Positions 1-64,000 of a stretch of DNA of 64,000 nt are shown one piece after another; position 1 is the first letter of the stretch; each line of letters opens with the position of its first letter. The notes below the pieces were generated by a model. The model was given only the letters and a program-made list of their open reading frames with translations. It was not told where the DNA came from and did no database searches. The DNA is from Candidatus Zhuqueibacterota bacterium. GTDB lineage: Bacteria > Zhuqueibacterota > JdFR-76 > DREG01. Made by a program: the position numbers and the translations under genes. The stretch is taken from the NCBI GenBank assembly GCA_022566355.1, contig JADFJB010000004.1, positions 15,668 through 79,667 of the forward strand, written 5' to 3'.

Positions 1-147
1 CGTGAAGAACTTGAATTTATGGGTCCAATGCGGGTGTCTGAAGTAGAAAATTCCCAGAGGAATATTCTTACAGTTGTGTCTAATCTTGAAGAAAGCGGTG
101 ATATTGTTATTAACAGGGAAGGAAGTGATTCAGATGTCATCGTTTAG
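1..147 (+). CDS. fliG: Flagellar motor switch protein FliG, C-terminal fragment (start lies upstream of the window)
   Basis: Frame +1 from base 1 reads REELEFMGPMRVSEVENSQRNILTVVSNLEESGDIVINREGSDSDVIV, then TAG at 145-147. This matches the typical FliG C-terminal end, and it sits directly upstream of fliH-fliI-fliJ. It is absent from the ORF track because it has no start in the window. Confidence 0.75.
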   Translation, partial: REELEFMGPMRVSEVENSQRNILTVVSNLEESGDIVINREGSDSDVIV

Positions 148-832
148 TATTCCGGTGAAAAGGAAAGTTAAACAAGTCGAGCTTATTTCTCAGAAGATAA
201 CCTGGGAGGATTTTAGCATTCCGCTTAAGAATGTCTCTAAAATAACCAAGCAAGAAGACGAGTTTTCGGAATCAGTTGAGGAGAAAAAGGATTATTTTTC
301 AGATGAAATCCTCAAAGAAGTTAAAGAGGAGGCCTATTCAAGAGGATTCAATGATGGAAAGAAAGAAGGATATGATTCCGGAAAAGAAGCGGGCATATCA
401 GAAATAGAGCCTAAAAGCCGGGTCCTTGAAAATTTGATAAAAGTACTTAAAGACGGGAAAGAGTCATTCTATCGAGAAAATGAGCTTTTTATTGTGAAGC
501 TAGCAATTGAAATTTCAAAAAAGATCATCCATCGAGAACTGAAGCAAAGTCCGGAAATACTGATCTATGTCGTCAGGGAAGCTTTAAGACGAGTAGCCAA
601 CAGTGGACACATTCTCGTGAAAGTAAATCCGGAAGATTTGAAGTTGTTCCAAGCCTTGGATAAAGAAGTGGGGGATCAACTTTCCGCCTTTGAAAGTGTA
701 GATTTTATTTCTGCGGAAGAAATCCAAAGAGGAGGTTGTACTATTGAGTCTGAAGTCGGGATCGTAGATGCCCAATTGGATGTCCAGCTTGAAAAAATCG
801 AACAAATGTTAATTGGAGATATGGATGACTAA
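134..832 (+). CDS. fliH: Flagellar assembly protein FliH
   Basis: ORF 74..832. In-frame ATG at 134 is preferred because it overlaps the fliG stop. Has the EEAYSRGFNDGKKEGYDSGKEAG motif region and a FliH/YscL-like C-terminal half. Lies between fliG and fliI. Confidence 0.8.
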   Translation: MSSFSIPVKRKVKQVELISQKITWEDFSIPLKNVSKITKQEDEFSESVEEKKDYFSDEILKEVKEEAYSRGFNDGKKEGYDSGKEAGISEIEPKSRVLENLIKVLKDGKESFYRENELFIVKLAIEISKKIIHRELKQSPEILIYVVREALRRVANSGHILVKVNPEDLKLFQALDKEVGDQLSAFESVDFISAEEIQRGGCTIESEVGIVDAQLDVQLEKIEQMLIGDMDD

Positions 833-2177
833 TACCAGTTCATATTCTACTAACATTTATGAATTCTATAAAAAACAATTGTCGCAGATAGACCCTATTG
901 TTCAGCGTGGAGAAATATTAAACATTACTGGAAATATAATTGAATCTCGAGGACCGACGGCGGCAATAGGAGATCTTTGCTATATTTTTCCTAAAAACAA
1001 TAAACAAAAGGGAAAAGCAGAGGTTGTTGGATTTAGGAACCATAAAACGTTATTAATGCCATTGCATGAGATGACCGGATATCAACCTGGAACCAAGGTT
1101 GTTTCCAGCCAGGAAAAAATAAATATCTCTGTTGGTGATGAACTATTAGGCCGTGTTTTGAATGGTTTAGGTAAGCCAATTGATGGAAAAGGCCAGGTTC
1201 ATTTTACAGAAAAAAGATCTATCTATAGCGAGCCACCCTCACCACTGCAAAGAAAACCCATCAATGATCCGATCTGGACAGGCATTAAATCTATCGATGC
1301 ATTTACTACCTTCGGTACGGGACAACGAATGGGGATTTTTTCCGGGAGTGGAGTAGGCAAAAGTGTTTTGCTGGGTATGATCGCGAAAAACACTTCAGCA
1401 GATGTCAATATCATCGCAATGATTGGTGAAAGAGGACGGGAGGTTCGTGATTTTATCGAAAATGATTTAGGCGAAGAAGGGCTTAAAAAATCAGTTGTGA
1501 TTGTGGCCACATCAGATGAAATCCCTATCGTCCGTGTGAAAGCAGGATTGATAGCTACTACTATAGCGGAGTTCTTTCGGGATTCTGGTAAGAAGGTAAT
1601 GTTGATGATGGATTCTTTAACACGGGTTGCAATGGCACAAAGAGAAATTGGACTTGCTATTGGAGAACCGCCAACGACAAAAGGCTATACTGCATCCACA
1701 TATTCATTGCTGCCAAAAATGCTTGAAAGAGCCGGTAATACGGCAGTTGGCAGCATAACGGGTTTATATACCGTTCTTGTGGAAGGAGATGATTTTAATG
1801 ACCCTATAGCGGATATGGCTCGTTCTATCCTTGACGGTCATATTGTTTTGGATCGTGATTTAGCCAATAAAGGCCATTATCCGGCTATTGATCCTTTGCA
1901 AAGCAAAAGTCGCGTTATGCCGCAAGTAGTTTCCAAGGAACATCTGAATTTGAGCTATCGATTGACTCATTTGATAGCGACATACAAAGAAGCGGAAGAT
2001 TTAATCAATATTGGTGCATATGTGAAGGGCAGTAATAAAAATATTGATGAATCACTTAAACACATTGACAGTATAAATCGGTTTTTAAAACAAGATGTTA
2101 ACGAAATCATTCCAAAAGATAAAATTCTAGACTTAATGGAAGCATCCATCCAAAATGATACAGGTGAAAAGCCATGA
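825..2177 (+). CDS. fliI: Flagellum-specific ATPase FliI
   Basis: Walker A GSGVGKS and Walker B-like KVMLMMDSLTR, with F1/T3SS-ATPase-like sequence throughout. Start is ATG 825 (GGAGA upstream) or TTG 813. Confidence 0.97.
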   Translation: MTNTSSYSTNIYEFYKKQLSQIDPIVQRGEILNITGNIIESRGPTAAIGDLCYIFPKNNKQKGKAEVVGFRNHKTLLMPLHEMTGYQPGTKVVSSQEKINISVGDELLGRVLNGLGKPIDGKGQVHFTEKRSIYSEPPSPLQRKPINDPIWTGIKSIDAFTTFGTGQRMGIFSGSGVGKSVLLGMIAKNTSADVNIIAMIGERGREVRDFIENDLGEEGLKKSVVIVATSDEIPIVRVKAGLIATTIAEFFRDSGKKVMLMMDSLTRVAMAQREIGLAIGEPPTTKGYTASTYSLLPKMLERAGNTAVGSITGLYTVLVEGDDFNDPIADMARSILDGHIVLDRDLANKGHYPAIDPLQSKSRVMPQVVSKEHLNLSYRLTHLIATYKEAEDLINIGAYVKGSNKNIDESLKHIDSINRFLKQDVNEIIPKDKILDLMEASIQNDTGEKP

Positions 2178-2623
2178 AGAAATTTTCTTTTAAATTAGCG
2201 AAAGTTGCAGAGACAAAAACAATTCAAGTTAAACAAAAATCTCTGGAATTAGCAGAAATGCTCCGCAGTCTTGAAAGCGAGGAAATGGAATTCAATAGAA
2301 TGTCGAATGAGCTGGAAATACTGCACGAGGAAGTTCTGCAACAAAGTGTAAACGGTTGTTCAGCAAAAGAACTCAGGGATTATCAACGCTACATAAATAA
2401 GGTAAGTGCAGAAATTCGTGACCAAAAAAATAGTATGGATAAAATTCAGGATAAAATCGAAGAACTTCAAGTTGGTTTGATGGAGTTGTCAAAGGAAAAA
2501 GAAGTTTTAGAGAAATTGCGAGAGAAGAGATACTTAAAACATTTAAAGGAACAAATCAGAGAAGAACAAAAAATGCTCGATGAAATGACTTTGATCACAA
2601 AAGGGATTAAGAATCTGTTATGA
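2174..2623 (+). CDS. fliJ: Flagellar export chaperone/stalk protein FliJ
   Basis: 149-aa, charged, coiled-coil-type protein. It is translationally coupled (ATGA) to fliI, the canonical fliJ position. Confidence 0.75.
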   Translation: MKKFSFKLAKVAETKTIQVKQKSLELAEMLRSLESEEMEFNRMSNELEILHEEVLQQSVNGCSAKELRDYQRYINKVSAEIRDQKNSMDKIQDKIEELQVGLMELSKEKEVLEKLREKRYLKHLKEQIREEQKMLDEMTLITKGIKNLL

Positions 2624-3216
2624 GAAGGGAAGAAGGGAAAAGCCCGGTCTTTCTTGCAATTGTTCTTTTGCCGTTTTCCTTTTTGGCAACACTGGTATCA
2701 GTCTATGTGGCAATATATGGATTTGAATTACCATTTGAAATTCATATGAAAACGGAAATTTCACAGGGTAAAACGGTATCGTTCGATGAGTTAACATTGT
2801 ATCGAGCCACACTTCTTGACAGCATTAAGTTACTCAGGAATCAAATTGGAACATTAAAAGTGGATAAAGATTCATTTGCGGTCGAAACGGGTGTTTGGCA
2901 AGATTCGCTGTTAAATTTGCAAAATGACAAAAGTCTCATTGAAAGTGAGATTCAGCAATTAACAAATAATTTGAATAAAGTCAAAAATCAGTTTGAGCAA
3001 GAGAAACAAAACAGAATGAACCGCCTTACCAAAATATTTCAATCAATAGAGCAAGAACAAATTGACTCGGTATATGTTGCTCAATTGGACGACGAAACTC
3101 TCATGGATATTTTAGCGCTTGCAAGAGCACAACAAGCTGCTGTGATTTTACAAAAAATTGAACCCAAACGCGCTGCAAAACTAACATCACAATACATTAA
3201 CCCGAGGTTACAATGA
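2620..3216 (+). CDS. YlxF/MotE-like flagellar protein (N-terminal TM segment, coiled coil, MgtE_N-like C-terminal region)
   Basis: Occupies the same position as ylxF between fliJ and fliK in the Bacillus-type fla/che operon. The C-terminal LDDETLMDILALARAQQAAVILQKIEPKRAAKL resembles the MgtE_N/MotE-type helical repeat. Hydrophobic N-terminus. Confidence 0.55.
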   Translation: MRREEGKSPVFLAIVLLPFSFLATLVSVYVAIYGFELPFEIHMKTEISQGKTVSFDELTLYRATLLDSIKLLRNQIGTLKVDKDSFAVETGVWQDSLLNLQNDKSLIESEIQQLTNNLNKVKNQFEQEKQNRMNRLTKIFQSIEQEQIDSVYVAQLDDETLMDILALARAQQAAVILQKIEPKRAAKLTSQYINPRLQ

Positions 3217-6170
3217 CACAACTACTATTTATCCCGGATTCAGCGATCCAGAACTCAAATCTCGGAAATAACATTCAAGATCAAAAGAGTAGCAAAATTG
3301 ACTCATCAAAAAACGAATTTTGGCAAGTATTTGAAAAATTGATTGGTAAATCGCATGTATCATCTTCATTTGCCGGACAAATCGATAGTGATAATTTTAA
3401 CTTCGTGGGAAAGAATTCTTTGTCGGTAATTAAATTTAGCTCGGGAAGAGCTCCATTAACTGGTTTGCAGTCAGTAGAAGCACTTGACTTACCGTTAGAA
3501 TCGTCCAATAGTGCAGTGAAGAATAATTCGTGGTCGTCTATTATTGACCAACTAAAGTCTGAAATTCAAATTACAATTTCGATTAACGATAATAAATCTA
3601 CCGAGTTTAATACTAATAGCAATGAAATTGAAACAGAACCGAAAAAACAATCCGGCAAATTGGAAAGCAAAAACTGGTTGGGTGTTTCACTTTCAAAAGG
3701 TCTGGCAGAAAAGCTTGAAGAAATTCTAAAGCAACATTCCGATCAACCTCAAGTACAATTTTATTCTTCAGTAAATGAAACAAAAAGTTCGAGTTTAGTA
3801 AATGAAAATCCCAGCGAAGAGAAAAAACCAATCGTTCAATCATTTGTATTGCGACATAATAACCAACCTATTACTAATAGCCAAAATACTCAATTAAACA
3901 TTGATGAAGTTCCTTATGGAAATGAATTACTATCGCTATTGGATGGTGAATTTGAATCAACCCCTATCTTGAATAAAACATCTACTGAGTCTTCCCAGGT
4001 GATAGCTTTAATACGTGTGTCAAAAGAAAAATTAAATCAACTGCAGAAAATAAATGTGGAGTCACAACCTTCTACAAACAATGAATTAATTTTACCGATA
4101 AATGAAAGCCTTTTAAAGACTCAATTAACTACCAATGCCAGCGATTCTCCTAATGAATCACAAGTTAACTTTCATCCTTCTAAATTAAATGAAGGCATTT
4201 GGTTACTTTTTACTGATAAATCAAACTCTCCGGATATCTCGGGCAAAAGTAATGCACAGACTGTTAATGAAAGTATAGGTTATGGAAAAATATTGTTGGA
4301 TTTGGATAGCACAACTTTACCCAAAATCGATGAACAGTATTTAGCGGAATTACCTAAACAGGTTCTGGAGAATTTATCCGAAACACTATTACATAATTCT
4401 GATGTTAAAGTGAATGAAGAAGATGGAATACAAGAAATTATCCGGGTCTTAAATTCAGCAGGTTCTGGTGATGATAAAGCTCAAAACATAGAAGAGAGTT
4501 TAAAGCCGAAAAGTACTAATCAGCAAACCACGGCACCTATTCCAAATACTGATAAAGTGAGCGAACTCAGAAATTCAGCAGGTTCTGGTGATGATAAAGC
4601 TCAAAACATAGAAGAGAGTTTAAAGCCTAAAAGTACTAATCAGCAAACCACAGCACCTAATCCAAATACTGAAAAAGTGAGCGAACTCAGAAATTCAGAA
4701 GAAAATGAAGTTACACTTGAAAAAATTAATTTTCCTGAAAAGGTAAAGACAACTGGCTCTGAAGTTCAAAATAGCGAGGATATTGAATCCAAAGACAAAA
4801 TCAAAGGGCCTAACAAATTTGTTTTTATTTCAAACGAAACAATGAAATCTCTATCCAATTTGGCGAGATCTGAAAAAAAGTCGATGAATTTTACTACGAC
4901 TGAGGAGGTTAATTACAAACTGTCTACAGTGAAACTAGATTTAATGAGTGATGTGAATATGCCAAAAGTAAGTTTGGCACAAGCTCAAAATACTAGCCAA
5001 CCAACCAGTAGGACTTTGGAAAATAAACCAATTCCAAGTAAAGAGGGATTGACTCCTGTCGCTGAACTTATCCTTAATTCAGATGAAACGTCTATTGTTA
5101 ATAATGAAATTGGGCCACGCGAAAAGAAGTTGAATTTAAAAGTTTATAGTGAGCCATTCAATCAAGTATCAAATCCACAAAAGAATGCCGGAAACTTGGA
5201 AAAAGTTACTCAAACTCGAGAATTCACTTCGGAGGAAATACAGGAAACTTTAAAAAAACCATTCACCCTATTAAATAGTGAAGATGCGAAAATCGATACT
5301 AATAACAAAGAGAAAAACAAATTGAGCCGGAATACAAATATAAATAGGATTTCAATAGCACAACCTACCCATTCAAACCAGGCGAAAGAAACACCTACTC
5401 AAATGAATAGTTTTCAAGGAATTTCCAGTGAGAAAATAGAAATTACATTTCAGGAGAATCTTCCCAAAAATATAAAAGAATTTGAAAATGCAATAAATTC
5501 AGGCAAGGATGATCAAAAAACTGACTCAATCGGAATTAAGAGTGAAACTGTCATTAATGCTTTGACAAAAGCTCAGCAGGATAAAACTATTGGCAGTGAG
5601 AATAGGCCAACTCAGCCAACACTTAAAAACGATGTCATACAAATGAGTTTTCAGAAAATCGATCAACCGGATAATATTCTCAAAATCCAAAATAATTTTA
5701 ACAAGCCGGCTATTCCATTGAGTAGTGAAAATATCAGAGATGCTATCGAACAGATTGTTCAATCCACCAAACTATATCTCACAAAAGATGCCCAAAAAAT
5801 TTCGGTTCTGCTGAAGCCGGAATTTCTAGGTATGGCAAAAATTGTGGTTGAAAGCTCTGAGAAAGAAGTGAAAGCAATACTGTATATTGAGCGACCCGAA
5901 GTTCGAAATGTATTGGAAAGACAAATAATTCAAATCCATAAGTCATTGCAGGATCAAAATATTCGAGTGGACAAAATAGAAGTTATGGATTTTTCATCCC
6001 AATTTTCGAAGAATGGTACAAATACAACTGGACAGGATGGAAGGCAAATGTTGGAGGCCGATAGACATTTACATGAATTAGGTTCCAAAAATGCAATGGT
6101 TAATCCAGGCATGGGAGACGATTTTAATAAAAGAGATTTTGGTTATAACACAATAGAATTAACAGCTTAA
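3213..6170 (+). CDS. fliK: Flagellar hook-length control protein FliK (unusually long, 985 aa)
   Basis: The C-terminal region ISVLLKPEFLGMAKIVVESSEKEVKAILYIERPEVRNVLERQIIQIHKSLQDQNIRVDKIEV fits the Flg_hook (T3S4) domain pattern. The rest is a long S/N/Q/E/K-rich low-complexity stretch. Lies between fliJ/ylxF and flgD. Confidence 0.8.
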   Translation: MTQLLFIPDSAIQNSNLGNNIQDQKSSKIDSSKNEFWQVFEKLIGKSHVSSSFAGQIDSDNFNFVGKNSLSVIKFSSGRAPLTGLQSVEALDLPLESSNSAVKNNSWSSIIDQLKSEIQITISINDNKSTEFNTNSNEIETEPKKQSGKLESKNWLGVSLSKGLAEKLEEILKQHSDQPQVQFYSSVNETKSSSLVNENPSEEKKPIVQSFVLRHNNQPITNSQNTQLNIDEVPYGNELLSLLDGEFESTPILNKTSTESSQVIALIRVSKEKLNQLQKINVESQPSTNNELILPINESLLKTQLTTNASDSPNESQVNFHPSKLNEGIWLLFTDKSNSPDISGKSNAQTVNESIGYGKILLDLDSTTLPKIDEQYLAELPKQVLENLSETLLHNSDVKVNEEDGIQEIIRVLNSAGSGDDKAQNIEESLKPKSTNQQTTAPIPNTDKVSELRNSAGSGDDKAQNIEESLKPKSTNQQTTAPNPNTEKVSELRNSEENEVTLEKINFPEKVKTTGSEVQNSEDIESKDKIKGPNKFVFISNETMKSLSNLARSEKKSMNFTTTEEVNYKLSTVKLDLMSDVNMPKVSLAQAQNTSQPTSRTLENKPIPSKEGLTPVAELILNSDETSIVNNEIGPREKKLNLKVYSEPFNQVSNPQKNAGNLEKVTQTREFTSEEIQETLKKPFTLLNSEDAKIDTNNKEKNKLSRNTNINRISIAQPTHSNQAKETPTQMNSFQGISSEKIEITFQENLPKNIKEFENAINSGKDDQKTDSIGIKSETVINALTKAQQDKTIGSENRPTQPTLKNDVIQMSFQKIDQPDNILKIQNNFNKPAIPLSSENIRDAIEQIVQSTKLYLTKDAQKISVLLKPEFLGMAKIVVESSEKEVKAILYIERPEVRNVLERQIIQIHKSLQDQNIRVDKIEVMDFSSQFSKNGTNTTGQDGRQMLEADRHLHELGSKNAMVNPGMGDDFNKRDFGYNTIELTA
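4451..4698. repeat. 120-bp tandem duplication inside fliK (2 copies plus 8 nt of a third)
   Basis: 4451-4570 and 4571-4690 differ at only 4 of 120 positions by direct comparison. The duplication is in frame and encodes NSAGSGDDKAQNIEESLKPKSTNQQTTAP(I/N)PNT(D/E)KVSELR twice. Confidence 0.97.
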
Positions 6171-6191
6171 AATTGAAAGGAGGTGAGAAAA

Positions 6192-6872
6192 ATGGAAGTT
6201 CAATCAACTTTGTCAACTTTACCTAATCAAGAGCTGCCGATCTCGGCTGCATCGCAGGATATAATGGGTAAAGAAGATTTTTTGTTGTTACTCGTGGCAC
6301 AGCTTAAAAATCAAGATCCTTTAAGTCCAATGGAGAGTACGGATTTTATCGCACAGTTGGCCCAGTTTAGCTCACTGGAGCAAATCCAAAATATGAATGA
6401 GAAGCTGGGCTTGGGTATTGAAACGGATTTGCTTACCGCTCAATCCATCAACAATTCGATGATTACCTTTCTAATTGGAAAGGAGGTACAAGTTGCCACC
6501 GACCAGGTGCAATTAAGTTCAGACACTGAAGTTGAATTGGGATATATAGTGAGCGAAAGTACAGTAAAAGCGAATTTAAAGGTCTATGATAAAAATGGCA
6601 CGTTGGTCTTTCAAAAGCAAATGGAAGGGTTTAAGCCTGGAACCAATAGTTTTACCTGGGATGGTAAAAATGAAAAAGGAGAATTCATTGGAGATGGCAT
6701 GTACCGTTTTGAAGTCGAATTGACAGACTCAAATGAACAAAGCACAAATGCATTTACCTATTTACAGGGAATTGTATCAGCAATTCGATACTATTCGGAT
6801 GGTGCTTTATTGGAAGTTAATGGTCAAACATTTAGTGTCGGCAATGTTATAGAAGTAAGGTCAGAAGGTTAA
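6192..6872 (+). CDS. flgD: Flagellar hook capping/assembly protein FlgD
   Basis: GKEDFLLLLVAQLKNQDPLSPMESTDFIAQLAQFSSLEQ is the FlgD N-terminal signature, and the C-terminal part is FlgD Ig-like. AGGAGG lies upstream of ATG 6192 (the ORF opens at GTG 6183). Confidence 0.92.
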   Translation: MEVQSTLSTLPNQELPISAASQDIMGKEDFLLLLVAQLKNQDPLSPMESTDFIAQLAQFSSLEQIQNMNEKLGLGIETDLLTAQSINNSMITFLIGKEVQVATDQVQLSSDTEVELGYIVSESTVKANLKVYDKNGTLVFQKQMEGFKPGTNSFTWDGKNEKGEFIGDGMYRFEVELTDSNEQSTNAFTYLQGIVSAIRYYSDGALLEVNGQTFSVGNVIEVRSEG

Positions 6873-6882
6873 GGAAACGAAA

Positions 6883-7290
6883 ATGTCAAATCCAATTAAA
6901 AAACCAGACATGATTATTTCGCCTTTGCCACTTAGGCAGGGCAAGAATGTTCCAGCGCCTACTACCGCTAAACCTCAAAATAGATTCAATAAAGTATTAC
7001 AACGAGAGGTTCGGAAGCAGGAAACAATTCGATTTTCCGCGCATGCTGAAAAACGCCTTAAGTCCAGAAATATCAGTATAAATGAAAGCCAAAGGATGAA
7101 ACTGAACCAGGCTGTCGATACTGCCTCCAGTAAGGGTGTGAAGGATTCCTTGATTTTACTGAATAACCTGGCTTTTGTGGTAAATATAAAAAATCGAATT
7201 GTTGTTACAGCGATGGAACAAAGTCAGCTTAAGGAAGGCATAGTAACCAACATTGATAGTACAATGATTATACCAGATAGTGATGAATAA
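6883..7290 (+). CDS. Small flagellar operon protein (resembles the family found between flgD and flgE in Firmicutes/spirochete-type operons)
   Basis: 135 aa, lying between flgD and flgE. The RFSAHAEKRLKSRNISINESQ motif resembles the 'flagellar operon protein' family (TIGR02530, cited from memory). Confidence 0.5.
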   Translation: MSNPIKKPDMIISPLPLRQGKNVPAPTTAKPQNRFNKVLQREVRKQETIRFSAHAEKRLKSRNISINESQRMKLNQAVDTASSKGVKDSLILLNNLAFVVNIKNRIVVTAMEQSQLKEGIVTNIDSTMIIPDSDE

Positions 7291-7423
7291 ATAAAAATAA
7301 ACAATAATAATTCACAAATTGAGCAGGCCTCCTGGTAATGCAGTATTTGTTGAAAAGCCGGAGATGCTCAAAAGCTGTTGACCGATTGAGACAGCATCAC
7401 AAAAAAAGCAGGAGGTACACACC

Positions 7424-9463
7424 ATGATGCGATCATTGTTTGCCGGCGTATCCGGCATAAAAAACCACCAAATAAAGATGGATGTTATTGGAAATAATAT
7501 TGCCAATATTAATACGGTGGCATTTAAGGCAGGAAGGGTGACATTTTTAGAAGCCTTGTCCTTGACTACAAGAGGGGCAAGCAGGCCAACTGACCAATTA
7601 GGCGGCATTAATCCCAGTCAGATTGGATTGGGGATGCTAATTGGCTCTATTGATTCTGTCTTTAGCCAGGGAAGTTTACAGACGACCGGTATTTCTACGG
7701 ACCTTGCAATTAATGGCGAGGGATTTTTCGTGTTGAGTGATGGTAACAAAACATTCTTTACCCGGGATGGCTCTTTTCGATTCGATGCACAAGGACGTTT
7801 AGTGAGTCCCAGCAATGGTAAAATAGTGCAAGGTAAGCTTGCAGATGCTAATGGAATTATTCAAAAGGGAGCTGTCCTTTCAAATATCATTTTGCCTTTT
7901 GGTCAACAATTGGCAGCTAAAGCCACTGCTAAAGTCAATTTTACCGGTAATTTGGATGCAAGTGATACACCCCTGGGTACTATTATGGAAACCCGTTCAA
8001 TGTTAGCAATTGAAGAAGCCGGGGATAATTCTGACCTGAATGGACTATTTGCCCAGGGAAATGCAAATTCGGAAGTTATAGGGTTAAATCCAGGACTATC
8101 CAACATCACAGTCAGTGATGGAACGACTACCAAAGTTTATACATATGTGGCTGTTGATACTGGTGCTAATAATGATGATTTTAACTCTATAGATGATTTG
8201 CTTACCGAAATTAATGCAGATTATGTCGGATCATTCAGTGCAACATTACAAGCAGATGGTTCAATTTTGATGCAAGATCTTTCAGGAAGCTCCCATCAAT
8301 TGACTTTTACCAGTGATAATAATACGGTAAATTCAGCGTTTATTTCTGCAAATGGGGTCGTGGACAGCTCCACGGGAGCGACAATCCGCACTGACAAGTT
8401 CTCACACATTGCAACTGCAAAGGAAGAGTTAACCAAACTAAGGAATTCGATTGGAATTTCGTTAGGACTAAATGTAGGTGATGACATTATTATTAGCGCT
8501 GCAGTAGCTGGTACTAATGTGTCCAACGCGTTTACCATTGGCGCAACCAGTACTTTGAGTGATTTATCGTCTAGTGTTAAAACTACATTTGGAATTAGTG
8601 ATCTTAATGGTGTAACCATTGATTCCGATGGTTCTTTAAGAATTGCTAGTGACCCAGGAAAAACAAATGAATTAACGGCGGTTACCATCAGGGTAACAGG
8701 AAATAGTACTTTTAATACTGTCACTACAGTTAATGAACTGCAAAGTGCTAGAGATGCTTTCCACACTACAAGTATTACTGTGTATGACAAGTTAGGACAA
8801 GATCATGTATTAACAATGACATACACCAAATCTAACATTAAAAACCAGTGGAATTGGGAAGTTACTTTGGATAATAATCAAGTGGTTTCTTCCGGTAATA
8901 AGGGGATTGTTACTTTTAATTCCGATGGATCTCTTAACTCTTTTACTTATGAAAACGGTGTTCAGGCGCTTGAATTTGACCCAGGAACCGGAGCAGAAAC
9001 CATGAGAATCCAGTTTAATGTTGGTGAACGAGGCGGTCTGAATGGTCTATCACAATTCTCTTCTTTCAGTAATGCTGTTGCGAATTTCCAAGACGGTAAT
9101 CCCAGTGGCGATTTGGTGAGTGTGAGTTTTGACCAGTCAGGTAAAATAGAAGGCCATTTTTCAAACGGAATAAATAGAACATTGGCGCAAATTTCATTGG
9201 CAAAATTCACAAATCCAAGTGGTCTCAGTAGAACCGGTGGAAATTTCTATGTTGAAACCTCTGCAAGTGGTTTACCATTTATCGGAACAGCTACTGAAAA
9301 TTTCGGTTCTCAGATAAATACCGGCACTTTAGAAATGTCAAATGTTAATCTTGCGCAGGAATTTACCGATATGATAATAGCACAAAGAGGTTTTCAGGCG
9401 AACTCTAGGGTAATAACTACTAGTGATGAATTATTACAAGAGTTGGTTAACCTTAAGCGATAA
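7424..9463 (+). CDS. flgE: Flagellar hook protein FlgE (679 aa, large central insertion)
   Basis: N-terminal MMRSLFAGVSGIKNHQIKMDVIGNNIANINTVAFK and C-terminal LEMSNVNLAQEFTDMIIAQRGFQANSRVITTSDELLQELVNLKR are the conserved flagellar basal-body rod/hook terminal segments. Confidence 0.96.
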   Translation: MMRSLFAGVSGIKNHQIKMDVIGNNIANINTVAFKAGRVTFLEALSLTTRGASRPTDQLGGINPSQIGLGMLIGSIDSVFSQGSLQTTGISTDLAINGEGFFVLSDGNKTFFTRDGSFRFDAQGRLVSPSNGKIVQGKLADANGIIQKGAVLSNIILPFGQQLAAKATAKVNFTGNLDASDTPLGTIMETRSMLAIEEAGDNSDLNGLFAQGNANSEVIGLNPGLSNITVSDGTTTKVYTYVAVDTGANNDDFNSIDDLLTEINADYVGSFSATLQADGSILMQDLSGSSHQLTFTSDNNTVNSAFISANGVVDSSTGATIRTDKFSHIATAKEELTKLRNSIGISLGLNVGDDIIISAAVAGTNVSNAFTIGATSTLSDLSSSVKTTFGISDLNGVTIDSDGSLRIASDPGKTNELTAVTIRVTGNSTFNTVTTVNELQSARDAFHTTSITVYDKLGQDHVLTMTYTKSNIKNQWNWEVTLDNNQVVSSGNKGIVTFNSDGSLNSFTYENGVQALEFDPGTGAETMRIQFNVGERGGLNGLSQFSSFSNAVANFQDGNPSGDLVSVSFDQSGKIEGHFSNGINRTLAQISLAKFTNPSGLSRTGGNFYVETSASGLPFIGTATENFGSQINTGTLEMSNVNLAQEFTDMIIAQRGFQANSRVITTSDELLQELVNLKR

Positions 9464-9483
9464 TAACGCATAATGAGTAGGAT

Positions 9484-9506
9484 GGGCAGCCCTGTTTGGG
9501 CTGCCC
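9484..9506 (+). promoter_or_regulatory. Perfect 9-bp GC-rich stem-loop between flgE and flbD
   Basis: GGGCAGCCC-tgttt-GGGCTGCCC at 9484-9506, which is 21 nt after the flgE stop. No U-tract follows on either strand. Confidence 0.6.
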
Positions 9507-9514
9507 AAATAAAT

Positions 9515-9736
9515 ATGATTGATGTAACGCTTCTTAATAATAGAAAAATGGTGATAAACGCAGAGTTAATCGAAGTGATTGAGGAAACTCCTGATACGAT
9601 TATTACGCTGACATCTGAACGAAAAATAATTGTCAGAGAGAAGTCTGATGAGATTATATCTCGAGTTATTTCATATAGAAGACGAATATATAATAATAAT
9701 TTTTCCACCACAAATTGGGAAGACTATAAGAATTAG
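9515..9736 (+). CDS. flbD: Flagellar protein FlbD
   Basis: MIDVTLLNNRKMVINAELIEVIEETPDTIITLTSERKIIVREKSDEII fits the FlbD family pattern. Lies between flgE and motA, as in spirochete/Thermotoga/Bacillus-type operons. An internal ATG of ORF 9473..9736 was chosen as the start. Confidence 0.85.
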   Translation: MIDVTLLNNRKMVINAELIEVIEETPDTIITLTSERKIIVREKSDEIISRVISYRRRIYNNNFSTTNWEDYKN

Positions 9737-9754
9737 GAGTTAAATAAAAGGAAC

Positions 9755-10531
9755 ATGGATCTCGCAACAATAATTGGTATATTTAGCGGCATTGGGTTGA
9801 TTTTTACCACAATTTACTTGCAGGGAAGTCTTTCATCTTTTATTGAAGTGGGATCGATTTTTGTAGTTGTAGGCGGAACTGTTGCAGCAACCCTAATAAA
9901 TTATCCTTTTCGAGAAATATTAAGCGTCGTAGGAGTCGTGAAGAATGCATTTAAAGCGACTGACCAAAATCCAAAAGATGCAATAAAAACAATCACTGAA
10001 TTTGCTGAACTTGCAAGAAGAGAAGGAATCTTAGCGCTTGAAAGCAAAATTCAGGACGTTGATGAACCTTTCTTGAAACAAGCACTTCAATTAGCAATTG
10101 ATGGTACGGAGCCGGACTTAATGCGCTCAATTTTAGGAACAGAGCTTTCTTATTTACAACAAAGACACGACCTGGGGCAAGGTATTTTTAAATCGATGGG
10201 CACCTACGCACCGGCTTTCGGAATGATTGGGACACTTATTGGGCTTGTCATAATGTTAGCAAATATGGAGGACCCATCAACGATTGGTCCTGCTATGGCC
10301 ATTGCTCTTATAACTACATTCTATGGTGCAGTGTTGGCGAATTTGATTTTCCTGCCTATTTCCGGAAAGTTAAAAGAGCGATCAAAACAGGAAGTTTTGA
10401 TAAAAGAATTGGTTATGGAAGGAGTCTTTTCTCTTCAATCAGGCGAAAATCCGAGAATTATCGAACAAAAATTGGTTTCTTTTATTCCGCCAAAATTTAG
10501 AACGGAAATTCTAGCAGCAGAAAAGCCCTGA
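9755..10531 (+). CDS. motA: Flagellar stator protein MotA
   Basis: 258 aa with four hydrophobic segments. The MotA/TolQ/ExbB channel motif region is GTYAPAFGMIGTLIGLV...ALITTFYGAVLANLIFLPI. Confidence 0.94.
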   Translation: MDLATIIGIFSGIGLIFTTIYLQGSLSSFIEVGSIFVVVGGTVAATLINYPFREILSVVGVVKNAFKATDQNPKDAIKTITEFAELARREGILALESKIQDVDEPFLKQALQLAIDGTEPDLMRSILGTELSYLQQRHDLGQGIFKSMGTYAPAFGMIGTLIGLVIMLANMEDPSTIGPAMAIALITTFYGAVLANLIFLPISGKLKERSKQEVLIKELVMEGVFSLQSGENPRIIEQKLVSFIPPKFRTEILAAEKP

Positions 10532-10558
10532 TTTTTTGGAGATAACCTTTTTTAGATT

Positions 10559-11317
10559 ATGCGAATTCAAAACCGAAGAAAAAATGATCGTCAAGCACCC
10601 TCAAATGAAGGTGGAGGTGCCCCCGATTGGACGGTAACTTATGGCGATCTAATGTCATTACTTTTGACGTTTTTTATTTTAATTGCATCTTTCTCATCAA
10701 TTCAAGAGTCAGGATTTAAAAAAGCCAGTGGTTCTTTAAAAGGCGCATTGGGTGTATTGAAGTTTCATCCGGCGCCTATTGAGCCGAATCCGATAATCAT
10801 AAAAGCTATCGGAGGTAATAAGAAATCGGACGACAGCGAGGTTGATCTTGAAAATTTAGTTAAATATATAGATCAAGATGATTTTAAAAATATGGTCTCT
10901 ATTAAAATTGGTGAAGGAGAAGTTCTGATTCGTATGGATGCACCCATTTTGTTTGAATTGGGTCGGGCACAATTAAAACAGTCTGTTTTTAAACTTTTAG
11001 AAAAAATAGGAAAATTGGTTAGGAATTGGCCGAATAAAACCAGGATAGAAGGACATACTGATGATTTACCAATAAATACAATTGAGTATCCTTCAAACTG
11101 GGAATTATCTGCAGCTCGATCTTTGAGTGTAATCCACTTTTTTGAAAAGGTATCCTTTGTAGATCCAAAAAAGATTTACTATGCGGGCTATGGAGAGAAT
11201 AAACCCCTTGTCCCAAATACCACCGCAGAAAATCGAAAAAAAAATAGAAGAGTGGAGATTTATTTAGAAAAAACCGATAATCCTATTGATTGGTATAGTG
11301 AGGTTGAATCTAATTGA
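10559..11317 (+). CDS. motB: Flagellar stator protein MotB (OmpA-like C-terminal domain)
   Basis: The N-terminal TM segment carries the conserved Asp (WTVTYGDLMSLLLTFFILI). The OmpA-like C-terminus is GHTDDLPI...NWELSAARSLSV...NRRVEI. Confidence 0.92.
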   Translation: MRIQNRRKNDRQAPSNEGGGAPDWTVTYGDLMSLLLTFFILIASFSSIQESGFKKASGSLKGALGVLKFHPAPIEPNPIIIKAIGGNKKSDDSEVDLENLVKYIDQDDFKNMVSIKIGEGEVLIRMDAPILFELGRAQLKQSVFKLLEKIGKLVRNWPNKTRIEGHTDDLPINTIEYPSNWELSAARSLSVIHFFEKVSFVDPKKIYYAGYGENKPLVPNTTAENRKKNRRVEIYLEKTDNPIDWYSEVESN

Positions 11318-11326
11318 GGTGCGACA

Positions 11327-11824
11327 ATGGCAGATGATGAAAAAAATAAAGGATCCGGAATATCTATTAAAAAAATGTTAATCATATGGATACCACTTTT
11401 TCTAGTTCAATTGGTGGTATCTTATGTGGTAATCGCAAAATATTTTAAGCCAAAAATGAATCCGCAAGTAGAACAAGTCAAAAAAGAAAAAGAAAAAAAG
11501 TTGAAATATAATAAGGGTAAATTAGGCAAGTTCTTTTTAGTTGAAGACATTATAGTCAATCCCAAGGGATCGGATGGAAGAAGGTTTGTTAATTTAAGCG
11601 TCAGTTTTGAATGTGAGAATGATGGTGTAAAAAATGAAGTAGAAAAACGTTTAATATTAGTTCGGGATTATTTGATCTCTCTTATTTCGGAACGAACGAT
11701 CAGTCAAATAGATCATAAAAATGGGAAAGATTCGCTCAGGTATGAAATATTGGAAAACGTGAATGAAATGTTACCGAATGGTGGTGTCATCAACGTTTAT
11801 TTTGATAATTTTATCATGCAGTAG
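11327..11824 (+). CDS. fliL: Flagellar basal body-associated protein FliL
   Basis: 165 aa with a single N-terminal TM segment. The FliL-like core is FLVEDIIVNPKGSDGRRFVNLSVSFE...LILVRDYLISLIS. Follows motAB. Confidence 0.8.
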   Translation: MADDEKNKGSGISIKKMLIIWIPLFLVQLVVSYVVIAKYFKPKMNPQVEQVKKEKEKKLKYNKGKLGKFFLVEDIIVNPKGSDGRRFVNLSVSFECENDGVKNEVEKRLILVRDYLISLISERTISQIDHKNGKDSLRYEILENVNEMLPNGGVINVYFDNFIMQ

Positions 11825-12051
11825 CACCTCAAATTATTTCTGCCATTATTAACAAACTGACAATTAGAACCGATAGAACGGCCATGTGATTAGGGGATTT
11901 AAAATGATTTTTCCATATAACTATTAACACTTCAACGAGTTTTATATTTGTATTATTTACTGGATGTAATTTTTCAATCTAAATACTTTAGTGCTCGGTG
12001 AAAACTGGTTATAAATTAAGAGAATTGAGAAGTCAAATATAGAATTACATC

Positions 12052-12241
12052 CAATTAACTAACCTGAATAATTCATGAATCATGCTTTCATGCTTAAAAC
12101 TTCCAACTATGTCATCCCGTCGCGTGACGGGATCTATTTCCATACATTTTGAAAAAGCTGCATGATAAGCATAAAAATATATTAAAAAGATCATTTCCTC
12201 GGTTAGCAGTGATAAGGTTTATGAATAGATCAAGCTAATAA
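12052..12241 (+). repeat. MITE-like intergenic repeat, left copy (imperfect ~20-bp terminal inverted repeats, central GC hairpin)
   Basis: By hand alignment, 12052-12147 matches the reverse complement of 14405-14496 at 82 of 92 aligned positions, with one 4-nt indel. Similarity resumes at the tail (GTTTATGAATAG...). The head AACCTGAATAATTCATGAATC is itself an imperfect inverse of the tail. Confidence 0.7.
12114..12133 (+). terminator. Candidate terminator hairpin downstream of fliL (inside the left repeat copy)
   Basis: ATCCCGTC-gcgt-GACGGGAT followed by CTATTTCCATACATTTT. It is the only GC-rich hairpin in the 440-bp gap after fliL. Confidence 0.35.
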
Positions 12242-12262
12242 TCTCTTAAGAATAAAGAGATT
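12240..12262 (-). terminator. Weak candidate terminator hairpin just after the stop of the 341-aa minus-strand gene
   Basis: AATCTCTT-aagaata-AAGAGATT abuts the TAA stop at 12264-12266 (minus strand). The stem is AT-rich and the U-tract is poor. Confidence 0.25.
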
Positions 12263-12263
12263 C

Positions 12264-13289
12264 TTAAAGAAAATATTCTTGAATTTTAGTTTCGAGCCTG
12301 GATGTGTCTGGAGGAGCTAGTGTAAGATAACTGGCACCTGCTTTCTTGGCTTTTAAAGCCAGGTCCCGGTTCCATTTGTTCCCCTGAAGCCAAATAGGAA
12401 TATGGTAACCTTCGAGATCCTTATTGATTTTATTACATAATGCAATGCCTTGTTGCTCTCTATCATCAACAAGGAGTATAATTAATTTGATGGCATATTG
12501 TAAAATACGTTCTTTCAACTCTGCATACGATTCTATAAATTCAAAATCAATATTATTTCTTGTCAGGATTGTTTGTATAATAGAGTCACACTGTATATTC
12601 AATTGAATAAATAATGTTTGGACTTCTTCCGAAAGTTGCTGTTCATCTTCATCTGATGAATTGGTACTATTTGTTTGTTTTTGATAAAATAAATCCCAAT
12701 GTATTTGTCGTTCAAGAAAACTATCAATAATAGAAACAGGTAAAATCAAATGAAACTTAATATTTCCAAAGTCATTTACTTTTGCTACAAACGGCATAGA
12801 AATTAAGTATGGATCATCAAACGGAAATTCCATTTCTTTTTTCCGTTCCCAAAGATTTGTATTGATTTGCTTGATATGTATCTTTTCAGGTAAAAGATCA
12901 GACATAATTCGATTCAGGGAACCAATCAATTGGTTACAGATTTCTCCAAATGCATCTTTGTCGGCTTCATCCATATCCAATTTTGAAAGTTTCTCATCAA
13001 GTATATTTTTACTAAACATGGAAAGTATACCACTCAATAGAATGGCCATACTTTTTTGGAAAACAAAAATACCCTTACTTGAATAGGATTTACTTATCTC
13101 AAGTGTACTAACAGCGAGTGGCAGAGTAAAAATGGGCAAGGTACGATCCAGCTCAATAATCGACCAATTCTGTTTTATTATAGATAGATCTTCCCCCAGT
13201 AATAAACCTAGGTTCTTTAAAAGTTCATTTGAAGAATCCGTCTGAAATTCATTAATCCATTTTTGAGCTTCTTCAAACTGTTCGTCCAT
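12264..13289 (-). CDS. CheC/CheX-like domain protein fused to a degenerate receiver-like C-terminal domain
   Basis: The N-terminal half carries the CheC-family D-x3-E-x2-N motif (DAFGEICNQLIGS). The C-terminal ~115 aa has a receiver-like pattern (IKLIILLVDD...) but lacks the N-terminal acidic pair and the conserved T/S and K. Confidence 0.5.
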   Translation of the reverse strand: MDEQFEEAQKWINEFQTDSSNELLKNLGLLLGEDLSIIKQNWSIIELDRTLPIFTLPLAVSTLEISKSYSSKGIFVFQKSMAILLSGILSMFSKNILDEKLSKLDMDEADKDAFGEICNQLIGSLNRIMSDLLPEKIHIKQINTNLWERKKEMEFPFDDPYLISMPFVAKVNDFGNIKFHLILPVSIIDSFLERQIHWDLFYQKQTNSTNSSDEDEQQLSEEVQTLFIQLNIQCDSIIQTILTRNNIDFEFIESYAELKERILQYAIKLIILLVDDREQQGIALCNKINKDLEGYHIPIWLQGNKWNRDLALKAKKAGASYLTLAPPDTSRLETKIQEYFL

Positions 13290-13293
13290 GAGG

Positions 13294-13794
13294 TTATTTG
13301 GATTTGTTTTTAAATGTCAATTGTACATATAAAGTATGCTGTCCTCCATTGCAGGCAAACAACTTATTATTTTTCAAATCAAAATGATTAGTTGTAAAAT
13401 CATTACCATCAATAACGGCAGGAATCGATTGTTTAAAGGGTTGCTTATCCGTTCCCAGTTTTGATTTAAATGTACCGACAACTAAATTTGTCAATTCACC
13501 AAGGGCATCGCGAACCTCTTCATCCACATCATCTATTTTCGAACCTAACATGCATTCTGCTATATGTACAGACAGATCACCAGAGCAATAGAGAGAAATT
13601 AATCCGGTATAATCACCTACGAAACCAATTGAAGAAACAAAATATTTGCCTGGAAAATCAACAGGACCTTTTACTAGTCGAATGTTTTGAATATCCATTA
13701 TTCCGAAAGTTTCAAGCGTTTCTTTGATGGATTCTTCTAATTTGATGGATTCTTCTAATAATGTACTGGTTTCCTTTTCAAGCAATATTTCCAT
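13294..13794 (-). CDS. cheX: Chemotaxis phosphatase CheX
   Basis: 166 aa with a single D-x3-E-x2-N motif (RDALGELTNLVVGTF) and CheX-like length. Lies immediately downstream of cheY. Confidence 0.75.
   Translation of the reverse strand: MEILLEKETSTLLEESIKLEESIKETLETFGIMDIQNIRLVKGPVDFPGKYFVSSIGFVGDYTGLISLYCSGDLSVHIAECMLGSKIDDVDEEVRDALGELTNLVVGTFKSKLGTDKQPFKQSIPAVIDGNDFTTNHFDLKNNKLFACNGGQHTLYVQLTFKNKSK
13723..13758. repeat. Perfect 18-bp tandem duplication in the 5' part of cheX
   Basis: TTTGATGGATTCTTCTAA occurs at 13723-13740 and again at 13741-13758. It is in frame and encodes the duplicated LEESIK. Confidence 0.95.
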
Positions 13795-13823
13795 AGTAAA
13801 TCTGTCCTAAAAATTAAAATTGT

Positions 13824-14198
13824 TTATCTTATGGCTCTATTTATCTTATCCAATATTTGATCCGGTGAAAATGGCTTTACTACATACCCGTTAGCACCGG
13901 CATTCATAACCTCTTCCATAATGTCAGTACCTGATTCCGTTGTTATCATAATGATTCTGCACTGATCCAGTTGACGCTTCTTCCGAATTTCTTTAACAAA
14001 CTCTAAACCATCCATATTTGGCATATTTATATCACTAAGGATGATATCGCATTGCCACTTTTCGAGCTGCTCTAAACCTTCCTGTCCATCGCCCGCTTCA
14101 AGTAAATGGTCGATTTTTACTCCAGCTTGTCGTAAATTTTTTGAAATAATTTTTCTCATAACAGAAGAATCATCCACGACTAATACTGTAAATCCCAT
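13824..14198 (-). CDS. cheY: Chemotaxis response regulator CheY
   Basis: Single receiver domain: VLVVDDSSVMRK, DINMPNMDGLEF, ITTES, YVVKPF. AGGAG lies upstream. Start is ATG 14198 or GTG 14201. Confidence 0.93.
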   Translation of the reverse strand: MGFTVLVVDDSSVMRKIISKNLRQAGVKIDHLLEAGDGQEGLEQLEKWQCDIILSDINMPNMDGLEFVKEIRKKRQLDQCRIIMITTESGTDIMEEVMNAGANGYVVKPFSPDQILDKINRAIR

Positions 14199-14268
14199 CA
14201 CATCTCCTAAGTTTGATATTTAATATTATTATTATTCACAAATTATTATTTATAGTACTTCAATGCTT

Positions 14269-14296
14269 AATTCGGTAAAAATGGCAAAACTCTTAA
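14269..14296 (-). promoter_or_regulatory. Weak sigma-28-like promoter candidate for the minus-strand cheY-cheX operon
   Basis: The minus strand reads TAAG-N15-ACCGAATT, against the consensus TAAA-N15-GCCGATAA. Only the CCGA core and TAA are retained. Confidence 0.25.
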
Positions 14297-14310
14297 GCCT
14301 ATGTACTAAA

Positions 14311-14496
14311 AATACTTAACCTGAACTATTCATAAACTTTATAATTGTTATCCAAGAAAAGAACATTTCACCCTATTTTCATGCTTAATATTCTGCTTTT
14401 TCATATGCATGGAAATAGATCCCGTTTCACGACGGGATGACATAATTGGAAGTTTTAAGCTTAAAAATATGATTCATGAATTATCCAGGTTAATTG
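14311..14496 (-). repeat. MITE-like intergenic repeat, right copy (inverted relative to the left copy)
   Basis: Its reverse complement aligns end to end with 12052-12241. The internal hairpin ATCCCGT-ttcacg-ACGGGAT lies at 14419-14438. Its own terminal inverted repeats are 14316-14336 (AACCTGAACTATTCATAAAC) and 14471-14495. Confidence 0.7.
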
Positions 14497-14527
14497 CTGT
14501 TATTAAGAAATAGTTTTGAATTTTCTC

Positions 14528-14554
14528 TAAAATTTTCATTAGGATTGCCGATTG
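14528..14554 (+). promoter_or_regulatory. Sigma-28 (FliA)-type promoter candidate upstream of cheA
   Basis: TAAA(14528-14531)-N15-GCCGATTG(14547-14554), against the consensus TAAA-N15-GCCGATAA. It lies about 87 nt upstream of the cheA ATG. Confidence 0.45.
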
Positions 14555-14640
14555 TATACTTGCAGCAGAATGATGTTTGCACTCGGTAGAATGTTGAATT
14601 AAGTATAAACAAATTTTTATCAACGGTAATAGATCTAACC

Positions 14641-16944
14641 ATGGAATTGCAATTAACAGAAGAAGATGCAGAAATACTTCAGTCATTTATTAGTGAAAGT
14701 AGTGAAGGAATTGAAGAAACAGAACCCTTACTTATCGAGTTGGAAGAAACAGTATCCGAATGCGGACATGTAGATTCGTCAAAAATAGATAAGATTTTTC
14801 GGACCTTCCATTCAATAAAGGGCAGCGCTGGTTTTATAGGATTGACAATAACCAATAGAACCACCCATCACGCTGAAACGCTGTTGGACTTAATTCGCAA
14901 AAATAAAATACCTCTCATCAAAGATCATATAGATATTTTTTTGGAGCTTTGCGATTTCTTTCGAGGCCTTTTTGACCATCTTAAATCGAAAGTATCAGAG
15001 GAAGGATTTGAAGAGAGGGCGCAAGAATTAGTTGAGCATCTTGATAGAATGGCAAATGAAGCCCCAGCTCCTGAAAGTGTCGAACCCAATTTAGACGAGC
15101 AGGTTGAAATTGATTCTCAAGCTCAAACAGAACCAAGAGAAACTGAAGGAAAAAAGCAAGAGCAAGATAAAAGCTATTCTACTGAATTGCAAGAATTGCT
15201 GGGGACAGATGAAATAATTAAACAATACTTAGCCGAAACAGATGAACTACTTGATTCTCTTGAACAAGAATTATTAGAGATTGAGAAAAATCCTGGTAAT
15301 GTGGAGTTAGCCGATAATGCTTTTCGTTCTTTACATACTTTGAAAGGCAATGCCGGATTTTTAGACTATACGGATATTGTTACCATTACACATATTTCGG
15401 AGAATTTTCTGGAATTTGTGCGCTCTGGCGAATTAGAACCATCTCATTCCCAGATATCCATATTGCTCGAAATTCCCGATAAAATCAGGAATGCTCTGCA
15501 AAATCTGTCGTCGAACAAGAAGCCAGTTATCGAGAACCTGAATGATTTCATAACATTAATGACCAATTCTTTTAATGGACATGAAGAAGAAAAACCTTTA
15601 GAGAGTCCGCAACAAAAAATCGATTTGGATGGACTGCTGCCACAAAAAGAAAAAATTGAACCACAAGAAGCCAAAACTAGTCCAGTGAGATCTAAACCTG
15701 AAGAAATACCTAAAAAGGAATCGGTGAAAAAGGCTGTCGTTTCGAAAAAAAGTGTATCAAATGAGTTCATCCGAGTAGATGTAAACAAATTAAATGAACT
15801 AATGGATTTGGTGGGTGAGATAGTTATCGCAGAATCGATGGTTTCACAACACCCCGATATCATAGAAAAAGATTTACCCGGTTTTGAGAAATCTGCAATG
15901 CATTTACAAAAAAACATTCGCTATTTACAAGAAATTTCAACTTCTATGAGGATGGTTCCGATTTCCGGTCTCTTCCGAAAAATGATACGTCTGGTACGGG
16001 ATTTAGCTAACAAAAGTGGAAAAAGAGTCGAGCTTTCTATTATCGGGGGCGAAACTGAAGTAGACCGTTCTGTCATTGAACATATTTCCGATCCACTGGT
16101 GCATATCATCCGGAATTCCGTTGATCATGGTTTAGAGTCTAGCGATGAAAGAAAACAAGCTGGTAAAGATCCTGTTGGCAACGTTTTTCTGGAAGCAAAA
16201 AGAGTTGGTGGAGAAATCTGGATTGTGATTCAGGATGATGGAAAAGGTCTGAATCGTGAAAAAATTATTGCGAAGGCAATTGAAAAAGGTATTATAACAG
16301 GAACAGGGGAAGAGCTTACGGATCACCAGGTTTATAATATGATTTTTGCACCGGGTTTTTCAACTGCGGACAAAATAACTGATATTTCCGGGCGCGGAGT
16401 AGGATTGGATGTTGTGGTGCGAAACCTTGAGAGCATACGGGGAAGAGTTGAGGTTACAAGCAAAATGGGTGAAGGGTCAACCTTTAGCCTTAGAATTCCA
16501 TTAACGACCGCAATTGTGGAAGGTATGCTCCTTAGAGTAGGGCATGCAGTATATGCAATTCCAACTTTGGATATTCGTGAATCATTGAAAATACAACAAT
16601 CGAGTGTCACGAATTTATTGGATGGACATGAGGTAGTAAAAATCAGAGATGAGCTTTTACCTGTCCTGAGAATTCATGAACTGCATGATATATACGATGC
16701 AAAAACAGATTTAAATGAAGGACTGATCATTGTTGCAACGAAAGGTGGTAAATCTGTTTGCTTGTTTGTTGATGAAATAGTAGAGCAAAAGCAACTCGTT
16801 ATTAAATCACTTCCACCCTACATGGGAGATGTGAAAGGTGTTACAGGATGTACAATTTTGGGTGACGGAAATATATGCCTTATCCTGGACGTAGCGAATA
16901 TAATCAAACTAGCCGAAACGCAAACAGAATTAGTGGAGGGTTAA
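14641..16944 (+). CDS. cheA: Chemotaxis histidine kinase CheA (two HPt domains)
   Basis: Two HPt signatures (FRTFHSIKGSAGF and FRSLHTLKGNAGF). Dimerisation region IRVDVNKLNELMDLVGE, N box HIIRNSVDHGLE, G boxes DDGKGL and GRGVGLD, and a C-terminal CheW-like domain. Confidence 0.97.
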   Translation: MELQLTEEDAEILQSFISESSEGIEETEPLLIELEETVSECGHVDSSKIDKIFRTFHSIKGSAGFIGLTITNRTTHHAETLLDLIRKNKIPLIKDHIDIFLELCDFFRGLFDHLKSKVSEEGFEERAQELVEHLDRMANEAPAPESVEPNLDEQVEIDSQAQTEPRETEGKKQEQDKSYSTELQELLGTDEIIKQYLAETDELLDSLEQELLEIEKNPGNVELADNAFRSLHTLKGNAGFLDYTDIVTITHISENFLEFVRSGELEPSHSQISILLEIPDKIRNALQNLSSNKKPVIENLNDFITLMTNSFNGHEEEKPLESPQQKIDLDGLLPQKEKIEPQEAKTSPVRSKPEEIPKKESVKKAVVSKKSVSNEFIRVDVNKLNELMDLVGEIVIAESMVSQHPDIIEKDLPGFEKSAMHLQKNIRYLQEISTSMRMVPISGLFRKMIRLVRDLANKSGKRVELSIIGGETEVDRSVIEHISDPLVHIIRNSVDHGLESSDERKQAGKDPVGNVFLEAKRVGGEIWIVIQDDGKGLNREKIIAKAIEKGIITGTGEELTDHQVYNMIFAPGFSTADKITDISGRGVGLDVVVRNLESIRGRVEVTSKMGEGSTFSLRIPLTTAIVEGMLLRVGHAVYAIPTLDIRESLKIQQSSVTNLLDGHEVVKIRDELLPVLRIHELHDIYDAKTDLNEGLIIVATKGGKSVCLFVDEIVEQKQLVIKSLPPYMGDVKGVTGCTILGDGNICLILDVANIIKLAETQTELVEG

Positions 16945-17445
16945 ATGGCTGAGGAACTAACTGCAATAGATACAGATCAAGGTCAAAATACTTTGAATTG
17001 CAAATACTTAACATTTGCTATTGAAAACGAGGAATACGGAATTGAAATACGTGATGTTACTGAAATCATTGGTATACAAACCATAACTGGTTTACCTGAT
17101 ACGCCACAGTACATAAAAGGTGTTATTAATCTTCGAGGAAAAGTAGTACCCGTTATTGATGTTAGGCTCAGATTCAATTTTGAAGAAAGAGGATACGATG
17201 ACAGAACTTGTATTATCGTTGTCAATATAAATAATTCTTCAATTGGATTAATTGTGGATACGGTGTCTGAAGTTATTGACATTCCTAGCGAGGATGTGGA
17301 TCCGCCTCAACTCATTAATAAAGATTCTGAGAATAGATATATTGCGGGTTTTGGTAAATTCGAAAATAAAGTGAAAATTCTTTTGAATACAAAAAAATTA
17401 CTTTTCGAGGAAGATTTACCAAGTTTACAATCGCGACAAAATTAA
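16945..17445 (+). CDS. cheW: Chemotaxis coupling protein CheW
   Basis: 166 aa. CheW domain pattern YLTFAIENEEYGIEIRDVTEI...INLRGKVVPVIDVR...IGLIVDTVSEV. Confidence 0.94.
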   Translation: MAEELTAIDTDQGQNTLNCKYLTFAIENEEYGIEIRDVTEIIGIQTITGLPDTPQYIKGVINLRGKVVPVIDVRLRFNFEERGYDDRTCIIVVNINNSSIGLIVDTVSEVIDIPSEDVDPPQLINKDSENRYIAGFGKFENKVKILLNTKKLLFEEDLPSLQSRQN

Positions 17446-17520
17446 ATTAACTGAAAGAAGTGAGAAAGGTGACGATGGGACCACTAACCCATTAAATATA
17501 CTGACAGTGTAGGTTCAATT

Positions 17521-19812
17521 ATGCAATTCAAGAATATGAATATTAAGATCAAAATTTTAATCACTTTTATTAGTTCGATAGTCATCCTAATGTTGATTGC
17601 GACAATCATCAACCATGGTTTGACGAAGAGAGCTTTAACATCGAATTTACAATCCTCCCTTGAAGTGATGAGTGCAATTGCAGGAAACGCCGTAAAAGCC
17701 GGCTTAGAATTTGAAGACGTAGATGAAGTAGGTTCTTCAATGAGTGCATTTACTGGCCTAGACTTGTTTTCTTACATACTCGTGCAAGATAAAAACAAAA
17801 ATAATGTGTTTGAGTATCGCAAAGAAGGTTTGCCAAAAATAGATATGGTTGAGATCTCACTTATTACAGATGAAATAAATGATGAAATGTTTTACACCAT
17901 TCCTGTTGAAGCGAATGGTCAGGAAATGGGTTCATTAACGATTGGAATTTCGCTAGAAAATCGGAATAAAACTTTAAACTCGACAAAATGGGCATCGATA
18001 CTTTTGGCGCTGGTTATGATTGCAGTATTTACTTTGATTACAACAATCACTTCTAATTATATTTCCAAACCTATTCAACAGATTACAATTATAGCACAAG
18101 AATTAGAAAAAGGGAATTTGGATCAACAAATTAATATCCAGAGAGGAGATGAAATAGGTAAACTTGCTGATTCATTACGTACAATGATTGATGCGCAAAA
18201 GAACAAAGCTTATGTTGCAGACCAGATTGCACAAGGGAATCTCTCAGTTCAATTTAATGCAATTTCGAATCAAGATGTTTTAGGCAATGCTATGGTATCG
18301 ATGAAGCATAGTCTAGATTTGATGCAGACAGAGCTTCAAAATACTATAGATGAACAGAAAAATGGTAACTTGGATGCCAGGTGTAATCCCGGGAAACTCA
18401 AAGGAGTTTATGCTGAATTACTTTCAGGTGTTAACGATTCTTTGGATGCAGTGATCCAACCATTATCTGAAGGGATTCATATTTTACAAGAATATGCCAA
18501 TGGTGATTTAACAAAAAAAATGCGTTCGCTTCCAGGTAAACAGGTCTTTGTAGCACAAGGCTTGGATTCCATTCGCAATACCCTATTGTCTCTTATTGAA
18601 GAAAGTAAGTCAATGGCAAAGGCTGCGGAAGAAGGTGAATTAAGCAAAAGAGGTGATGCATCTAAATTTAAAGGAGAATATAGAGAAATTATTCTAGGCA
18701 TGAATAATACCCTTGATAATATCCTTCGGCCAATAAATGAAGCGATTGATTGTCTGGCTATGATTGCTGAAGGTAACCTAAAGGCTACTGTAAATGGTGA
18801 GTATAAGGGCGATCATGCAATTATAAAAGAATCTATTAACACTACATTTAATTCAATTAATGAAATACTTGGACAGATGAATAATTTAGTAGATATTGTA
18901 TCTACAGGTGCACAACAGGTGGCCGATTCCAGTCAATCCCTTTCTTATGGATCTACCCAACAGGCAAGTTCGCTTGAGGAGATCAGCGCATCTATGGGTG
19001 AAATTGGAGCTCAAACAAAAATAAATGCAGAAAATGCTCTTAAAGCAAATAAGCTTGCATCAAATTCGCATGTTGCTGCTGAGCAAGGTAATCAACAAAT
19101 GAAGAAGATGTTGCAAGCAATGGATGAGATTAATAATTCGTCTAATGAAATTTCAAAAATAATCAAAGTCATTGATGAAATTGCATTTCAAACCAACTTG
19201 CTAGCTCTTAATGCTGCTGTCGAAGCTGCCAGGGCAGGAGTGCATGGCAAAGGTTTCGCAGTAGTAGCTGAGGAGGTTAGAAACCTTGCACAACGTAGCG
19301 CCAAGGCTGCACAAGAAACTACGAATCTTATCAGTGGATCTGTAGAAAAAGTTGAAAATGGTACAAAGATAGCTAACGAAACGGATAAAGCGCTCAGTGA
19401 AATTGTAAAAGGTGTTACTGAAGTTACGGAATTAGTCGGAAAAATTGCCGAAGCTTCGAATGAACAAGCACAGGGAATCGATCAGGTCAATTTAGGCCTA
19501 AACCAGATTGATAGTATAACCCAGAAAAATTCAGCTAGTGCTGAAGACAGTGCAAGCGCAGCAAAAGAATTGTCCAACCAAAGTGAAAATCTAAAGATGA
19601 TGCTGAAGAGTTTCAACTTATCAAGTCAGAAAATTGAAACCCCGCGAATGCCTAAGGCTAAATCAAAAGATATTTTAAAATTAGAGGTTTCTGATGTTAA
19701 AGTGAGTTCAGGCAATCTGGCAGATAGACTGAAGGACGGAAAAGTTGATGATGAGGATATAAATCCATCGGACATCATTAAATTTGATGAGGATGAATTT
19801 GGTAAGTTCTAA
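17521..19812 (+). CDS. Methyl-accepting chemotaxis protein with a poly-HAMP array
   Basis: Two TM segments flank a periplasmic domain of about 130 aa. About six HAMP-like repeats follow (G[ND]L...). The conserved signalling hairpin is EIAFQTNLLALNAAVEAARAGVHGKGFAVVAEEVRNLA. Confidence 0.95.
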   Translation: MQFKNMNIKIKILITFISSIVILMLIATIINHGLTKRALTSNLQSSLEVMSAIAGNAVKAGLEFEDVDEVGSSMSAFTGLDLFSYILVQDKNKNNVFEYRKEGLPKIDMVEISLITDEINDEMFYTIPVEANGQEMGSLTIGISLENRNKTLNSTKWASILLALVMIAVFTLITTITSNYISKPIQQITIIAQELEKGNLDQQINIQRGDEIGKLADSLRTMIDAQKNKAYVADQIAQGNLSVQFNAISNQDVLGNAMVSMKHSLDLMQTELQNTIDEQKNGNLDARCNPGKLKGVYAELLSGVNDSLDAVIQPLSEGIHILQEYANGDLTKKMRSLPGKQVFVAQGLDSIRNTLLSLIEESKSMAKAAEEGELSKRGDASKFKGEYREIILGMNNTLDNILRPINEAIDCLAMIAEGNLKATVNGEYKGDHAIIKESINTTFNSINEILGQMNNLVDIVSTGAQQVADSSQSLSYGSTQQASSLEEISASMGEIGAQTKINAENALKANKLASNSHVAAEQGNQQMKKMLQAMDEINNSSNEISKIIKVIDEIAFQTNLLALNAAVEAARAGVHGKGFAVVAEEVRNLAQRSAKAAQETTNLISGSVEKVENGTKIANETDKALSEIVKGVTEVTELVGKIAEASNEQAQGIDQVNLGLNQIDSITQKNSASAEDSASAAKELSNQSENLKMMLKSFNLSSQKIETPRMPKAKSKDILKLEVSDVKVSSGNLADRLKDGKVDDEDINPSDIIKFDEDEFGKF

Positions 19813-19884
19813 TGTTTGATAAGTCCATTAATTGAAGAATCGAATTTCCCGATTTAAAAGTAGTACACAAAAATCAGGTAATCA

Positions 19885-20718
19885 TTGAATTTACAATTAA
19901 CAATTACAAATAATGAGTTCAAACTCATTAGAAACCTTATTTATGATCAATTCGGGATTAACCTCTGCGAACAAAAAAAAGGTTTGGTTGTTGGTAGATT
20001 GCGAAAAGTTCTTAACCAAAATGGATTTAATAGTTTTGGACAGTATTATGACTATGTAAAGTCAGATACAACTGGTGAAGCTCTGAAAACCTTAATCGAT
20101 AAAATATCCACGAATCATACATATTTTTTTAGGGAGAAGGCACATTTTGATTTTTTAATGAAAAATACTTTTCCTGAAATAGCACAAAAAATTGCAGGAA
20201 GTAAGATAAATAATTTACGAATTTGGTGTGCAGGTTGCTCATCCGGTGAGGAACCCTATACCTTGGCAATGATTTTGTTAGAATACTTTGGTATGAAGAT
20301 TAGTAATTGGGATACAGGAATTCTTGCAACAGACATATCTTCTGAAATATTAGAAAAGGCGAACGAAGCGATTTACGCGACTACTAATGTTGCGAATTTA
20401 CCAAATACTTACCTTCATAAATATTTTAAAGAAATTTCCAAAGAGACCTGGGCAGTTAAGGATAAATTAAAGAAGCTCGTTTTATTCAAACAGTTAAATT
20501 TAATGAGAGAAGATTATCCTTTTAAAGGGAAATTCGACGTTATCTTTTGTCGCAATGTAATGATTTATTTCGACAATGTGAAAAGGGAAAATCTGATCAA
20601 TAAATTCTACAAATACACCCAACCAGGTGGTTATCTTTTTGTTGGGCATGCTGAATCACTGACAAGATATCAATGTCCTTATCGATATATTAAACCTGGG
20701 GTATATAAAAAGGAATAA
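19885..20718 (+). CDS. cheR: Chemotaxis methyltransferase CheR
   Basis: SAM-binding motif IWCAGCSSGEEPYTLAM, followed by FDVIFCRNVMIYF. TTG start as given in the ORF track. Confidence 0.93.
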   Translation: MNLQLTITNNEFKLIRNLIYDQFGINLCEQKKGLVVGRLRKVLNQNGFNSFGQYYDYVKSDTTGEALKTLIDKISTNHTYFFREKAHFDFLMKNTFPEIAQKIAGSKINNLRIWCAGCSSGEEPYTLAMILLEYFGMKISNWDTGILATDISSEILEKANEAIYATTNVANLPNTYLHKYFKEISKETWAVKDKLKKLVLFKQLNLMREDYPFKGKFDVIFCRNVMIYFDNVKRENLINKFYKYTQPGGYLFVGHAESLTRYQCPYRYIKPGVYKKE

Positions 20719-21782
20719 TGATGATAAACAAAAAAATTCGTGTTTTGATTGTGGATGACTCCAGATTTGTACAGACAATTCTTACTAAAGGTCTTTCTTT
20801 GGATCCGGAAATTGAAGTAATCGGAAGTGCAGCAGATCCTTATGAAGCGCGAGACAAAATCGTTAATCTTAAACCGGATGTTTTGACCCTTGATGTTGAA
20901 ATGCCAAAAATGAATGGATTAGAGTTTCTAAAGAAGTTAATGCCACAATACCCGATGCCGGTAATTATGGTGAGCTCTCTAACAAATAGAAGCTCCCAGA
21001 TAACCCTGGATGCCTTATCTGCGGGAGCAGTAGACTTTGTGGTAAAACCATCCCCTAACCTGGATGGTGGGTTAAGTGGACTCATTGAAGTCATTCAAGA
21101 GAAAATAAAAATTGCCTCTAAGGTAAATGTTAAAAACCGTCAAAGCGGAAAAAGTAGTTCAAAAGAAATTCAATCGATTGAAGGATGTTCCGGGCTTGCA
21201 TTACATAGCAAAATCATCGCAATCGGGGCATCAACCGGAGGTACGGACGCAATTGAGACAATTATTAAAACATTTCCTAAAAATATGCCTAGTACAGTGA
21301 TAGTGCAACATATGCCTACAGGATTTACCAAGTTATTTGCCGATCGAATCAATTCAAAATGCCAGGTTAATGTCAAAGAAGCTGAGTCGGGAGATATTCT
21401 CTCTCCAGGTACAGTCCTGATTGCCCCGGGTGGTTATCAAATGACTTTAGTTAAAACCAATTTGGAATATCGAGTTTTGTGCAGGCAGGGAGAGTTGGTA
21501 TGCGGACATGCACCATCAGTTGAAGTTTTATTTAATTCAGTTGCCCAGGTAGCAGGTCCAAATGCAATTGGAGTAATGTTAACGGGAATGGGTCATGACG
21601 GCGCTGATGCCATGGTTAAAATGCGGAAAGCCGGGGCAAAAACAATGGCTCAGGACGAAGCTACATCTGTTGTATTCGGAATGCCAAAAGAAGCTTATGA
21701 ACGGGGAGGTGCAGAAGTATTGGTTCCATTGGACAGAATACCTACAAAAGTGAATCAATACTTATTCACAGGTGATAAATAG
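20718..21782 (+). CDS. cheB: Chemotaxis methylesterase/deamidase CheB (REC + esterase)
   Basis: Receiver domain (VLIVDDS, DVEMPKMNGLEF) plus an esterase domain (IGASTGG, MLTGMGHDGA, FGMPKEA). Confidence 0.95.
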   Translation: MMINKKIRVLIVDDSRFVQTILTKGLSLDPEIEVIGSAADPYEARDKIVNLKPDVLTLDVEMPKMNGLEFLKKLMPQYPMPVIMVSSLTNRSSQITLDALSAGAVDFVVKPSPNLDGGLSGLIEVIQEKIKIASKVNVKNRQSGKSSSKEIQSIEGCSGLALHSKIIAIGASTGGTDAIETIIKTFPKNMPSTVIVQHMPTGFTKLFADRINSKCQVNVKEAESGDILSPGTVLIAPGGYQMTLVKTNLEYRVLCRQGELVCGHAPSVEVLFNSVAQVAGPNAIGVMLTGMGHDGADAMVKMRKAGAKTMAQDEATSVVFGMPKEAYERGGAEVLVPLDRIPTKVNQYLFTGDK

Positions 21783-21783
21783 G

Positions 21784-22260
21784 ATGATTTTAGTGGGAAT
21801 AGGTGAGATTGTAATTTCAAATAAACCTGGGGAAACGATAAAGACAATGGCATTGGGATCATGCGTTGGTATCGTCATGTTATCAAAAAAGAAAAACGTT
21901 GTTGCGATGGCCCATGTGGCATTGCCAGATTCTTCAATTAATCACAACCTAAGAAATAATATACCCGGGTATTTTGCAGATCAAGCAGTACCTAACTTGT
22001 TAAAAGAACTTAAGAGATTTGGCGTAAGCACGTTTGATATTACAGTGAAATTAATTGGTGGTTCAAGTATTATGGACCCGGTTGGCATATTTAATATTGG
22101 TAAAAGAAATGTGCTAACCATTCGGAAATTGTTGTGGAATTCTAGGCTAGGTGCAACTGTTGAGGATGTGGGAGGAAATTATAGCCGGACTTTATGGGTA
22201 GAAATAGACACAGGCAAAGTCTTCATCTCATCCCCAAAGAGAGGTAAGTGGGAATTATGA
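21784..22260 (+). CDS. cheD: Chemoreceptor glutamine deamidase CheD
   Basis: The GEIVISNKPGETIKTMALGSCVGIVM pattern, with the catalytic Cys context, is typical of CheD. Internal ATG 21784 was chosen because it lies just after the cheB stop. Confidence 0.9.
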   Translation: MILVGIGEIVISNKPGETIKTMALGSCVGIVMLSKKKNVVAMAHVALPDSSINHNLRNNIPGYFADQAVPNLLKELKRFGVSTFDITVKLIGGSSIMDPVGIFNIGKRNVLTIRKLLWNSRLGATVEDVGGNYSRTLWVEIDTGKVFISSPKRGKWEL

Positions 22261-23117
22261 GTGAATTATTAACATGTATTCTTGACAAAGTAAAAAAGAT
22301 GCCTCCTATAAGATCCGATACGTATAAGATTATTCAGATTTTATCTAAAGATAATTATTCTATTAATGAAATTGCTAAAATCGTAGAAGCTGATGTTTCA
22401 TTGACAGCCAGATGTCTGAGAACAGTGAATTCGGCAAGTATGGGCTTGAGAAAAGAAGTGATTTCGATCCGGCATGCTCTTAATCTCCTTGGCTCAAAAA
22501 GCTTTCTCGGTATTGTACTTAGAGAGTCAGTTCTAGATATTACTCCCAATCCAATTGAAGGGTACTACACGAAGACAGAGGAATTTTGGAATGATTGTCT
22601 TCGATCTGCGATTGCATCAAGAATTCTTTTAACAAGAAGTACATTAAATATAATGCCCGAATTAGCATACACAGCCGCTCTTTTGCAGGATATTGGGAAA
22701 ATTGTTATTGATGAGTTTTTTGATCGTGCTGATTTTGATAATTATAATTTAATGGCACCTGAAAATGATAAGAACTTTTTGGATGTTGAAAAAACAGTAT
22801 TTGGAACCGATCATACAATAATAGGAGAACAAATTGCTGAAGTGTGGCAGTTCCCAGATTCTTTGACAAATGTTATTCGTTATCATCATACTCCAAGCTC
22901 GGCGCCAAAAAAATATAGAGATCTTGTTGTTGTTGTGCATCTTGGTAAAGTCTTGGCAACTTTTACTGATACGATTGGAGGTGTTGGTAGTTTTGAATAT
23001 CGACTGGATCCGATTATAGAAGAATATTTTAAAATGGATAAAAAAATTGTAGCTGAGTTAATTTGTAGTATAGATATGGAATTTATATCAACCGTGAGAA
23101 ACTTTGGGTGGTATTGA
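22257..23117 (+). CDS. HDOD domain protein
   Basis: HDOD-like pattern: ...IAKIVEADVSLTARCLRTVNSA..., LLQDIGKIV, GTDHTIIGEQIAEVWQFPDSLTNVIRYHH. ATGA overlap with cheD. Confidence 0.75.
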   Translation: MSELLTCILDKVKKMPPIRSDTYKIIQILSKDNYSINEIAKIVEADVSLTARCLRTVNSASMGLRKEVISIRHALNLLGSKSFLGIVLRESVLDITPNPIEGYYTKTEEFWNDCLRSAIASRILLTRSTLNIMPELAYTAALLQDIGKIVIDEFFDRADFDNYNLMAPENDKNFLDVEKTVFGTDHTIIGEQIAEVWQFPDSLTNVIRYHHTPSSAPKKYRDLVVVVHLGKVLATFTDTIGGVGSFEYRLDPIIEEYFKMDKKIVAELICSIDMEFISTVRNFGWY

Positions 23118-23503
23118 AGGGAAAATTACGTTTAATCGTATTTTTGATAGTGGATGAATCTGCTGTAGCAAGAAAAATGATCAAACGTTCGTTAGAAATC
23201 GTGGGTCTCCAGGATTCTGATTTTTCTGAAGCCGAGAATAGTGTGGAAGCTTTAGAAATTCTTAAGGATTCAGAGTTCGATTTAGTTTGTACAGATCTGA
23301 ATATGCCGGAGATGGATGGTACGCAGCTTCTTAAAAGAATAAAAAACTCTCCAAAATTAACGGATACCCCTGTTATCATAATTTCGAGCCTCACGAATGC
23401 AACCAGAGAAAAACAATTGCTTTCTGATCATGCGTTAAAAGTATTCAAAAAGCCATTGTCTTTACCGGAATTTAGCGGCTTTTTTAGTGTTTATTTAAAT
23501 TAA
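23108..23503 (+). CDS. CheY-like single-domain response regulator
   Basis: Receiver motifs IVDESAVARKM, DLNMPEMDGTQL, ISSLTN, FKKPL. GTG start, overlapping the HDOD gene end. Confidence 0.85.
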   Translation: MVLKGKLRLIVFLIVDESAVARKMIKRSLEIVGLQDSDFSEAENSVEALEILKDSEFDLVCTDLNMPEMDGTQLLKRIKNSPKLTDTPVIIISSLTNATREKQLLSDHALKVFKKPLSLPEFSGFFSVYLN

Positions 23504-23524
23504 AATTAAGGTAGAACTGTAAAG

Positions 23525-23930
23525 ATGAGTAGTGGGAAAAACCAATTGATTAATGCTTTATCCGGGGCTGTCGCTGAAACTTTTGAGGGATTGGCCTTTG
23601 CTGAAGTTGAAAAACCCGGCAAATGGCGCGCTACATATTGTCATCGGTGAAAATTTGTCTTTTGAACTTACTAAATCTTTATCAGGTGAAGATAGGCAAG
23701 AAATAGCAGACTCATTAGTAAGAGATTCCATAGCAGAAATTGCCAATATTATTGGTGGTAGTTATTTGCGCTTTATAACCCTGGAAAATCATAAATATGA
23801 GTTAGGTATTCCTGTTTCGCGTAGAATAGCCGATAAGAAGTCAGAGTTTAATGAGAAATCTGCAATTTATATGGCTTTTGATATTGAAGGGAATAAAATT
23901 TATGTAATGTTGACTAATTCACAAAATTGA
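23525..23930 (+). pseudogene. CheX/CheC-like gene interrupted by a frameshift (or sequencing error) near an A5C3 run
   Basis: ATG 23525 gives MSSGKNQLINALSGAVAETFEGLAFAEVEK, a typical CheX N-terminus, then stops at 23648-23650. ORF 23553..23930, in another frame, carries the rest of the domain, including D-x3-E-x2-N (DSIAEIANIIGGS). The sensible reading switches frame around 23609-23620 (GAAAAACCCGGC). Confidence 0.6.
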
Positions 23931-24182
23931 GCTTATACTGGCAGAAAACTAAATAATTAGTATAAAATCACCTTATCATTCTTGGCTTAGAATAGAATAT
24001 CTTAAAAGGGGATAACAACCTTTATTATTCTACTCAATAAGTTCTTCTTCGGGTAATACTTGCCGATTTGCTTGGTAAGAATTGCCTACTCTCAAGTTTT
24101 ACCTTCCTTGTAAGACTAAGACATATATCTATATATCAATAATAAACAATAGGTTATGGTTTAAAATATTATTGAAATAATC

Positions 24183-24197
24183 TGGCATATGTCTTGC
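24183..24197 (+). promoter_or_regulatory. Sigma-54 promoter candidate upstream of fliM
   Basis: cTGGCATatgtcTTGCt, against the consensus TGGCAC-N5-TTGC(A/T). The C of TTGC lies 41 nt upstream of the fliM start codon, within a 307-bp intergenic gap. Confidence 0.6.
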
Positions 24198-24237
24198 TAA
24201 AGAGATTCAAATAGTTACCAACCGAGAGGATTTATAA

Positions 24238-25191
24238 TTGGAATATATAAAAGATCAAGAAGAGCTTGATGCAATTTATCAAGACATCCAAAAGGAAATT
24301 GAAGAAAAAAGTTTATATCAGCAGTCAATTAGAACGTTTGATTTTAAGCAGCCAGACCGCATTACCCGCAATGCAAAAAAAATTATTGAAAATATACAAG
24401 ATAATTTTTCAAAGGAAGTTGCGTCTCACCTGAATAACAAACTTCGGGCAAATGTTAACATTCAGTTAGTTTCCTTAAGTCAGCAGTCTTTGTCAGAATT
24501 TATAGAAGGAATGGACGTACAATCTTGTTTCTATGTGTTTAGGATAAATGAATATGATAGGGAAGCTGTTCTTGAGATACATCCTCACCTGGCATTTTAT
24601 ATAGTAGATCGGGTAATGGGTGGCCCGGGTCATGGTAACCAGTTAGACCGGGAATTGACAAAAATAGAACAGATAATCATGAAGCAAGTGGTCGCCGAAA
24701 TTCTGGAAATAAACCGAGTGGCTTGGAGCCGGATAGTTTCTTTTACGATTGGCTCACAAAATTATTATAGTAGTTCAAATTACATTCAGTTTGCAAAAAC
24801 CGGGGAAACTATTGTTTCGGTAACTTTTGAAGTTTCTATTGAAGATACTCAAAGTATGCTGGTGCTTAGTTATCCGTATTACTTAATAAATGATTTAGTG
24901 CCGGATATAAGCTCAAATAGTGAAAAAAATCAAGTAAGTAATGTTCGTAGTAAGGCGTTAATTAATAAAAATTTAGAAACCTCAAAAACACCAATTTCTG
25001 TAAATTTAGGTCAATCAAAATTATCTTTAAAGGATCTGATTAATTTGAAAAACGGGGACGTAATTCTTTTGAATAAACAAACAACAGATAATCTGGAACT
25101 AATTGTTGGAAAAAAACCTCGCTTTTATGGTAAAGCTGGTATTATAAAAAATCGCTTTGCTTTTAAAGTAGCTCAAAGATCTCAAAGCTAA
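24238..25191 (+). CDS. fliM: Flagellar motor switch protein FliM
   Basis: The N-terminal DQEELDAIY resembles the CheY-P-binding LSQxEIDALL motif. FDFKQPDRITRNAKKIIENIQDNF and the C-terminal SpoA-like part also fit. TTG start with GAGAGGA upstream. Confidence 0.92.
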   Translation: MEYIKDQEELDAIYQDIQKEIEEKSLYQQSIRTFDFKQPDRITRNAKKIIENIQDNFSKEVASHLNNKLRANVNIQLVSLSQQSLSEFIEGMDVQSCFYVFRINEYDREAVLEIHPHLAFYIVDRVMGGPGHGNQLDRELTKIEQIIMKQVVAEILEINRVAWSRIVSFTIGSQNYYSSSNYIQFAKTGETIVSVTFEVSIEDTQSMLVLSYPYYLINDLVPDISSNSEKNQVSNVRSKALINKNLETSKTPISVNLGQSKLSLKDLINLKNGDVILLNKQTTDNLELIVGKKPRFYGKAGIIKNRFAFKVAQRSQS

Positions 25192-25204
25192 TAAGGATAA
25201 GCAA

Positions 25205-25627
25205 ATGGAAGAAGAAAACACTGATATGGAAAATCCGCAGGAAGGTACAGAAGTCGTTCAGGAAAAGGATGCTGCACAACAGAAATTATTTAAAGAGGAT
25301 TTAAGTGCATTACCCATGAGCGATGATGAAGATAAAAGTGACTCATTATTAAATTCCAAAACTCTGGAATTCTTATTTGACCTGGAGTTACTAATGTCCG
25401 TGGAGTTGGCAAGAAAAGAAATGAGGCTTCAGGATATAGTCAATTTGGATGAGGGGTCTATCGTAGAATTTGATAAACTCGCAGGTGAGTCGGTTGATAT
25501 TCTGGTTAACAACAAAAAAATTGCTGAAGGAGAAGTTGTTGTGATCGATGACCGATTTGGTGTTCGAATTGTTGACTTGGTTAACCCAACAGATCGAATC
25601 AAAGACCTTACCAAGTTAGCCTCATAA
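25205..25627 (+). CDS. fliN: Flagellar motor switch protein FliN
   Basis: C-terminal SpoA domain VELARKEMRLQDIVNLDEGSIVEFDKLAGESVDILVNNKKIAEGEVVVIDDRFGVRIV. Confidence 0.93.
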   Translation: MEEENTDMENPQEGTEVVQEKDAAQQKLFKEDLSALPMSDDEDKSDSLLNSKTLEFLFDLELLMSVELARKEMRLQDIVNLDEGSIVEFDKLAGESVDILVNNKKIAEGEVVVIDDRFGVRIVDLVNPTDRIKDLTKLAS

Positions 25628-26118
25628 TGAAGAAGAAGACGCGCAAAAAAATTACAATTGTTCTCGTTGTACTGGCTTTTTTGATGGCAGGAGTGAATTA
25701 TATATTGCTTGGACATGGGCAAGTTCCAGCAGAGCAGCAAAGTCCTGCAACCGTACCAAATTTCACTGAACTCATTTTCCAATCTATTATTCTTTTGGGC
25801 TTCATCATTCTGTTGATTTATTTCATCTTGTATCTACTCAAAAGATTTGTTTATAAAAATCCTGCCCAACATTCAAACAATGCATTCGAAATCCTGAGTA
25901 TTACACCACTTATACCTAAAAAATCAATATGTGTCATAAAAATGGTTGACCGTATTTTGGTTTTAGGGTTAACCGAAAACGCAATCAGTCCTATCACACA
26001 AATTGATAACCCGGATCAACGCAGGGAATGGGAGGCTGCTTTTAAAAATTCTGGCGGTTCTACTGCCAGATCATTTTCAGCTCAGTTAGAAAAAATATTT
26101 CGTGGAATTAAGAAATAG
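25627..26118 (+). CDS. fliO: Flagellar biosynthesis protein FliO/FliZ
   Basis: Membrane protein lying between fliN and fliP. FliO-like core ILSITPLIPKKSICVIKMVDRILVLGLTENAISPI. Confidence 0.7.
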   Translation: MKKKTRKKITIVLVVLAFLMAGVNYILLGHGQVPAEQQSPATVPNFTELIFQSIILLGFIILLIYFILYLLKRFVYKNPAQHSNNAFEILSITPLIPKKSICVIKMVDRILVLGLTENAISPITQIDNPDQRREWEAAFKNSGGSTARSFSAQLEKIFRGIKK

Positions 26119-26123
26119 ATTCA

Positions 26124-26894
26124 ATGAAAAAATATGCATCTAAATCTTTATTGATTATAATCATCCTATTTACCGGAATAGTTGTTTCAGGTATAGGAGA
26201 TGTAATTGCACAGCAGCCTATCCCTAGAATATCAATCTCAATTGATGGGGCGAAAAGTCCAAAGGACGTAGCTGTAACCCTGGAAATTCTCCTTTTAATG
26301 ACTGTGCTGACGTTAGCTCCGGCTATTCTTGTTCTAACAACTTCTTTTACCAGGATCATTGTCGTTTTTCACTTTCTTCGCCAGGCAATGGGTTTGCAAC
26401 AAATGCCTCCTAATCAGGTATTAATTGGACTGGCCCTCTTCCTGACTCTATTCATCATGAACCCGGTCTATACTCAGGTATACCAAAACTCCGTGAAACC
26501 ATATCTAGCAGAAGAAATGTCTTTTGATGATGCCGCTGCAAGTGCAATCAAGCCTATAAGAGAATTCATGCTAAAAAATACGCGAGAAAAGGATGTAAGC
26601 CTTCTTGTAAGTATAGCGAATATCAATAAACCATCAAACGAAAATGATTTGCCGACTCATTTACTGGTTCCGGCTTTTGTAATCAGTGAGCTCAGGGTAG
26701 CCTTTCAAATTGGATTTGTAATTTATATGCCCTTTCTCGTCATAGACATTGTAGTTGCTAGTATTTTAATGTCCATGGGTATGATGATGTTACCACCTGT
26801 AATGATTTCACTGCCATTCAAAATAATGCTCTTTGTTCTCATTGATGGTTGGTACTTATTGGTCGGTTCGGTAATTAAGAGCTTTGTAATTTGA
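26124..26894 (+). CDS. fliP: Flagellar export apparatus protein FliP
   Basis: Signal sequence plus the conserved FTRIIVVFHFLRQAMG, AFVISELRVAFQIGF and MPPVMISLPFK motifs. Confidence 0.97.
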   Translation: MKKYASKSLLIIIILFTGIVVSGIGDVIAQQPIPRISISIDGAKSPKDVAVTLEILLLMTVLTLAPAILVLTTSFTRIIVVFHFLRQAMGLQQMPPNQVLIGLALFLTLFIMNPVYTQVYQNSVKPYLAEEMSFDDAAASAIKPIREFMLKNTREKDVSLLVSIANINKPSNENDLPTHLLVPAFVISELRVAFQIGFVIYMPFLVIDIVVASILMSMGMMMLPPVMISLPFKIMLFVLIDGWYLLVGSVIKSFVI

Positions 26895-26901
26895 GGAATT
26901 T

Positions 26902-27171
26902 ATGACACAAGAATTCGTTATTGAAATTGGAAAATATACACTATCAACTGCATTTATGGTGGCAGCGCCAATGCTTTTTTCTGGATTAATCATCGGTGTT
27001 AGCATTGGAATATTTCAAGCAGTCACACAAATACAAGAAATGACACTAACATTCATTCCAAAAATATTAGTAGTAGTTATGACTTTGTTCATTTTTTTGC
27101 CCTGGATATTAAATGTATTGACTTCATTCGCAACTGAATTATTCAACATGATTGAATTGATGAGTAAATAA
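26902..27171 (+). CDS. fliQ: Flagellar export apparatus protein FliQ
   Basis: 89-aa protein with two TM segments. GLIIGVSIGIFQAVTQIQEMTLTFIPK is the FliQ signature. Confidence 0.95.
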   Translation: MTQEFVIEIGKYTLSTAFMVAAPMLFSGLIIGVSIGIFQAVTQIQEMTLTFIPKILVVVMTLFIFLPWILNVLTSFATELFNMIELMSK

Positions 27172-27184
27172 GAAAGTAAAATCG

Positions 27185-27961
27185 GTGTTTGGTTTAACGC
27201 AGGTAGACATACTTAAATTCTTTATTATTTTCGTCAGGATGGGAGCCATCATGTTGATCTTACCCTTTTATGGCGAAAAAGGAGCTCCGGTACAGATAAA
27301 ATTAGCTTTGGCTATTATGATTACGGTAATTGTATTTCCATTGATCTCTGTAGATGCAAGTTTGCTTAGATCGGTTACGTTTTTGGGCACGTCTATTTTA
27401 TTAATCCAAAGCCTTTTGGCTGGATTGCTAATTGGCTTTATTCCTGTTTTATTATTCACAGGATTTCAACTGGGTGGAGAGATCGCGGGATTTAATATTG
27501 GATTTGCAATAGTTAGTGTGGTGGACCCCCTTTCTGAAAGCAGAATATCGTTAATAGCTCAATTCAATTATATCATCGCAATTTTGGTTTTTATTTCAAT
27601 TAATGGCCACTTCTACCTGCTTGAAGGTGTTGTAAAAAGTTTCCAAGTTATGCCATTGATTGGTTCGACATTTCCTGAGATTGCCGGACAAATGCTGCTT
27701 CAAACCAGTGCAAACATTTTTGTCATTGGAATGAAAATAGCGGCGCCAGTCCTTGTTGCCATTTTACTGACAAATACAGGATTGGGTATTCTAGCAAGGA
27801 CGATCCCCCAATTAAATATTTTCATCATTGGTTTCCCACTTCAGATTAGTGTTGGATTAATAACCCTTGGGTTGTCTATTCCAACATTTGTCTTTTTGTT
27901 CGAAAAAACATTTAAAGCAGCTTATCGTGATTGGTTGTTTTTTATCAAAGCATTTAAATGA
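27185..27961 (+). CDS. fliR: Flagellar export apparatus protein FliR
   Basis: 258-aa polytopic membrane protein following fliQ. FliR-like FLFARVSG-type N-terminus (FFIIFVRMGAIMLILPF). GTG start. Confidence 0.93.
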   Translation: MFGLTQVDILKFFIIFVRMGAIMLILPFYGEKGAPVQIKLALAIMITVIVFPLISVDASLLRSVTFLGTSILLIQSLLAGLLIGFIPVLLFTGFQLGGEIAGFNIGFAIVSVVDPLSESRISLIAQFNYIIAILVFISINGHFYLLEGVVKSFQVMPLIGSTFPEIAGQMLLQTSANIFVIGMKIAAPVLVAILLTNTGLGILARTIPQLNIFIIGFPLQISVGLITLGLSIPTFVFLFEKTFKAAYRDWLFFIKAFK

Positions 27962-27969
27962 GATAGAGT

Positions 27970-29034
27970 ATGCCTGCAACAGCAGCAGAAAAAACTGAAC
28001 GAGCTACATCGAAGAAGCGTGAAGACAGCCGAAAAAAAGGTACAGTTGTTAAAAGTACAGAGGTCAACACAGCTGTCATCCTCTTGACTGGTACATTGGC
28101 TCTTTCATTCACGGCAAGTTATTTCGTCGGGAATATCCGTTTTTTTATGACAGATGTCTTTACTCATGCCACAGAGTTTGAGATTACGGCAACGAGCATC
28201 CAGGGTTACAGCTATAATGGTATCTTGTTGCTGTTGAAAACCGTTGGTCCAATCCTCCTTAGTATTTTTTTACTTGGTATAACAGCCAATGTTATGCAGG
28301 TAGGATTTATGGTTTCAGGACAAGCGCTTAAATTTGAACTTAAAAAGATAAGTCCCTTAAGTGGATTTAAACGGATGTTTTCTGCCAAATCCGTTGCCGA
28401 TCTTGTTAAGAGTATTATCAAAATAATTGTTGTAGGTTTTTTGATTTTCTCTGCTATCAAAAGTGCATCTGAAGATTTCATTCCGCTTATGGATCAAAAT
28501 GTCGCCTACATATTTGCTTTTATCGGGATGACGATGCTGAAAATCTCTTTACGGGCTTCAATTGGTATTGTGGCTTTAGCAGCATTTGATTATGCATTCC
28601 AAAAATGGGAATATGAAAAAAGTTTGAGGATGACTAAGCAAGAAGTCAAAGAAGAAATAAAAGAGCAAGAAGGTGATCCGATAATGAAAGCCCGCATTCG
28701 CAGTATTCAGCGGGAAGCCTCAAGAAAACGAATGATGACTGAAGTGCCTAAGGCTGATGTTGTGATCACGAACCCAATTCACTATGCGGTTGCTTTGAAA
28801 TACAAGTCAGAAGAAGCCGAAGCTCCTATAGTTATTGCGAAGGGCGCTCGGAAAATGGCCCATAAGATTAAAGAGATTGCCAAAGAGCACGGTGTGCCCA
28901 TCGTTGAAAATCCAAAATTAGCCAAAACAATTTACAAGATGTGTGACCTGGGTATGCAAATCCCATTGGACCTTTACCGAAGTGTTGCAGAGATATTGGC
29001 ATATGTGTATGGCCTAAAACAGAAAGCAAATTAG
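27970..29034 (+). CDS. flhB: Flagellar export switch protein FlhB
   Basis: N-terminal EKTERATSKKREDSRKKG, four TM segments, and a C-terminal domain KQEVKEEIKEQEGDP...VVITNPIHYAVALKY...APIVIAKG. Confidence 0.96.
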   Translation: MPATAAEKTERATSKKREDSRKKGTVVKSTEVNTAVILLTGTLALSFTASYFVGNIRFFMTDVFTHATEFEITATSIQGYSYNGILLLLKTVGPILLSIFLLGITANVMQVGFMVSGQALKFELKKISPLSGFKRMFSAKSVADLVKSIIKIIVVGFLIFSAIKSASEDFIPLMDQNVAYIFAFIGMTMLKISLRASIGIVALAAFDYAFQKWEYEKSLRMTKQEVKEEIKEQEGDPIMKARIRSIQREASRKRMMTEVPKADVVITNPIHYAVALKYKSEEAEAPIVIAKGARKMAHKIKEIAKEHGVPIVENPKLAKTIYKMCDLGMQIPLDLYRSVAEILAYVYGLKQKAN

Positions 29035-29037
29035 TAA

Positions 29038-31107
29038 GTGAATCAACCAGCAAGAAATTTGATCTCCCGGATTACGGGCCATAGCGATATCCTGATGGCA
29101 TTTGGCATCATCTTGATTTTGACGATCATGATTGTGCCGATACCCACCGCTTTCATGGATTTGTTATTGGTTATAAACATCACTTTCGCACTAACTGTGT
29201 TATTGGTCACACTCTATATAAATGAACCACTCGAATTTTCTGTTTTCCCCGGTATGCTTTTGATATTGACCCTTTTTAGACTTTCGCTTAATGTGGCTAC
29301 GACAAGACTCATTTTGGGAGATGCATACGCAGGTAATGTAATTTCGGCGTTTGGTGATTTTGTTGTTGGCGGTAATTATGTAGTTGGATTTATCATTTTC
29401 CTGATTCTTGTGATTATTCAATTTGTGGTTATCACTAAAGGTGCTGGTAGAATTGCAGAAGTAGCCGCACGATTTACTTTGGATGCCATGCCCGGAAAAC
29501 AAATGGCAATTGACGCTGATTTAAATGCGGGCATTGTAGATGAAATGGAAGCGAGATCAAGGCGTGAAAAAATTTCAAATGAAGCTGATTTTTACGGAGC
29601 GATGGATGGCGCCTCGAAATTTGTAAGGGGCGATGCAATTGCAGGATTGATTGTAACTGCAGTAAATATCCTGGGTGGGTTCATCATCGGGGTATTTCAA
29701 AAGGATATGGATTTAGCAGGTGCTTTACAAACTTATATGCTTTTGACAATTGGTGACGGATTGGTATCCCAAATACCCGCATTGATTTTGTCAACTAGCG
29801 CTGGTATAATTGTAACAAGGGCATCTTCGGGTTCTAGTTTAGGTGAAGATTTAACCAAGCAGATCCTGAGTCAACCGAGAGCGTTATACATTGTTGCAGT
29901 TTCATTATTTATGTTTGGTTTTGCTCCGGGTTTACCTTTTTTTCCATTTTTTATTTTAGCAAGTTTAAGTGCAGTTGTGGCCCGAAGTTTAATCTCTTCT
30001 CAAAAGGAAACTGAACTACAAAAACAATCAGAGCTGGAAGAGAGCAAAGAGCCGGAAGAAGAAAACTTCAACCGTTACTTACAAGTGGATCCATTAGAGA
30101 TCGAAATAGGCTACGGATTAATACCATTAGTAGATGAAGACAATAACGGGGATCTTTTACACAGGATAACCTCTATTCGAAAACAATGCGCATTAGAAAT
30201 AGGCATTATCGTTCCGCCAATTAGAATTAGAGACAATATTGGGCTGGGACCAGAGGATTACGTGATTAAAATAAGGGGAGCTGAAGTTGCCAAAGGAGAA
30301 ATTTATCTGAATAGAATTATGGCCCTTCCGGCTGGTGAATTGACTAAAAAGTTTGATGGAATTGAAACAAAAGATCCGGCTTTTGGATTGCCTGCTATCT
30401 GGATATCGACGAATCAAAAAGATGAAGCTGAAAAAGAAGGATACACAGTTATCGAGCCGGGTGCTGTGCTTGTAACTCATTTGAAAGAAATTCTAAAAAA
30501 GCATGCTGATGAAATTTTGACCAGGGAAGATGTCAATGACTTAGTTGAAAATGTCAAGCAAGAAAACAATACAATTGTTGAGGAATTAATTCCCAATCTT
30601 CTTACAATCGGGAAAATCCAGAAAGTGTTACAAAACCTTCTTAGGGAAAGAGTTTCTATAAGAGATATGGTCTCAATTCTGGAAACCTTGGCTAATCATT
30701 CAAATTTAACCAAAGAGCCAGATATATTGACTGAATTTGTAAGGAGCAACTTAGCGAAGACAATCTATAAACCCTATTTATCAGAAGATAATGTGGTTTA
30801 TACTTTGACTCTCGAGCCTTCGTTAGAAAAATACCTGGCTGATAATTTAGCACAAAATAAAAATATCGGCCTCAATTTACCTCCGGATACCCTGAAGGCT
30901 CTATATCGCACTGTTGAAAAGGAATCAGGAGTCATGGCACACAGAAGTTTAAATCCTTTGATTTTATGTTCTCCAGCAATACGGTCCTTTTTAAGAAAGC
31001 TATTAGAGCTGGCGTTCCCACAAACTGCCGTATTGTCTTATAATGAAATCCCAAGCGAAGTAGATATTCAATCAATTGGAATAGTAAGGTTAGAAAATGA
31101 AAATTAA
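29038..31107 (+). CDS. flhA: Flagellar export gate protein FlhA
   Basis: Conserved FPGMLLILTLFRLSLNVATTRLIL, RIAEVAARFTLDAMPGKQMAIDADL and FVRGDAIAG motifs. 689 aa. GTG start. Confidence 0.97.
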   Translation: MNQPARNLISRITGHSDILMAFGIILILTIMIVPIPTAFMDLLLVINITFALTVLLVTLYINEPLEFSVFPGMLLILTLFRLSLNVATTRLILGDAYAGNVISAFGDFVVGGNYVVGFIIFLILVIIQFVVITKGAGRIAEVAARFTLDAMPGKQMAIDADLNAGIVDEMEARSRREKISNEADFYGAMDGASKFVRGDAIAGLIVTAVNILGGFIIGVFQKDMDLAGALQTYMLLTIGDGLVSQIPALILSTSAGIIVTRASSGSSLGEDLTKQILSQPRALYIVAVSLFMFGFAPGLPFFPFFILASLSAVVARSLISSQKETELQKQSELEESKEPEEENFNRYLQVDPLEIEIGYGLIPLVDEDNNGDLLHRITSIRKQCALEIGIIVPPIRIRDNIGLGPEDYVIKIRGAEVAKGEIYLNRIMALPAGELTKKFDGIETKDPAFGLPAIWISTNQKDEAEKEGYTVIEPGAVLVTHLKEILKKHADEILTREDVNDLVENVKQENNTIVEELIPNLLTIGKIQKVLQNLLRERVSIRDMVSILETLANHSNLTKEPDILTEFVRSNLAKTIYKPYLSEDNVVYTLTLEPSLEKYLADNLAQNKNIGLNLPPDTLKALYRTVEKESGVMAHRSLNPLILCSPAIRSFLRKLLELAFPQTAVLSYNEIPSEVDIQSIGIVRLENEN

Positions 31108-32308
31108 AAAATTCTCTGCTCCAGATACCAAGGTTGCGATGCAGCAGGTTAAAGAAGTTTTGGGTGACCATGCAATTATTTTGCATGTACAGGAGAAAGC
31201 AGATCCCAAAACTAAGAAAAAATTTGTGGAAGTTACTGCTGCCCTGGATGACGATTATCAAAAATATAATAATATCGCCGATCAATTATTTACAGCTACA
31301 TCCAATAATTCAGCTGCTTCAGTTTCCAGGATAAATACGCTTCTCGGTAAACCGGAAAGGCCAGGTTCGTACACGCACAATTATTCAAATCGAGACCCGT
31401 TTACCGGCCATTCCGATGTTGAAAAATTTTCTTCCTGGCGTGAATTTGAAGATGTAAAAAGCCAATTGGCTTCAATTACCACACTATTACAAAACAACGG
31501 CTATCCGGAATTTCCACCAATGTTTATGGATGTTTATGCGATGCTAGTTTCCAAGGGTGTGGAAAAAAGATTAGCAGCCGTCTTACTTAGAAAAGTCGAA
31601 CGAGAAATTAAATCCAATGTCAGGGTAACAAGAAAATTAGTAAAGGGGATACTAGGTAAGAACATTGAAAAATTTATTTCTGAATTTGACACCATTCACG
31701 AAAATAAAAAAACCGGGAAAAAAATTAAAGCATTCGTCGGACCAACCGGTGTTGGTAAGACCACCTGTATAGCAAAATTATCTGCTATTGACACGGTGTA
31801 CGATAATCGTAAAGTAGGGTTAATATCAACAGATACATATAGAATTGGTGCGATCGAACAGCTTAAAACCTATGCCAATATAACGAAGACGCCGCTAGAA
31901 GTGATTTATTCCCCAAAAGAAATGAAACATGCTTTAGCAAGATTGCAGGACATGGAAACCATCTACATCGATACACCTGGAAGAAGCCAAAAAAACCTGG
32001 ATGCGATCATAGAACTCTCAAAATTCCTGGACCATTGTCCAAACCTGGAAATCAGCCTGGTGATGAGTTTAACCTGTAATCTCGACAATCTGCAAGATGT
32101 TTTAACCAATTATTCAATTCTGCCTATAGATAATTTATTATTCACCAAATACGATGAGACAGAAACAGCCGGCAATATTTTAAACATCGTTCACCAAGCC
32201 CAAAAGCCTGTTTCATTTATTTCAACCGGACAAAATGTCCCTGAAGATATTAAGGAAGCTAATGCGAGGATCATTTCAAATATGATTATGGGAGAGAAAA
32301 AATCATGA
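31097..32308 (+). CDS. flhF: Flagellar placement SRP-type GTPase FlhF
   Basis: N-terminal MKIKKF...AMQQVKEVLGDHAIIL, G1 GPTGVGKTT, DTYRIGA, DTPGRS, TKYDET. Confidence 0.9.
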   Translation: MKIKKFSAPDTKVAMQQVKEVLGDHAIILHVQEKADPKTKKKFVEVTAALDDDYQKYNNIADQLFTATSNNSAASVSRINTLLGKPERPGSYTHNYSNRDPFTGHSDVEKFSSWREFEDVKSQLASITTLLQNNGYPEFPPMFMDVYAMLVSKGVEKRLAAVLLRKVEREIKSNVRVTRKLVKGILGKNIEKFISEFDTIHENKKTGKKIKAFVGPTGVGKTTCIAKLSAIDTVYDNRKVGLISTDTYRIGAIEQLKTYANITKTPLEVIYSPKEMKHALARLQDMETIYIDTPGRSQKNLDAIIELSKFLDHCPNLEISLVMSLTCNLDNLQDVLTNYSILPIDNLLFTKYDETETAGNILNIVHQAQKPVSFISTGQNVPEDIKEANARIISNMIMGEKKS

Positions 32309-33162
32309 CTAAAGATCAAGCCTCTAAGTTACGAGATCTAATACCCGGAAAAGAAACTTTTCCCAGGGTTGAAAACTCACTTGCTACCCAAAGAATAGGA
32401 ATTACTTCCGGAAAAGGTGGAGTCGGTAAAAGTATAATTGCACTCAATTTGTCTATTCTGTTAGCCAAAAGCCATCGCCCGACGTTGCTAATTGATGGGG
32501 ATTTGAATTTATCGAATATATCCATCTTGACAGATACGGCTCCTGAATTCGGTTTTTTGGATGTTAAGCAAGGTAATAAATTATTGAAAGATGTAATATT
32601 CCCTTACCAGGATAATTTGTCCATTTTGACGTCAGGTTCCGGCGAATTGAAATTGTTAAATTCAAAAGATGAATTTCTAAACCATCTTCGCATTCAATTC
32701 CAACAATTAGACGGTAAATTTGATTATGTCTGTATCGATTCACCATCAGGAATTTCTTCCCTGGTTTTTGGTGAATTGGCTTCCTGCGATGAAGTATTCG
32801 TTGTTTCCACACCCGATCCGACTTCGATAACCGATGCTTACGCTATTGTTAAGATGATGACCTATTTTTATCCCCATATCCCATTATACCTGATTTTGAA
32901 TTTTGTAAGGTCGGAAGACGATGCTTTTGAAGCCTATAAGAAATTTGATCTCATTACAGAAAAATTCTTGCACAGACAAATCAATTATTTGGGCTGTCTT
33001 AATTATTCGGATGAAGTAATTCAATCTGTACTGCAACAACAACCCTTAGCGCTAAGGGAGGGGTCTAGTATATTTATCGATCAACTTAAGAAGATTATGA
33101 ATCGTTGGCTGGAATCGGCACATAGTGGCTATGAGTCGATTATGGAGTTCAGCACAAGCTAA
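32305..33162 (+). CDS. flhG: MinD/ParA-type flagellar number regulator FlhG (FleN/YlxH)
   Basis: The N-terminal DQASKLRDL matches the FlhF-activating DQAxxLR motif. Deviant Walker A is SGKGGVGKS. Follows flhF. Confidence 0.88.
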   Translation: MTKDQASKLRDLIPGKETFPRVENSLATQRIGITSGKGGVGKSIIALNLSILLAKSHRPTLLIDGDLNLSNISILTDTAPEFGFLDVKQGNKLLKDVIFPYQDNLSILTSGSGELKLLNSKDEFLNHLRIQFQQLDGKFDYVCIDSPSGISSLVFGELASCDEVFVVSTPDPTSITDAYAIVKMMTYFYPHIPLYLILNFVRSEDDAFEAYKKFDLITEKFLHRQINYLGCLNYSDEVIQSVLQQQPLALREGSSIFIDQLKKIMNRWLESAHSGYESIMEFSTS

Positions 33163-33181
33163 ACTAGAAGGAGAGCGAGTT

Positions 33182-33988
33182 ATGACACTGCAGACAATTG
33201 CAGCAAAGGAATATAAAAGCACAAATCAGAATGAAGACCCCAGTGATTTGTGGCAAATGTATACTAAAACCAAGAATCGGGCCATTAAAGAAAAGCTTCT
33301 CATAAAATATCTTCCTTTGGTAAAATATGTGGTTGGAAGAATGATTCTTACGCTTCCCAATTCTGTGAATTATGACGATTTGGTAAGCGCAGGAACAATG
33401 GGACTGCTTGCGGCCATCGATAGATTCGATATAAAAATGGGTGTGAAATTTGAAACTTATGTCGTTCCAAGAATTCGCGGATCTATCCTGGATGAACTAA
33501 GAGCGTTGGATTGGGTACCACGTTCAGTTCGCAGTAAAGCGAAAAAGCTTGAAAAAGCCATTATGAGTATCGAATCACAGCTTGGACGTGTCGCAACTGC
33601 TGAAGAAATTGCGGATGAATTGCAAATGGACCTGGAAGAATACGAACATATGCTTTCTAAGGTGGGTGATAACTCAATGATGTCCCTCGATCGTGAATTC
33701 TATGAGTCTAGCGAAACCAACGGTACTCTTTACGATCTAATTACCAATGTTAAATCTGAAGATCCGATTAAAATAATGGAGAATGATGAGTTAAATGATA
33801 TTCTGGTTGAATATTTAAATAGTCTGCCAGAAAACGAAAAATTGGTTTTAGCATTGTATTACTATGAAGATCTAACTCTCAAAGAGATTGGTATGGTGAT
33901 GCAAGTTTCCGAGTCAAGAGTTTCCCAAATCCATACCAAAGCGGTTCAACGCCTTAGATTAAAACTTAAAGAGTTTATTTATTCATGA
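33182..33988 (+). CDS. fliA: Flagellar sigma factor FliA (sigma-28)
   Basis: Region 2 (LVSAGTMGLLAAIDRFD...FETYVVPRIRGSILDELR) and region 4 HTH (LTLKEIGMVMQVSESRVSQIHTKA). Internal ATG 33182 with GAAGGAGA upstream was chosen. Confidence 0.93.
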   Translation: MTLQTIAAKEYKSTNQNEDPSDLWQMYTKTKNRAIKEKLLIKYLPLVKYVVGRMILTLPNSVNYDDLVSAGTMGLLAAIDRFDIKMGVKFETYVVPRIRGSILDELRALDWVPRSVRSKAKKLEKAIMSIESQLGRVATAEEIADELQMDLEEYEHMLSKVGDNSMMSLDREFYESSETNGTLYDLITNVKSEDPIKIMENDELNDILVEYLNSLPENEKLVLALYYYEDLTLKEIGMVMQVSESRVSQIHTKAVQRLRLKLKEFIYS

Positions 33989-34008
33989 ACGATTGACAAG
34001 GAGGGGCT

Positions 34009-34320
34009 ATGGTAGCGCCCTTACATTTACAAGATAATCTTTCAAAAATTCCTTTAGTACAAAAAATTCATGATTCATCCCAAGTTATACCGCAAGTGAA
34101 CAAAGATCAGATAAAAGAGCAAATAAAACAGGATGCAACTAAAGAAGCGACTACAACAAAAGAATCAAAACACGGAGAGAAAGTAGAGATTCGGGATGAT
34201 AATCGGGACCGTAACAGAAGAAGAAAGAAAAGGAAATTCCGTAAAACCGGAGATTCATCAGAAGATAATACAGAAAAAATTGAATCTAAGATGGGGCAAC
34301 TAATCGACATAACAGTTTAG
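34009..34320 (+). CDS. Small, highly charged hypothetical protein downstream of fliA
   Basis: 103-aa ORF with AAGGAGG upstream. K/E/D/R-rich and predicted disordered, with a RNRRRKKRKFRK stretch. No recognisable family. Confidence 0.45.
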   Translation: MVAPLHLQDNLSKIPLVQKIHDSSQVIPQVNKDQIKEQIKQDATKEATTTKESKHGEKVEIRDDNRDRNRRRKKRKFRKTGDSSEDNTEKIESKMGQLIDITV

Positions 34321-34335
34321 GTTTGGAGCATATTC

Positions 34336-35295
34336 TTGAGCAAAAACATTAATTCAGACCAAATCAAAAATGTAATTCAGCATATTTTTGATTTACCGAC
34401 ATTACCCACAACGATAGCTAGAATGATTGAGGTTATTGACCATCCATCATCTTCAGCCCAAACACTGGATAGAATTATTTCAGGAGACCAGGCTCTCGCA
34501 GCCCAGATTTTAAAACTTGCAAACTCCGCTTATTATGGATTTCCAAGAAAAATAAATACAATTACTTTGGCGATAGTCGTTCTTGGTTTTGAAACGGTTA
34601 AAAATTTCGGATTGAGTGTATCAGTCATAGATCGATTTTCCTGCTATAATAATACGGCTCCATTTGATATTTATCTTTTTTGGGAACATTCCATTTGTAC
34701 TGCTCTCGCCAGTCGTTTACTTGCCAGGGAGTGTGGTTACCAGCCTGCCGGAGAAGCTTTTGCAACAGGTCTCCTTCATGATTTGGGCAAATATGTCATT
34801 AGCTTGCATTTTAGAAATGAATTTGAAATTGTTATCAAACAAATGATAGAAGAAGATATTCCGATGTTTGAAGCGGAAGAACAGCAATTATCGGGAATCA
34901 ACCATGCACATGCAGGCGCATGGCTTGCAGAAAAATGGAACCTATCGGATTCAATTGTGGAAGGTATCTATTTCCACCATAAACCGCAATTAGCGCTGAA
35001 ACATCAAAGGCTCGTTTGGATTATCCATTTTGCAAATTACCTGACCAAAAAAATTGGTGCAGGTTTTTCGGGAGATCTTTCAACAAATTGCTTCCAGGAG
35101 GAGGCCATTCTTGCACTAAATTTAGTTTTGGATGGGAATGGCAATATTGATGAAGACTACTATTTTAAGAAAATTAGTCAGGAAATCGAAAAAGAACAAG
35201 CTTTGTTTGATTTGGTCCGAAATCGCCCGGGAGATAAGCAATTAAGCAATTACCAAGATAATCAATGGAGTGAATATGCCACTAACCATGCATGA
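34336..35295 (+). CDS. HDOD domain protein
   Basis: LPTLPTTIARMIEVIDHPSSSAQTLDRIISGDQALAAQILKLANSAYYG, GLLHDLGK and HAHAGAWLAEKWNLSDSIVEGIYFHH fit the HDOD pattern. TTG start. Confidence 0.8.
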   Translation: MSKNINSDQIKNVIQHIFDLPTLPTTIARMIEVIDHPSSSAQTLDRIISGDQALAAQILKLANSAYYGFPRKINTITLAIVVLGFETVKNFGLSVSVIDRFSCYNNTAPFDIYLFWEHSICTALASRLLARECGYQPAGEAFATGLLHDLGKYVISLHFRNEFEIVIKQMIEEDIPMFEAEEQQLSGINHAHAGAWLAEKWNLSDSIVEGIYFHHKPQLALKHQRLVWIIHFANYLTKKIGAGFSGDLSTNCFQEEAILALNLVLDGNGNIDEDYYFKKISQEIEKEQALFDLVRNRPGDKQLSNYQDNQWSEYATNHA

Positions 35296-36520
35296 AATTG
35301 ATAAATCCATTAATACAAATGTTGATTTCATTAAATCTTTCCAAATGTTAAATAGCGTAAATAATTGGGTGATTTTTTTGGATCGTTATCGTGAAACAAT
35401 TCAAAAAGTACTTCCTTGCAAAAGTATTACGTTATTTGAATATGATGAAAGAAAAAAATTGCATTTTGTCGCTGATGTATTTCCACAGAAATTTCATGGA
35501 TTTGTAAATCACCAGTTGGAAGAGGGTATTATTTCCTGGGCTCAACTTCACAATGAAGTATTTATTTCAGAAACAGAGTTTTGTTATGATGAATTTCATC
35601 CATCCAAATCCATATTTATGCCTTTGCACCAGAACAAACAACCAAGAGGTGTGATTGAAATTTTACCGGAGAATTCCATTCATCTCGAAAATGGATCAGT
35701 CCTCAGCCATCTTAAAATATTATGTACTCTCATATCAGATAAAATAGAAATTCTCAAATTAAGCTCAAAATTAGCTGAAAAGGAGAGCATGCTTGAAAGA
35801 ATTACCAACCAGTTTGAGATGACGAATAAAATGGTTTCGTTGGGTGAATTAGCCGGAAGTGTTGCACATGAAATCAATAATCCAATGACCACGATTCTGG
35901 GACGGCTGCAATTATTGATCGAGTCTAATTCATTACCCGATCAGGTACAAAATAAGATGAAAGTAATTGAAACCCAGGCTAATCGAGTATCAAAACTCAT
36001 TCATGCACTCTTATCTTTTGCACGAGGAAATAATGAAAGTATCGACGAAGAAATAAACATCAACCAGGTAATTAATAGTTCCTTGGATTTAACGTGCCAT
36101 AATTTGAAGATTAATAAAATTGAAATAAGTACAAATTTAGTGGATGACTTGCCAGTAATATATGGTAACCCGATTCAATTACAGCAGGTTTTTATTAATC
36201 TAATTAACAATGCCCAGCACGCAATGCAGGCCAAGGGAAAATTAACAATCGGGACTCGCCTTTTTGATGCAGGTGTTTGTATTACTATAAAAGATAATGG
36301 TTCCGGCATTGATCCCAAAGATCACGAAAAAATTTTTGAATTGCTTTACTCCACAAAAAAAACATCTGGTGGTACCGGATTAGGCTTATCAATATGCAAA
36401 CAAATCGTACAGAAATATAACGGAACAATTTCAGTGGATAGCCAATTAGGCCAGGGAACAAAATTTGAAATTTATATTCCATTCAAAAGTAACCAAAAGA
36501 AACGGAAGTTGAGGAGATAG
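35276..36520 (+). CDS. Cytoplasmic sensor histidine kinase (GAF-like N-terminus, HisKA, HATPase_c)
   Basis: H box SVAHEINNPMTTILG, N box LINNAQHAM, G boxes DNGSGI and GTGLGLSICKQIV. No TM segments are apparent. Confidence 0.9.
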   Translation: MPLTMHEIDKSINTNVDFIKSFQMLNSVNNWVIFLDRYRETIQKVLPCKSITLFEYDERKKLHFVADVFPQKFHGFVNHQLEEGIISWAQLHNEVFISETEFCYDEFHPSKSIFMPLHQNKQPRGVIEILPENSIHLENGSVLSHLKILCTLISDKIEILKLSSKLAEKESMLERITNQFEMTNKMVSLGELAGSVAHEINNPMTTILGRLQLLIESNSLPDQVQNKMKVIETQANRVSKLIHALLSFARGNNESIDEEININQVINSSLDLTCHNLKINKIEISTNLVDDLPVIYGNPIQLQQVFINLINNAQHAMQAKGKLTIGTRLFDAGVCITIKDNGSGIDPKDHEKIFELLYSTKKTSGGTGLGLSICKQIVQKYNGTISVDSQLGQGTKFEIYIPFKSNQKKRKLRR

Positions 36521-36525
36521 AATTA

Positions 36526-37983
36526 ATGAAGAAGTACTATTCAATCTTACAAATATTAACATTTGTCTTATTAACTACAGTGAAATTATTTGGGCAAAAT
36601 TATATCGAGCAAATATCTACTAAGAATGTCGATAATGGCATTCAAATAAATTTAGCAACACATGCCTCGGTTTCTCATGAAATATTAAATTTTGACTCCC
36701 GGTCAACTACACTTGTCAAGATTTTTCCACTCACCATTCAGCAAGATAATAAAGATGCTCTATTGGCTTCATTAAGTGGATTAGGTATCGATATCCAAGC
36801 TTTAGAACTCGGTAATAATACTGTACTGCTGGCTTTTAAAAATGTCCTTTCGAATAGATTATCCATAAAAACAAATGAGAGTAAAGATAAACTAAGGATC
36901 CACATTTTAGACAATCAGAAAATATCTAAATCAGTCGGGAAATCAAATTCACAATTATCTCAAGAATATTATCAAAAAGCAATGCAGCTTTTTGAAAGCG
37001 GGGAATATTCTGAGGCTTTAACTAAAGTACGTTCTGCCATAAAATTAAACCCTGGGTTTGCGGAAGCCTATTTTCTAGGTGGACAACTCCGTTATAAATT
37101 GAAAGATTGGGTAAAAGCCAAATATAATTTTAAAAAAGCAGCTATTTTAAAGGGCGAGTATAGCGAAGCCAATAAATATCTGAATAAAATTAATTCGATA
37201 GAAAATGATTCTTTGACAGCACTGTCGAATATCAAAAACAATAGTGACAATGAAAGTGATATTAGCAGAAATAACAAAAGTAGTACCAATAGGTATAATG
37301 AAAGCAATATCACCAGTACGAGCGATAGTTTATCACAACCGGATTCAACCGTTCTTGCTACAAGTGTAGTAGAAGTGCCGGAGGATCCCCGGGTTACAAT
37401 AACTGACACAAACTCCGGTTTAAGCCCGGTGTCTGATTCTCCTGAAACTAATCCTTATGCACCTTTAGCAGCACGGGCTTTCAATGCGAATTTCAATAAC
37501 TATCTACAACTTGGCTTTTTTCTCCTAATCATAAGCTTTCTATTGGGGTGGATATTGTATCTCAAAAAAAGTCGAAAATTGCTTCAATTGAAGAGTAAAA
37601 AACTGAATAAAAATCACTTTACAGAGGTTCTCAGTAAGATCCAGGAAAATATACAGGAAAAGAAGAAACCGAAAAAATCATTTCGAAAAGTACAAAATAA
37701 GCAACCGGGAGAAAATCGGAGTATGGAGAGCTTTAATGAGGATATAAATTCACAACGATCTTTTAAAGATGAATTCAATGAAAGACCTTTAAATCCGTTA
37801 CCTTATGAAGGAGATCCAACGGAAAAGGTTTGCCAGTTTTCTTCGGTGGGGTATAGTGTTGAAGAAATTGCTCGTATGCTAAACATGGGAAAAGGTGAAG
37901 TAAAGCTAATCTTAAATTTTCGGGGACGTCATAGTCCTATGACTCCGCCCGATATGAGATTTAATCTTGCTGAAACCGTTTAA
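36526..37983 (+). CDS. Signal-peptide/TPR protein with S/N-rich linker, one TM segment and an HTH-like C-terminus
   Basis: N-terminal signal-like MKKYYSILQILTFVLLTTVKLFG. TPR-like EYYQKAMQLFESGEYSEALTKVRSAIKLNPGFAEAYF. TM segment LQLGFFLLIISFLLGWILYL. C-terminal YSVEEIARMLNMGKGEVKLIL. Confidence 0.55.
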   Translation: MKKYYSILQILTFVLLTTVKLFGQNYIEQISTKNVDNGIQINLATHASVSHEILNFDSRSTTLVKIFPLTIQQDNKDALLASLSGLGIDIQALELGNNTVLLAFKNVLSNRLSIKTNESKDKLRIHILDNQKISKSVGKSNSQLSQEYYQKAMQLFESGEYSEALTKVRSAIKLNPGFAEAYFLGGQLRYKLKDWVKAKYNFKKAAILKGEYSEANKYLNKINSIENDSLTALSNIKNNSDNESDISRNNKSSTNRYNESNITSTSDSLSQPDSTVLATSVVEVPEDPRVTITDTNSGLSPVSDSPETNPYAPLAARAFNANFNNYLQLGFFLLIISFLLGWILYLKKSRKLLQLKSKKLNKNHFTEVLSKIQENIQEKKKPKKSFRKVQNKQPGENRSMESFNEDINSQRSFKDEFNERPLNPLPYEGDPTEKVCQFSSVGYSVEEIARMLNMGKGEVKLILNFRGRHSPMTPPDMRFNLAETV

Positions 37984-38002
37984 TGCTAAATTTTAGAACA
38001 TC

Positions 38003-38686
38003 ATGAATGGAATTGGTTTAAAAAATTTACGAAACTTTTTTGTTAAGTCGGTTTTACCGGATGTTTTTACCCAGAAATTCCAAGAAGGTGAATTAATTAA
38101 AGGGAAAATCATCCAGGCAATGTCTAAAAACGATTTCTTTATTTTAAATACAAAAGGAATAAATTTGGTTGCCCAATCTAAAATTGCACTGTTCGCCGGA
38201 GATAAAATTGTCGGTAAAGTACTTAAAAACAAATCTCAAATAGAACTGAAATTAGTTGAAGTTAATGGTAACAAAATCCATCAGAATATGACTATTTCAA
38301 GTGAAGAAATTAATTATGCGCAGCTGCCTTTGCCGGAATCCTATTTTGGTAAGAAATCATTTTTAGAAATATATCCGGATAAAGAAAATGGCAAGCGCAA
38401 TGGCGGTAATCCAGCCCGTGACTCAGTTTACTTAATCATTAACAGTTCACTATTGAACCATTTGGCAATAGATTTGAAATATGAAAATGAAAATCTGGCT
38501 GGAAAAATTTGGGTTGAACAACCAAAGTTGCGAGATTTTTTATCACAAAGAGTACCCGAGCTTGAAGAGTATTTAACCGATGAAAATATTAAATCAGTAG
38601 AATTGAAAATTCTTGACATGCAAAGAGAAATTGGTTCATTTAGAAAACAATGGATTGGTTTAGCAAATTTGGATATTCGGGCATAA
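38003..38686 (+). CDS. FliK C-terminal (Flg_hook/T3S4)-like domain protein
   Basis: The C-terminal VYLIINSSLLNHLAIDLKYENENLAGKIWVEQPKLRDFLSQRVPELEEYLTDENIKSVELKILD aligns by eye, position for position, with the FliK C-terminal domain of this window (ISVLLKPEFLGMAKIVVESSEKEVKAILYIERPEVRNVLERQIIQIHKSLQDQNIRVDKIEVMD). Confidence 0.6.
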   Translation: MNGIGLKNLRNFFVKSVLPDVFTQKFQEGELIKGKIIQAMSKNDFFILNTKGINLVAQSKIALFAGDKIVGKVLKNKSQIELKLVEVNGNKIHQNMTISSEEINYAQLPLPESYFGKKSFLEIYPDKENGKRNGGNPARDSVYLIINSSLLNHLAIDLKYENENLAGKIWVEQPKLRDFLSQRVPELEEYLTDENIKSVELKILDMQREIGSFRKQWIGLANLDIRA

Positions 38687-38710
38687 CTTTTTATGAAATT
38701 GAGATTAATA

Positions 38711-39076
38711 ATGTCTAAGAAAATAGTATTATTTGTAGATGATGAAATTGAGATTCTCGAAATTATAGAGGATGTCTTTAAGGACAGCCCCTTCAATGTT
38801 ATCTGTGCCGAATCAGGAAAAACCGCTTTGGATTATTCAAAGAAGCATAAAATCAATTTAATCGTTTGTGATCTAATACTAAATGATATATCAGGTTTAG
38901 AGGTGTTAACCCATTTTAAAGAAAATCATCCAAATACGTATCGAATCCTTACGACGGGATACTTGGATGAAAAGCAAGAGAATTATTGCAGAGAAATCGG
39001 TGTTTTCCAAAAAATTATACCAAAACCTTGGGATATCTATGAAATTCGGGATCAAATAACAAAGGCAGTCGCTTGA
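38711..39076 (+). CDS. CheY-like single-domain response regulator
   Basis: Receiver motifs VLFVDDEIEILE, DLILNDISGLEV, LTTGY, IPKPW. Internal ATG 38711 of ORF 38693..39076 was chosen. Confidence 0.85.
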   Translation: MSKKIVLFVDDEIEILEIIEDVFKDSPFNVICAESGKTALDYSKKHKINLIVCDLILNDISGLEVLTHFKENHPNTYRILTTGYLDEKQENYCREIGVFQKIIPKPWDIYEIRDQITKAVA

Positions 39077-39351
39077 CATCAAAAAGGAATAAAGCCGTAG
39101 TTCTTAAATATGAACCTAAACTGCACCAGGCTCCTCAAATTGTCGGCAAGGGAGTTGGTTGCGTTGCAGACAAAATTCTTGATTTGGCTGAAGCAAATGA
39201 TGTCCCTATTTTGGAAGACAATAATCTGATGCAATCTTTATATCCATTGATGGTAGGAGAAATGATACCAGAGATACTTTATCAACCTGTTGCTAAGATT
39301 CTTTCATTCATCATGAATTATCATCAGAATGAAGGATCGCAGGTTAGTTAG
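39073..39351 (+). CDS. FlhB C-terminal domain-like protein (YlqH-type EscU/YscU/FlhB paralog without the membrane domain)
   Basis: KAVVLKYEPKLHQAPQIVGKGVGCVADKILDLAEANDVPILEDNNLMQSLY parallels the FlhB segment AVALKY..APIVIAKGARKMAHKIKEIAKEHGVPIVENPKLAKTIY. It begins after the NPTH position. TTG start overlaps the upstream stop. Confidence 0.8.
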   Translation: MTSKRNKAVVLKYEPKLHQAPQIVGKGVGCVADKILDLAEANDVPILEDNNLMQSLYPLMVGEMIPEILYQPVAKILSFIMNYHQNEGSQVS

Positions 39352-39487
39352 CATTGAATGTAAGCAGAGTTTCCTGTGTTAGGATTCATTGAATAATAGA
39401 ATTGGATTAACTCATTCAAAAAAAAAGGAAGATTAATCATGTTGGGAAAAATTGAAATTCATTCATTAAAGAAGGGAGACCTGAAAA

Positions 39488-39979
39488 ATGTATACTGAAC
39501 AATATGAAGATACCGCTGTTTTAGATATAGAACAGCTAGAGTTGGATTTCTTACAAAAGAAAACCGAACCGGGTATTCGAGAGATAATTGATGAATTAAA
39601 GAAAGAAATCGGGTATAACTGGGTGTCTTATTTCAGAAAAGATCCGGTTTCCGGAGTTTTGCAGGAAGTGGAGCTTGATGAAAGGGGATTTAATCTGATC
39701 GAAACCGTAACTTTCCGAAGTGGGAGTGGCTTATCAGCCTGGGTGGCCGAGCGCCAACGGCCGGTAGTCCTGAGCTCGGTGCATAAAAGCCAAAGATTTG
39801 AGAGTAATCCGATTAAATCGTTTATGTGTTGCCCGGTAATAAGAGATGGGAACACGGTGGGCGTGATTAACTTGGGTCATGCAAAAACCAATGCGTACAA
39901 GAAGGAAACTCTAAAAATGCTGAATCATATTCTTAACGTCCAAAATATAGAAGCCCTATGTCAAAACGAATACTCGTGA
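39488..39979 (+). CDS. GAF-like domain protein
   Basis: 163 aa. The pattern SGSGLSAWVAERQRPVVLSSV...SFMCCPVIRDGNTVGVINLGH is typical of the C-terminal half of a GAF domain. Confidence 0.55.
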   Translation: MYTEQYEDTAVLDIEQLELDFLQKKTEPGIREIIDELKKEIGYNWVSYFRKDPVSGVLQEVELDERGFNLIETVTFRSGSGLSAWVAERQRPVVLSSVHKSQRFESNPIKSFMCCPVIRDGNTVGVINLGHAKTNAYKKETLKMLNHILNVQNIEALCQNEYS

Positions 39980-41022
39980 TAGAAGATGATGAAAACCTTC
40001 AACTGATTGCTCGTCATATTTTAACCAATGCAGGATTCGATGTGATTTCTGCAATGACAGGAGAAGAAGGATTAGAGAAATTACTCAGTAAAAAGCCGGA
40101 TTTAGTAATTCTTGATAATATGATGCCCCGTAAAAGTGGCGAGCAAGTTTTCGATGAAGTAATGGACGATCCAAAGTATCGATCTGTCGGCAAAATTCCA
40201 TTTATAATGCTGACTGCTAAAGAGATGAAAAGAGAAAAAATTAGGGATTTTTTGGAAAGAGGGATGGCTGCCTTTTTATCGAAACCGTTTGGTCCAAAAG
40301 AACTATTGAATGTTATTCAGAATATTCTCACAACTCATGAGATCCAAGTTAAAGAACAGCACCTGTTTAAAGTGATCAGCAAAGCAAAAGATTTTTTAAA
40401 AAATCTTGTGAATACCATCCCCGATGCTCTATTCATCGTTGATAAAGACGGCAAAATTAATTTTTACAATGGCGGACATGTAGAAGTATTGCAATATCAA
40501 ATATCCGACCTGGTTGGTCAAACATTTGATTCAATCACTAGTAAAGATTCTCCGTCGCTTTCAGAATTGATTAAATTATTGGATGACAAAGATAAATTGT
40601 GTAATGTTTCACTTAATTTAAAAGATCAAAACAATAATTTAGTGCCATTTAGTTTCTCATTGGCAAAACTTTACAATCAACAGGATGAAATGATAGGCAT
40701 TATTTTTATAGGTTCTGATATTTCTGAAATTAAAAGGCTTGAAAGAGAACTTGTCGAAAAAGAAAAATTGGCAATATTTTCTGAGACTGCCATAGCTATT
40801 AATCATGAAATCAATAACCCGTTAGCTCCAATTATTGGCAATGTACAACTACTTTTGGAAGATAAAATGCTGGAAGGTTCGGCACAAAAGAAATTGAAAG
40901 TCATATTTCGAAATGCAGTTAGGATCAAGGAAATCACACAAAAACTAAGGGATATTAGGCAACCCGTCCAAACCTCTTACCTTGGAGATACAAAAATGGT
41001 AGATTTGAGTGATTCGAATTAA
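39958..41022 (+). CDS. Response regulator with PAS and HisKA (DHp) domains but no ATPase domain
   Basis: REC (ILVIEDDENL, DNMMPRKSGEQV, LTAKE, SKPF), PAS-like (IPDALFIVDKDGKINFYN...) and H box AINHEINNPLAPIIGNVQLL. The protein ends about 60 aa later, with no N/G boxes. Confidence 0.8.
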   Translation: MSKRILVIEDDENLQLIARHILTNAGFDVISAMTGEEGLEKLLSKKPDLVILDNMMPRKSGEQVFDEVMDDPKYRSVGKIPFIMLTAKEMKREKIRDFLERGMAAFLSKPFGPKELLNVIQNILTTHEIQVKEQHLFKVISKAKDFLKNLVNTIPDALFIVDKDGKINFYNGGHVEVLQYQISDLVGQTFDSITSKDSPSLSELIKLLDDKDKLCNVSLNLKDQNNNLVPFSFSLAKLYNQQDEMIGIIFIGSDISEIKRLERELVEKEKLAIFSETAIAINHEINNPLAPIIGNVQLLLEDKMLEGSAQKKLKVIFRNAVRIKEITQKLRDIRQPVQTSYLGDTKMVDLSDSN

Positions 41023-41246
41023 CCTATTTAGTCTCTAAATAATCTCACATTAACGCTCTTTTATGCAAAAAAGAAAACAAGTTTTTTTAAGAAAAAATTA
41101 ATCTTGATATTGAATATTGAATTAATAATTTTATGATTTGAGAATAAACAGATTTTATGTTTAGTGCGATATTTGGATAATAACAACTGATTCTTTATTT
41201 TGGTTTTTGGGATCTCACATAAACAATAACTTAAAGGAAGATAGCC

Positions 41247-41705
41247 TTGATTGATGGAGTTCAAGTAAAAAAGTTAGTTACATATTGCGATGAGAGAGGT
41301 TTTTTTCGGGAAATCATTCGCGTTACCGATGATTTTTTTGGAGAAGGTTTTGGGCAATGGAGCGTTTCCAAAATGTACAATGGTGTAATCAAAGCCTGGC
41401 ACATTCATCCAAACCAGGTGGACTGGTGGTACGTTCATTCGGGAGTTCTCAAAGTAGTTTTATATGACAAACGAGAAAACTCTTCAACGCACAAAGAACT
41501 AGTAGAGTTGTTTATGGGTGATAACCAACAAGCCCAGGTACTGAGAATCCCACATGGCGTTGCTCATGGATGTAAATGCATAAGTGGTCCGGCAACCCTG
41601 TTTTACATTACATCGAAAACTTATGATCCGGAAGAAGAAGGTCGCATACTTTATGATGATCCTGACATTGGTTACGATTGGTTAAAAGGTTCAGAGATTA
41701 CCTGA
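41247..41705 (+). CDS. dTDP-4-dehydrorhamnose 3,5-epimerase-like cupin (RmlC family)
   Basis: DERGFFREI...SKMYNGVIKAWHIH...DWWYV..GVLKVVLYD.R..S.T...L....IPHGVAHG...FYITSKTYDPEEEGRILYDDPDIGYDW matches the RmlC pattern. TTG start. Confidence 0.8.
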   Translation: MIDGVQVKKLVTYCDERGFFREIIRVTDDFFGEGFGQWSVSKMYNGVIKAWHIHPNQVDWWYVHSGVLKVVLYDKRENSSTHKELVELFMGDNQQAQVLRIPHGVAHGCKCISGPATLFYITSKTYDPEEEGRILYDDPDIGYDWLKGSEIT

Positions 41706-42022
41706 ACCGAAATTTGACAATCAGACGTAAATTCTTCTTTAGTACTTCAATCATTATTCTGAATGGGGCAGTTTTGTGAATAATAAAAACAAACTTAATC
41801 GACTTTACCCCTTCTAAAACTTACCTGTTAAGGCTGGTTTCCCTTAAAATCATAGCGGAAAAACAATCCTGCTAAACTACAACAACATGGAAGAAGTTGC
41901 CGGTTTGTGTAATCTGCAATACTAGGTTAAAACTAGCTATGTTCACGGATTCTCCAGTATAAATTAATAAATAACAATTAGTTATGGGATCACAAAGTTT
42001 TTAAGGAAAATGATTGAAAAGA

Positions 42023-42037
42023 TGGCACGTTGATTGC
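42023..42037 (+). promoter_or_regulatory. Sigma-54 promoter candidate upstream of flgF
   Basis: TGGCACgttgaTTGC is a full match to TGGCAC-N5-TTGC. The C of TTGC lies 41 nt upstream of the flgF ATG, within a 372-bp intergenic gap. Confidence 0.7.
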
Positions 42038-42077
42038 GAAAAGATTTATGAATTGAACCATTAATAGGAAAAAATCT

Positions 42078-42806
42078 ATGATCAAAGGAATATATACAAG
42101 TGCTGTTGGAATGCAATCAAGAATGTTGGAAGAAGAAATTTCTGCGAACAACCTTGCGAACCTGAATACCACCGGATTCAAAAAAGATACTGTTCATTTT
42201 AAAAAACTGCTTGATGGAAATATGGTTCAACTAAATTTTGATGGCAGTCAAGGCAGTTTAGCTGAATCACAAAATGTTCAGACTAATTTTGCCCAGGGAG
42301 AGTTAAAGGAAACAGGCAATTCACTCGATGTTGCACTTGACGGAACCGGATTTTTTACAGTTTTAACCGAAGATGGTGAAGCCTATACCAGGAATGGATA
42401 TTTTCAATTGGATGAAGATGGACAATTGATGACAGCTAATGGATATAAGGTAATGGGGACAGCAGGCCCGATTCAATTATTTCCCGGTCAGGTTGAAATT
42501 AGAGGGAATGGTGAGATTTACCAGAATAATGCTCTTGTAGATAAATTGAAAATTGTAGATTTCCAAAAGCCTTATTCATTGCTAAAATTGGGAGAGTCGT
42601 TGTTCCAGGAGACTGATAATTCCGAAATGGTGGATGTGGGGAATACGATGTTTCGTCAAGGATATTTGGAAGAATCAAATGTAAATCCGATTTATGAAAT
42701 GGTGAAATTGATTACAATTGCAAAGGCATTTCAGGCTGGTCAGAAAGCTATTCAGGCTCAAAACAACACCCTGGAAAAAGCTGTCAATTCAGTTGGAAGA
42801 TTTTAA
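42078..42806 (+). CDS. flgF: Flagellar proximal rod protein FlgF
   Basis: 242 aa. N-terminal MIKGIYTSAVGMQSRMLEEEISANNLANLNTTGFKKD and C-terminal GYLEESNVNPIYEMVKLITIAKAFQAGQKAI. Precedes flgG. Confidence 0.85.
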   Translation: MIKGIYTSAVGMQSRMLEEEISANNLANLNTTGFKKDTVHFKKLLDGNMVQLNFDGSQGSLAESQNVQTNFAQGELKETGNSLDVALDGTGFFTVLTEDGEAYTRNGYFQLDEDGQLMTANGYKVMGTAGPIQLFPGQVEIRGNGEIYQNNALVDKLKIVDFQKPYSLLKLGESLFQETDNSEMVDVGNTMFRQGYLEESNVNPIYEMVKLITIAKAFQAGQKAIQAQNNTLEKAVNSVGRF

Positions 42807-42827
42807 GATGAAAAAAGGAGTTTGTTT

Positions 42828-43616
42828 ATGATAAGGGCACTTCGTTCAGCAGCAACCGGTATGTATGCACAAGAACTTTACGTTGATGTGATCGCAAATA
42901 ATTTATCCAATGTGAATACGACAGGGTTTAAGAGAAGTAAAATAGAATTTCAAGATTTATTATACAGCAAAATTCAAAGTGTCGGGGCTGAAAATGATCT
43001 AACCAATGCCACAAATGTGGCAATCCAAATTGGTCATGGCACCAGGCCAATGTCAATTGTTAAGCAATTCACTCAAGGAGATATTCAAACCACAGAAAAT
43101 CCTCTGGATTTTGCAATAAACGGTGACGGCTTTTTCCAAATTCAGCTAGCTGATGGCACTTTAGCCTTTACCCGTGACGGGGCTTTCAAACTGTCTGCAG
43201 ACGGGCAATTTGTAACAGCTGATGGTCTCATTTTAGAGCCGAGCATATCACTCCCCCAGGATACGAAATCATTTTATGTAGGTCCGGATGGGGTAATCAG
43301 TGTAACTCTTTCAGGACAAACTGACCCGGAATCTATCGGGCAATTAGAGTTAGCAAGATTTATTAATCCTGCAGGTTTGGAAAGTCTTGGGAGAAATTTA
43401 TTCATCCCGACCGTTGCTTCGGGAGAAGCTCAATTCGGAGCACCGGAAGATGAGGGTTTTGGCCGCATTCTCCAGGGTTTTTTAGAAGTTTCCAATGTAA
43501 ATGTAGTGGAAGAAATGATTAACCTCATCATCGCTCAAAGAGCATACGAAATTAACTCGAAAGCGATTAAAACCGCAGATGAAATGCTCTCAACCGCTAA
43601 TGGATTACATAGATAA
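42828..43616 (+). CDS. flgG: Flagellar distal rod protein FlgG
   Basis: MIRALRSAATGMYAQELYVDVIANNLSNVNTTGFKRS...GFLEVSNVNVVEEMINLIIAQRAYEINSKAIKTADEML. 262 aa. AAGGAG upstream. Confidence 0.96.
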   Translation: MIRALRSAATGMYAQELYVDVIANNLSNVNTTGFKRSKIEFQDLLYSKIQSVGAENDLTNATNVAIQIGHGTRPMSIVKQFTQGDIQTTENPLDFAINGDGFFQIQLADGTLAFTRDGAFKLSADGQFVTADGLILEPSISLPQDTKSFYVGPDGVISVTLSGQTDPESIGQLELARFINPAGLESLGRNLFIPTVASGEAQFGAPEDEGFGRILQGFLEVSNVNVVEEMINLIIAQRAYEINSKAIKTADEMLSTANGLHR

Positions 43617-43617
43617 T

Positions 43618-44385
43618 GTGAGGCAAACCGTGAAGCGAACACCTATTACATCTATTATTTTAATGAGCTTTGTATTCTCAAACCCCCTTTTCGGGCAATC
43701 TCAATTATTGTCTTATAGCAACGTAGATAAAAGTAGAGATGTGACTGTTGACCTTTCCACTGAAATAATTAAGGATAAAATAAAACTCAATTTATTGAAT
43801 AATTTCCATGAGTTTCATGATGAGGTTATACTGCAGTTTGATGAAATACCGAGTCCCATTCAAGTTAATCCTTCCAACTGGGATGTAAAAATATCGAAAA
43901 GATATGGTAAGGTAAAAAGGGGAGCAAACTCGATAGAAGTGGCTGTTTTTTCAAATAAATCCTTGATTAAGAAATTTCTGACTACAGTTCGTTTTAAGAC
44001 TTTTGATAATATGGTAGTTGCAAAATCACAGTTGAATAAATTAAATAGGATTTCAGGGGACCAAGTTTTAATTCAACGAATAGAGTCCACTACTATTAAG
44101 AGAATGTTTTTTAGGAATTTAGAAGATGTCTTCAATTTACAAACAAAAAGGATTGTCCAAAAGGGTAAACCAATTTTTTTTGATATGGTTGAGCTGCCTT
44201 TTTTGGTAACAAGGGGTGATATTCTTAAAATTGTGGTAAAGTTGAAGAATCTTAAAGTTTCTGCAACTGGGAAAGCTCTGCAGGGTGGTCGTATAGGAGA
44301 CATGATCAAAGTTGAGAATTTATCTACACGTAAAAAATTGGTAGGTACAATTCAGAATAGAAAAACTGTTCTTATAGAACTCTAA
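43618..44385 (+). CDS. flgA: P-ring assembly chaperone FlgA
   Basis: Signal-like N-terminus. C-terminal SAF-type region VTRGDILKIVVKLKNLKVSATGKALQGGRIGDMIKVENLSTRKKLVGTI. Lies between flgG and flgH. Start is GTG 43618 or 43630. Confidence 0.75.
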   Translation: MRQTVKRTPITSIILMSFVFSNPLFGQSQLLSYSNVDKSRDVTVDLSTEIIKDKIKLNLLNNFHEFHDEVILQFDEIPSPIQVNPSNWDVKISKRYGKVKRGANSIEVAVFSNKSLIKKFLTTVRFKTFDNMVVAKSQLNKLNRISGDQVLIQRIESTTIKRMFFRNLEDVFNLQTKRIVQKGKPIFFDMVELPFLVTRGDILKIVVKLKNLKVSATGKALQGGRIGDMIKVENLSTRKKLVGTIQNRKTVLIEL

Positions 44386-44403
44386 TTGGAGAAAACAAAC
44401 GTT

Positions 44404-44979
44404 ATGCGAAAACTTTTATTTGGAATATTGATGTTGATAATGTGCGGAATCAATATGGCTCATGGGCAAAGTTCAAAACGGCCTAATTCTCTTTTTAGTG
44501 ACTTCAAAGCCCATAGTATAGGCGATATCATAACGATTTACATCATGGAAATATCAAGTGGCAGTAATAGTATGTCAAACAGTACAAAAAGTGAGAATAA
44601 TTTGGGTATCAGCGCAGGCGGGACCGGATCTCTTGGTTTTTTGTCACCATTGGGTTTTAGTTCTAGATATGGCAATGAATATAAAGGTAAAGGCAGTATT
44701 AGTCAAAATGGCCAATTACGCGGAAAACTAAGCGCCATGATTGTAGAGGTTGCACGCAATGGCGCATTAAAGATCAAGGGTGCCAGAGAGGTTGAAATAA
44801 ATGGCGACCGGCAAACTACCATTTTAACCGGTTGGGTACGGCCGGAAGACGTTTCGAGTGACAACGTTGTTATGTCACATCATATTGCAAATGCGGAAAT
44901 TCGTTATAAAGGCAAGGGTGTTGCAAGTTCGGCAACGAAAAGAGGATTAATCTCAAAAATAATCGATTTTATCTTTTAA
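44404..44979 (+). CDS. flgH: Flagellar L-ring protein FlgH
   Basis: Signal/lipobox-like LIMCG. Conserved LFSDFKAHSIGDIITIYIME and GDRQTTILTGWVRPEDVSSDNVVMSHHIANAEIRYKGKG. Confidence 0.9.
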   Translation: MRKLLFGILMLIMCGINMAHGQSSKRPNSLFSDFKAHSIGDIITIYIMEISSGSNSMSNSTKSENNLGISAGGTGSLGFLSPLGFSSRYGNEYKGKGSISQNGQLRGKLSAMIVEVARNGALKIKGAREVEINGDRQTTILTGWVRPEDVSSDNVVMSHHIANAEIRYKGKGVASSATKRGLISKIIDFIF

Positions 44980-45010
44980 CTGTTCATTTAATTTATGGAT
45001 TAGTGACTCA

Positions 45011-46135
45011 ATGAGAAAAGTTATACGAAAAATAATTTGGTCTATTGTACTTATGGTTTTTATTCTAGCCGGTTTGATGAATAATATTGCTCAAGCTGTT
45101 CGAATAAAAGACATTGCGAAAATTGGTGGCGTGGGAACAACACATTTAGTTGGCTATGGACTTTTGGTTGGACTAAATGGGACTGGCGATAGCCGGCAAT
45201 CCCTAATGGCCAACCAGACTCTGCGCAATATGCTTAAACGTTTCGGCATAACTTTACCTTCGCAACGGCTCCGTATCAAGAATGTGGCTGCAGTAATGGT
45301 GACAGCAGAGTTGATTCCATTTGTGCAAAGCGGATCACAAATTGACGTGGTCGTTTCATCGATGGGAGATGCTTCAAGTTTACAAGGCGGCATTTTGCTG
45401 ATGACTCCATTAGTTGATGATGAAGGCGACGTTTATGTGAAAGCCCAGGGTGCCATATCTGTTGGAGGATTTGATATCAAAACCATTGGGGGAGAGCAGG
45501 TTCGCAAAAATTATACGCATGTTGGCCGTGTTCCATTTGGCGGTACAGTTGAAAGAACCAAACCCTTTACTATTCCGATGGATACACTTAGAGTCAACCT
45601 ACATCAACCCGACTTTACAACCGTTATTCGAATTGCGGATATAATTAACCAGAATTTTGGTTCCGGTATCGCTATTCCCGTTCATGCGGGACAATTGTTA
45701 GTTGCAATTCCAACTACATATCAAAATCCTGCTGGACGGATTCAGTTCATCTCTCAAATGGAAGTATTGGATATAATACCTGATCAACTGGCAAGGGTTG
45801 TCGTTAACGAACGTACCGGTACGATTGTGGTTGGTACGAATGTCAGCATTTCGGAAGTTGCAATCGCACATGGAAATTTAACCATCGAGATTAGTGCATC
45901 ACCTATAATATCACAACCAGCGCCGTTTTCGCAAGGTCAAACAGTAGCTATACAACAAACTAGCACTCAAGTGACGACAGAGAATTCAAGATTATTATTG
46001 GTAAAAGAGAGTGTAAGAATACAGGATATTGCCGCTGCTCTGAATGAACTTGGTGTTACTCCACGCGACCTTATTGCGATTTTTCAGGCTTTGAAAGTAG
46101 CCGGAGCCTTACACGCAGAATTGGTAATTATGTAA
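45011..46135 (+). CDS. flgI: Flagellar P-ring protein FlgI
   Basis: RIKDIAKIGGVGTTHLVGYGLLVGLNGTGD, LQGGILLMTPL, VVNERTGTIVVG and LNELGVTPRDLIAIFQALKVAGALHAELVIM are FlgI hallmarks. Confidence 0.96.
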   Translation: MRKVIRKIIWSIVLMVFILAGLMNNIAQAVRIKDIAKIGGVGTTHLVGYGLLVGLNGTGDSRQSLMANQTLRNMLKRFGITLPSQRLRIKNVAAVMVTAELIPFVQSGSQIDVVVSSMGDASSLQGGILLMTPLVDDEGDVYVKAQGAISVGGFDIKTIGGEQVRKNYTHVGRVPFGGTVERTKPFTIPMDTLRVNLHQPDFTTVIRIADIINQNFGSGIAIPVHAGQLLVAIPTTYQNPAGRIQFISQMEVLDIIPDQLARVVVNERTGTIVVGTNVSISEVAIAHGNLTIEISASPIISQPAPFSQGQTVAIQQTSTQVTTENSRLLLVKESVRIQDIAAALNELGVTPRDLIAIFQALKVAGALHAELVIM

Positions 46136-46932
46136 TGATTGATTCGTTAAACACAACTGCAAATTTACCCAGAGCTATTTCTGGTGATGATACCGGTGTA
46201 GAATCCAGGAAAGAGAAGTTAGAAAAGCTAAAAGAAGCGACACAGCAATTTGAAGCCATTTTTATCGCCCATATGCTAAAAACTATGCGCGACACGATTC
46301 CTGAAGGTGGACTGTTCGACCGGAAATTGGCCGATGATTTCTACGAAAGTATGTTTGACCAAGAGATATCCATAGAATTGGCCAAGCGTCAAAATCGAGG
46401 TTTTGCAGATATACTATTCAGGCAGTTATCAGGTAAACTGGACACAGGGACGCCTCTCAAAGAAATTCTTGATGGTGTGAATGAGTTGAAGAGCAATGGC
46501 CGAAAACTTGATTCGATCCATAAACTAAAAAATTTGGAGCCAATTGTTCAAAGATCAGCTAAGGAATTCGACCTGGATCCAAACCTGATTCATGCGGTAA
46601 TTATGCAGGAATCTGCAGGCAATCCAAACGCTGTTTCATCAAAAGGGGCAAAAGGTTTGATGCAACTTATTGATTCGACAGCAAAGATGATGGGAGTAAA
46701 TAACCCATTTGATCCTGAAGAGAACATTAGAGGCGGAGCAAAGTACCTCAAGCAATTGTTGAATCAATTCGATAATGATTTAGAACTTGCTCTTGCAGCA
46801 TATAATGCCGGACCAGGAAATGTGAAAAATTATGGTGGTATTCCTCATTTCAAAGAAACGCAAAACTATGTTAAGAAGGTTCTACAAAATTATTATTCTA
46901 TGAAACCCAAACAGCCAAAAGAAATAACCTAG
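46135..46932 (+). CDS. flgJ: FlgJ-like protein: rod-binding domain fused to an SLT lytic transglycosylase domain
   Basis: N-terminal rod-binding pattern QQFEAIFIAHMLKTMRDT...DFYESMFDQEISIELAK. C-terminal SLT motifs IMQESAGNPNAVSSKGAKGLMQL and AYNAGPGNV. Confidence 0.85.
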   Translation: MIDSLNTTANLPRAISGDDTGVESRKEKLEKLKEATQQFEAIFIAHMLKTMRDTIPEGGLFDRKLADDFYESMFDQEISIELAKRQNRGFADILFRQLSGKLDTGTPLKEILDGVNELKSNGRKLDSIHKLKNLEPIVQRSAKEFDLDPNLIHAVIMQESAGNPNAVSSKGAKGLMQLIDSTAKMMGVNNPFDPEENIRGGAKYLKQLLNQFDNDLELALAAYNAGPGNVKNYGGIPHFKETQNYVKKVLQNYYSMKPKQPKEIT

Positions 46933-46950
46933 ATAGTAAGGACAGGTTGG

Positions 46951-47457
46951 ATGTCAAAACAGCAAGAAGCTATTTCGCTTCCGGAAGAATTTTATAGAAC
47001 ATTAGTACAGGTGTTATCATCTGAAAATGAATCACTACAAAAGTTTGTGAACAATTTGGATAGTCAATACCACGTTCTTATCAATCAAAAATTAACAGAT
47101 TTTGTTTCAATATTAAAAGATCAGAAGAGATTACTTGCTGAATCGCAAGAGGCGGAAAAGCAAAAGTATCAAAAGATAAAAACTTTTTTGCCTGGTTCAA
47201 ACAAGCATTCATTACATGAGTTGATTATGGCTTCTCCTCCTGATTACAGGGATAAGCTCATTGAATTAAAAGAAAACTTTGATTTTAGCCTAGAGAAAAT
47301 TCAGAAGAAAAGAGATCGAAATAAACTATTAATCCAAAAAAGCCTGGATATGATTCAAAGCCAAATTAAATATTTGCGGATTATGACACAGCCTGGTTAT
47401 GATGCTAAAGGTAATAGAGAAGCAACTGATATTTCATACATAAATAAACAAATATAA
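46951..47457 (+). CDS. flgN: FlgN-like flagellar chaperone
   Basis: 168-aa helical protein immediately upstream of flgK-flgL, the canonical flgN position. The N-terminal L..L..E...L..F pattern fits, but motif support is weak. Confidence 0.55.
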   Translation: MSKQQEAISLPEEFYRTLVQVLSSENESLQKFVNNLDSQYHVLINQKLTDFVSILKDQKRLLAESQEAEKQKYQKIKTFLPGSNKHSLHELIMASPPDYRDKLIELKENFDFSLEKIQKKRDRNKLLIQKSLDMIQSQIKYLRIMTQPGYDAKGNREATDISYINKQI

Positions 47458-48818
47458 TGGCTGGCCTCAACAACATATTAACAACCGCTTACTCTGCTTT
47501 AATGGCGCAGCAAGCCGGTATGAATGTTACCGGTTCGAATATTGCAAATGCGCAAAATCCAAATTATTCTCGCCAAACGTTAAAACTGTCATCAGCCACC
47601 GTTTATGGATCTTTACTAGGAACGGGAGTTCATATAGACAGCATTCAAAGAGGCAGAGATCAAGTCATCGATGTAGGAATTTGGCAAGAAAAGGCGCATT
47701 TCGGTTACTATGAATCTGAGGATAAATATACCGCATTTGTGGAGTCTGTTTTCAATGATTTGACTGGTGAAGGATTATCACAGTTTTTGGATGAATTTTG
47801 GAATTCTTGGTTAGAGCTTTCAAACCACCCGGAAAACTCAGGAGCACGCGCAGGTGTTAGCATAAAAGCAAAGAGACTAGCAATCAGACTTAATAACATG
47901 GATAACCAACTGCGTACGTTAGCTAAACAATCTCAGGTAGAGTTAAAAAACAGGACTGATGATTTTAATAATTTATTGAAGCATATAGCTAAAATAAATA
48001 CACAGATAATCAGAGATAGCAACAATGCAGGCTATAATAACTCATTGCTGGACAAACGAGATAGCCTAATTAATGAATTGTCCACTTATATTGACCTCAA
48101 AGTTATATTTAATGAAGGAGGCTCCGTTACCTTGTTTGGCAGTAATCAAATATTGCTGGATAAAGGAAATTCCTATGAACTAGAGATGGAAAGTAGAAAT
48201 CAGGCTGGACAAAATAATGTATATCTTTCAATACATAACGGTAAAGAATTAAATATAAAAGATGGTCTTTTAAAATCATTGGTTGAGCAATCAAATATAT
48301 CCGATGAGTTAAAGGAACTTGATGAAATTGCGAAAAACTTAGTGGAGCAAGTTAATACTCTGCACAAAACATTTTTCGATTTAAAAGGGGGTACTGGCAA
48401 AGAATTTTTTAACAGTACTGGTATAAAAGCTGGATCAATCCGAGTAAAACCTGAAATCATCAATGATGCTTCAAACATTGCAGTTTCTAAAGATGGTCAA
48501 AATGGAGATGGAGCTGGTTCATTAGATATTGCAAATGTTCGATATGCTAAAGTTTTAAGAAATGCATCAAATACAATTGATGAAAGCTATCAATCTATAG
48601 TTTCAATAATTGGACAAAAAAGAAGATCATCGGTAGATAATTTTGAGATACAAACCAGTGTAGTAAAAGCTTTAGAAAATCAACGTCAATCTATCATGGG
48701 GGTATCTCTTGAAGAAGAAATGATTAATTTGATTAAATATCAAAATGCATTTTCTGCTACCAGTCGATTTATTGGGGCGGTAGATGAAATGTTGCAAACA
48801 GTTATAAATATGGTGTAG
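47457..48818 (+). CDS. flgK: Hook-associated protein 1 FlgK
   Basis: N-terminal LNNILTTAYSALMAQQAGMNVTGSNIANAQNPNYSRQ and C-terminal GVSLEEEMINLIKYQNAFSATSRFIGAVDEMLQTVINM. Confidence 0.92.
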   Translation: MAGLNNILTTAYSALMAQQAGMNVTGSNIANAQNPNYSRQTLKLSSATVYGSLLGTGVHIDSIQRGRDQVIDVGIWQEKAHFGYYESEDKYTAFVESVFNDLTGEGLSQFLDEFWNSWLELSNHPENSGARAGVSIKAKRLAIRLNNMDNQLRTLAKQSQVELKNRTDDFNNLLKHIAKINTQIIRDSNNAGYNNSLLDKRDSLINELSTYIDLKVIFNEGGSVTLFGSNQILLDKGNSYELEMESRNQAGQNNVYLSIHNGKELNIKDGLLKSLVEQSNISDELKELDEIAKNLVEQVNTLHKTFFDLKGGTGKEFFNSTGIKAGSIRVKPEIINDASNIAVSKDGQNGDGAGSLDIANVRYAKVLRNASNTIDESYQSIVSIIGQKRRSSVDNFEIQTSVVKALENQRQSIMGVSLEEEMINLIKYQNAFSATSRFIGAVDEMLQTVINMV

Positions 48819-48822
48819 GTAT

Positions 48823-49731
48823 ATGAGGGTTACATCTTTTACATTCATTTCGAATTTGAATTCGCTCTTGGCACAGAATTTATCACGTATTAGCGAACTT
48901 CAAATTGAAATCAGTTCAGGTAAAAAACTGAATAAGCCATCTGACGATGCAAGTGGAGTACCCATTGTTCTTGGGATTTACTCCAAAATAGAACGGAATA
49001 ATCAATACATTCGTAATATTGATGATGGTCTTAGTCGATTCGGATTAACGGAAAATACTTTAAATGATGTAAGCAATCTGATCAATAGGGCAAAAGATTT
49101 AGCGATATTCGGAGCAAGTGACGGATTGAACAATCAGGACAGACAAATTGCAGCTGTTGAAGTTAATCAACTTATTGAGCATCTCTTTTCTTTGAGTAAT
49201 AAGGATTCTGTGGAAGGTTACTTATTCGGAGGAACGAAAACCGACTCAGTACCTTTTGTAGCTATAAGGGATAATCAGAATAGGATAACGCGTGTGCTTG
49301 CTGATGGTAATATTTCAAGTGCAGTGAATCGAAGTATCGGTGACAACGATGTAACAGAAATTAGCAGTGATTATAACGGAATATTTTATGGAAACGAAAA
49401 TGTATTTGAAACCTTGATCCAATTAAGAGATGGATTGGAAAAAAATGATAAAAACCAAATACGTGATTCCATGGAGAAATTAAACCGAGATCATTTTCGC
49501 GCTATCGTTTCAAAAATAGGCGAGATAGGAGTAAAGGTTAAATATTTTATAGATCGAAAAAATGAGATAAAAAACGATTTTGTTACGTTATCTGAACAGC
49601 TTTCATCTTTAGAAGATACGGATATCGCGGAATCTATCATTCTCCTTGAACTACATTTAGTGGCATATCAGGCTGCTTTATTGGCTGGAAGCAAAATCAT
49701 AGAAACAACTTTGACGAGTATATTGAAGTAG
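48823..49731 (+). CDS. flgL: Hook-associated protein 3 FlgL
   Basis: MRVTSFTFISNLNSLLAQNLSRISELQIEISSGKKLNKPSDDA (flagellin-N-like) and C-terminal DTDIAESIILLELHLVAYQAALLAGSKII. Follows flgK. Confidence 0.88.
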   Translation: MRVTSFTFISNLNSLLAQNLSRISELQIEISSGKKLNKPSDDASGVPIVLGIYSKIERNNQYIRNIDDGLSRFGLTENTLNDVSNLINRAKDLAIFGASDGLNNQDRQIAAVEVNQLIEHLFSLSNKDSVEGYLFGGTKTDSVPFVAIRDNQNRITRVLADGNISSAVNRSIGDNDVTEISSDYNGIFYGNENVFETLIQLRDGLEKNDKNQIRDSMEKLNRDHFRAIVSKIGEIGVKVKYFIDRKNEIKNDFVTLSEQLSSLEDTDIAESIILLELHLVAYQAALLAGSKIIETTLTSILK

Positions 49732-49751
49732 TGTAAACTGAGGAGTTTATT

Positions 49752-50234
49752 GTGAGTTTGGGCAAAAAAGTTTTAAATACAAAGCGCTGGGGTAAATTGG
49801 AAATTGATTTAGATGAAGAAATTTCGTTTGAACGCGGTATTCCAGGTTTCGAGGAAAATAAGCGATTCGTCTTATTAGATTCTGATGATATAAAACCCTT
49901 TTACTGGTTGGTAAATATTGAAGATCCAGATTTGGCCTTTGTCCTGGTTGATCCTCAAAACTTTTTGTCGGATTATCAGCCCAAAATATACGAGTCTGAT
50001 ATGGTCGAGTTGAAATCGGATCCCAATGACACACTTATGATATTCGCAATGATTACACTTTCATCCGATCCGGTAAAATCTACTGCAAATTTACTTGGAC
50101 CTCTCTTGATCAATATAACTAAAAAATTAGGCAAGCAAATTGTCGTGGTAGATGAACAATATTCAACTAAATATCCGATTTTAAATGTAAGTGCTCAAAA
50201 AGTTGTCGAGCATGAACAATTAGAAGTTTGTTAA
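49752..50234 (+). CDS. fliW: Flagellar assembly factor FliW
   Basis: The FERGIPGFEENKRFVLLDSDDIKPFYWLVNIEDPDLAFVLVDP pattern is typical of FliW. Adjacent to csrA. GTG start. Confidence 0.9.
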   Translation: MSLGKKVLNTKRWGKLEIDLDEEISFERGIPGFEENKRFVLLDSDDIKPFYWLVNIEDPDLAFVLVDPQNFLSDYQPKIYESDMVELKSDPNDTLMIFAMITLSSDPVKSTANLLGPLLINITKKLGKQIVVVDEQYSTKYPILNVSAQKVVEHEQLEVC

Positions 50235-50330
50235 ATCAAATACGGTTCCCAGGTTTAAGAATAGGCTAATAAAGTTCTGGTGATCTGATGAACCGTAGTA
50301 ATTATTAATCATTTTATCAAGGAAGATGAA

Positions 50331-50570
50331 ATGCTTGTATTGACAAGGAAGTCGGGCGAAAGCCTTATCGTTGGTGAAGATGTAATTATTACCGTTGTTG
50401 AGATAAAAGGCGGCCAGGTTAAGTTGGGAGTCGACGCCCCAAAGTCGATAGCTATTTATCGTAAGGAGCTCCTCGAAAAAATAATCAAACAAAACATTGC
50501 CGCTGCGAAATCTGGTAAAATACATCTATCATCTCTTGCAAAACTGGTCAAGAAAAAAACACGAAAATAA
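50331..50570 (+). CDS. csrA: Carbon storage/translational regulator CsrA
   Basis: MLVLTRKSGESLIVGEDVIITVVEIKGGQVKLGVDAPKSIAIYRKEL is the CsrA signature. Confidence 0.97.
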   Translation: MLVLTRKSGESLIVGEDVIITVVEIKGGQVKLGVDAPKSIAIYRKELLEKIIKQNIAAAKSGKIHLSSLAKLVKKKTRK

Positions 50571-50861
50571 CATCATCAAGAATTTAAAAATAGCTTGTTT
50601 TTAGAAGTCAGCAGGTTGGGAGGCCACATGACTTCACGCTACTTTAGTATATTAAGCGCATCTATGTTTATTAAGTACAAATAAATTAAGGGTAGTTAAG
50701 AGTTAAAACCCTGGTTTAGTCTTCGATTTATTTGAGTTGTTCAATTCAGTTAAACGACCTGAAAAATGATAATTTGACAAAATATGTCTATTCAACATGT
50801 GGCTTATATGGCGGAGCTGTGTAGAGTTATAAAATTCAAATGAAGAGTATTGGAGAAAAGT

Positions 50862-51878
50862 ATGATTTGGAAAGATCTTAGTGTTTTAATTACTGGCGGC
50901 ACAGGCTCTTTTGGAAAAAAATTTACTGAAATAATGCTTGAGCGTTATCAACCTCGCCGATTGATTATTTTTAGCCGGGATGAATTAAAACAACATGAAA
51001 TGAGACAAATATTCCCTGAGGATAAAAACACGGCAATCCGGTATTTTATAGGAGACGTCAGGGATAAAGATCGACTCTACAGAGCCTTTAATGATGTTGA
51101 TATAGTTGTGCATGCGGCAGCGTTAAAGCAGGTTCCCACAGCGGAATATAACCCGCTGGAGGTTATCAAAACCAATATTTTAGGAGCGTCAAATGTGATT
51201 GATGCCGCCATCGATTGTGGTGTGAAGCGTGTCGTCGCTTTAAGTAGCGATAAAGCAGTAAGTCCTGTTAACTTGTATGGCGCTACAAAACTTTGTGCAG
51301 ATAAATTGTTCATCGCTGCAAAAGCCTATACCGGAGCTAACGGCACACGTTTTAGTGTAGTACGATATGGCAATGTAATTGGCAGCCGGGGAAGTGTGAT
51401 CCCTCTATTTAAAGAAAAACGCTCCACCGGGATTCTTCCAATTACGGATTTAAGAATGACCCGGTTTTGGCTAACCCTGGACAAGGCCGTTGGTTTAGTG
51501 ATAAAATGTCTGGAAATAATGCAAGGGAGTGAAATATTTGTACCCAAAATTCCAAGTATGCGTATTGTTGATTTAGCGAATGCAATTGCTCCGGAGTGCC
51601 GTCATGAAATAATAGGTATTCGACCGGGAGAGAAACTTCATGAAGTTTTACTTACCGAAGATGAAATTCACAATACGGTTGAATTTGATGATTATTACGT
51701 CGTTCAAATGGATTCAAATCAAAATAATAACAGAATGAACAGTAAACGTGAAAAATTAGATGAGAACTTCAAATACAGCAGTGATACGAATGATTGGTGG
51801 CTGGGAACAAGCGAGTTACTCGATTTGGTGCTGCTGAACGAGCCAATAGAATCAAAGGAAGAATTTGTATTCTCATAA
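50862..51878 (+). CDS. pseB: UDP-N-acetylglucosamine 4,6-dehydratase (PseB/FlaA1/CapD family)
   Basis: ITGGTGSFGKKF Rossmann motif, FIGDVRD, VHAAALKQVP and YGATKLCADKL (YxxxK). Length and the MIWKD...start fit PseB. Confidence 0.88.
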   Translation: MIWKDLSVLITGGTGSFGKKFTEIMLERYQPRRLIIFSRDELKQHEMRQIFPEDKNTAIRYFIGDVRDKDRLYRAFNDVDIVVHAAALKQVPTAEYNPLEVIKTNILGASNVIDAAIDCGVKRVVALSSDKAVSPVNLYGATKLCADKLFIAAKAYTGANGTRFSVVRYGNVIGSRGSVIPLFKEKRSTGILPITDLRMTRFWLTLDKAVGLVIKCLEIMQGSEIFVPKIPSMRIVDLANAIAPECRHEIIGIRPGEKLHEVLLTEDEIHNTVEFDDYYVVQMDSNQNNNRMNSKREKLDENFKYSSDTNDWWLGTSELLDLVLLNEPIESKEEFVFS

Positions 51879-51915
51879 TAAAGAATAATTTCGCCTGGCT
51901 CTAATATGGAAATAA

Positions 51916-52707
51916 ATGCTGAATAAACAAAGGATAGTAGCTATCATTCAGGCAAGAATTGGTTCATCCAGGTTGCCGGGAAAGACACTAACCAATATTG
52001 ATGGAAAGCCCCTGCTAGCTCGTATCATTGAACGTATCCAGGCTTGCACAAAAATTGACGACATTTTGGTTGCCACTACGAACAAGCCGGAGGATGTTGA
52101 AATTCAAACTGTTGTATCAAGTTATGGGATAAGATCATTTGCCGGCAGCGAAAACGACGTATTAGATCGATTCTACCAGGCCGCAAAGCTTGTTGGCGCA
52201 GATGTAATCGTTCGCATAACAGCAGACGATCCATTCAAAGATCCCCAGGTTATCGATAAATTTATTAGTTATTTTTTAGCAAATCCTGAGTTTGATTTTT
52301 TGGGTGAGGAAGAAAATAATCCGACATTTCCAGAAGGATTAGCGGTTTCGGTGTTCTCATTCAATGCATTGGAAAGAGCATGGCGAGAAGCAATTTTATT
52401 TTCAGAAAGAGAGCACGTAACCCCTTATTTCTTAAAAAATCCCCAAAAATTCAATATTGGAATTATTCGAAATGAACAGGATTTATCTCATCACCGCTGG
52501 ACATTAGACTATGCAGAAGATTTACTTTTTACTCGTGAAATATATGACCGGCTGGGACATAAAGGCATATTTTTGATGGAGGATATACTTGATCTTCTGG
52601 AGACTGAACCCTCACTAGCAAACATTAATCAAGGGATAGAGAGGAGTAAAGGGTGCAAATTGTCATTACAGGATAACTTTGAAATGCTGGAGGAAGCGGT
52701 AAATTAA
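51916..52707 (+). CDS. SpsF-type cytidylyltransferase (nonulosonic acid activation candidate)
   Basis: IVAIIQARIGSSRLPGKTL..IDGKPLL, VATTNKPED, GSENDVLDRF and VRITADDPFKDP match the SpsF/cytidylyltransferase pattern. Confidence 0.8.
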   Translation: MLNKQRIVAIIQARIGSSRLPGKTLTNIDGKPLLARIIERIQACTKIDDILVATTNKPEDVEIQTVVSSYGIRSFAGSENDVLDRFYQAAKLVGADVIVRITADDPFKDPQVIDKFISYFLANPEFDFLGEEENNPTFPEGLAVSVFSFNALERAWREAILFSEREHVTPYFLKNPQKFNIGIIRNEQDLSHHRWTLDYAEDLLFTREIYDRLGHKGIFLMEDILDLLETEPSLANINQGIERSKGCKLSLQDNFEMLEEAVN

Positions 52708-52710
52708 TAG

Positions 52711-53886
52711 ATGAAAAGAATTACCGAATTGGAAAGTCGATATGTGCAGGAGGTGTTGGAATCACAATTTAGTACCTCTTCAAACGGCATTATGACCAGC
52801 CGGCTTGAGCAGAGATTTGCCGATATTTTTCAATCAAAATATGCGATTTCATTTATCAATGGCACGGCAACCATGCATGCCATTCTGTCCGCAGCCGGCG
52901 TAGGTGCAGGTGATGAAGTAATCGTTCCACCACTCACAATGGCTAGTACTGCACTTGCGGTTTTGCATGCAAATGCAACCCCGGTTTTTGCGGATATTGA
53001 TCCTGACACCTGGAACATTGACCCTGAATCCATACTGAATCGTGTTACTCCCAATACAAAAGTGATAATTCCCGTTGCCATTTACGGTCTGCCTCCTGAT
53101 ATGGACCCGATCATGAAGATAGCAAAACAATACGATTTATTTGTTCTGGAAGATGATGCACAATGCTTTTTGGGATATTACAAAGATCAAATAATGGGGA
53201 GTATCGGCCATGCTTCGAGTTTTAGTTTTCAAAGCTCTAAACATATAACAAGCGGTGAAGGGGGCGTGGTTACGACCAACGATGAAGAATTAGCTTTGAA
53301 GATTCGGAGAATTAATAGTTTAGGATACGGTGCAGTTGAAGGAGGCATCGGCAAAGGAAAAATATCGCGAACCGATATTCAGGATCCGAAATATCTTCGT
53401 CATGTTTCTACAGGTTGGAACTACCGTATGCCAGACCTGTGTGCAGCAGTTGCATTAGGTCAATTAGAAAGATTAAGCGAATTTGTCGATATTCGGATCA
53501 AAGTAGCAAATCTATACAGACAAGCCATTGAAGGATGTAATTGGTTAGTGCCCCAACGTCAACCGAAAGATTGCATCCATTCATGTTGGTCTTATGTTTT
53601 AAAATTACAAAATTCAGATTTAAGCTGGTACGATTTTAGAGATACCTATCTACAGAATAGCGGAGATGGAATATACGCTGCATGGCAATTAACTTATCTG
53701 GAACCTGCATTTATAAATACTAAGTTTCACCCGAATCAGAGGCAAAAATTTGCAAAAGGCTTATGTCCGGTTGCAGAAAAAATCCAGCCAAAATTGCTTC
53801 AACTTAAGACCAATTACTATGATTTAGATACAGCTGAACAAAAGGCTGAAGCATTATCAAAAACGATTGATTTTTTTGGACGTTAG
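52711..53886 (+). CDS. DegT/DnrJ/EryC1/StrS-family PLP-dependent sugar aminotransferase (PseC/SpsC-like)
   Basis: FINGTATMHAIL, GDEVIVPPLTMAST, EDDAQCF, and SFSFQSSKHITSGEGG carrying the PLP lysine. Confidence 0.9.
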   Translation: MKRITELESRYVQEVLESQFSTSSNGIMTSRLEQRFADIFQSKYAISFINGTATMHAILSAAGVGAGDEVIVPPLTMASTALAVLHANATPVFADIDPDTWNIDPESILNRVTPNTKVIIPVAIYGLPPDMDPIMKIAKQYDLFVLEDDAQCFLGYYKDQIMGSIGHASSFSFQSSKHITSGEGGVVTTNDEELALKIRRINSLGYGAVEGGIGKGKISRTDIQDPKYLRHVSTGWNYRMPDLCAAVALGQLERLSEFVDIRIKVANLYRQAIEGCNWLVPQRQPKDCIHSCWSYVLKLQNSDLSWYDFRDTYLQNSGDGIYAAWQLTYLEPAFINTKFHPNQRQKFAKGLCPVAEKIQPKLLQLKTNYYDLDTAEQKAEALSKTIDFFGR

Positions 53887-53927
53887 TAACACCCTTTTTA
53901 TTTTTTAAAAAATAGAATTTAGAAATC

Positions 53928-54914
53928 ATGATTTTAATAACCGGTGCGAGTGGATTGCTTGGAGCAAATTTAGTGTTACAAGCAAGTCAAAGAAATTTAA
54001 AAATCACTGCTCTGTATCACCGCCATAAATTGGTTTACCCGGGATTGAATTCAATTCAGGCTGATTTAAGAGATAAAGAACTGGTTCATAATTTGCTTCG
54101 AGATATTCAACCGGAATGCATCATTCATTGTGCTGCAATGACTCATGTTGATCAATGTGAGAAATACCCAACTGCAGCGCATAGAATAAATGTCGGATTA
54201 ACCCGAAATCTGGCTGAATCGGCAAATAAGCTTGACGCACTATTTGTTTACATTTCTACGGATTCCGTATTTACCGGGCACCGTGGAAATTATTCTGAAG
54301 AGCATATCCCGACTCCAATGAATGAATATGCAAAAAGTAAATACTCCGGAGAACAGGTCGTTCAGGAAGAACTTAATTCCAGTTTAATCCTCCGAACGAA
54401 TTTTTACGGCTGGAATATGCAGCAAAAGAATAGTCTTAGTGAGTGGATGTTGTCGAGGTTGGAATCCGGGCAAATTTTACATGGATTTCATGATGTTTTC
54501 TTTTCACCCATTCTGGTGAGTGATCTTTGTGAGATTATTTTGGATATGATTGAAAGAAGATTAACGGGTGTGTATCACGTTACCGGATCGCAAAAATGTA
54601 GCAAATATGAATTTGCACACAAATTGGCTGAAACATTTGATTATTCCACAGATTTGGTCAAAAAATTATCTGTTAAAAAAGCTGGTTTGAAAGCATTTCG
54701 CTCCAGGAATACATCATTGAATTGCGATAAAGTGAGTCAAGCGCTAGGAATTAATTTACCGGATTTAGCATCCGGATTGATAAATTTCAAAAACCAAAGA
54801 GTAATTGGTTTTGAATCTAAACTTAAGGAAATGAGAGGAGAATTTCACGATGCCAGTAATGAAAATTGGCAAGAGGGAAATTGGTCTCAATCAGCAGACC
54901 TATTTCATTGCTGA
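53928..54914 (+). CDS. NAD(P)-dependent sugar reductase/epimerase (RmlD-like SDR)
   Basis: ILITGASGLLGANL glycine motif and YAKSKYSGE (YxxxK). RmlD-like size. The 3' end overlaps the next gene by 65 nt. Confidence 0.75.
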   Translation: MILITGASGLLGANLVLQASQRNLKITALYHRHKLVYPGLNSIQADLRDKELVHNLLRDIQPECIIHCAAMTHVDQCEKYPTAAHRINVGLTRNLAESANKLDALFVYISTDSVFTGHRGNYSEEHIPTPMNEYAKSKYSGEQVVQEELNSSLILRTNFYGWNMQQKNSLSEWMLSRLESGQILHGFHDVFFSPILVSDLCEIILDMIERRLTGVYHVTGSQKCSKYEFAHKLAETFDYSTDLVKKLSVKKAGLKAFRSRNTSLNCDKVSQALGINLPDLASGLINFKNQRVIGFESKLKEMRGEFHDASNENWQEGNWSQSADLFHC

Positions 54915-55917
54915 TATTTCCGCCAATCATGATGGTGAATTAGAACGAGCTAAGATGCTGGTTCACCTTGCAGCAGAATCCGGAGCAGATGCAGCTAAGT
55001 TTCAAAATTTTCAAGCGGCAAAAATTGTTAGTAAAGTAGGTTTTGAATCTCTGAATGGCCAACTGTCACATCAATCAAAATGGAAGAAATCTGTTTTTGA
55101 AGTGTATCAGAATGCAAGTATTCCATGGAAATGGACAGAGCCGTTAAAGGCTGAGTGTGCAAAAGCAGGAATCGAATACTTTTCAACGCCATACGATTTT
55201 GAAACGGTTGACATGTTGGATCCTTTTGTCCAGGCTTTTAAAATTGGATCGGGAGATATTACATGGCTTGAGATGCTTCGAAAAGTAGCAGAAAAGGGCA
55301 AACCGATTCTTCTAGCTACCGGGGCATCCGATATGAAAGATGTTCAACGAGCAGTTCGAGAAATTATTAACATCAACTCACAATTGGTATTAATGCAATG
55401 CAATACCAATTATACTGGTAGTTCAGAGAACTTCAAACATATTCATCTGAATGTCCTGAAAAATTACAGCGCCCTCTTCCCTGGGTTGCTATTGGGTCTT
55501 TCAGATCATACATCTGGACATGCTACGGTTTTAGGAGCAGTGGCATTGGGGGCACGAGTCATTGAAAAACATTTCACAGATGACATCAAAAGAGAAGGTC
55601 CGGATCATCCGTTCTCAATGACGCGAGATGCATGGCGAGAAATGGTTGACCGCACTCGCGAATTGGAATATGCTCTTGGAGATACAGATAAAAGAGTCGT
55701 CGAGAATGAGGGAGACACAGTTGTAGTCCAGCGTAGATGTTTGCGGGCATCGGGAGATTTAGAGCAGGGTTCAATCCTGGAGCGTAGTGCCTTTGATGTT
55801 TTACGTCCGGCTCCAAGAGATGCAGTCTTCCCGTATGATATCGACCAGGTACTTGGCAAACCATTAAATGTAACGCTAAAAAAGGGAGAACACATCACCT
55901 GGGAAATGATCGAGTGA
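54850..55917 (+). CDS. Nonulosonic acid synthase (NeuB/PseI/SpsE family)
   Basis: KIGKREIGLNQQTYFIADISANHDGELERAKMLVHLAAESGADAAKFQ, SDHTSGH and a C-terminal SAF-type domain. The start may be ATG 54859. Confidence 0.9.
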   Translation: MPVMKIGKREIGLNQQTYFIADISANHDGELERAKMLVHLAAESGADAAKFQNFQAAKIVSKVGFESLNGQLSHQSKWKKSVFEVYQNASIPWKWTEPLKAECAKAGIEYFSTPYDFETVDMLDPFVQAFKIGSGDITWLEMLRKVAEKGKPILLATGASDMKDVQRAVREIININSQLVLMQCNTNYTGSSENFKHIHLNVLKNYSALFPGLLLGLSDHTSGHATVLGAVALGARVIEKHFTDDIKREGPDHPFSMTRDAWREMVDRTRELEYALGDTDKRVVENEGDTVVVQRRCLRASGDLEQGSILERSAFDVLRPAPRDAVFPYDIDQVLGKPLNVTLKKGEHITWEMIE

Positions 55918-55945
55918 TTGCAGGTTGCTTTAGGAATTCATTTTA

Positions 55946-57064
55946 GTGCGGTTATTATATTTTAGCCGGGATTATACTACCCATGATTACCGTTTCTTAT
56001 CCAAGCTTGCTGGTTCAAATCATGAAGTATTTTATTTACGCTTAGAAAACGGTAAAATCCTATATGAGCAACGAGCATTGCCAAAAGTGATTCACTCTGT
56101 AGATTGGCCAGGAGGAAAGGAAAACGAAAGCTCGCCTGATTCGTGGTTAAAACTCTTAGCAAATTTTGAATCTGTTTTATCCGATATTCAACCAGATTTA
56201 ATTCATGCTGGTCCTGTGCAGACTTGTGGCTACTTAACAGCTACAGTGGATTTTCATCCATTTATGTTGGCATCCTGGGGATCGGATATTTTAGTCGATG
56301 CTGAGCTAGATGAAAAATTGGGCCAGATCACAAGCTATACCCTGGAACGATCTGATATGCTTTTATGTGATTGTCAGGCTGTGAGAAATAAAGTTCAGCA
56401 ATTGATCACTTACACGGATGATCGTATTGTTCAATTTCCCTGGGGCGTTGACTTAAACCAGTTCAGGCAAATGCCTGGTTCGACTGAATTTCGAAAAAAG
56501 CTAGGGTGGGAAGATGACTTTATTATCCTTTCAACTCGTTCCTGGGAGCAAATCTATGGGATCGATGTGGTTTTACAATGCTTCCGGCAGGCTTATTTTC
56601 GGAATAGTAATTTAAGACTGTTGCTGCTCGGTGAAGGTTCACAAGCTGGTAAAATTAAAAAATACATAAATCAACATGATCTCAGTAAAGTAATTTCTTG
56701 TCCGGGAATAGTTCCCGAAAAGTTATTACCCGAGTATTTTAGTGCAGCGGATTTATATTTAACTTGCTCGCAAAGTGACGGTACGTCAATTTCTTTGTTG
56801 CAGGCTCTGGCAACAGGTCTACCTGTAGTGGCCACTGACATCCCGGGGAATCGGGAATGGATTCAACCTGACAGGAATGGCTGGCTCGCACCTTCGAATG
56901 ATTGGGAATCATTTGCAAATATTATTCATCTTTCTTCTAAATTGAGTCCAATCGAACGAAACCAAATTGCTGAAATTAATCGACAAATAGCAACCGAACG
57001 GGCAAATTGGGATGTTAATTTCAATAAGCTTTTAGTCGCTTATGATCGACTTCTCCCTAATTAA
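55946..57064 (+). CDS. Glycosyltransferase, GT-B fold (GT4 family-like)
   Basis: The C-terminal half, with SQSDGTSISLLQALATGLPVVATDIPGNREWI, matches the GT4 E-x7-E region pattern. GTG start. Confidence 0.8.
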   Translation: MRLLYFSRDYTTHDYRFLSKLAGSNHEVFYLRLENGKILYEQRALPKVIHSVDWPGGKENESSPDSWLKLLANFESVLSDIQPDLIHAGPVQTCGYLTATVDFHPFMLASWGSDILVDAELDEKLGQITSYTLERSDMLLCDCQAVRNKVQQLITYTDDRIVQFPWGVDLNQFRQMPGSTEFRKKLGWEDDFIILSTRSWEQIYGIDVVLQCFRQAYFRNSNLRLLLLGEGSQAGKIKKYINQHDLSKVISCPGIVPEKLLPEYFSAADLYLTCSQSDGTSISLLQALATGLPVVATDIPGNREWIQPDRNGWLAPSNDWESFANIIHLSSKLSPIERNQIAEINRQIATERANWDVNFNKLLVAYDRLLPN

Positions 57065-57985
57065 GTGTTCTACAAACTGCCAATGAAGACAGAAAATCGA
57101 AATAATTCTTTACCCATTTCCGCCATTGTGTGTACTCTCAACGAAGAAAATAATATTGTAGAATGCCTGACCTCGATTGAAAAGAATAAGCCCTCTGAAA
57201 TAATAGTAATAGATGGAAGTAGTGAGGATAGAACCGTTGAAAAAGCAACTGAAATGGGAGTGAAAGTTTCGGTTTGTGAAAGAAAAGGTTTAGCCTACCA
57301 GAGGTACATTGGTGCTGAAATCGCACAACAGCCATATATAGCCTTTATAGATGCCGATGATGTTCTGGATTCGGATTGTTTAAAAAATTTGATGGAGAAT
57401 TTGCAAAACTATGAATGCTCTGTTGTCCAGGCAATTTCACGTTCCTATTCATCTTCAACTTATTGGGAACGGGCAATGGAGTCGTTGAACCACCTGCGAT
57501 CCAGAAAGCCCGGACCCACCAATATGGTTGGTCGGCCGGCTCTTTATCGCAAAGACGTACTGATGCAGGTTGGTATTGATAAATATTGGGGCAGGATCGG
57601 AAATGAAGACACTGACCTTGCCATCCGTTTCGAGAAACAGAATCAGAAGATGCGAATAGGAGACGGCTATTCAGCAAGAAAGCATTCTAAGACTTTAAAA
57701 GAATGGCTGCATAAATGGGCAAAATATGGCAAGGGTGATGCAAAACTGATTATAAAGTATCCGGATAAAAGAACATCTATTTTTCATCATCAATTGATTC
57801 ACTATCCATTTAAACTTTCGTTTGAAGCTGTAAAAAAGGGCTATGGAAAGTATGTGCCTTTCTACGTTCTGTTTGGCCTGGTAAGATTTGTTATTATGAT
57901 AGCTCGATTGATTCAATTGAAATGGGAACAGCTGACTTTGAAAACTTCAGGATTTCGAAAACAATTTATTAAAACCTCGCATTAA
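57065..57985 (+). CDS. Glycosyltransferase family 2
   Basis: ISAIVCTLNEENNIVECLTSI...IIVIDGSSEDRT...FIDADDVL (DxD) is a GT2 pattern. GTG start. Confidence 0.8.
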   Translation: MFYKLPMKTENRNNSLPISAIVCTLNEENNIVECLTSIEKNKPSEIIVIDGSSEDRTVEKATEMGVKVSVCERKGLAYQRYIGAEIAQQPYIAFIDADDVLDSDCLKNLMENLQNYECSVVQAISRSYSSSTYWERAMESLNHLRSRKPGPTNMVGRPALYRKDVLMQVGIDKYWGRIGNEDTDLAIRFEKQNQKMRIGDGYSARKHSKTLKEWLHKWAKYGKGDAKLIIKYPDKRTSIFHHQLIHYPFKLSFEAVKKGYGKYVPFYVLFGLVRFVIMIARLIQLKWEQLTLKTSGFRKQFIKTSH

Positions 57986-58002
57986 GGTTTTTTGGAGGAA
58001 AT

Positions 58003-59577
58003 ATGGCAAGAATTGCGTTTGTTGACAATATGGGAGTGGAGAAACTCGGTATCTTGTATTTAAGCTCGGTCTTAAAACAAGAAGGTCACCAGGTGGATGT
58101 TTTCTTAGAACCCTTTGAGCCTGATTTCATCGATGCATTAAAATCCTTTCAACCGGATTTTGTCGGTTTTGGATCATTTATCGGCCAAGAATCCGAAGTC
58201 GTAAATATTTTTTCCAGGATAAAATCTTCATTAAATAATGTGATCACAATTCAGGGTGGACCTTCAACAACAATCTATTCTGATCTCATCTATCATCCAT
58301 CTGTAGATTTTGTACTAAAAGGCGATGGTGAAGAAACATTGCTTGAACTGATTCATGGAGTTGAAACGAATGCAGATTTGTCCATTATTCCAGGCTTATT
58401 CTGGAAAGAGAACGGTTATATTCATGAGAATTCCGGGGCCCCGCTGGTTACAAATTTTGATGATTATCCTCCGGCTGATCGGGATTTACATATGAAGTAC
58501 TCACACTTGCGCCATAGCCGGACAAAGCCATTTTTGATGACCAGAGGCTGTCCTTATCCCTGTACATTCTGCGGGACGGCAACATTGAATAAAATTTACA
58601 AAAAGGAAAAAGGTGGTCCTCATTTTCGCTATGGCGTTGGTGAGCGCACTATTGCAGAACTTGAATATGTTAAAGAGAATTACGGACTCGAATGGGTGCA
58701 ATTCCATGATGCTACTTTTAATGCAAATCGTAAATTTGTTATGGAATTTTTGGAATTATATATCTCAAAAAAAATGCCGCCATTTATTTGTAATATAAGG
58801 TCTGAGAATATAAAAGAAGAAGTTGTGAAACTTCTCAAAGAAGCAGGTTGCGATCGCGTTACCATGGGGATACAGAGTGGCAATGAGCACATCCGAAAAA
58901 CGCTGTCTGCAAGGAGGACACAAACTGATGAGAATATATTCTATGCCTGCAGCGTGTTGAAGAAATATGGCATTCGCGTTCACATTGATTTGATTTTTGG
59001 CTGGCCTGGTGAAAAAATCGAGCAAGGCTGGGAAACAATCGATTTGGCAAGAAAGATCAAAGTCTATAAAGTAAATAGAAATGTGATGATCTATTATCCG
59101 GATTCACCCATTACCGAATATGCTTACAAAAATAAATTTTTAGAAAAATTCCCGGATGTATTTGATGTTCCCAAGTTGGCAAACCCATTCGTCTCACCAT
59201 TACTAAATACCCCGGACATTAATAAACTGATCAACCTGGATAAATTAGCTCATTATTTCATTAATAGCCGTGTACTCTCCTTTCGCCCTACTAGAAATAT
59301 CTTATTAAACGTCAAACCTAACAGGTTGTATTATTTTCTCAAAAATCTACCTGCACTAAAAGTTGCACTGATTTATGATGCAAGGAATTTCAAAGAAAAA
59401 GTGCGAATGATTTATGGTTACATAAAGTCAATTATAAATATAAAATGCAATCAGATAAAAGAGGAAGCAAAAGCCAATAAAGCTCGAGAGGAAGTTGCAC
59501 TCTATAAGAGTATAGCAATGAGTTATCATTCTGAAAAAAAAGAGACAGGTTCAGTTCAAATAGCAGCCTATGATTAA
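58003..59577 (+). CDS. B12-binding domain radical SAM enzyme
   Basis: N-terminal cobalamin-binding-like fold (RIAFVDNMGVEKLGILYLSSVLKQEGHQVDVF). Radical SAM cluster motif RGCPYPCTFCG (CxxxCxxC). 524 aa. Confidence 0.85.
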   Translation: MARIAFVDNMGVEKLGILYLSSVLKQEGHQVDVFLEPFEPDFIDALKSFQPDFVGFGSFIGQESEVVNIFSRIKSSLNNVITIQGGPSTTIYSDLIYHPSVDFVLKGDGEETLLELIHGVETNADLSIIPGLFWKENGYIHENSGAPLVTNFDDYPPADRDLHMKYSHLRHSRTKPFLMTRGCPYPCTFCGTATLNKIYKKEKGGPHFRYGVGERTIAELEYVKENYGLEWVQFHDATFNANRKFVMEFLELYISKKMPPFICNIRSENIKEEVVKLLKEAGCDRVTMGIQSGNEHIRKTLSARRTQTDENIFYACSVLKKYGIRVHIDLIFGWPGEKIEQGWETIDLARKIKVYKVNRNVMIYYPDSPITEYAYKNKFLEKFPDVFDVPKLANPFVSPLLNTPDINKLINLDKLAHYFINSRVLSFRPTRNILLNVKPNRLYYFLKNLPALKVALIYDARNFKEKVRMIYGYIKSIINIKCNQIKEEAKANKAREEVALYKSIAMSYHSEKKETGSVQIAAYD

Positions 59578-59607
59578 TAGGAAAATAATAATTAGTATCA
59601 TCAAGTC

Positions 59608-60771
59608 GTGCGGAGTTATGGTGTTAGTGTGTTAGTTTCAAATAAAAAACATATTGAATCATGTCCTATTTGTAGTAGTCCTGATCAAAAAGAAATTATA
59701 GACAGGGTATTGATTCTTTCTAATGAAGAACAAGCCCCATATAGATTAAAAATAGTTCGATGTGGCTACTGCCAACATGTATACCAAAACTATGTTTGGA
59801 ATGAAGAGCAATTAAAGCAATATTACTTTTCAGGCCCAGCCTATTATCGTCCAGATTATTCACACAATATTCCTTCAACTTCCTTAATTCGGTTTGATTC
59901 TGTAATGGAAGATATTAAACCATTCCTGATACAGGATTGTCTGCATTTGGATGTAGGGGGTTATGCTGGCCACTTTTCTTATTATTTGTCGAATCATGTA
60001 AAAGAATCTCATTGCCTTGATGTTAGCAGTTATTTACCAACAGGCTCATCAAAAAATGTGAAAATAATCAAAGATTCTTTGTTTGAATATGCTTGCAAAA
60101 GTGATGAACAATATGATTTTATTAGCCTAAATCATACTCTCGAACATTTAACGGATTTACAATCAGTAAAAAATGCATTATCGAAACTTTTAAAACCAAA
60201 TGGCTATTTATTGATCGAAGTCCCCGATAATTTAGAAATGACTGAATCGATATTAGATTATACTTTGGACCATACACAGTATTTTACTGGACATAGCTTG
60301 TTTGAATTTTTGGATGATAAATTTTATATTAGGACATTCAGGCATTTTAAATATAACAAAACTGTTGATGTGGGGAAGGGCTTTATGTATAGAGTTTTAG
60401 CTCAACAGAAAGTTGAGCAACTAGCTTATTCACCACAAAAGAAACAGAAATATGTGGAGCGAATTATTGAGAAAATTGAAAATCGAATCAACAATAATTC
60501 AAGAATTTATGTCTGGGGGTCTGGGTACCATACACGACTGCTGTTTTCATTGTCGAAAGTCATTCATCAAAAGACATGTTATCTAATCGACTCTGATCCA
60601 ACAAGAGAAGGTAGAATCGCGTTTGGGAAAAAGATTGTTCATCCGTCAAAATTAACTTATCAAAAGAATGTTCCTTTGCTGATTTCATCGTTTGCTTACA
60701 GACAGGAAATTGGAGACCTGGCCAGATCATTTTTTTCAGCTGAGTCTATTATCAACCCTTATGAGATTTGA
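59608..60771 (+). CDS. Class I SAM-dependent methyltransferase with N-terminal zinc ribbon and C-methyltransferase-like C-terminal domain
   Basis: CPICSS...CGYCQHVY zinc ribbon. SAM motif LDVGGYAGHF, then LKPNGYLLIEVP. C-terminal domain of about 110 aa, as in NDP-hexose C-methyltransferases (TylC3-type). Confidence 0.7.
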   Translation: MRSYGVSVLVSNKKHIESCPICSSPDQKEIIDRVLILSNEEQAPYRLKIVRCGYCQHVYQNYVWNEEQLKQYYFSGPAYYRPDYSHNIPSTSLIRFDSVMEDIKPFLIQDCLHLDVGGYAGHFSYYLSNHVKESHCLDVSSYLPTGSSKNVKIIKDSLFEYACKSDEQYDFISLNHTLEHLTDLQSVKNALSKLLKPNGYLLIEVPDNLEMTESILDYTLDHTQYFTGHSLFEFLDDKFYIRTFRHFKYNKTVDVGKGFMYRVLAQQKVEQLAYSPQKKQKYVERIIEKIENRINNNSRIYVWGSGYHTRLLFSLSKVIHQKTCYLIDSDPTREGRIAFGKKIVHPSKLTYQKNVPLLISSFAYRQEIGDLARSFFSAESIINPYEI

Positions 60772-60799
60772 CATTATTAATGCAAATTAGAATTAATCA

Positions 60800-61774
60800 A
60801 TGCGTATAGCCTTATTAGGTTGTGGCTCAATAGGTCGCCGACATTTAAGAAATTTGAGGAGTCTAGATAAAACGGATTTAGTTGCCTATGATCCATCTAC
60901 AAAGGTTCAAAACGTCATAGAACAGGAATTTGGTGTTTCTGTATATCATTCTCTTGATCACGTTTGGGACCAACGTCCGGACGTCGTTCTGGTTAATTCT
61001 CCGCCTAATCACCATCTTGATGTAGGATTAGCGGCTGCAAAAAATGGTTGTCATTTATTCATTGAAAAGCCATTGGCTCATACTTTAGTAGGTTTAGATG
61101 ATCTCATTAAAGAAGTAAGAAACCGTCAATTGATCAACATGGTCGCGTGTAATATGCGTTTTCATCCCGGACCTGCTATGATAAAAAAGCTTCTTGATGA
61201 AAATGCAATAGGGGATGTGATCTCAGCCCGTCTACAGTTTAGTTCTTATTTACCAAATTGGCGTCCATGGCAAGATTACAGAAAAAGTTATAGCGCTTCA
61301 AGTGAGTGGGGGGGAGCCATTTTGGATTGTATACATGAAATTGATTTAGCGCTGTGGTACTTCGGAGCAGGGAAAGTTGCAGCGGCTGTATATTTACCGG
61401 CTAAGGCTATAGGATTGGATACCGACGGACTGGCGGAGATAATTCTTCGCCATGAATCTGGTGTCCTGAGCAATGTACACGTTAATTTTGTACAAAGAGA
61501 TTATAATAGAAACTGCCAAATAGTTGGTTCGGAAGGGACCATTTATTGGGACTTCAATAATCGCAATGTCTTGGTTTATGGCTCAGATGGAAAAGTAAAG
61601 GATACTTACAATGAACCTGAAAATTGGCAATTAAATGATATGTATATCGATGAACTCCAACATTTTTTGTACCATGTTCAACATGGCGGTGAGCCTAATA
61701 ATCCCATCCAGGAAGGATTATCAACATTAAAGATTGCTCTTTCAGCAAGAGAAATGAATTGTAGGCTTTCATAA
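60800..61774 (+). CDS. Gfo/Idh/MocA family NAD(P)-dependent oxidoreductase
   Basis: MRIALLGCGSIGRRH Rossmann start and HLFIEKPLA motif. 324 aa. Confidence 0.85.
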   Translation: MRIALLGCGSIGRRHLRNLRSLDKTDLVAYDPSTKVQNVIEQEFGVSVYHSLDHVWDQRPDVVLVNSPPNHHLDVGLAAAKNGCHLFIEKPLAHTLVGLDDLIKEVRNRQLINMVACNMRFHPGPAMIKKLLDENAIGDVISARLQFSSYLPNWRPWQDYRKSYSASSEWGGAILDCIHEIDLALWYFGAGKVAAAVYLPAKAIGLDTDGLAEIILRHESGVLSNVHVNFVQRDYNRNCQIVGSEGTIYWDFNNRNVLVYGSDGKVKDTYNEPENWQLNDMYIDELQHFLYHVQHGGEPNNPIQEGLSTLKIALSAREMNCRLS

Positions 61775-62749
61775 ATGGCATTTTTGAGTGAAAAAAACTT
61801 GAAAGAGAAAATGCAAACTGAAACAACCCAATCGCAAGACAACTATATTTTAGCAGGTGAAAAATACCTCATTAATGGCGATCTGCACAAGGCCAAAGAG
61901 TGCTTTAAATGGGCTTTGTATGAGAATCCAGGTGATATAACTGCTTTAAACAATTTCAATGTTGTGTCTGAACAGATTCGAAAATCGCAAACATTTCCAC
62001 CTATTTTGATTGCCACAATTCCAAAATCCGGTACTGTATTTATTGCAAGTTCTTTGCGCAATGGCTTAGGAATCGTTGCCAAAATGGAACCCATCGAAAA
62101 AATGATTACTACCGGAGAATTGCAAATCATCGGTGGGCGATTCCCTGATATCAGTATTAATTATTCTTTACTCCAAAAATTATCTTTATCAAAAAATGGG
62201 GCAATCAGTATTTCTCATCTACCTCCAACAAATTATAATTCTTTAATGGTAAATAGCTCTCTGGAAAAAATGGTTGTGAATATTCGTGACCCGCGTCAGG
62301 TCATTTTATCGAACACGCACCATATTAATGCACTCAAGAAAAAAGAGCCATTTATTGTCGCCACTTATCATTTTCCTAAGGATTATTTTGATTTGCCACT
62401 GATAAATCAGGTTGACTACCAAATTGAGAATTGGTTACCCGTTTTCATAAACTGGGTAGAGGGTTGGCTTGATGTAAGTGAAGATCCAAGATTACAATTA
62501 GATATTCTATTCACACATTTTGAGGATATGAAAAACGAACCTCAAATATTTTTCAGGTCGATTTTAGAATTCTACGGCATTTCAAAATGTGATTTCAAAT
62601 GGCCTCTTAAACCCAAAGCAGGACAGTTACATTTTCGCAAAGGCTGTATCGATGAATGGCGTCTAGTGTTCACACCTGAGCAAGAACGAAAAGCCTCTGA
62701 TATGATTTCGGACCGTCTGTATGAAAAATTTGGGTGGGTGCGGGGATAA
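61775..62749 (+). CDS. Sulfotransferase-domain protein with TPR-like N-terminus
   Basis: 5'-PSB-like motif IATIPKSGTVFI and 3'-PB-like motif NIRDPRQVILS. N-terminal TPR-like GEKYLINGDLHKAKECFKWALYENPGD. Confidence 0.7.
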   Translation: MAFLSEKNLKEKMQTETTQSQDNYILAGEKYLINGDLHKAKECFKWALYENPGDITALNNFNVVSEQIRKSQTFPPILIATIPKSGTVFIASSLRNGLGIVAKMEPIEKMITTGELQIIGGRFPDISINYSLLQKLSLSKNGAISISHLPPTNYNSLMVNSSLEKMVVNIRDPRQVILSNTHHINALKKKEPFIVATYHFPKDYFDLPLINQVDYQIENWLPVFINWVEGWLDVSEDPRLQLDILFTHFEDMKNEPQIFFRSILEFYGISKCDFKWPLKPKAGQLHFRKGCIDEWRLVFTPEQERKASDMISDRLYEKFGWVRG

Positions 62750-62780
62750 CCGATCAAACTGTATTAATGAGAAAAAAGTT

Positions 62781-63221
62781 ATGAAATCAACCAAAATTCA
62801 AGGCGCTACTTCTAACCCTGGAAGTGTGGATATTATTGCAATTCGTCCTGCCGTTGAAGGGACTTATATTTCAATACAATGTAGAAGTTGTAGCAACCCT
62901 TTTACGAGTTACCAGCCGACAGTTGCCGGTGTTGCCATTGGTGAGCATAAGTGTCCTAATTGCCAGGAAGTCCATAAAGTTGTCCCGGATGATTTTGATT
63001 CAGCGCTCGATAATATTATACCAGTCAAAAGTTTTGACCAAATAAAGCAACACATCGAAGAAGCCTCTACTATTGCTGAATCCTGGTATCGAATTGAAGG
63101 AATATCACAATTTTTGACACATTGCGGACTTAACCTGGGGCAACCAGCCGAACGTGGATTATTGCCTGTTATCTCGCAGGGGCTGGACAAGGCAAAATCC
63201 AATATGGGGAGCAAAGAATGA
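62781..63221 (+). CDS. Hypothetical zinc-ribbon protein
   Basis: CRSC...x24...CPNC four-Cys pattern. No recognised family. The start is uncertain (ORF opens at 62721, internal ATG at 62781). Confidence 0.4.
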   Translation: MKSTKIQGATSNPGSVDIIAIRPAVEGTYISIQCRSCSNPFTSYQPTVAGVAIGEHKCPNCQEVHKVVPDDFDSALDNIIPVKSFDQIKQHIEEASTIAESWYRIEGISQFLTHCGLNLGQPAERGLLPVISQGLDKAKSNMGSKE

Positions 63222-64000
63222 AAAACGCAATTCTGTTCTTTGATATGGGAAATTCAAGTTGTTTACCTGTAATTAAGGCCGTCTGTGAAAAAGGATATAG
63301 TCCAGTAGTAAATGACCAGGAGTTGTTGAAAGTAGCCCAGGAAGCAGGATTGCCAATCCTTGATTTTGCAAATTATACGCCCGAAGGAAATCTGAAACGT
63401 GCACAACAGGACGCGGTGCAAAGAATAAATGGAATAACCAGTGCAGTAAAAAAACATAAAATCCGGCAAGCATTTTCTTCTGTCTCCGGAGAATTTTTAT
63501 CCTATGCGGGTGAAGACTTTTTCCGGAGTCTTTATGGAATATTGGCCGGAGAGATCATGGTCATCGAGGCCCTTAAATCGCTAACACGACGACTTAAATT
63601 GAAGCTAATTGTCCTGGGATGTGACAATAGCCATATCCAGAGAGCAATAGTGGGATATGCTTCAACAAAAAATATCCCGACATTACAAATTGCTCATGGT
63701 CTTTTCACAAAGTCAACAGTCCATTTTTCAGGGAATATACCACCACTTTATTCCGAATCTATTGCGGTTTTCGGCAAAAGGTCACAAGATATTTTTGTCG
63801 AACATGGAACCGAGCCAGAACGTGTTGTTATTACAGGCTCACCTTCCTGGGATTCCTTATACAAATCACAATCAAAAATGACCTCCCATGAAGCACGGGG
63901 GAAATTAGAATTGGATCTACAGAAACCTGTAATACTTTATTGTGCTAGTTATGCAGAAGGAACATCAGCAATATACTCCTCAGTTTCAAATCACCTTTAC
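63218..64000 (+). CDS. Hypothetical protein, possibly a GT-B-fold sugar enzyme (3' end beyond the window)
   Basis: Hand translation from ATG 63218 (ATGA overlap with the upstream stop) is open to the window end: MKNAILFFDMGNSSCLPVIKAVCEKGY...IPTLQIAHGL...ERVVITGSPSWDSL. It is absent from the ORF track because no stop lies in the window. The antisense ORFs 63263..63473 are shadows of it. Confidence 0.6.
   Translation, partial: MKNAILFFDMGNSSCLPVIKAVCEKGYSPVVNDQELLKVAQEAGLPILDFANYTPEGNLKRAQQDAVQRINGITSAVKKHKIRQAFSSVSGEFLSYAGEDFFRSLYGILAGEIMVIEALKSLTRRLKLKLIVLGCDNSHIQRAIVGYASTKNIPTLQIAHGLFTKSTVHFSGNIPPLYSESIAVFGKRSQDIFVEHGTEPERVVITGSPSWDSLYKSQSKMTSHEARGKLELDLQKPVILYCASYAEGTSAIYSSVSNHLY

Follow-up and report, generated by a model that had tools for sequence, protein, structure and literature searches.

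Why would a bacterium that encodes full-length FliK and FlhB also carry small, free-standing copies of the FliK and FlhB C-terminal domains, with the gene for a receiver domain between them? This question is raised by a 64-kb stretch of flagellar DNA (hereafter the window, meaning the whole stretch analysed), in which an initial annotation had proposed a FliK-C-like/receiver/FlhB-C-like triad as an undescribed, phospho-regulated switch module. All three open reading frames were found on the + strand, as were the full-length fliK and flhB genes elsewhere in the window (Table 1). In the ejection model for Salmonella, FlhB-CC keeps the export gate in its early state until it is ejected by FliK-C (PMC13344023, 2026), and this model makes a free FlhB-CC copy beside a free T3S4 domain a candidate spare, reset device or decoy.

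Table 1. Features of the fliK2-flhX region and related genes in the 64-kb window.
Feature	Position (nt)	Strand	Remarks
Canonical fliK, 985 aa	3213-6170	+	Flg_hook E = 3.4e-10 at aa 857-925
CheX-linked receiver	13824-14201		
CheX-linked receiver	23108-23503		
Canonical full-length flhB, 354 aa	27970-29034	+	Bac_export_2 E = 1.6e-124
Cytoplasmic GAF-HisKA-HATPase histidine kinase	35270-36520	+	Pfam matches
TPR/transmembrane/DUF6115 protein	36526-37983	+	DUF6115 E = 3.7e-9; DUF2802 E = 0.0026 (weak); TPR matches
fliK2-type gene, 227 aa	38003-38686	+	OB-like N-domain and FliK-type (T3S4) C-domain
OB-like barrel of FliK2	38078-38272	+	~aa 26-90
T3S4-like switch domain of FliK2	38417-38656	+	~aa 139-218
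Terminal pentapeptide of FliK2	38669-38683	+	LDIRA
Stand-alone receiver REC1, 121 aa	38711-39076	+	Alternative ATG at 38693
Phospho-acceptor D54 of REC1	38870-38872	+	
flhX, 92 aa	39073-39351	+	TTG start; free-standing copy of cleaved FlhB-CC
Single-domain GAF protein	39488-39979	+	Pfam GAF_2 E = 2.8e-12
REC-PAS-HisKA protein, 354 aa	39958-41022	+	Pfam Response_reg, PAS and HisKA only; no ATPase domain

The 92-aa protein, FlhX, had been described as a soluble paralog of the FlhB C-terminal domain that starts just after the NPTH position, and the comparisons bear this out. The Pfam model Bac_export_2 matched FlhX with an E-value of 9e-19, over model positions 262-335 only, and BLASTP alignment to residues 266-351 of the window FlhB gave 35% identity (E = 2e-14). 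A profile of the lineage FlhX proteins matched the Aquifex FlhB-CC chain 3b1s_B at 2.5e-21. TIGR00789 (flhB_rel), the model of the "FlhB-like flagellar biosynthesis protein", was the best-scoring NCBIfam model (78.6 bits, E = 3e-22), yet FlhX scores below its cut-off of 117.35. The FlhX start aligns with the site of the FlhB cleavage motif (MTSKRNKAVVLKY versus FlhB ..TNPIHYAVALKY). This motif is NPIH in the window FlhB (nt 28771-28782), not NPTH, and NPxH is absent from every FlhX of the lineage; FlhX has neither a membrane anchor nor a cleavage site. The pocket in which Salmonella FlhB docks early substrates includes residues A286, P287, A341 and L344 (PMC9307174). These correspond to FlhX A20, P21, A74 and L77, which are invariant in the lineage, a conservation that is compatible with FlhX substituting for FlhB-CC at the export gate.

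Pfam Flg_hook matched aa 151-203 of the 227-aa protein with an E-value of 3.1e-5 and 24.2 bits, below the gathering score of 29.8; hence, of the two domain matches expected for the outer proteins, that of FlhX is clear and that of the 227-aa protein is present but sub-threshold. The C-terminal region of this protein had been said to align position for position with the window's FliK T3S4 domain, and the similarity is real (aa 169-226 against FliK residues 890-944, BLASTP E = 1e-4) but weak (22% identity). Among 1.84 billion representatives, 30 homologues were found, of which the distant ones, 350-600 aa in length, match query aa 20-90 and 100-200 and exceed the Flg_hook gathering score in the aligned region. 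Word-index searches with single proteins recovered only 2-3 near-identical relatives, and searches of the PDB sequences with FliK2, as a single sequence or as a profile, returned nothing meaningful. The AlphaFold2 model has pLDDT values of 84-93 over aa 140-210. When 350,542 PDB chains were compared with this model using Foldseek, the top match was the T3S4 domain of PscP (5cuk; prob 1.00, target-normalised TM 0.59, rmsd of 2.1 Å over 67 columns), for which the E-value was only 0.046 because the FliK2 query is multi-domain; FliK-C (2rrl) was matched with prob 0.92.

The window FliK2 ends in LDIRA and E. coli FliK in VDIFA, and it is the final five residues of FliK that have been proposed to engage FlhB-CC (PMC13344023). 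The pattern [LIVMF][DN][LIVMATY]x[AVIT] ends 38 of 39 FliK2-type proteins and at most 5% of background ORFs. The outer proteins do, as proposed, resemble soluble copies of the switch partners, with the T3S4 fold, the pentapeptide and the A-P/A-L pocket all kept, and the pentapeptide in FliK2 and the docking pocket in FlhX provide two sequence-level arguments for a working replica of the partners. FliK2 lacks a long unstructured N-terminal ruler, being just 227 aa long with aa 26-90 predicted to fold as an OB-like barrel, and a separate 985-aa FliK is encoded in the window; FliK2 is therefore not the ruler FliK. The cluster's actual hook-length ruler is the product of canonical fliK, a gene flanked by fliJ and flgD. 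The 227-aa protein combines the T3S4-like C-domain with the family-wide N-terminal barrel that together mark the FliK2 (PP_4328/YlqG) type.

By these sequence comparisons the outer pair is fliK2–flhX, or ylqG–ylqH, which is widespread, from Bacillus to Pseudomonas, and already named; it is not new. The proposal of an undescribed system fails on this point: the pairing of a FliK-C-like with an FlhB-C-like gene has been named fliK2-flhX in P. putida (PP_4328-PP_4329), where it forms a FliA-dependent operon (bioRxiv 10.1101/2021.08.29.457346), and FlhX of H. pylori has been investigated. As in the window, the P. putida FliK-C-domain gene lies upstream of the free FlhB-C homologue, within or next to the flagellar cluster, and a DUF2802/DUF6115-type gene, called flrD, is nearby (bioRxiv 10.1101/2021.08.29.457346). 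Unlike in the window, the two genes are contiguous with no receiver between them, and the FliK2-type proteins of P. putida and other phyla are longer (~350-650 aa versus 227 aa). Bacillus YlqH, the one useful match in a plasmid tblastn search that returned mostly full-length flhB, is likewise a ~93-aa FlhB-CC copy. The YlqG stop and YlqH start overlap by 4 nt in B. velezensis, and the YlqG C-terminus, which ends in VDVKI, matches the T3S4 HMM built here at 2.3e-7. By contrast with the window, no signalling genes accompany the Bacillus pair, and its setting is ylqF-rnhB-ylqG-ylqH-sucCD rather than the flagellar operon. The "fliK2/flhB2" genes of Vibrio alginolyticus were considered as the same pair and rejected; these names refer to a lateral flagellar system.

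FlhX of H. pylori (HP1575) is, like its window counterpart, a free-standing FlhB-CC homologue, and has been called the "spare part" of FlhB-CC (Wand 2006; Smith et al. 2009; both cited through PMC3040844 and bioRxiv 10.1101/2021.08.29.457346). According to the two citing papers, it can support export when FlhB-CC is deleted; it is the sole functional precedent known for the class. The Salmonella FliK-C/FlhB-CC switch employs the same two domain types, and its pentapeptide and pocket residues are kept in the soluble copies. However, the Salmonella partners are a long ruler that is secreted, FliK, and the autocleavage product of a membrane protein, FlhB-CC. Their window counterparts are two small proteins of cytoplasmic type, encoded by separate genes in addition to canonical fliK and flhB.

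What is new, across the loci compared, is the insertion of two-component signalling genes between fliK2 and flhX in one uncultured lineage. The genes are as tightly spaced as the initial annotation had it: the TTG start of flhX and the TGA stop of REC1 share the letters TTGA at 39073-39076, and 24 nt lie between the FliK2 stop and ATG 38711. The order of flhX after fliK2 is preserved in the window, but direct adjacency is lost to the interposed receiver gene. This arrangement is not due to chance, because the same order is found in 11 distinct lineage loci, at FliK2 identities down to 25-31%. The spacing from fliK2 to the receiver is 5-38 nt in 10 of the 11 loci, and in the four relatives measured the flhX start overlaps the stop of the upstream receiver-containing gene by 4 to 14 nt, the exception being L005 (+111 nt to the first flhX start codon). 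In every lineage locus the gene just before flhX encodes a receiver-containing protein, and the number of such genes between fliK2 and flhX ranges from 1 to 4 across this Calditrichota-like lineage.

Three arrangements were distinguished. In type A, the order is fliK2-REC1-flhX (the window, L001/L004, L002, L003, L005, L015 and a JGI contig). In type B it is fliK2-REC1-hybrid HK-REC/PAS-REC/HD-GYP-flhX-RsbW-like-STAS (L007, L008/L010, L009, L022 and L023), so that 4-5 genes, including one for a REC–HD-GYP protein, fill the fliK2-flhX gap in these five loci. Type C, represented by L006, is fliK2-hybrid HK-flhX and has no stand-alone receiver. In a neighbour-joining tree of the receivers, REC1 of types A and B formed one clade, and the hybrid-kinase receiver of L006 grouped with the type-B hybrid-kinase receivers. 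These groupings indicate that the interposed signalling genes reflect differential loss from a larger island, of which the window would have a reduced form. The surroundings are also conserved. A homologue of the DUF6115 protein is encoded just before fliK2 in every lineage locus, the position of the GAF-HisKA-HATPase kinase is maintained in relatives, the GAF protein follows downstream of flhX in all loci that are long enough, and the REC-PAS-HisKA protein is conserved in all loci reaching its position.

Outside the lineage, fliK2 and flhX are adjacent or overlapping in six loci and have no receiver. In four unrelated metagenomic or MAG loci (L011-L014) a 380-652-aa protein abuts FlhX, with a T3S4 or Flg_hook signal in three of the four, and in L014 a 156-aa DUF6115/DUF2802 protein precedes fliK2-flhX. 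A metagenome scan with one FlhX alignment gave seven loci, namely the window's own and six full-length FlhB-like genes. Thus, the expected linkage in other genomes holds for the outer genes, but the triad is not fixed: no receiver is interposed outside the lineage, the genes between fliK2 and flhX vary inside it, and L006 lacks the stand-alone receiver. Set against the small out-of-lineage sample of six loci and one publication, the interposed receiver is specific to the uncultured Calditrichota-like lineage.

The receiver had been called a single-domain, CheY-like protein. It is indeed a stand-alone receiver, matched by Response_reg with an E-value of 1.3e-18, and its acidic pair (DD10-11), D54, the threonine of LTTG and K105-P106 are all present. 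The likeness to CheY did not hold: REC1 is only 18-21% identical to the two CheX-linked receivers of the window, its closest solved relative is Spo0F (E = 2e-11), with the HupR and NtrC1 receivers also among the closest, and none of its 14 PDB matches at E<=1e-8 is a CheY-named entry. REC1 orthologues are found directly after fliK2 in 10 of the 11 lineage loci and share 43-69% identity. REC1 lacks an output domain, which leaves protein-protein contact and phosphotransfer as its modes of action; on these comparisons it is most likely a Spo0F-like phosphorelay intermediate. The neighbouring GAF-HisKA-HATPase kinase is a candidate phosphodonor, and the REC-PAS-HisKA protein, the H-box of which reads HEINNPL in translation, is a candidate histidine phosphotransferase of the relay. 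The possibility that REC1 is a truncated REC-HD-GYP protein was considered and rejected, as its place in the tree is within the clade of stand-alone REC1 proteins, to which it is 43-44% identical, against 32-33% for the HD-GYP receivers.

Taken together, we consider it probable, though well short of certain, that the locus is the lineage's copy of an ancient accessory pair, fliK2-flhX, separated by the insertion of a two-component signalling island that is reduced in the window, with a replica role for FliK2-FlhX and a relay role for REC1 that we infer. Together, FliK2 and FlhX would reproduce the FliK-C/FlhB-CC "key and lock" in the cytoplasm. The free FlhB-CC copy may be a lock kept in reserve or loaded again, or it may act as a decoy that draws off FliK and rod/hook substrates, and FliK2 would be the cognate partner that binds or removes FlhX. 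REC1 would carry phosphate between the GAF-HisKA-HATPase kinase and the ATPase-less REC-PAS-HisKA protein, and in the expanded relatives the relay may extend to the hybrid kinase and the REC-HD-GYP c-di-GMP phosphodiesterase. REC1 need not touch FliK2 or FlhX; it would be co-transcribed with their genes because the whole island presumably tunes flagellar assembly or motility. Scans for sigma-70 promoters and terminators between 33000 and 42200 gave background levels only, an Rfam scan of the window found no RNA families, and the sigma-28 consensus that was tried, which may not be the lineage's own, had no match anywhere in the window.

The repeated retention of signalling genes between fliK2 and flhX hints at a coupling of the pair's action to signalling. 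The constant presence of a receiver-containing gene upstream of flhX and the stop/start overlap at the measured junctions other than that of L005 argue against a mere passenger, and both would equally be expected if the genes were directly coupled in function. In such a scheme, the phosphorylated receiver would bind FliK2 and/or FlhX and control access of the soluble FlhB-CC copy to the gate, making the hook-to-filament switch or its reset responsive to an environmental signal. The 5-38 nt spacing after fliK2 in 10 of 11 loci, the flhX overlap at each measured junction except that of L005, the complete phospho-chemistry residues and 43-69% identity of REC1, and its need for contact or phosphotransfer would all suit this scheme. 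We regard it as unlikely, however, as L006 retains fliK2 and flhX with no stand-alone receiver, three other genes part REC1 from flhX in the type-B loci, and the pair occurs outside the lineage without any receiver. Moreover, the kinase, the HisKA-only protein and the REC-HD-GYP protein of relatives are ordinary phosphorelay partners, and Spo0F, the closest solved relative, is itself a relay intermediate. A specific version, to which we assign only a slight chance, is that the phosphorylated receiver decides the release of FlhX from FliK2, whereupon freed FlhX would re-load emptied gates, which would go back to early (rod/hook) export. If true, the supposedly irreversible hook-to-filament switch would be under signal control, in that phosphorylation would govern a reset of type III secretion specificity.

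Two other readings fare worse than direct control. REC1 might be left over, without function, from a signalling island that has decayed, or be an extra chemotaxis CheY, with no meaning in its position, as type A resembles a reduced type B and CheY genes are frequent in flagellar superoperons. This is very unlikely, given that the catalytic residues of REC1 are intact and that it is conserved across species in which FliK2 is merely 31-67% identical; its low identity to the CheX-linked receivers and the lack of CheY-named entries among its 14 best PDB matches (E<=1e-8) likewise speak against the chemotaxis variant. That the 227-aa protein is unrelated to FliK, its Flg_hook match a chance one and the locus simply flhX with unrelated neighbours, is highly improbable: the sub-threshold Pfam score, the empty PDB-sequence profile search and the weak Foldseek E-value could be read in this way, but four independent lines oppose it, namely a pairwise match to the switch domain of the window's own FliK, distant homologues whose aligned region scores above the Pfam threshold, a T3S4 domain as the top structural match with FliK-C matched too, and a FliK-type pentapeptide kept in all but one of 39 family members. 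The gene also has the same place upstream of flhX as in the fliK2 and ylqG loci.

For the favoured reading, an accessory pair split by a signalling island, the Pseudomonas HptB-HsbR-HsbA genes upstream of fliK offer a precedent, being phosphorelay and partner-switching genes embedded in flagellar operons beside a fliK-type gene (bioRxiv 10.1101/2021.08.29.457346). That system acts on FlgM/FliA and not on the export switch, according to the preprint, and its proteins are not orthologous to those described here. In the type-B relatives, too, the genes that directly follow flhX encode an RsbW-like kinase and a STAS protein.

The fliK2-receiver-flhX stretch of the window is a lineage-specific variant of the known fliK2-flhX pair, with two-component signalling genes inserted between both genes, and is no categorically new system. 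The initial annotation had taken it for a candidate undescribed, phospho-regulated export-specificity switch module; its observation was confirmed and its interpretation partly supported. The three open reading frames lie exactly where they had been placed, the gap between the fliK2 stop and the receiver ATG is short as claimed (24 nt), and the receiver TGA and the flhX TTG start do have TTGA in common. The window is a single long co-directional flagellar and chemotaxis cluster (G + C ~36%) that runs fliH, fliI, fliJ, an unassigned 198-aa ORF, fliK, flgD, flgE, motAB, fliL, two CheY-CheX pairs, cheA, cheW, an MCP gene, cheR, cheB, cheD, fliMNOP, fliR, flhB, flhA, flhF, flhG and fliA. A signalling stretch follows, encoding an HDOD protein, a GAF-HisKA-HATPase kinase and a TPR/transmembrane/DUF6115 protein; then come fliK2, the receiver gene and flhX, genes for a GAF protein, an ATPase-less REC-PAS-HisKA protein and a small cupin, and finally flgF, flgG, flgA, flgH, flgI, flgJ, flgN, flgK, flgL, fliW and sugar-modification genes.

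Coordinates of features in the window and in related loci
Feature	Locus	Positions	Strand	Remarks
198-aa ORF	window	2620-3216		
fliK	window	3213-6170		985 aa
Unannotated ORF	window	12264-13289		341 aa; no Pfam match
Receiver + CheX pair	window	13294-14201	-	
Receiver + CheX pair	window	23108-23930	+	
FlhB NPIH	window	28771-28782		residues 268-271; ..VVITNPIHYAVALKY..
ORF directly 3' of fliA	window	34009-34320		103 aa; no Pfam match
Kinase	window	35270-36520		
DUF6115 protein	window	36526-37983		
fliK2	window	38003-38686	+	227 aa
LRNFFVxP motif of FliK2	window	38027-38053		aa 9-17; F13-x-x-x-V17
Receiver (REC1)	window	38711-39076	+	121 aa
Receiver/flhX overlap	window	39073-39076		TTGA
flhX	window	39073-39351	+	92 aa
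REC-PAS-HisKA protein	window	39958-41022		
Sugar-nucleotide genes	window	50850-53886		3' of fliW
DUF6115 protein	L014	2312-2782		
RsbW-like + STAS pair	L009	6303-7089		
RsbW-like + STAS pair	L010	6299-7097		
RsbW-like + STAS pair	L022	7312-8098		
RsbW-like + STAS pair	L023	7312-8098		

The FlhB-C-like identity claimed for FlhX, the clearest of the three, is borne out by Pfam Bac_export_2, which covers the protein at model positions 262-335 only (E = 9e-19). Among NCBIfam models TIGR00789, ‘FlhB-like flagellar biosynthesis protein’, scores best (E = 3e-22), with a score under the curated cut-off. FlhX shares 35% identity with positions 266-351 of the FlhB encoded in the window, and a lineage FlhX profile matches the Aquifex post-cleavage fragment of the FlhB C-terminal subdomain, FlhB-CC (3b1s chain B; 2.5e-21). 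FlhX starts at the FlhB cleavage-motif position, much as initially read, and itself lacks the motif. In Salmonella, the early-substrate docking pocket of FlhB-CC consists of A286, P287, A341 and L344 (PMC9307174). These residues correspond to FlhX A20, P21, A74 and L77, which are invariant across the lineage (E. coli FlhB numbers are those of Salmonella minus one). The usual FlhB-family autocleavage motif is NPTH; the canonical FlhB of the window has NPIH. Full-length FlhB-like proteins on metagenome contigs (L017-L021; ~350-370 aa) have HAGD, SPHG, NPSG or SPRG at the aligned position, and may be non-cleaving FlhB paralogues.

The FliK-like character of FliK2 is weak by sequence and supported from several sides. 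The Flg_hook match is present, but below the Pfam threshold (E = 3.1e-5), and the proposed alignment to the switch domain of the window FliK was recovered by BLASTP (E = 1e-4), but with 58 residues aligned at only 22% identity. Searched exhaustively with HMMER, 1.84 billion representatives yielded just 30 relatives, the distant ones 350-600 aa long and matching the N-terminal and C-terminal parts of FliK2; several exceed the Flg_hook threshold within the aligned region. The PDB structure that best matches the AlphaFold2 model (mean pLDDT 72, 84-93 over aa 140-210) is the T3S4 domain of PscP, an injectisome ruler (prob 1.00, rmsd 2.1 Å over 67 columns, E = 0.046); FliK-C is matched as well (2rrl, prob 0.92). 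The protein ends in LDIRA, where E. coli FliK has VDIFA, and a terminal [LIVMF][DN][LIVMATY]x[AVIT] occurs in 38 of 39 FliK2-type proteins from several phyla, versus ≤5% of background ORFs. The last five FliK residues have been proposed to engage FlhB-CC and flip the switch (PMC13344023, 2026). FliK2 is too short for a ruler and its N-terminus, modelled as resembling OB/cold-shock folds, is predicted to be folded; it is therefore the switch end of FliK without the ruler. The conserved N-terminal LRNFFVxP of lineage FliK2 proteins bears a loose resemblance to the FxxxΦ ‘gate recognition motif’, the early-substrate docking element for the FlhB-CC pocket, and, speculatively, could bind FlhX or FlhB.

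The protein between them is a receiver of canonical type (E = 1.3e-18): the acidic pair, D54, threonine and K105-P106 are all present. The label CheY-like did not hold in the chemotaxis sense: identity to the window's two CheX-linked receivers is 18-21%, and among solved structures the nearest are those of Spo0F (E = 2e-11).

Relatives of the 227-aa FliK2 are confined to MAGs bearing the titles ‘uncultured Deferribacteres’, ‘Calditrichaeota bacterium’ or ‘Bacteroidota bacterium’, which we provisionally term the Calditrichota-like lineage. Its 11 distinct loci show three arrangements. Type A (the window, L001/L004, L002, L003, L005, L015 and a JGI contig) has fliK2, REC1 and flhX, so that the proposed linkage does recur in other genomes. 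In type B (L007, L008/L010, L009, L022 and L023), fliK2 and REC1 are followed by REC-HisKA-HATPase, REC-PAS and REC-HD-GYP genes, flhX, an RsbW-like kinase and STAS, and type C (L006) has fliK2, a REC-HATPase hybrid kinase and flhX. The genes between fliK2 and flhX thus vary by locus, which argues against a fixed triad module, and because L006 manages without a stand-alone receiver, FliK2 and FlhX do not have to be partnered by one. The flanks are alike in all three types, with the kinase and TPR/DUF6115 genes upstream and GAF, REC-PAS-HisKA and flgF downstream; an HDOD gene lies 5' of the kinase in every lineage locus reaching that far. At the lineage junctions measured, the gene preceding flhX always has a receiver domain, and the flhX start overlaps its stop by 4 to 14 nt; L005 is the exception, its first flhX start codon being 111 nt downstream. 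In a neighbour-joining tree of receivers, type A and type B REC1 form one clade and the L006 hybrid-kinase receiver groups with those of type-B hybrid kinases; the simplest reading of these groupings would be an ancestral larger island from which different genes were lost in different branches. It follows that the stand-alone receiver gene is conserved and functional rather than debris. The type-B anti-sigma kinase and anti-anti-sigma protein, directly 3' of flhX and absent from the window, form a partner-switching pair reminiscent of Pseudomonas HsbA/HsbR.

The pairing had been thought undescribed, but it is already named ‘fliK2-flhX’ in P. putida (PP_4328-PP_4329), a FliA-dependent operon near flrD whose fliK2 is called uncharacterised (bioRxiv 10.1101/2021.08.29.457346). 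A passage of that preprint notes that FlhX partly replaces FlhB function in H. pylori, and its references include Pallen 2005, Wand 2006 and Smith 2009. PMC3040844 lists the title of the Wand paper, in which the words ‘spare part’ occur. In other comparative papers FlhX counts among the standard parts of the flagellum, and ‘flhX-fliK’ pairs are mentioned. Four unrelated loci from MAGs or metagenomes each encode a 380-652-aa protein that abuts or overlaps FlhX, and three of these proteins give a T3S4 or Flg_hook signal. Bacillus velezensis has a 4-nt overlap between ylqG (567 aa) and ylqH, and YlqG, which ends VDVKI, matches at its C-terminus the T3S4 profile built here (2.3e-7). No receiver lies between fliK2 and flhX in P. 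putida, these four loci or B. velezensis. The out-of-lineage locus L014 (DUF6115/DUF2802, fliK2, flhX, flgF, flgG, flgA, flgH, flgI) has the window's order minus its signalling genes. A DUF6115 protein with a weak DUF2802 match is encoded 5' of fliK2 both there and in the lineage, fused in the window to a periplasmic TPR region and a transmembrane helix, and the conserved unit may comprise three genes, DUF6115/DUF2802, fliK2 and flhX.

In the ejection model, early mode lasts for as long as FlhB-CC holds the gate, and FliK-C ends it by removing FlhB-CC (PMC13344023). FliK2 and FlhX would constitute a soluble replica of this FliK-C/FlhB-CC pair, the free FlhB-CC copy acting as a spare or re-loadable lock, or as a decoy for FliK and rod/hook substrates, and FliK2 as its binder or remover. 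Direct phospho-control of FliK2 or FlhX by the receiver is unlikely: its best argument is that the gene immediately 5' of flhX always contains a receiver, but L006 and the variable gene content argue against it. The receiver would most likely shuttle phosphate inside the local network, with the upstream kinase and the ATPase-less HisKA protein as candidate partners and, in relatives, the hybrid kinase and the REC-HD-GYP phosphodiesterase. The H-box of the HisKA protein (HEINNPL) resembles that of the kinase. This protein has an intact H-box and no HATPase domain, is kept in all lineage loci that extend to it, and resembles a histidine phosphotransferase or phosphatase more than a kinase. Pseudomonas offers a precedent for embedded signalling genes that leave the export switch alone, as hsbA, hsbR and hptB lie beside fliK and do not act on the switch (bioRxiv 10.1101/2021.08.29.457346). 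The FliK2-FlhX pair merits attention now that the ejection model renders its function testable, and the inserted genes are a natural hint of a link to signalling.

The B. velezensis record (L024; NZ_CP083716.1, ‘plasmid pDMB05-1’, 806 kb) carries ylqF-rnhB-ylqG-ylqH-sucCD-dprA-topA, a core chromosomal synteny, and is therefore probably a mis-assigned chromosome fragment; its YlqG is annotated ‘glycosyl transferase’, to which the T3S4-like C-terminus gives no support. Elsewhere in the window, the canonical FliK is ~2.6x as long as its E. coli counterpart (375 aa) and FlgE is likewise long (679 aa), such that an unusually long hook would be expected on the ruler model. The 341-aa ORF accompanies the minus-strand receiver and CheX pair. 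The 103-aa ORF is kept in relatives at 33-53% identity, and its position and size would suit a putative anti-sigma-28 factor FlgM. The sugar-nucleotide genes encode a Polysacc_synt_2 dehydratase, a CTP_transf_3 cytidylyltransferase and a DegT aminotransferase, the usual set of a flagellin glycosylation locus of the pseudaminic or legionaminic acid type.
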